In this document: piece by piece, positions 1 through 64,000 of the stretch
How the letters are laid out: each line of letters opens with the position of its first letter
Position numbering within the stretch: position 1 is the stretch's first letter
Assembly (NCBI RefSeq): GCF_032062105.1
Contig: NW_026934212.1
Location: 682,001-746,000 of the forward strand
Direction: 5' to 3'
From: Saccostrea cucullata
Taxonomy: Eukaryota
Length of the DNA: 64,000 nucleotides
Notes under the pieces: generated by a model
Database searches by the model: none
What the model saw: the letters and a program-made list of their open reading frames with translations, nothing else
Told to the model about the DNA's origin: nothing
Translations under genes and position numbers: made by a program

Positions 1-13300: not shown

Positions 13301-16300
13301 AGATTGAAGAGGGATTTAACAAGGCAAATAGCAAACTCATACAAAAGAAATTTCCAATAATAAATCGTGATCCATATGTTGTTACCCTGTAATCTACAGA
13401 TATAAGGCATACAGCAATATAACACTATAGAGAAAAGGATTTCAAATGTCTGGGTCAGGGGGTTAAAACTGATTTCTGAGACTTTTCATCTTTAATGTAC
13501 AATGCATGTGGTCATCGTAAAAATTTCCCCATATATGAACTGTATAGGACTTAAGGTTTTGAAATACCCATTCTAACTGTTTTTCTAGAAACAAATGGAG
13601 GAAATTAAATAACAATATTTCCATTTGTTTTCTCTGTGATAATTCTTTGAAAGTTAAGTCAGTTGATTTCTTGATTATTCAACCGGAATGTAAATTTTGG
13701 CAAGCAAAAGGTCAGGAGCTAAGAAGGCCTGGTATTAATTTATGCCTTCGCCTGTTAGGCAAATTATCCCACATTTCCAACTATCATTGATGCCCTGGCA
13801 TACCCAGTAATTCCTTAAAATAACCCCATCATATGAGTAAGAATTTTGTATTCAACTTTGTCTGCATATGTTTTTTTAAGGAGAGTCTTGCATTGTATCT
13901 TTAATTACTCAAAATAGATTAGGATGTACATGTACTATTTCAGTGTTTGAAATAACCGTGCACCCAACCGCCCGAGAAGCACAAATTTTGTCATGGGCGA
14001 ACTGATTTGCACATATTGACGCCCGGCTGGACTTGTAAAATTTTCCATAAATTAAAATTCATATACATGTTATGATATATTTGATAAAACTCTCTCAAAT
14101 CAACTTATACATTGTATTACTGGTTACAAGGTGTAACAAGCAAACAGGTTGAATTCACCAGTCATGGATTGAATATATAGTGGGATGGCCCCATTCACAT
14201 TATTGCTAAAACAAACTTATAAAATACAATTATTTTTTTTTTCGGGCTAGTACATTTTTGACAGGGCTGACAACTTTCACTAGCAATCAGCCCTGCATGT
14301 CTAGCTGATTTTACAGTGTGTTTCAAACACTGACTATTTCATAATAAACTAGTTGGGGAGCTACATTTGACTAACACATCAAAAACAAACATAAAAATAC
14401 ACACAATTTTTTTTTAACTTTTGCTATATTGCAAGGAACTTTAATCTACAAACTAGCCATTATCACACTTTTTGAAAATGTCAACAAGAGGTCCATGGGC
14501 CATAGTGCTCACCTGAAAAACGTGTCTCTAATAAACAAAAGTAGCATTCATAGGAACTGTACTTTATATAATTCTAATCAAGATTTACAGTATCTAGTAC
14601 TTCTTGTCATCACTTTTCCCTATAATAGTCTTGATTAAGTGATTCTTGAGAAATATACTTGTACATACCCCTAATGTTCAAGTGAATGGGCTTCTATTTT
14701 TTTAAATTAATATGATCAATGCACATTTCATACACACTTAAATTTTCTGATAGCAATTAAAAGAATTAATTGATGAACTAGATTCTACAAATAAATATTG
14801 CAATCTATAATTAAAATGTGATTATGCAGTGATCTTGATATCAAATTTATATGTGCATGTACCTGAGTGAATATTACATGCCAATACAATTGAGTATGAG
14901 CAGTGCTTTAGTAAGTTTTTATGGACAAAAAGTATTTGTTAATATGCTCTAAAGAAAATGGCATATGTTAGTAAGTCTTATGTAAAACTACAACTGAATG
15001 TATACTTTATTAACGATTTTTTTTTGTTTGTTTTTCTTGCCTACAGAGAAAGAAAGCAATTACTTGTACTTATGAAAACAGCAAAAACATGTGTAAGCGT
15101 AAATTTCTACTACATATATCACTGTGACCTATACAATATCTGCACCTAGCTTTTTACCTCCTCATAAAACTCAATAAATTCATCACAAAAACAAGTGTCA
15201 GCCTGAAATGGTTCACAATTTTTCAATGTTAGAGAAAAATACCTAGAAAAGAAATGAAGTTCTGAATTTAAATTTATTTCCTCTAATGTTTTTTACAACA
15301 ATATTGCAAGTTCTAATTAACTGAATAAATAACTAATATCCTGGGCCATATAAGTAAATGTTCATAGAAAAACACACAGCTGTTTAAACATATTTGCATT
15401 AATAATTTCCATAAGACAAACAATTTCATGCTTATAAAGAGTTATCCCCCTTGTGAAAACTTGAAATCCAAAGTCTGAGTAGTGAGATAAGAATACTTAT
15501 AAGAACACCTATTTAAGGTGGTACGTACCATGTCCATTCTGTCCTGAGCACAGATAATGGGAGGCTCCTTAAACATCTTCTTACTTCCCAGGTTTTCCTG
15601 TCCAAAGTCCCATTCCTCTTTGAGGTATTCATCATTTAGTTTCTTGGCAAGACGGGCATCATAGTGTGAAAGGAGCTGCTCAAAGTCAGCCAGCTATAAA
15701 GTAAAATCATGGAGTGCTACATGTATAAACTAACTGTATAACTTTGTAGATGGAATGGTAGCATGCAATAAGCTTCACAAAGTCAGATGTATGGCTACAA
15801 AAATTATTTTGGATATATGATTTTAGGATAAAATGATTTAGGACACTTTTATGATGAGAAGATATGATAAAGACTGAACAAAAAATAAATCTACACATTA
15901 TTCTGTTTTTCTCGTTTACTTAGTGCTCATCACAGGCCTACAAACATTTTTTCCTTTGTCACTGGGTACAGGGGAATATCAAGACCCTGAACCCTCTTAA
16001 ACATGATAAACATGTACTGTATAAGTAGAATTTTTAGCAAGGATTTAATTTTGGCATTATTAGCGAGGGTGCTGACATCGCTAAAATTGATTATCACTAA
16101 AAATCAATTGCGTATCATTTCTTATAGCTTCTTTAGTTAGCATTTAAAAAATCGCTAAAATTGCGTCTCGCTACAATTAAAACACCAGTTCTTTGGTAGA
16201 AATCGCTAAATTTGCATCTCGCTAAAATTTCCACTTATACGGTATGTATACCATGCTATTGAACCCCTCCCTACCTTATATAGATCTTTGTCCTTCCCCT

Positions 16301-18049
16301 GTGGTGCTGTGTCCTCCTCGGGCTTATAGTCCTTGTATGTCCCACACCTGAAATGAGGCAATTCCTCCAAACATTCAGAAATTTCATACAATCCTGTCTC
16401 TGGAATTTTACCCTTCTCTCGAAAAATTATATGAAAATTCTTGAAAAAATCGAACTGTAATATTTCTTTAACATTTATCTTTTTAGGCTTTAGGCGTGTT
16501 CTGTGCATTTTCTCATGAAAAATGTGGGAAACATATGATTATACTGAAGTAAAAGAAACATTTATAACAAAGAACCATAACAAAAACTAGAAGAGGCATT
16601 GTCTTAAAGATTGGTATCTAAGTTAAAGCTGAATGGGTGTAAACATAATGATAGCATCAACAGTTGTTAAATAGCAAACTTGTCGGACTTCAAAAAATAC
16701 ATGTATATATACTCAATATTGATGATGGAAATCAATTTGTACACTGATAATGTCAATCTAAACTTCTCCAAGTATGACATTTTTCTAGCAGTATCTGCTT
16801 TTGTAAAGAAGAAATAAGCTGCATTGATATGCAACTTGATCAACATGCAATCTTTCAAGCTTGAAATGACTTGTAAGACTTATTATGAAATACAAGAGAA
16901 ACCACAAGTCTCTGATGAGACTGTAGCTCCACTGATTTGTTCCTTACACTTGCATACTATAGTAGGAATGTTGATTTCTGTAAGAGAAGTAACAAAACTC
17001 TTAAATCAAACAGAATTTAGGATGAGAATCTTATTATAGTCTAAATGTTTTTCCAATCATTTCAGATATTTTAAAATCTTTTTCGGATGGTTTGACAGAT
17101 TTCATTATAATTAAAATGATAAAGATTTTACTGGACTTTGATGAGACAAGTTACTTTTCTTGATACAATCAGATAGGAAAAAGAGAATTTTAAAAATTGT
17201 TAGAGACAGCTGTGACACATTTATATTAAATAAAATCAAAATGGATGCATAGATCTTAATTAAAGAAGTAGTTTTGATGAAGTTTTCATTTGCACCTGCT
17301 TTAATTAAATCACAGAGAGACTGCAGATGAAAAAGCATTTAAAAAGTATATGCACTAAAACCATATCAAGAGCATGCTTCAAAATTTAAAACTACATTTG
17401 CACCTGAGTATTGTGCTCAAACAATTAATAAACCAGAGGCCATAAATTCACAATTTACAATTTTGAAAGAGCATCATTGCTTATATAATTATTAAAGCAT
17501 GCTTACTCAATTTACTTAATTTAACAAAGAGAAAATGCAATTACCCAGTTGTATGAACCCATGGGCCACATACATGTTTTTCAAAATTTTGCAAATTTTA
17601 TTATAAAATGGTTGATTAATACCAAAGAGCAGATTTCAAAGCATTAATTCATTTTCAGACTATGTAACCCCCCTCCCCCTCTGACCCTGGGGGCATAAAA
17701 AAAACACTTTGCTAGATGTATCTTTCTTCATCATAAATATATATATACTTGGATCATTGGCATAAAACCCAGAAGCAAAGGAAAATATTTTAAAAGAATT
17801 AATGTATTTTACTATATAATCAATAGAGCCCCGCCCTAACACCAGAATTAATATTTTGGAAATCTTTCATCACAAAATAGTTATTTAATACCCAGAAGCA
17901 GAGAAGAAGATTTTCAAAGAATAAATGCATTTTCACTATATAAACAATAGAGCCCCGCCCTAACAAACCCCTGAATAAAATGCACAATTTTGTAGGAGGC
18001 ACTCTTATTATAACTATGTGCTTAGTTAGTATATTTAATACCCAGGAGC

Positions 18050-18083
<34 letters not shown>

Positions 18084-21000
18084 CACTATATAATCTATAG
18101 AGCCCCACCCAAGCACTAGAACCCCTGACCCTGGGGCCATGAATTTCACAATTTTGGTAGAGGACTCAATGCTCATTACATTCATGCCAACAGTTTGCCT
18201 GCTTGATGTCCATGAGTAAAGATGAAGATTTTTAAAGATTGCAATAATTTTAGTGGTTTTGGCCCCACCCCTCAGGCCTCAGGGGGGCGGGGACCATGAA
18301 ATTCACAATTTTTGTTCCCCTCCACCCATAGATGCTGTATACCAAATTTGGTTGAAATTGGTTCAGTGGTTTCAGAGAAGAAGCTGAAAATGTTCAAATG
18401 TTAACACATGACACACGACGCACGACACACAACGCACGACACACGACGCACGACGACGGACGAAAACGGATAGCTCTTTAATCATAGTTCAAAATTTAGC
18501 TATCTCAGATTTTATTTTATTCAGACTATAAGAGAGCAAGGGGATAAATGCATGTATTACTATTGAAATATTTTAAAATATTAAACACACAGACTGATGG
18601 ACATAAAAACATTACACGTAATGCTGTTTTAGGAATTGTCCAGAAATGTCATAAAGAGTATATCTCTCTTAAAAAATAACTACATCTATGTATGTAAATA
18701 GTGGGTGGGAATTAATTCTCAAGTAATTTTTGAGATGGCAAAATATCTCTGCTTTGTGTTTATCTTCAAAATTATCGATTTAGAATCCATATTTTCAAGA
18801 GTATATTTCTAATGTTTGCACTCTCTAATCATAGTTCAAAATAGCATCACACCAAAACCTTGAGCTAGGAGGCAACCTCGTTTGGATAACTGAATGCAAG
18901 TTTTATCCAAAAATGGTGTACAAGGATTCCAAATGAACCTTCACATGTTTTAACTTACCACAAGATAAGCTCAAGGTACTCAGATAACTGGATGCGAGTT
19001 TTGTCTTCAAAATGAACCTTCATATGTTTTAATCTGTGCATTAACTTCATAGGAGCAATGGATCGTCCACACATCTAAAAACACAAAGTTATGTCAAATT
19101 TAATATAGCTTGAAAGATGAAAGGTTTTCATATTGTATTAAGTCTGTAGCTATCACACAAGGGAATCTAATGAATACAATATAAGGGCTATAATAGTTTC
19201 TAGTCAAAAATCTTTTACTCTTGAGACCAAAGGTACAATAGGACCTATTGTCAATATGATTTAATTCAATGATACATGTGTCTGAAAATTGAGTAGAATA
19301 TGTGAATGCATGAACTTAATTTGGTTAATGATTTGAACAAACTAAAAATCTTCACATAGACCATACGATGATGCTTGAAATTTTAATCAATTTCATCAAT
19401 TGTAAATAATTTTTTTTTACAGAGTTCCAGTTTAGTTTGTTGTAGAAAAAAAGATTGATTATTGTTTAAAGTATAAAATGAGTAATATTTAAGCAAATTT
19501 TTTGGCAGAAAATAATTTAAACTGTTATAAAAGAAGACTTGATTAAACTTGCAATGAAAATGCAGGTCACTCTATACGCCACTACCAGGAAAGCAAACAT
19601 GCAAAAGACAAGTCTTATATATGTACTGTTTGCAGAAGACATAAAGGTCAACCCCTTCCTTTGTATGATCTTGAAATTCCATAAATCAACAAAAGGTTGG
19701 TGATATCAAATATTAAATATAATCAAAAATGTCTCCTGCATTTGTGAAATTAATTATTTTTTGGTGATAGTAAATTGACAAATGGTCGTTGAGTCCTTGC
19801 AAAGTTTAACAACATTTGACACCATGTTTTCATAGCCATTATGATAGTTGTATTCTTTCTCTCTGAACTCGTTAATTTAACATACCAAATGAATTGATTT
19901 ATACTGGCCTTTCAAATTATAATGATTTATTGCTTATAATAAAATTAAGGGGAGAATAAAGGATTTAAAAATATCCTTCCACATAATGGATACAATAATA
20001 TACCTACTCCATCGCAAACAATTTCTAAAACCAACAAAGAGCACAATGGACGGAAATGGCCGGGTTTTAACTTGGGTAGAAAACAGTATTGAAGATATCA
20101 ATAAAATTTCATGTATTCCTATACCTTTTATGGATTGACAGCTAATTCACTTTTCTAAAATAAACTGGTGGCATTTGTTCATTTTTTTCTCAATAGATAC
20201 AAGTAGATTTTTCTTCTGTTTATATCCCCATACATGAAGATGAGATCACTAATACTTTTGCATTTGTGGTTTCAAATATATAAGATCTTTCCCCTTTTAG
20301 AAATTTAGCTACCAGCATCTATATAAAAAGCTTCAATGCTTTGAGGGCTTAAGTCTAAGTATTAACAATCAAGCTAGTATACACAATGAGATTTTTTCAA
20401 ATTTCAAAGTATATTTCCCCTTTTTAAAACCCAACCTCAAAAAAATGAAAATATTTAACAAAATTAACTAGAACTTACACCCCCTGCTAGTTTTTCCTTA
20501 ATAAAGATATGTATCAAACATAAAAATTTTTCTTCAGTGACCTTATAAGGGGCAAGGTCATGACACACCCTTGGGTCAGCAATCTTTGTGTGAAATGAAC
20601 CCCAAGTTTATCCATAGTATAAAACCAGTGAAAGCTGACCTTAATAAGCCAGGCAATCTTTGTGTGAAAGAAGAACCTACCAAGTTTATCCATAAGAAAG
20701 ATTTCGGACACAAATTATGAAATTTTTCTTCCAGTGACCTTGAACTTCCCCAAATGACCTTTCTATAACCAAACCTGGGCCACAATCTTTGTGTGAAATA
20801 TGATATTTATCCAAAATTAATGAATATGAAATTTTTCTTCCAGTGACCTTGAAATTATATATTGGGTCAAGGTCATGACACACCCTAGGTCAAAATGTGT
20901 TTAATGAAAAATCAGACACGATTAATATATATTTATGACAGACGGACAGACGGAAAAGGTGATGAATTTGAAATTATATATGAAACTGTATTTTCAAGAT

Positions 21001-24000
21001 TGCTTTACCATTAATTTTGTACATTTAAAATATGTTTTGAAAAAGCAGCTTAATACACAGTATAAATTCCTTTATTTCTTGGCTTATTAAGTGACATCCC
21101 TAATTTCTATTTTTGGGGGTTCCTACCACATCAGATCTAACACTGTCCACTTATAATTTGTCTAGAGCTTTATAAGGGCACTAACACTTCTATATTTACA
21201 TTCCTAATACATAAACTTCTTGTTGAAAGCTCAACAAATATTGGTTTGGGATAAAATAAACACCCATAATAAATTCAACAACAATCACTTATAAGATACA
21301 CTGTGTACCCAGTACACTTAGCCCTTTGTGATTTAAGAGAGCACATATTTGTCAGTGTCCAAAAGATTTTTTTTCCGCAGTTTAATTCAATTGAAGCTAA
21401 ATGCCTTTTCTGATTCCACGAGCTAGAGAACCCTGCGATCCTATATATATACTATAGACTGACTTCTCAGTCAAAATAAGAAAATTAAATTACACAAGAG
21501 CATCTTCAGATCAATTATGCCTTTGAGGGTCTTATTAATATTTTCTTTACCCTCCAATTATGACGCACTTTAAAGTCAGATATCAAATTACGAAAAAACC
21601 AATGAAAGAAGCATTTGATCTTAGTGAAGAATACAGCATTTACAAAACTCACGATAGATAATGTAAAGATAATATCAAACTTTTATCTGACAAGTAAAAA
21701 TGGATCATTACCTCTCAAATATCTGGTCATGAAAAAATCGATGTGTCAAAGAATTTTGTTCTCGGTGTACAAATATGTGGAAGAGGATGCACTCACAAAC
21801 TATGAGTAAATTCTTAACAGATATCTTGGTCTGTGCAAATGTATGGAATGATCTCATCTCAAGAGGGTGAATTATAACTGTTTGGACTGTCATAAATTTG
21901 TACCAAAAAAATCTTTAACAAAGAAATGCAAATATCTGCACAGTGATTACATAATATGTATTATAGATATTGAACTACAGAATCTTCTCCAATCTTGTTT
22001 AATTAGTTCTTTGGTGTTAAACTGTCACTCAAACAGTCCATAAATGAAACCAGGCCTGAAATAAATGTACAATTCTATTTGTTTTCTTGCAGAACGTGTG
22101 CCGAGACAATTGTTTAAACAATAATGTGGAAATTCTTGATATCCCATCAAAAAAATATGACAAATTAAAGAAAATACTTTAAAACAAAATGAATACACAC
22201 CAACATGAGAAGCTTACTGAATAGACCAATCAGAATATTATTGAAATCTAAAATAATGGAATTCCAAAATAGTGATTTGACCTTCTCAACAGGGGCAGAC
22301 TAAGAAAACAGACAAATTTAATTAAATCGAGAAAAAATATAAACAGGTGATAAGCTTTGCATAACTGCCATACAAGGGACTTAATCACCATGCACCCTGC
22401 TGTTGGTATGAAGCAGGGACAGGAATTTCTATTAAATATCGCAGGTGACCATATCAATAACACACATGCATTTTCTGCTTGTCTTACAATCTCTTTTACA
22501 TACAAATTTCAAGTACCCCAGCCAGAAATATAAGAATTAACATGAATACGAGATTACGCTTTCTTAAACAATCATTTGCATTTGCATAGCAAGTTAATAC
22601 AAGGCTGATAACGGAAGAAAAGGGAAAAAAGTGAAAAATCAATCTTTTGAATTTACTTTAAGATTTTTTGACTTCAAACATTTCATTTACCAAAGACTTA
22701 ATGAAAATCCTCAATACCTGCAATAGATTTAACAGTTCAGAAGACATTTTTATACATAAACAGAAAGACACCAAAGCCATATTTTTATCAATATTAAAAT
22801 GAAATCCTACAGCATTGTACAAGGATTAAGAACTTATTGACATTTTTCTGTTTGAAGTTATTGAATGCTCAGATAATTGAAATGATTCTTTTGACAATTT
22901 ATCAACAAAGTTTGATTCTAAGGATGAAGGCAAAGATTAAAAACTAAAGACCATATTTTCATTGTAGAGATACAAACCCCATAGAAACATTTAAACAAAG
23001 TAAAGAAAAACTTAATTCATGTCAGTTTTCCTTTTAGAGAATAATGTATTAATTCTGAGCAATGCACTATGTTGTCAAGCAATTAATTCATAAAAAATGA
23101 TGATTGTCACAGTTAATCAATACAAAGATTCAGCTTTTTCAATATTTGGAATATTTTATTTCTTTGGTACTGATTTATATTGGATAAAGTCTGAAAGTAA
23201 ATAATTTATTTTATTGTTTTTGTTCTACCACAAACAACTACAATATAGAGCTGCTGCTGCAATTACAAACCTTTTAATAAAGTCATTGGATCAGTGTTAG
23301 ATTCCTACTGGTCTACCTTACTAGTAGGATCTAATAAGTAGCTTCTAAGTAGAACTGAGAAGGATCTAACCAGAACTTAGCACTAGGATCTAGCCAAACC
23401 TTAGTAGGATCTAACCAGACCTTAGTAGGATCTAACCAGACCTTAGTAGGATCTAACCAGACCTTAGTAGGATCTAACCAGACCTTAGTAGGATCTAACC
23501 AGACCTTAGTAGGATCTAACCAGACCTTAGTAGGATCTAACCAGACCTTAGTAGGATCTAACTAGACCTTAGTAGGATCTAACCAGACCTTAGTAGGATC
23601 TAACCAGACCTTAGTAGGATCTAACCAGACCTTAGCAGGATCTAACCAGATCTTTGTAGGATATAACCAGACCATAGTAGGATCTAAACAGATCTTTGTA
23701 GGATCTAACAAGAACTGAGTAGGATCTAAGCAGACATTAGAAGGGTTTAACCAGACATTAGTAAGATCTAAGCAGACCTTAGTAAGATATAAGCAGACCT
23801 AAGTAGGATCTAACCAAAACTGAGTAGTATCTAAGCAGACCTAAGTAAGATCTAAGTAGAACTGAGTAGGATTTAAGTAGACCTTAGCAGGATCTCAGCA
23901 AAACTGAGTAGGATCTAACCAGATGTTAGTAGGATCTAACCAGACCTTAGTAGGATTTAAGCAGACCTTAGTAGGATCTTACCAGACCTTTGTAGGATTT

Positions 24001-27000
24001 AAGCAGAACTGAGTAGGATCTGAGCAGACCTTAGTAAGATCTAATCATAACCTACCTTGATACTACTGAGTAGGATCTCTTGGTCAATCAAAAGTCCCTT
24101 CATGTCAAACTGTTCAAAGGCCTGGTATGCCACTCTGATGTTATAGAGCTAACCAGAACTAAACAGTATATACACTGTATACAAAAGTACAATTACTTGT
24201 GAAAATGGACATTTGGATAACATACAACAGTTATACACAAAAAGTATAGATCATTAAAGAAACACAACTTATCATGATATAGTCTTTTTAGCTTAGTTTA
24301 CTCAGTTACAATTATTGCAATTTTTCTATTTCAGTTTTGAAATGTGTGTAGAGACTGTATTCTTTATTAAACAGTGATCTGATGAAAAAATGGAACACCA
24401 GACAAAAATCAAACTAAGGGATCATCCATAGATAGAATCTAAGACACTATACATAAAATAAACCAACTGAAAAGATTAATGAAAAAGTCAAAACTCTCAT
24501 CTATAGATGACAATGTCATTTAATTTAAAGCCCTTTTTCCATGAAATCATAATATTTGTCTAGATCATGAAATTTCTTGTAAATTAAGACTTATGGCACC
24601 TACTTAGTATGTTTAATAAGGGAGTAAAGTAATTAAAGCCCTGTTAATATTTGTCTTGTTCATAAGATACATTGTAAAATAATCCTCTTTGACATCAACT
24701 CAGTTTATATACTAAAGGTGTGAAGTGTTAGATTGAAGACTTATTGGTGACTTAGCACACTTCAAATATGAGTTGGGTAAACTTCAGGTCATTTCATGCA
24801 ATAAAATCAATGCAGATTAACTCTGAGCTAAGATAACCCGGATTCACTACTACATGTAGTGTACTAAGTAATGTTGCAGTAAGAATTAATTGCAGTGGAT
24901 TCAATATTTCAGGCGACAAGACCATAAACTGAGAATCCTAAATGATGGCTATATACATCATCACTTCATCAAAATGTCATATGGTGCATACAATATTATG
25001 CTAATTCACAAGAAAAGTTGTATATCCGGGGTTTTTTTTGAGTGTTGGAAATTTTGCAAAAAGGGGGTAAATTTTTACAGTTTTTATTTTGTGTAATTGA
25101 TTTTTTTTTTTAAAAATGGTAGTGTGTTTATGTCACAGTATAGCTGACATAATTTCTGCCTGTTTTATATTTTGCAAATAAAAAATGATCACAGAAAAAG
25201 TGAAAAATAGATCATTGCGAAAAAAACAAACGAATATACAGTAAGACAATTAATCAAGGACATAAAATATTGTACATCTAGACATTTTATAATTTATCTA
25301 ATAGCAGACATGGACAGTAACCATACTAAAGATGACTTTGCATACTTAGATACATGTAGCAGAATGACTGAGAAAGTACAGACACTTACACTGACGATAA
25401 AATAACTTAAAAAGTTCAGTCACCTAATTTGATGGCTGAATGACTGAGGAAGTGATGGCCCAGACACTTTTAAAAGTGATGGCTGAAGGACTAAGAAAGT
25501 GATTGTCAAGACACAACATGATGGGTGAATACCTGAAAAATACAGACATTTACCTGATGGATGAATATCTGAAAAAAAGAGAGACACTTACGTGATGGCT
25601 GAATGACTCAGGAAGTACAGACTTTTCCTGACCACATTCATGTTCCAGTCTCCGGAGTGGAGATTACAGGTTCTGTGGAGTGCCCTCTCCAGCAGGCGAT
25701 GGTCCACCATCTTGTAGGACTCCTAAAAATAAATAACATGGGTAATTAAAGATTAGAAAGCTCAACAATATTAACTAATATATGTAAGGTTAGGTCTCAT
25801 AGTGTGTTATCCTTAAAGCTTTTGATCCAGGTAACACTGAATGGACCTGTTCCAAAACGCCAACTGTTCAGTTTAAAAGAGAAATACACTCCTGATTCAG
25901 GTACAAAATCTGAAGCCGGCCTGTTAGCTACTGTACATGGTTAAATGCAACATCTGTGTAAGTAATGTTTAGGTAAGGCTAACAGTTCCTTGGAAACTTG
26001 CTCCAAAATAAATCTGTTTAATTCAGTAGAAAATTTAAATCAGACATAGCATATAAGCATGGTTGGTAGTGTGTACCCCTAAATTGTCAACTTCCAACAA
26101 GTTAGGTCAGGCAAGGCCATTAAATTCATGATAATGGATCTGCTCCAAAAACTTTCACCTGTTCAATCACCTGTAAAATATCTAATTGGTAAAATCCATG
26201 CAGCATCCATGCAAGTTTGGTCAGAGTAGATCATAAAGTTACATGGAAATGGACCTCCTCCAAAAAGAAAGGTTCAGTCAGATAGACTACATATGAATAT
26301 CAAATATTCTACACTTTGTCTAGGTGATGGACATCTGAATTCTTGGCTTCTGTCTTATAATGTTTCTGCTTTATGTTTTTACAGCATTACCTTGAGACTT
26401 AGGCCATGTTCTTCAATGACCAACTCCGACCCGTTGACATTCTTCTTAAACAGGTCAACTGGGTACTGCAAGACAATAAAAACATTGTTACAAGGAATTT
26501 CAGAATAAATATAACATTGTTAAGAAAACAACATATCTGTCCTTACTATATGAATTATGTACATGTATACATTATACAACTACAAGTATTAGATATTGTT
26601 ACACGACTAGAAATTCAGTGGAGAATTAATTCTCAAGAGGGTGTTCTATCTGATGGATATCCGAGTTTCACTAAAATTTCATTATATTAAAATAAAGAGG
26701 AATGATGAATTTTATAAATCCTTTAAAAAAAGGAATCTGTAAGCAGGGCAGAAAAATGGGCCCATGGCAACATCAGAGAGGGGCCAGATGCCAAGGAGAA
26801 TAAAGCATCCCTTGTTGATAAGTCACACCTTACAGGAGCCAATTGAAATTGACAATATTTTTTTTCAAAAATAGATTTAAAAAAAATAAACTTAATGAAA
26901 AATCTTTAAACAACAGGACATTTATAATTATCTTTCCTATTTTCAAAAGTGCAACTTTACACAATTTAACAGTTGAAGGTCACTTCTGCACATTGCATTG

Positions 27001-40100: not shown

Positions 40101-43100
40101 GAAGGGCCTTCTCTGGCATCTAATAACATAAAGACACAAAAGTACAGGAAAGGAAAAAATAATGCTAATTGCTATAATGCATTTGAAATGTTGTTTTTGT
40201 GCATACGAAAACATGCACAATGAAAATTCAGCATTTAAAAAAAAACCATCTGGTTGTACACAACCTTACTGTCTTTCAACATTCTCAACTTATTTAAAAA
40301 GTAGACTGATCAGGATCAAAAAACTACTGAAGCACAATATTTTTATTTCTAAAAAATTCTCACCCTTCCATCAGTGACTTTCCTCTGCATGGAGTCGTAG
40401 TCCAGCAGTTTATCAAACCTCTTCTGTATCACTTTGTTTGGGGCCTCAAACAGGGATGTCAGTCTGTTCAAAGGGGAGGTAACCAGGTCACGAACTGTCT
40501 CTTGCTAAAATTATCAAACATTAATACATTTTAGTATTTATTCTAATTTATCAGGTCATCAAAATTGAAATCTGACTGAAATATACAAAATTTTAGCACT
40601 TTTTTTTTATTGACCATTGTTGGTTTGTTTTTTTTTTTTACAACAAGACAGCAGAGTAAAACCTCTACATACAAATGTGGGTAGATGCTTCCTATCCAGA
40701 TTTTCCTGGGCCTCCTGGTATTTCTCCATTTCTGCGTTACTCTGTCGATCATCATAAAAATCGGCCAGGTCGGCCACCACACACTCATGGCAAGACACTG
40801 ACTCCTACATAAACAAAAAATATACCAGTCAACTCAATTGATATGGAATTAAGAGATTTGATGTTTTATTATACTGTTTATACATGTTTGTGCCTGTTTT
40901 TTTTAGATAACAAAAAAATTAATAAAATGAGCTTGGTACCTGTAAATGGTCCATGTATATCTGTGTGTTTCTTATAAAGACTTTCACCATTTTCTCCATT
41001 TGTCTGAACTTTGCCTCCTCTCTATCAAAGTCCTCATCCTTGATCTGCCAAAAATACACAAAATTAAGCTTCCCATACAATCACATCTTTAGACATTTTT
41101 CTTATTTCTACAAAACATTCATACAAACAATGCCTCAGTTATAAAACTTGTGCACAGCTACATACACCTACCAGCAGAAGTCCCAGATTGGTACTAATTC
41201 GACCTTTGAACCTGCTGCCTTTTTTCTTTATTGTATGGAAGCTCAATTTGGCAAGTTTGTCTCCAAAAGTCTCATCTGAAACTTTCTTATATTTGAACAC
41301 TGTAAAACACAAAATCATAATTTTAAGTTTCATTTCCCGCTGACATTGTATCAAATACATGTATAAATGTACAAATTACAATAGAAAATGAATATCTGAT
41401 TGTCTGACCTAGATCCTTTCTGCGTTTGTATTCATTGATGGCTGATGCTACATCTGTCATGGCATTGATGGCTGTCAGAATTTCTTTTTTGTCTGGGTGA
41501 TCATCCTCTGTTGCCTGTAAGTCAATAATAAAATGAAAACATCAATAGAATATCAAACTCTGATCAAAAACAAGTAAGGTACTAAGGAAACCAGACAGAC
41601 CTCAACATATACATGTACTAGCATATACTGTTTTGAATAAACTTTGTACTTATTAAATGTAGCTACCAGCATGTTCAAAATTTAGCACATATTGTACATC
41701 ATAATTTTACCAACACAAACATGACTTACAACTGTTGGTATTTTGTTTAATTATCACACATAAGTCAATAAATATTTTTTAAAGATCATGCATTTTACTA
41801 ACTAAATCATCAAGAAAGGGGTTCAATAAAAATTTCTCTAAAATCAGTATTGAGTATGGTAGGAGAATGAATCTTATTAAGTTTGTAGGTGACCTTGAAG
41901 AGTTCGTTGAGCAGCAGTGGGTATTTGAGGATCCTCTGGACTGGCTTAATGAGGAGAGCCCCGAGATCAAACACCACAGTCTTCTGTCGGAGTTTGTCCA
42001 GCATCTTATTGATGTACACCATGATGGACTCACTCTCCTCATACTGGAATTATACATGGCATGAATTAGTGCAAACGGTTAGCAATTTTACATGTAGGAA
42101 ATCACATTTAAAGTAACTGACACTAAGCATCATCCAAAACTGATTGGCATATAAAACATCAAATACTGTCAGTAAAACATGCTTACAGTGAACACACATA
42201 ACTTATAAAGTATTTGGAAATCCCAACATTTTGCTTTAAGCATGGCTTACTGTTTCAATCTAGGTTAAATGAGCTACATTTGACCTGTTTATTTACCTTT
42301 TCAAGCAGTGTGATGACTTCATCATGGTTACGGCAGTATGGAGCAAAGGCAGTTTTCATGTCTTCTGATAGCACCACAAAACATACACCTACAAGAATGT
42401 CAAATATGTGAAAAATGAATAAATACAATCAATGGATTTTGAATCAAAGAGTCCTTACAGATAAATCATAAGTATGCATTTTCAGGTCAATATATATGTA
42501 CAGCAGCTGGCTATATGCCTTATAATGCTTTGCTACACTGTAAATCTATTTACCTATGACTTGTTCCTCGAAGTCCTTCCCCTGTACGGCCCCCTCCAGG
42601 GCACTCAGTAATCTCTGTGATATGTCTGCTACGTCCTCAATGTTCCCCATCAACACGGTCAGATCCACCTCAGGATGCTGGCAAATTTCAAATGAGACAG
42701 TGTAAATATATCTACATGTCATATCTAGTTGCATATTAAAAATATTAACTTCTTATAGATACTATTCACCATGTAAACTTTACCTTTCAGCCATGAGAGA
42801 TGCTTACATTAATGATCCTGAACAAGCCCTCCCTCACCCCTTAATGAAATTTTTTTACGTCTTCCTGAACAACTCATTATCCCACTCTAAATAATTTCCT
42901 TGAGGAGCTTTCAGTTACCCTCTTCTTCTTACCTTTTCTGCCCCAGAAGACAGGAATGTCTCTACACACAGACCCAGACTGTGCTGGAAATCCTTCTACC
43001 TACCTTTTCTGCCCCGGGAGACAGGAAGGTCTCTATACAGAGACCCAGACTGTGCTGGAAGTCCTTCTCTGTCTGGATCAGTTCCTCTATCACCTTCCCC

Positions 43101-46100
43101 CTCTTCTCTCTCCTCTTCTCCTTCATCTCCTCGGTCCTCTTCTTCTCCTCCTCTCGCTGTCTCTCCTCCTCCTCCTGCCTCCTCCTCTCTGCCTCTCTCT
43201 GAGCCTCCAAATCCCCCTCCTCAGGGCACAGCACCACCAGGTTCTCTGTCAAAATCATGAGTAAATCTCTTATCGTTACTACAAGATTTTAAAAAATGTT
43301 TTCTACATTGTACTTTTTAAGTGTGGTGAGTTTTCCAACAATTGACACTAAGAGTTAAGCATTTCAAAGCTTGAAAATTCATTTTTAGTTCCTCGCGCTA
43401 TTAATTGAGAAGGGTTTATACTCACTCCTGAGTTCGCTCAACTCAGCATTAAGACCACTAATGTTGTCTGTGTAAAACTCAATGTTTTCTTTTATTTCTT
43501 CATTATCTTCACTTCCTTGTAGTGTTCTTTCTAGCTCAGTCCTGGATTTCTCACAGTTCTAAAAGAGAGTTCAATAATTGTCAAATACCTATTTCACAAC
43601 AAAATATCTTCTATCAATTTACATATAAAGCACTGCTACTCACGTCAACGTCCATTTCTAGGTCTTTGATCTTTTTTCTGAGGTCAGCCACAGCCACAGA
43701 ATGAGCCTCAGCTAAAATAAAAAATAAACACTCAACTTATAAAAATGAGGCTTGAATTTTCATTTCAATCTTAATTTTAGAGTAACAAGAATTTTGATTT
43801 TCACAGCAGGCAGATTCTTTAACAAGAGGCCTGGCCCCACATTCTCCCAGACAATATGTTTTGAATCTGAATCTACAATACCTCAGAGAGCTTTCTCTCA
43901 TGTTTCATCTTTTCTGATTCAGTGGTTGTTGAGTAAAAACTTTTCAAAATTTACTATTTTTTTTAATTACCTCCCTTGCAAGAGGACGAGGCCTTTCAAT
44001 TTAATAAAAATGAATTCCTTTTACCCAAGGATTCATGCTGATTCAACAACAAAATATACAAATGCATTCTAAAGAGTTTCTAACAGTACAGGACTTAATT
44101 TTGGTAATGATCACTTCACACTTTCATTTCACTTAAATTTCATTTGCTCTGGTTATCATCAACTGATCAATATTCAATATTTAACTAATTCCCAAACGTA
44201 TGCTAATTGCTTGGTATGTATATTTGTGCCAGAAAATTAAATTGGGAAAAAAATATAAATACACGCATAAAATATTTTAAAAACAATCCTGATTGATTAT
44301 TGAGGAAAACCCTTTAAAAAACAAAAACAAAAAAATTAAAATTTCATGAATAACCAAAAAACATACAGAACCAAAGAGGAAACTTGTGAAATTACAGAGA
44401 TAACATACTGCAATAAAACAGACAAGAGACAGCCAAACCTGTAGACTAATCTTCCTTGTTGTCTATACCAATAATAAAATTACATCTGAACTGACAAAAT
44501 TCCACAAGTTCTCCCAAATGTTAACATCGACCTTCACTAAATGTTCTTACCATATACCGGTAGTAACTTTTGATTCAAAAGATTTAATGCACATGTATAA
44601 TGAAGGTTAAATATTTTTCCACCGACCTTCACTAAATTTTCAATCCATAGTAACTTTTTTTAAAAATGGTTGGAAAGATTTAACTCACATGTATAATGAA
44701 GGTATCATATTAAAAAAAGGTAATTTAACATACTTCTAAATATTCTTATCACCATGCTCTCACTTCACAAGGTATTTTAAAACCTGCACTGTACATATAT
44801 ACAATAAAATGTTACATCATGATCTTTACCACACTGGCCTGATTTCTGATTGAAAACATCCACATAAAGTTACACTGTTGTTCCTAAATCTCAACCAAGT
44901 CTGTGGTGATTTCTTACTGACCAATTCAGTCAGCTTATCATTATTTATAACAGGGTACTGACAATTTATATCTCTAAGCAATATGCTGCACATCTTCCAG
45001 GTAGATAACTTTTGGGGTTTGTCAGTGATCACAAACAGCAAACATGTGAGACATTTGGGGGATCTAGACTTTGATATTGTGAATCATTTTTAATTTTTAA
45101 CTTTGTTGCTTTTCCATAATGGAACTCAATACTGCAAATTTTTCTTTGTGTAAAGGGGCACCAAAATAACAGACCATACCAAATCAAATATTGTTTAAAA
45201 TTTCATCGGAATTTGAAATTTTAAAATATGTCATCAAATCTACTTTATTTCATATCCCAATGACACTCTAAAAATGATACTCTACTTCAAAATTATCGAG
45301 GTTCTTTCAATGTTTATCACTATACAACAATACTGCATATCTTCAATTCAAAGTAGATACATGTAGCTCATTACCCGTTTGAATTTGATAGGGGGACCAC
45401 TTCAAACAAGCTAGTGTCCATATACTTTATGACAGCTAAACCAAGAATTTAACTCATGCCCGTATCTGACATTTTGAAATTGTTCTACCCAGGATACATG
45501 TAAAATAAGTTTGTTGGCAAAGATATAAATCAAGGCATATTTATTTATAAAATATTTACAACTTTACATGTTTGTGCAAAATCTTTTATTTGAACTTGGA
45601 TTTTCAGTCAGTATAACTGGAGGTCTTTTAAGGTATGCATTTGTTTCATCTTGTAGCAAATATGTTCTTTTGCAAAAAAATAACAATCTTCATGATTTTA
45701 TCAATCAAGGTGTTTTACCATATAAGTGGAAATTCTAGCGAGACACAAATTTAGTGGTTTCTACCTAAAATCTGGTATTTTATTTTTACCGAGAAGTAAT
45801 TTTAACGATTTTAAAATGCTAACTGTAAAAACTTTTACAAATAAAACGCAATTAATTTTTAGCAATATTCAATTTTAGCGATGTAAGCACCCTCGCTGAT
45901 AATGCCAAAATTAAATCCTCGCTAAAATTTTTACTTATATGGTAGATATCCTGGTAGCAAAACAACTCCACTAAAATGAGGAACTTTCATTCATTGTAAC
46001 ACAAAAAAAAACTGACCTTGTATATTTCCCAATATTCAATGAAAAGGGTGTAGATACCTAACTGTGATTACAGTATCTACCTTTATTTACCTGATAAAAG

Positions 46101-49100
46101 TCCTTACCTTTAAATGTATCCTCCAGATCAATAAGTCCCTCCCCAGGTCCCGGCTGAGCTGGTCCTGTGGATGATGGCTGTGGTCTTGTTGGCGCAGGGC
46201 GGGTTGGCATGGGTCGGGTTGGTGCGGGTCGAGAGGGAACGGGACAGGAAGGGGCGGGTCTGGATGGCCTTGTCCTGGGTGTCTGACCATTCTGTTTCAC
46301 ATGATTAGTATCGGTCACTTTTACGGGAATTAAAGGAACAGTCGGAGGTGCAGAGGCCAGTCGGGGGCCGGTAGGGCGGGGTGGGGGGTCTTTTTTGAGG
46401 GAGGGTGAACGATCAAACTGCTCAAATGACCTTTGTGGAATGGGAGGAGGTTTTCTCATGGAGGGGTAACTTTTTTTGGATGGAACTGGGTCCACAAAGA
46501 AGACTGAATTTCCTGTTGAAAATGTACCATGGAAGTCATCATTGGAAATTATTTTTTGATGTGCCGTGTCTTGAATTGGAAAATTTACAGAGTGTCTCTT
46601 TGGATCTGTTTTAATTAAATTTGAAGAACTAGAGGATTTGTTACTGGCTTGATCTCTTTTTAGTATTGGCTTGCCTGGGTGAGCTGGCTTATTGCCCATT
46701 TTCTCTTTGGCATCATCAGGTTTCACATCATTTTTTGCTTTGGTTAATTCACTTGATATTAAGTCATTTAATGATTTTGATGTATCTACATCACCAAAAG
46801 AAAATGTAGCTCTCCTGTTTTCAGTTTTGGTATCTGATACTGAACTAGACAATTCATTTGTGGACAGAGATTTTTGCAATGTGCTGCTAGATTCATCAGG
46901 GCTGTGAAGAACTTGGGCAGATGAAGACTTGAGAAGTGACGCCTCGCTGTCTTCGGTTTCTTTTACGGGATGTAATCTCGTTTTGTTTGGTAGATTGGGT
47001 TTGGGCGATAGGCTTGGTTTGGGTTTTGTTACAGGTTTAGGGTTCAGCTGAGGTTTAACTGGTAATACTGGCTTTTGCTCCAATGTAAAATTTATGCTTT
47101 GGCTCCCACTTTTCTCTTTAATATTACTTTTATGTATGTTTTGTTGAGATGTTTCAGGAGCTACATTGTGTTCTCTATGTTCTGTGGTATGATCACTTAT
47201 CGATAAACTTGGTTTTATGACTGGAACAGATGATATTTTGTCATCTATCGTTTTTTTCACTTTATCACTAGATGGTGTAACATGAAATTGGGTTTCAACA
47301 CTCAGTTCCTCTTTATCACTAACAATTTCACTACTTCCACCTTTAACTTCATGATTTCTGTAATCTGGAGCAGGAGACTGTAATGGACTATCATCAATAA
47401 TGTCAAGGAAAACCGTGGGAACTAATCCCGATTTCCCAGAATTCTCATTTAATGCCCTCACCCATTCGGTGTTCAGATACTCTAAAATCTTAACGGTGTC
47501 CCCTTCCGTCACAGTAAGGTCCTGGTCAGTTTCTGCAGTGAACGAAAACAAAACAAGTGCATACTGGTCCCTGCTCAAATTTTGTTCAACTCCATTAACA
47601 CAGCCATGAGATTTGTTCAATGTTTCCTCCACTGTTGAAAAATTCTGATTCTCATTTATATCTAGATCTTTATTTTTCACCTCTTGGTCAATTTCTGATG
47701 GTTCTTCATGATAACTCCTTGTCCCTTCTTCCTCAGAAGCATTTATCTCTGTTCTATTTATTGCCTCATTTTCAGAGAAAGCGTAAGGACAATCGACAAT
47801 AATGGACACAAAACATGTGGGGAACAGACCTATCCTCCCGTCAATCTCTCCCTCCATCCACTGGTCGTCCACATGTTGGACAAGGTACACAATCTCATTG
47901 GCATCAAAAGAAAGTTCATTGTCCGACTGACCTTCAAACCTGTACAAGGTCATGGCATATGGACTAACAGAGGAGTCCAGACTCTTCAAGTTCTCGCTGG
48001 TGTAGGCAGCACTTTGATCTGGTATAGTTAACTGTGATTGGCTATTTGGCACATCGTGTGATTCTGATTGGCTGACATCTCCTCCAACAGGCTGTCCATC
48101 ACTAACACTGCTATAATAAGACTGATCCAAAGAGAAGGATTTCTGAATGGAGGAGCTGGATTTTTTAGTGACCTGATGAGAGACTGGCCCCCCTCCCCCT
48201 GGTGCTGTGTCCTGTATCAGCTCCACACAGGAGGAAAGGAACATCCCCTTCTTACTTCCCAGCTCCCCATAATACCAATCTGAGTCTAGGATCTCAGTCA
48301 CAGTAATTATATCACCAGTCTTAAACCCCAGCTCCTCATCGAGCTGAGCCACCGAATCACACAGGGCCAGGGCAAACAGGGGCTCCGTCGAGTGGAGACT
48401 GTGGCTCCGTTCTTTTAGGGAGGGCAGTAGTTCCAGCTCCATGACATGGGTGACTGGAAAAATCCCCTTGCTGGACCCCAGCTGACCTTTCCACCAGTTG
48501 GCATCAATCTGGTGAGTTCCCAAGATAATAGCACCTACAAAGGGATTACAATGAATAGATATACATGATATTGAGGTATTCTCTGACAAAGGAATGCAAA
48601 ATGAACTCATCTTGCCATTTTGAGTAACCAAATTAATAAAAACACTTATGGTTTTCAGAATCCCTTTTCGTTCAAAACAAGTTACTATACTGTATACAGG
48701 GTTATTTTCGCCCCGTTTTATTTTTGCCCATTCACACCTAGAAAGTAGAAAGTATTTTCCCCTGTTTCAAATTCGCCCAATTTCAATTCTTTTTAAGAAA
48801 TCATACCGAGTTTCTTACAATCACCCCGTTTTATTTTCGCCTTCCTTTGAGTAGGGCGTATGGGGCGAAAATAAAACGGGGGCGAAAATTTTCCTGTATA
48901 CAGCAATGAAATTATATTTAATAATATCAGAACTGTCCCTAACAATCAAAATAGCATGGGACATTTAAAAAGTAGAAGGGGTTCTTAGGTTCCTCAATTA
49001 AGAGGGTAATGAGGAAGAAAAACAGAGTAATCGGGGGATAATGTTATTAAAAGTGGGGAAATGCCCTGACTCCCAAAATCTTAGGAACAACCTGACATAC

Positions 49101-49437
49101 ATATAGATTAAAATTACAAAAATATATAAACACTTAAGTTACACATTTATTTTTCACCTTTTCTAAATTCCAGATCACCATCTTGCTGAGCAGGGAAGTT
49201 TTCTACAGCACCAAACAATACCTGCCCCTCTTCTACTGCTGGTAAACTAAGGACCTCCACAAAGCTGGAGGGGAAGTTCCCCTCCCTCCCCCTTAACTGT
49301 CCGCAGTACCAGTTATCATCTATCACGCTGGTCACTCTAATGATGTCACCCTTAGACAGACTTATCTCCCTTGGATGGTTGGTTTCAAATGGATAAACAG
49401 CTCTAACATATTGACCTGACAAGTTTTCTACGCCCAT
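36969..49437 (-). CDS. DNMBP: Dynamin-binding protein / Tuba (SH3 repeats, RhoGEF DH, BAR, two C-terminal SH3)
   Basis: Exons 49437-49158, 48534-46108, 43711-43644, 43558-43426, 43245-43004, 42677-42554, 42388-42297, 42043-41894, 41514-41409, 41299-41172 (or -41166), 41044-40940, 40804-40673, 40504-40364, 40119-39934, [39422-39369], 38868-38701, 38407-38206, 38005-37629, 37148-36969 all splice in frame. DH motifs VIEELIQTEKDF and LLIKPVQRILKYPLLL; INEYKRRKDL; BAR IQKRFDKLLDYD and LNAQLLDELP; terminal SH3. Confidence 0.95.
37629..38005 (-). CDS. DNMBP: DNMBP exon, Ser-rich linker
   Basis: KGFIPSRLL..., phase 1->0. Confidence 0.88.
38206..38407 (-). CDS. DNMBP: DNMBP exon, penultimate SH3
   Basis: LYRVLQNY...KDPMGNKDRWFVDSG. 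Confidence 0.9.
39369..39422 (-). CDS. DNMBP: Candidate 54-nt in-frame cassette exon of DNMBP
   Basis: tttacag|AAA GTC...TCT ACT|gtaagt; KVTQHEIETKSQSPNIST; phase 0-0. Confidence 0.6.
39934..40119 (-). CDS. DNMBP: DNMBP exon, BAR domain
   Basis: DYDGLNAQLLDELPKL. Confidence 0.9.
41894..42043 (-). CDS. DNMBP: DNMBP exon, DH CR3
   Basis: DLGALLIKPVQRILKYPLLLNELFK. Confidence 0.92.
43004..43245 (-). CDS. DNMBP: DNMBP exon, coiled coil and DH start
   Basis: KRGKVIEELIQTEKDFQHSLGLC. Confidence 0.9.
43820..44045 (-). mobile_element. Fragment of a pearl-like element
   Basis: AACAAGAGGCC start and core-repeat remnant. Confidence 0.5.
45718..45942. mobile_element. MITE, inverted copy of the 16017-16242 family
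   Basis: TA|CCATATAAGTGGAAATT...ACTTATATGG|TA. Confidence 0.85.
46108..48534 (-). CDS. DNMBP: DNMBP large exon (SH3-2 to SH3-5, Pro-rich linker)
   Basis: 2427 nt, phase 1->1, within the 857-aa ORF. Confidence 0.92.
48690..48903. mobile_element. MITE (CTGTATACAGG...TTTTCGCCCCG TIRs)
   Basis: Long terminal inverted repeats; TA on the left, CA on the right. Confidence 0.8.
49158..49437 (-). CDS. DNMBP: DNMBP exon, SH3-1 and start of SH3-2
   Basis: tttcag|ATG GGC; YVRAVYPF...WYCG...GNFPSSFV. Confidence 0.9.
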
Positions 49438-50719
49438 CTGAAATGTTAAAAATACTAGTGGTTTACTGACTGTTGGCTTTAGATTCAAAATTACTGCCTG
49501 CTCAAGATAAATTTCTGCACGGTAATTTCATATTGCCTTCAAATGGAATTTTGTCAATATTTTTTTTCACATTATACAATGGTACACTATATTCCAACAC
49601 AAATATTCAATATTTTGATAATATTTTTTTACTCCAACAGACTTTTTAATTACTTTCTCAAGAAAAACTTATAAGGCAAAAATCCTAAATAAAATGTTGA
49701 CTGTTAATTAGTATGTAGAAGTATTAAGGTACTCAAAGCCATATTTCAGCTATTGTTTTCTCTTGAAAGAAAGCAAAATCTAACTGTACTGTACATCTAC
49801 TATGCTTCATACACGCATCATTACATGAATCCATCATATGAAGGACGAATGATGAATTTAATTTTATGTTGTTTATTTTACATTATCCTTTTACATCATC
49901 AAATTCAGAAAGATTTATCAAAAACTGGGATCAAGTGTAGATTTCAGGTGTGATTTTTCTGACAAGACAATTCATCGGACTTTCGACCATAAAATAAAAT
50001 TTGTCATTTGGCAGGAATTTCCTTATGTATATGTAATGGTCATTCTATTACTGCTCTCAAACAAAACAGAATGAATAAATCAAACTCTTATTCTATCCAA
50101 TGCTGTGTGCATACTAATGTATAATAATCACTAGCTTCTTCAATTTCTCAGTACCATGTTTATATTCATTTTTCTGTGTGAGAAGGCTGCACTTCTCAAA
50201 CCATGCATGATAGCTGATAATGACAATAATTTTCAATAGGTCAGATGTGCTAAATTTTTTCAATGTCTGATCTAATTTTGAAATATTAATTTCATTATGT
50301 CTTACATTTATTTAATTTTTTGTTAAATCCCAGTATAACAAGGTGGGCAAAATACTTCCAAACAGGGGTTTATCTCCCATTTTAGAGACATTAATCCTTA
50401 TTAGATAAAATATAGGTAATTATAACCACAAGTAGTTGTGGATAGGACCCCCCCCCCCTTTCTCCTCACTGATATTCAACCCCAGGGCTTGTTGGACATT
50501 TTTTTTTCACAAATTGTATTTATTACACTTGATCATCATGTGTACCATAGGGACAAAAATTGTGAAAACCCGGGCCAAAATAATCATTCCACAAAAAATA
50601 ACCCACTCACAATTTTTTTCCTTTGGTACACATTATGAACATTTTTACTTATAACGAGAGCAGTGAGCATCGCAAAGCAAGGCTCCTAACTACGAGCTCT
50701 AATGACAATGCCTGGGCGA

Positions 50720-51120
50720 AGAGAGAATTCGGACTACTGCACATTCGATAGATTTTTTTCCCGCAGTAATTTGGACCCACAATGCATTGCTTCGTACACA
50801 ACGCTAAAGCAACGTTCTCACGAGAATAAGAACTAAAGTTAAATGAAATAATAAACTTGCCTTGATATAATGAATTGTTGCTGAAAAATAGTCAATAATT
50901 AAATGGTTCTTCATTAAAATCAGCCCTGTTCAGGCTTCGGTTTGGTAAAGCAACATACGACGTCATACGATGTCAGAGTCTTAGATGCACCGAATGTCAC
51001 CTGTGGTTTGACAAACGCGGTTTGACGAACCCAATCTAAATGAAAACTAGATAAGTATCTGCGCTCGCCCTAACGGTTGCACCGTCAACATATTAACAAT
51101 CATTAAATTACTTTGCTTCA
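50720..51120 (-). promoter_or_regulatory. Probable DNMBP promoter / first-exon region
   Basis: Locally CpG-rich; ZNF143/Staf-like CCCACAATGCATTGC at 50776-50790; CCAAT near 51031. Confidence 0.4.
50861..50914 (-). CDS. DNMBP: Candidate upstream DNMBP exon with GC donor (MKNHLIIDYFSATIHYIK; may be 5'UTR instead)
   Basis: ATC AAG|GCAAGT matches the GC-AG donor consensus; in frame with the ATG exon at 49437. Confidence 0.4.
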
Positions 51121-51175
51121 AAACCAGACACTTGATTATTACGACTAAAGACATCAGTCATTCCGGTCCACTGTT

Positions 51176-63603: not shown

Positions 63604-64000
63604 GCCGCTTCGCGTTTTCAAATGCATATATCTCGAGATTGGCTTTTCCGATTTTTAAACAAATTACATATTTCGCTTCTGCAAAAAGGTCTCTATTCAA
63701 TTCTAAAAGAAAAATATAAAAAAAGAAAAGTTGAAAAATTGCGTTTTTTATATTCGCTTCCGGTTTCGACCGGAAGAATTGACGACGCACGAAAAGGCGA
63801 TTCTGCAACGCTATAAATCATGAACTATCATCTCCAATTAATCTTCAGCTCATATCTTAAGCAGTTTTGGCTACTAAATCAAGACAAAATTGCATTTTAA
63901 AATCAGAAAATTGTCCATATCTCACGACCGGAAGTGACGTCATAATAACGATTAAAAACCTATCAAGATCGATTAATTAGCTATTACATATGAAAATTTC

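What the first reader, a model, noticed from the sequence alone, without database searches (positions are those of the whole stretch)
18880..43067. Recurring pattern: exon 3' ends copied into the downstream intron, often with the donor site
Seen at four independent exons in two genes. (a) 42933-42996 copies the DNMBP exon end 43004-43067 and its donor. (b) 25359-25591 holds ~5 copies of the last ~31 nt of exon 25592-25722 plus ACTTAC. (c) The 21-bp array 23320-24045 is built from motifs of exon 24056-24158. (d) 18885-18953 copies two segments of exon 18959-19074. All lie on the donor side. Inference: a biased tandem-duplication process at exon/5'-splice-site junctions that seeds intronic minisatellites and decoy donors, or selection that tolerates only this polarity (the first donor keeps the frame).
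Basis: partly seen in the sequence, partly recalled or inferred. Interest (0 to 1): 0.7.

Follow-up and report, generated by a model that had tools for sequence, protein, structure and literature searches.

The report
Oyster splice-junction repeats favour donors
In an oyster, short pieces spanning an exon's edge are often copied in tandem into the neighbouring intron, about twice as often at exon ends as at exon starts; this is a repeat type already known from lancelets and humans, and it is likely harmless because splicing would keep using the site next to the intact exon.

Summary
All four copies are real and beyond chance (p 2e-4 or smaller). They are exon-boundary tandem duplications, the 'mirages' of lancelets and the human F7 VNTR. 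The scan noted donor arrays of this kind before, in other genomes and twice elsewhere in this one.

I ran the polarity test on about 1,230 further exon junctions of this genome: 39 donor-side against 18 acceptor-side events (p=0.0075; donor share 0.55-0.80). Donor-spanning arrays exceed the intronic background (16 against 6.2 expected, p=4e-4); acceptor-spanning ones match it (7 against 6.2). So a roughly 2:1 donor bias is supported, but 'only this polarity' is refuted. The window's 4:0 is unremarkable (p=0.22), and three of the four exons are consecutive in one gene.

Unexpected: exon c begins with a 9-mer equal to the array consensus, giving an in-frame stop where another oyster reads F-E-E. 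This is either overwriting by the array or an assembly error. No RNA data were available.

The parts
36975..49437 (-). DNMBP/Tuba-like gene (SH3 x5, RhoGEF, BAR)
   Evidence: tblastn with XP_062618724.1 (P0003), 93-100% per exon; Pfam; the 3' exons beyond 40364 are from ORFs and my gene model only
43004..43245 (-). DNMBP exon a (start of RhoGEF domain); authentic donor at 43003
42933..43003 (-). (a) second unit of a 71-bp tandem duplication: 6 nt intron + copy of the exon's last 65 nt, followed by a decoy donor at 42932; read-through to it meets a stop
   Evidence: one unit only in the second genomic copy C11422
7699..29919 (-). Uncharacterised bivalve gene, 13 coding exons including a 22-nt microexon at 29186-29207; no Pfam family above cut-off
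   Evidence: homologs P0001, P0002
25592..25722 (-). exon b (exon 4 of gene 2)
   Evidence: same boundaries in another oyster
25359..25591 (-). (b) degenerate fragments of exon b's end, about 38-bp period near the donor, decoy GT at 25553, 25532, 25389
24056..24158 (-). exon c (exon 5 of gene 2)
24149..24157 (-). 9-mer at the start of exon c identical to the array consensus; holds an in-frame TAG (24149-24151) where homologs read F-E-E
23361..24044 (-). (c) 21-bp minisatellite, 32.4 units, each with a degenerate donor-like site (score 5.9 vs 7.6 for the real donor)
18959..19074 (-). exon d (exon 6 of gene 2)
18885..18953 (-). (d) copy of exon d positions 18983-19032 starting 5 nt after the donor, split by a 19-nt insert; no donor copy

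Best explanation
These are tandem duplications of 30-100 bases that straddle an exon-intron boundary ('mirages'), likely made by microhomology-guided slippage or unequal exchange, sometimes amplified into minisatellites, and likely neutral because splicing would keep using the site next to the intact exon. Shown: the copies, their tandem geometry, a single-unit state in a second genomic copy for (a), their occurrence at about 3% of donors and 1.5% of acceptors in the sample, and a roughly 2:1 donor excess. Inferred: exon edges seed such repeats at a raised rate at both ends, and acceptor-side ones are removed more often, because a donor duplication leaves the first donor and the whole exon untouched, whereas an acceptor duplication puts a competing AG upstream and must carry its own branch point and pyrimidine tract.
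For: Tandem geometry with an AGAAG microhomology at the breakpoints of (a), and one unit in contig C11422. No copies after exons b, c, d in another oyster's contigs (scores 14-20 vs 28-46 here; only 98 nt of intron held after d). Same anatomy at 57 further sites: dynein 17:8 (796 junctions), myosin 13:9 (314 junctions before removing array-made pseudo-exons), ab initio exons 9:1 (151/152 sites); pooled 39:18, p=0.0075, heterogeneity p=0.22. Reverse-complement controls gave 0-2 hits per test, at chance level. Donor events exceed acceptor events in 13 genes and the reverse in 3 (p=0.021). Several donor units carry only 1-10 intronic bases (9 of 30 at most 10 nt). First-donor use is shown experimentally for human F7 (PMC1557585), and normal splicing is reported for lancelet mirages (PMC3087553, PMC3902484).
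Against: Acceptor-spanning arrays are at background, not below it (7 vs 6.2), so purging is not directly shown. 8 of 16 acceptor copies keep AG at a frameshifting distance (unit lengths there are sometimes multiples of the true unit). The predicted shorter intronic part in donor units is only a trend (median 20.5 vs 27 nt, Mann-Whitney p=0.25). The two homology-guided sets alone give 30:17, p=0.079, and myosins alone 13:9, p=0.52. Events were classified by my eye, not blind. Exon c carries an in-frame stop, so gene 2 may not be under the selection that the argument needs.
Confidence: 0.55

Rival explanations
1. Donor sites are true mutational hot spots for tandem duplication and expansion (for example through transcription pausing, R-loops or U1-linked events at exon ends); acceptor-side events merely arise at the background rate and selection plays little part.
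For: Donor-spanning arrays 16 vs 6.2 expected while acceptor-spanning ones equal background (7 vs 6.2); arrays of 3.5 or more copies: 12 donor, 3 acceptor, 7 intron-interior (12:3 p=0.035). Acceptor copies show no clear loss of AG.
Against: The exonic unit is conserved, so boundary duplications stay detectable longer than interior ones, which inflates both classes; the background in gene-poor DNA is higher (0.0078 per site) and cuts the donor enrichment to 1.9-fold. No molecular evidence for such a process here; the mechanisms named are from recall.
Confidence: 0.27
2. There is no real polarity; the excess comes from detection, gene-model and curation bias in a modest, gene-clustered sample.
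For: Events cluster by gene (p=1.5e-4; one dynein has 4 donor and 4 acceptor events). Homology-guided sets alone p=0.079; automated TRF-only count 16:7, p=0.093. The most skewed set (9:1) rests on ab initio exons.
Against: All three sets lean the same way; gene-level sign test p=0.021; the exon-only alignment test is symmetric in design and its reverse-complement controls are at chance.
Confidence: 0.13
3. The decoy donors are functional regulators that send part of the transcript to nonsense-mediated decay or give alternative isoforms.
For: 22 of 30 donor copies in the sample keep GT and 16 score within 1 of the real site; the decoy of (a) is as strong as the real donor and read-through meets a stop.
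Against: (a) is absent from the second genomic copy; b-d are absent in another oyster; copies decay at every stage; (d) has no donor. Retained GT is expected of young copies.
Confidence: 0.05

Closest known systems
Lancelet 'mirage' minisatellites (Adh3; globins BflGb6, BflGb9; troponin C; PGBD5). Seen: passages of PMC3087553 and one passage of PMC3902484; the primary Adh3 paper PMC117041 was not held and not seen
   Same: Tandem units spanning an exon-intron boundary, at either end of the exon, often keeping AG/GT, unit 10-160 bp, copy number differing between haplotypes, several in one genome
   Different: Those reports are single-gene descriptions with no genome-scale count or polarity test in the passages seen; here about 3% of donors and 1.5% of acceptors, 2:1. 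Splicing was checked by RT-PCR there, not here
Human F7 intron 7 37-bp VNTR. Seen: abstract, outline and Discussion of PMC1557585
   Same: First unit holds the exon end and donor; downstream pseudo-donors identical or similar; only the most upstream is used
   Different: One locus, tested by minigenes; the oyster cases are more numerous, often degenerate, and include acceptor-side arrays
Intron gain by tandem duplication of AGGT-containing coding sequence (ATP2A1). Seen: passages of PMC3265369
   Same: Short intragenic tandem duplication that duplicates splice signals
   Different: That creates a new intron inside an exon; here the introns are older than the copies (same positions in another oyster) and no new intron is made

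Membership tests
Mirage / boundary-spanning minisatellite | Tandem repeat whose unit spans an exon-intron boundary | tested here: met
   (a) 65+6 nt unit; (b) 38-nt period; (c) unit with exon-end motif and degenerate donor; (d) tandem copy beginning 5 nt after the donor but lacking the boundary copy
Mirage / boundary-spanning minisatellite | Copies often retain splice signals | tested here: met
   Decoy donors in a, b, c, none in d; sample: 22 of 30 keep GT, 11 of 16 keep AG
Mirage / boundary-spanning minisatellite | Both 5' and 3' boundaries can be duplicated | tested here: met
   39 donor-side and 18 acceptor-side events elsewhere in the genome
Mirage / boundary-spanning minisatellite | Copy number varies between haplotypes | tested here: inconclusive
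   (a) two units here, one in C11422, but that contig's status as allele rather than paralog is inferred; no second copy of exon c in the assembly
Mirage / boundary-spanning minisatellite | Normal splicing at the authentic site | not testable with these tools
   No RNA run listed; the RefSeq protein of the second DNMBP copy uses the corresponding donor, but that copy has no duplication
Intron gain by tandem duplication | A new intron absent from orthologs | tested here: not met
   Introns after b, c, d at the same positions in another oyster; intron after a present in C11422
Mutually exclusive duplicated exons | Whole exon copied with its own acceptor and donor, open frame | tested here: not met
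   Only exon ends are copied; read-through of a and b meets stops

The most novel reading that the evidence does not exclude
Splice donors are genome-wide hot spots for minisatellite birth in oysters (about 3% of donors, two to three times background), and such arrays can write back into their parent exon: the 21-bp array has overwritten the start of exon c with its own consensus and knocked out a conserved bivalve gene.
Probability: 0.2. Interest if true: 0.65.

Novelty: new member of a known kind. Interest (0 to 1): 0.36.

Why it matters
The repeat type is known, but I found no count of its frequency or polarity in seven literature searches of an incomplete library. A rate of a few percent of junctions gives hundreds to thousands of natural competitions between identical splice sites in one genome, a ready test of first-come versus exon-definition rules at both exon ends. 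It also matters for annotation: these arrays made my gene model call false exons in at least six genes. If the stop in exon c is real, it would be a case of an intronic minisatellite damaging its source exon.

Tried and rejected
RNA evidence: no RNA holder listed for 18500-26600, so no reads were laid. A second copy of exon c in the assembly: none. A 10-nt microexon encoding F-E-E between exons b and c: none found, and another oyster has these bases at the start of exon c. In-frame rescues through the decoy donor at 25389 (a 1-nt or 16-nt piece) exist on paper but have weak support. First ab initio pass on 701 kb: too few exons, script failed; redone with other filters. Unconstrained retraining of the gene model drifted and was dropped. 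Rows dropped before counting: dynein set, 9 alignment hits not anchored at a boundary or inside a satellite (5 donor, 4 acceptor) and 1 whole-exon duplicate; myosin set, 2 whole-exon duplicates, 4 unanchored acceptor hits, 1 low-score TRF row; contig C9098 as an allele; array-made pseudo-exons merged into one event each. Without seven borderline events the two homology sets give 26:15, p=0.12. Event rate does not track GC3 (rho 0.12, p=0.55). Allele comparison of other arrays was uninformative: C4583 begins inside the shared 39-bp array and the C19197 site was not located in C9098. Pfam gave no family for gene 2. The weak acceptor-side hit near 15764-15786 was not counted.

Full report
Setting. 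The window is G000:C16349:682001-746000 of a 1.17-Gb assembly. The nearest named protein is a dynamin-binding protein labelled Saccostrea cucullata, from a 38,048-base contig, the length of contig C11422 of this assembly; the organism is therefore most likely this rock oyster. Two minus-strand genes are involved: DNMBP (SH3, RhoGEF, BAR) and an uncharacterised bivalve gene of 13 coding exons. Exons b, c and d are consecutive exons of the second gene.

Observation. I aligned each exon end to the adjacent intron for all 29 introns modelled in the two genes, with unrelated exons as null. The four donor-side copies are significant (p about 0, 6.8e-8, 2.0e-4, 2.9e-6); one weak acceptor-side hit (p=1.0e-3) does not extend into the acceptor. 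(a) is a clean 71-bp tandem unit with an AGAAG microhomology at its ends and a second donor as strong as the first; contig C11422 has one unit. (b) is a set of degenerate fragments, not five full copies. (c) is a 21-bp array of 32 units sharing a 14-mer with the exon's 3' part and carrying a weakened donor-like site. (d) copies two adjacent exon segments without the donor. Another oyster, seen in metagenome contigs, has the same intron positions and no copies (only 98 nt held after exon d).

Polarity test. I located dynein heavy chain and myosin genes in the genome, fetched them, and modelled exons with a profile from 36 long dynein proteins or from the paralogs themselves. For dyneins 589 of 796 junctions were validated by gapless alignment to two or more homologs; for myosins 162 of 320. 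Exon-only alignment and Tandem Repeats Finder were applied to both intron ends, and hits were classified by eye. Dyneins gave 17 donor and 8 acceptor events, myosins 13 and 9, and 152 ab initio exons in other fetched DNA, not checked by homology, 9 and 1. Pooled 39:18, p=0.0075, donor share 0.55-0.80; the two homology-guided sets alone 30:17, p=0.079. Reverse-complement controls stayed at chance. By gene, donor events lead in 13 and acceptor events in 3 of 29 genes (p=0.021). Events cluster by gene (p=1.5e-4). The window's 4 of 29 donors is above the sample rate (p=0.008, but chosen after the fact), and 4:0 has probability 0.22 at the pooled share.

Background. Among 75 arrays of period 20-130 in 1,080 curated introns, 16 span a donor, 7 an acceptor and 52 are interior; random placement expects 6.2, 6.2 and 62.6 (p=4e-4 for donors, 0.43 for acceptors). 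Against 400 kb of gene-poor DNA the donor rate is 1.9-fold and the acceptor rate 0.8-fold. Arrays of 3.5 or more copies are 12 donor, 3 acceptor, 7 interior. A caveat: the exonic unit is conserved, which keeps boundary duplications detectable longer.

Mechanism. Shown: tandem geometry, frequent retention of the splice signal (22 of 30 GT, 11 of 16 AG), both polarities, a 2:1 excess. Inferred: microhomology-guided duplication, later amplification, and use of the site next to the intact exon, as shown for human F7 (PMC1557585, abstract and Discussion) and reported for lancelet mirages (PMC3087553 and PMC3902484, passages). The excess may come from weaker tolerance of acceptor duplications, but the test of that idea was not significant (intronic part 20.5 vs 27 nt, p=0.25), and acceptor events are not below background, so a donor-specific mutational bias remains a serious rival.

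Exon c anomaly. Joined to exon b, exon c reads S-G-stop where homologs read F-E-E. The acceptor is at the orthologous place. Five of the first 10 bases differ from the other oyster, against 16 of the remaining 93, where only one residue changes. The 9-mer occurs 14 times in the array and nowhere else in the window on either strand. Overwriting by the array, an assembly error, or a bypassing splice are all open; a dynein exon beside an acceptor array in C12694 also looks broken, which fits either real damage or assembly trouble at such arrays.

Comparison and novelty. This is the 'mirage' class; the lancelet paper says both boundaries are duplicated. Earlier notes of this scan gave me that name and paper and report donor arrays in other genomes and at two other places in this one; a look-up for a polarity count returned nothing. 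Seven literature searches found no such count; the library lacks most subscription papers, the primary Adh3 paper was not seen, and no supplements were read. Verdict: real, known in kind, with a new and moderately supported measurement of a partial donor bias.

Noticed in passing
window 24149-24158: In-frame TAG at the start of exon c, in a 9-mer equal to the downstream array's consensus; homologs read F-E-E. Gene 2 may be a null allele or mis-assembled here.
   Followed up: partly
window 42993 against G000:C11422:8706: Similarity to the second DNMBP copy drops from about 95% to about 78-90% at the donor of exon a, a mosaic that hints at exchange between divergent haplotypes at exon edges.
   Followed up: partly
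window 29186-29207: 22-nt microexon (CLARALG) in gene 2, matching the homolog P0001.
   Followed up: yes
window 15764-15786: Weak copy of the start of the exon at 15693 in the upstream intron (p=1e-3); possibly an old acceptor-side remnant.
   Followed up: partly
G000:C14187 near 270,000-274,000 (L193); G000:C1566 138,001-141,000 (L197): Giant donor-seeded arrays in myosin genes: 91 bp x at least 47 and 21 bp x at least 136, both running past the fetched stretch.
   Followed up: partly
G000:C12694 (L096-L101): One dynein gene with 4 donor and 4 acceptor duplications; a 66-bp acceptor array with an internal donor-like site; the last unit of an 89-bp acceptor array appears frameshifted. A 70 bp x 61 acceptor array lies upstream.
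   Followed up: partly
G000:C9535 (exon 47 region), C1173, C18402: Diverged whole-exon duplicates in a dynein and two myosin heavy chain genes, candidates for mutually exclusive exons.
   Followed up: no
window 10587-11112, 33750-34411, 56567-59176, 59966-62296: Dispersed satellites of 141-168 bp and a 437-bp array; the 141-168-bp units recur in other contigs and look transposon-borne.
   Followed up: no
window 2614-3229: AT-rich 28/56-bp tandem array outside the two genes.
   Followed up: no

What the first reader, a model, noticed from the sequence alone, without database searches (positions are those of the whole stretch)
24056..24160. A single in-frame TAG in an otherwise intact 13-exon EF-hand-like gene, at the position of calmodulin's conserved Gln
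Seen: the exons splice in frame for 979 codons if the exon starts at the acceptor gtttag (24159-24160), which gives ...HSAIT-SG*LYNIRVAYQAFE. Known: calmodulin reads LTEEQIAEFKEAFSLFD, so the TAG aligns with Q, consistent with CAG>TAG. Inference: a nonsense allele (oysters are known for high genetic load), a leaky UAG-C readthrough site, or a consensus error. The 12-mer around the stop (CTAACCAGAACT, + strand) also occurs in the adjacent 21-bp array, so gene conversion or read mis-mapping from the array could have produced it. The TAG could instead be the real acceptor, but I found no phase 2->0 exon to restore the frame.
Basis: partly seen in the sequence, partly recalled or inferred. Interest (0 to 1): 0.75.

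Follow-up and report, generated by a model that had tools for sequence, protein, structure and literature searches.

The report
Repeat-derived stop codon in oyster gene
In this assembly a conserved mollusc gene carries a premature stop inside a 6-9-letter patch that matches a neighbouring repeat, and RNA from the same species lacks those letters, so it is a broken allele or an assembly slip and not a recoding signal.

Summary
The TAG is real in the window (minus strand, 24151-24149). It is the only internal stop in a 13-exon, 978-codon gene.

A spliced contig of the same species (X1) and an RNA contig of a relative (X9) both join 25592 to 24150 with exactly 8 letters between.

Both alignments, and a relative's DNA contig (X6), stop at 24150. 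X1 therefore does not carry the window's letters at 24151-24158, so it has no TAG.

Relatives read F-E-E or close variants where the window reads S-G-stop. None of 19 sequences has a stop there. The stop aligns with Glu/Asp/Gly, not with calmodulin's Gln.

The first 8 exon letters differ from a relative's genomic copy at 5 of 8 places. The rest of the gene shows pN/pS 0.07.

The changed letters make a 12-mer identical to the 21-bp array 105 bp away, and that array is unique to this locus in the genome.

- **Best reading (0.5):** a real null allele on one haplotype, made by a short patch copied from the array.
- **Main rival (0.3):** an assembly or consensus artefact.
- **Unlikely:** readthrough, or TAG serving as the acceptor.

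The raw reads were too thin to decide (about 3 reads). This is an ordinary kind of event with a neat origin.

The parts
7699..29919 (-). Whole coding span of the gene: 13 exons, 978 codons plus a terminal TAG. It is an uncharacterised mollusc protein with an N-terminal EF-hand-like region.
   Evidence: Exon table with AG/GT boundaries and phases. Colinear with P0014, 986 aa. Relatives.
25592..25722 (-). Exon 4 (131 nt, ends in phase 2, donor CAC|GTAAGT).
   Evidence: The X1 contig piece covers 25592-25683 with 0 differences. The X9 piece covers 25590-25721.
24056..24158 (-). Exon 5 (103 nt), the focal exon. Its own codons read SG*LYNIRVAYQAFEQFDMKGLLIDQEILLSSIK.
   Evidence: Spliced contigs X1 and X9. 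The next exon (MCGRSIAPMK...) is seen as the loose end of X9 at 24056.
24159..24160 (-). Acceptor AG of exon 5.
   Evidence: Both spliced contigs have exactly 8 letters between 25592 and 24150, which equals 24158-24151. The intron position and phase are the same in the relative L003.
24149..24151 (-). In-frame TAG, aligned with E/D/G of relatives.
   Evidence: 0 of 19 relatives have a stop here. The alignments of X1, X9 and X6 all end at 24150.
24149..24157 (-). Array-identical patch. The changed letters lie at 24151-24156. The identity with the array consensus runs at most over 24149-24157, and a rarer unit variant matches 24149-24160 exactly.
   Evidence: local alignment score 20, reached by 0 of 237 control windows. 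(5 of 8 first letters differ from L003).
23361..24044 (.). 21-bp minisatellite, 32.4 copies, in the intron just after exon 5's donor. It is the likely template of the patch.
   Evidence: Unique to this locus in G000 (13 of 13 matches). It holds 18 AAGGT donor-like sites.
24065..24077 (.). 13-mer at the 3' end of exon 5 that recurs exactly three times in the array. Here it codes the conserved ILLS.
   Evidence: 4 matches, 0 expected.

Best explanation
The assembled haplotype carries a null allele of a conserved, selected gene. A very short patch of 6-9 letters at the first three codons of exon 5 was overwritten with the motif of the 21-bp minisatellite that starts 12 bp after the same exon's donor. 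That turned F-E-E into S-G-stop in one event.

Shown:
- The splice pattern.
- The clustered change.
- The identity of the changed letters with the array.
- Constraint on the rest of the gene.
- A same-species transcript without these letters.

Inferred:
- The patch physically exists in an animal rather than only in the consensus.
- It arose by a templated event (short-tract conversion or a replication template switch using a nearby direct quasi-repeat).
- Its mRNA is lost to nonsense-mediated decay.
For: 1. Cluster. The window reads TTCTGGTTAG where the relative L003 reads ATTTGAGGAG. That is 5 of 8 differences before the shared AG, and the affected codons are all changed in meaning. Across 107 other codons in three exons pN is 0.045, pS 0.65 and pN/pS 0.069.
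2. Conservation. In 19 of 19 relatives the first residue is F or Y, and 0 of 19 have a stop at the third.
3. Template. There is an exact 12-mer shared with the array, and a 15-nt local match (13 identical) to the array consensus that scores above all 237 control windows. The array is 105 bp away, in the same orientation, and found nowhere else in the 1.17-Gb assembly. Stray reads from other loci therefore cannot have supplied the motif.
4. Other allele. X1 is the same species: it holds 0.77 of the sampled words of the last exon, with 0 differences in 92 nt of exon 4 and 1 in 53 nt of exon 5. Its contig is spliced 25592 / 8 letters / 24150, and its alignment is not extended over 24151-24158. 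A single mismatch would normally be bridged, so several of the 8 letters differ.
5. Two haplotypes. The raw reads of that sample show both letters at 24092: 2 reads with the relatives' C and 1 with the window's A. Two haplotypes, one window-like, are therefore present.
6. Young allele. There is no other defect in 978 codons.
7. Background. High loads of recessive deleterious alleles are reported for oysters (PMC5804265, passages seen). Short templated mutation clusters are a described class (PMC5453318, abstract seen).
Against: - No raw read was shown to carry the patch. X21 was read at about 6 in 100 of the run, giving about 3 reads over the exon, and nothing is listed at 24151-24158.
- The letters of the 8-nt stretch in X1 were not displayed, so 'not TAG' is an inference from where the alignment ends.
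- X1's contig has a depth of only 2.3.
- The assembly holds just one copy of the region, so the second haplotype cannot be read there.
- The copy is direct. The template-switch events characterised in the cited paper are mostly inverted.
- A 6-9-nt tract is far shorter than usual meiotic conversion tracts (recalled, not tested).
Confidence: 0.5

Rival explanations
1. Assembly or consensus artefact. The animal's DNA reads an F-E-E-type sequence, and the 6-9 wrong letters arose during consensus building or polishing next to a minisatellite.
For: - The only same-species sequence seen across the site (X1) does not match the window at 24151-24158.
- The change abuts a tandem array, a classic trouble spot.
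- The assembly is fragmented (23,869 contigs).
- The gene is otherwise perfect.
Against: - Consensus errors are usually single bases or indels. This is four to five substitutions that keep the length and reproduce a local motif exactly (recalled knowledge of error types).
- The array is unique to the locus and shares only 12-15 nt with the site. 150-nt reads from the array could hardly be laid here.
- The flanks on both sides are ordinary, and a relative's contig aligns at 24321-24432, so it is not a misjoin.
Confidence: 0.3
2. The TAG is decoded by leaky UAG-C readthrough or recoding, and the allele still makes full-length protein.
For: - TAG is followed by C.
- The downstream 880 codons are intact.
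- Another gene of this genome was noted earlier in the scan as a conserved leaky stop (s1-707147, not tested here).
Against: - There is no stop at this place in 0 of 19 relatives.
- The two residues before it are also damaged, including the F/Y found in 19 of 19.
- The same species has a transcript without these letters.
- Intact downstream codons are equally expected of a young null allele or an artefact.
Confidence: 0.03
3. Splicing avoids the stop. Either TAG is the real acceptor (exon starts at 24148) with a hidden exon restoring the frame, or exon 4 (131 nt) is skipped and exon 3, which ends in phase 0, joins 24148 in frame.
For: - ggttag|CTC is a usable acceptor.
- 131 + 10 nt is a multiple of 3, so skipping exon 4 and using 24148 would be in frame (arithmetic).
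Against: - Both spliced contigs (X1, X9) include exon 4 and 10 letters upstream of 24148.
- All 18 relatives' proteins contain exon 4 and the three residues.
- The relative's genomic acceptor sits at the same place and phase.
Confidence: 0.05
4. The gene is a pseudogene in this species.
For: There is an in-frame stop early in the protein (codon 98 of 978).
Against: - There is only one defect in 978 codons.
- pN/pS is 0.07 against a distant relative.
- A same-species spliced transcript lacks the patch.
Confidence: 0.03

Closest known systems
Segregating recessive null or deleterious alleles (high genetic load) in oysters and other marine bivalves (review PMC5804265; search listing and passages seen)
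   Same: A single disabling change sits in an otherwise constrained gene, with a second, apparently functional haplotype in the same species or sample.
   Different: That literature rests on segregation distortion and lethal equivalents. The review holds no occurrence of 'nonsense' or 'loss-of-function'. Here a specific molecular lesion is seen, but its frequency and effect are unknown.
Short template-switch or templated multinucleotide mutation clusters (Loytynoja and Goldman 2017, PMC5453318; abstract and outline seen)
   Same: Several substitutions within a few bases are explained at once by copying a nearby sequence, with length preserved. Such clusters are known to confuse mapping and variant calling.
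   Different: The events stressed there create inverted copies. Here the source motif lies in direct orientation in a minisatellite about 105-780 bp away, which is closer to a short-patch ectopic conversion between direct quasi-repeats (recalled concept, not tested).
EF-hand pair domains (calmodulin and troponin C lobes)
   Same: The predicted fold of residues 80-174 of the relative's protein P0028 aligns with calmodulin and troponin C lobes at Z 9.8-10.2, rmsd 1.9-3.0 A over 77-87 residues. All 50 listed entries contain EF-hand proteins. The three damaged codons open the first helix (H96-109).
   Different: No Pfam EF-hand model matches and there is no PDB sequence match. By eye, the loops (DMKGLLIDQ.., EDKTRIQLSE) lack the canonical acidic pattern, so calcium binding is doubtful.
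Programmed stop-codon readthrough
   Same: An in-frame UAG followed by C, with an open frame behind it.
   Different: The stop is not conserved (0 of 19), the neighbouring residues are damaged too, and a stop-free transcript exists in the species.

Membership tests
Mollusc orthologue group of Mercenaria LOC123536282 / Tegillarca KUTeg_022646 (uncharacterised protein) | Colinear similarity over the whole length, including the N-terminal conserved region and the C-terminal motifs | tested here: met
   tblastn of P0014, P0010 and P0007 on the window hits every exon in order. The N-terminal exons are 78-97% identical to P0014.
Mollusc orthologue group of Mercenaria LOC123536282 / Tegillarca KUTeg_022646 (uncharacterised protein) | Open reading frame through the F-E-E tripeptide | tested here: not met
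   The window reads S-G-stop. 19 of 19 relatives are open there.
EF-hand (calmodulin-like) domain | Paired helix-loop-helix fold | tested here: met
   AlphaFold model of P0028 with 12 sequences: pLDDT 74-85 over residues 10-170, mean 68.4. VIA-align Z up to 10.2. Foldseek's best E is only 0.13, but its top rows are EF-hand proteins.
EF-hand (calmodulin-like) domain | Match to a curated EF-hand sequence model | tested here: not met
   No EF-hand family at E up to 10 for 6 exon translations, or at E up to 1 for P0014, P0028, P0010 and P0015. Atlas feature hits to EF-hand clusters score only 0.90-0.91.
EF-hand (calmodulin-like) domain | Canonical 12-residue calcium-binding loop | tested here: inconclusive
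   By eye on the sequences the loops lack the usual acidic positions. No calcium-site predictor was run.
Programmed readthrough / recoding site | Stop conserved in relatives, with constraint downstream | tested here: not met
   0 of 19 relatives have a stop at this codon.
Templated (conversion-like / template-switch) mutation cluster | Several clustered changes that together reproduce a nearby sequence | tested here: met
Templated (conversion-like / template-switch) mutation cluster | Ancestral state known in the same species, and the derived state seen in raw reads | tested here: inconclusive
   X1 differs from the window at the patch, but its letters were not shown. X21 gave about 3 reads and no row at 24151-24158.
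Heterozygous null allele | Both alleles present in reads of one individual | tested here: inconclusive
   Both letters are seen at the nearby synonymous site 24092 (2 C, 1 A), but not at the patch itself.

The most novel reading that the evidence does not exclude
A locus-specific minisatellite that grew out of an exon's own 3' end and donor acts as a mutagenic template for that exon. A 6-9-nt patch copied from it across about 100 bp destroyed the first three codons of the exon in one step. The result is a segregating null allele of a gene kept under strong constraint across molluscs. If the donor-derived minisatellites that the scan noted elsewhere in this genome behave alike, they would be a recurrent local source of loss-of-function alleles, and so a part of the bivalve genetic load.
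Probability: 0.4. Interest if true: 0.45.

Novelty: new member of a known kind. Interest (0 to 1): 0.27.

Why it matters
It should not be called a pseudogene, a recoding case or an alternative splice.

For biology, if the patch is real it is a clean molecular example of how a null allele arises in a bivalve: a multi-base templated event from an adjacent repeat. It is also the kind of clustered variant that read mapping tends to miss.

If it is an artefact, it marks exon ends next to minisatellites as places where this assembly should not be trusted.

Tried and rejected
Tried without result:
- Pfam on six single-exon translations found no EF-hand.
- phmmer of the focal exon against PDB found 0.
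- A PDB profile search with the orthologue alignment found only low-complexity noise, Huntingtin polyQ.
- A search with exon 4 alone for short Logan peptides (24-75 aa), which might have shown X1's letters, found no candidate.
- The 90% clusters of P0014, P0016, P0017 and P0018 held no member from the window's species that I could recognise.
- The own assembly holds no second haplotig of the region (1 match).
- None of the relatives' loci L002-L006 holds the 21-bp unit. TRF on L004 found no such array. These contigs do not cover the intron next to exon 5's donor, so whether relatives have the array is unknown.
- Earlier scan notes near the locus were unrelated.

Considered and rejected:
- A micro-exon in the duplicated donor region 25519-25604. 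The first 'intron' would be 23 nt, and neither spliced contig shows it.
- Weaker phase-0 donors inside exon 4. The contigs use 25592.
- A misjoin through the array. Only 12-15 nt are array-like and the upstream intron is ordinary.
- A tandem duplication breakpoint, for the same reason.
- Reading the X21 depth bins as proof that a read spans the patch. I tried the arithmetic and it has several solutions, so I make no claim from it.
- The dip to 0.33 in bin 24166-24253. It is no more than chance at about 1.5-3x depth, since other unique bins are 0.

Limits:
- The letters of X1's and X9's 8-nt stretch were not among the rows printed (31 joints and 141 'letters between' rows were not shown).
- 76 rows of other letters were not shown.
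- Supplements of papers were not opened.
- The 8 oyster-like Logan proteins belong to two 90% clusters and are not independent.
- Proteins that do not cover the junction were left out of the tally of 19. These are P0001-P0006, P0008, P0009, P0011, and the genomic ORFs P0016, P0018, P0019 and P0022 that run into the intron.
- Each window exon was translated, searched or compared alone, and the N-terminal region was searched with natural database proteins (P0007, P0028, P0014) instead.

Full report
**What is there.** The gene lies on the minus strand. Around the finding it reads ...tatatactgtttag|T TCT GGT TAG CTC TAT AAC ATC AGA GTG GCA TAC CAG GCC TTT GAA..., and the exon ends ...ATC AAG|gtaggt at 24056. 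The upstream exon (25722-25592) ends ...GCC ATC AC|gtaagt, in phase 2.

I fixed all boundaries from tblastn of relatives and the sequence, then checked them exon by exon.
- There are 13 exons, and every internal boundary is AG...GT.
- The phases are consistent.
- The total is 2934 nt, which is 978 codons plus a terminal TAG.
- There is one internal stop, the focal TAG at codon 98.

The window has no N.

**Which gene.** No Pfam family matches the exons or full-length relatives. The last exon (545 aa) found relatives in bivalves: Mercenaria LOC123536282, Tegillarca KUTeg_022646 and Sinanodonta. The N-terminal part of the Tegillarca protein, and exon 4 alone, found more: scallops, a gastropod, and several unnamed Logan transcripts. 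One of the transcripts, P0014 (986 aa), is colinear with all 13 exons.

An AlphaFold model of the relative's 255-aa short form (P0028, 12 sequences) has pLDDT 74-85 over residues 10-170. Residues 80-174 align to calmodulin and troponin C lobes at Z 9.8-10.2, with rmsd 1.9-3.0 A over 77-87 residues, and all 50 listed entries contain EF-hand proteins. Foldseek E-values are weak, 0.13 at best. 'EF-hand-like' is therefore fair for the fold and unproven for calcium binding.

**The splice.** Read laying gave two spliced contigs.
- X1 is the same species. It holds 0.77 of the last exon's sampled words. Its record 1 (153 nt, depth 2.3) lies on 24098-24150 (1 difference) and on 25592-25683 (0 differences), with record letters 54-61, eight letters, on neither. 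X1 covers exons and repeats but not unique intron, so it behaves as RNA although its kind is only guessed.
- X9 is RNA of a relative, organism C. Its record 15 (669 nt) lies on 26441-26390, 25721-25590 and 24150-24056, and then runs into the next exon. Its loose end at 24056 reads, on the minus strand, as the MCGRSIAPMK exon at 19074. From 25592 to 24150 it too has 8 letters, the first two being G and T.

No junction at 24148 and no micro-exon is seen. A relative's genomic contig (L003) has the intron at the same codon position...ATCAC|GTGAGT...ttgtag|A TTT GAG GAG CTG TAC. Four genomic ORFs of relatives lose similarity right after the same codon (P0016, P0018, P0019, P0022).

**What the stop replaces.** I tallied the 18 proteins and the one genomic contig that cover the junction.
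- The tripeptides are FEE (13 sequences, 8 of which are near-identical oyster-like transcripts), FEG (2), FED (1), FQE (1), YED (1) and YTD (1).
- The first residue is F or Y in 19 of 19.
- The third is E in 14, D in 3 and G in 2, and a stop in 0.
- The window has S-G-stop.

The calmodulin-Gln alignment is not supported.

At the DNA level the first ten exon letters are TTCTGGTTAG in the window and ATTTGAGGAG in L003. Five of the eight letters before the shared AG differ, and the three codons are all changed in meaning. Over 107 other codons of exons 4, 5 and 6, compared with L003 and L004, pS is 0.65, pN is 0.045 and the ratio is 0.069. The gene is under strong constraint, and the defect is a tight multi-base cluster rather than a point mutation.

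**Where the letters come from.** The + strand 12-mer CTAACCAGAACT occurs exactly at 24149-24160 and at 23366-23377 in the 21-bp array. With one mismatch it occurs 14 more times, all in the array (16 matches against 0.37 expected).

A local alignment of the acceptor region to three consensus units gives AGTTCTGGTTAGCTC against AGGTCTGGTTAGATC, with 13 of 15 identical. Its score of 20 exceeds all 237 control windows from 24186-26600, whose maximum is 17. The changed letters (24151-24156) all lie inside the match.

The array (23361-24044, 32.4 copies) begins 12 bp after this exon's donor and is unique to this locus in the 1.17-Gb assembly (13 of 13 matches). It contains 18 AAGGT donor-like sites. 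It also shares an exact 13-mer with the exon's 3' end, which there codes the conserved ILLS. The array therefore seems to have grown from the exon-end and donor region.

**Is the stop real?** All three foreign alignments (X1, X9, X6) end at 24150, the last base before the T of TAG. A matching base would have extended them. X1, from the window's own species, therefore does not have T at 24151. Because 7 further matches would normally bridge one mismatch, it probably differs at several of the 8 letters, as an F-E-E-type sequence would.

The raw WGS reads of the same sample (X21) were read at about 6 in 100 and give only about 3 reads on the exon. Nothing is listed at the patch, so they neither confirm nor exclude it. 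They do show both letters at the synonymous site 24092: 2 reads with C, as in organism C, and 1 with the window's A. Two haplotypes, one of them window-like, exist in that sample. The assembly holds one copy of the region.

**Reading.**
- Most likely (0.5), the patch is a real allele on the assembled haplotype, made in one step by copying a few bases from the adjacent array. It would be a short-patch conversion or template switch between direct quasi-repeats. The class of clustered templated mutations is described in PMC5453318 (abstract seen). High loads of deleterious recessives in oysters are described in PMC5804265 (passages seen). The second haplotype would be functional and expressed.
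- A consensus artefact is the main rival (0.3). It would also explain X1, but it needs four to five length-preserving substitutions that happen to reproduce a motif found only in this locus.
- Readthrough, splicing around the stop and pseudogenisation are each unlikely, for the reasons given under rivals.

**Rule notes.** The spliced model was not joined or searched as a whole, and each exon was handled alone.

Noticed in passing
window 23361-24044 (and 24025-24090): The 21-bp minisatellite reads open on the minus strand as (LDPTKVW)n and holds 18 AAGGT donor-like sites. Its first units abut the real donor of exon 5, and its unit resembles the exon-end, donor and intron-start sequence. It exists nowhere else in the 1.17-Gb assembly. 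Earlier scan notes describe other 'minisatellites made of a splice donor' in this genome.
   Followed up: partly
window 25358-25604: The intron just after exon 4's donor holds decaying tandem copies of the exon's last codons plus the donor. TRF finds period 38 (2.3 copies) at 25519-25604 and period 23 at 25430-25503. A further copy reads KCLYFLSHSA at 25387-25358.
   Followed up: partly
window 15149-15292 (-): An alternative terminal exon ...ADTCFCDEFIEFYEEVKS-stop follows exon 8. Relatives' transcripts P0027 and P0029 (265 aa) end in the same peptide, so a short N-terminal-only isoform seems conserved.
   Followed up: partly
P0017 / P0026 (relatives' transcripts); window 15513-15635 (-): Two Logan transcripts of a relative switch, within exon 8, to another frame of the same exon (tail TMMPVLPRN..TSKRSG...). 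The window has the matching alternative-frame ORF. This could be a frameshifting splice variant or an error in those contigs.
   Followed up: no
window 36972-49527 (-): The upstream neighbour on the same strand is a multi-exon gene with SH3 domains (at least 4), a RhoGEF domain, a BAR domain (below Pfam's cut-off) and a C-terminal SH3. This is a dynamin-binding-protein/Tuba-like architecture (name recalled).
   Followed up: partly
window 26102-26277 and 25046-25221: Two intron stretches are high-copy repeats in this species and in the relative. Depth reaches about 480-fold per direction in the raw reads and 21,666 summed contig depth in X6, with many rearranged joints. They are probably transposon pieces.
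   Followed up: no
window 24092: A synonymous A/C polymorphism (CTT/CTG Leu). 2 of 3 raw reads of the same-species sample, and both contigs of the relative, have C, so the window's A is the derived letter.
   Followed up: no
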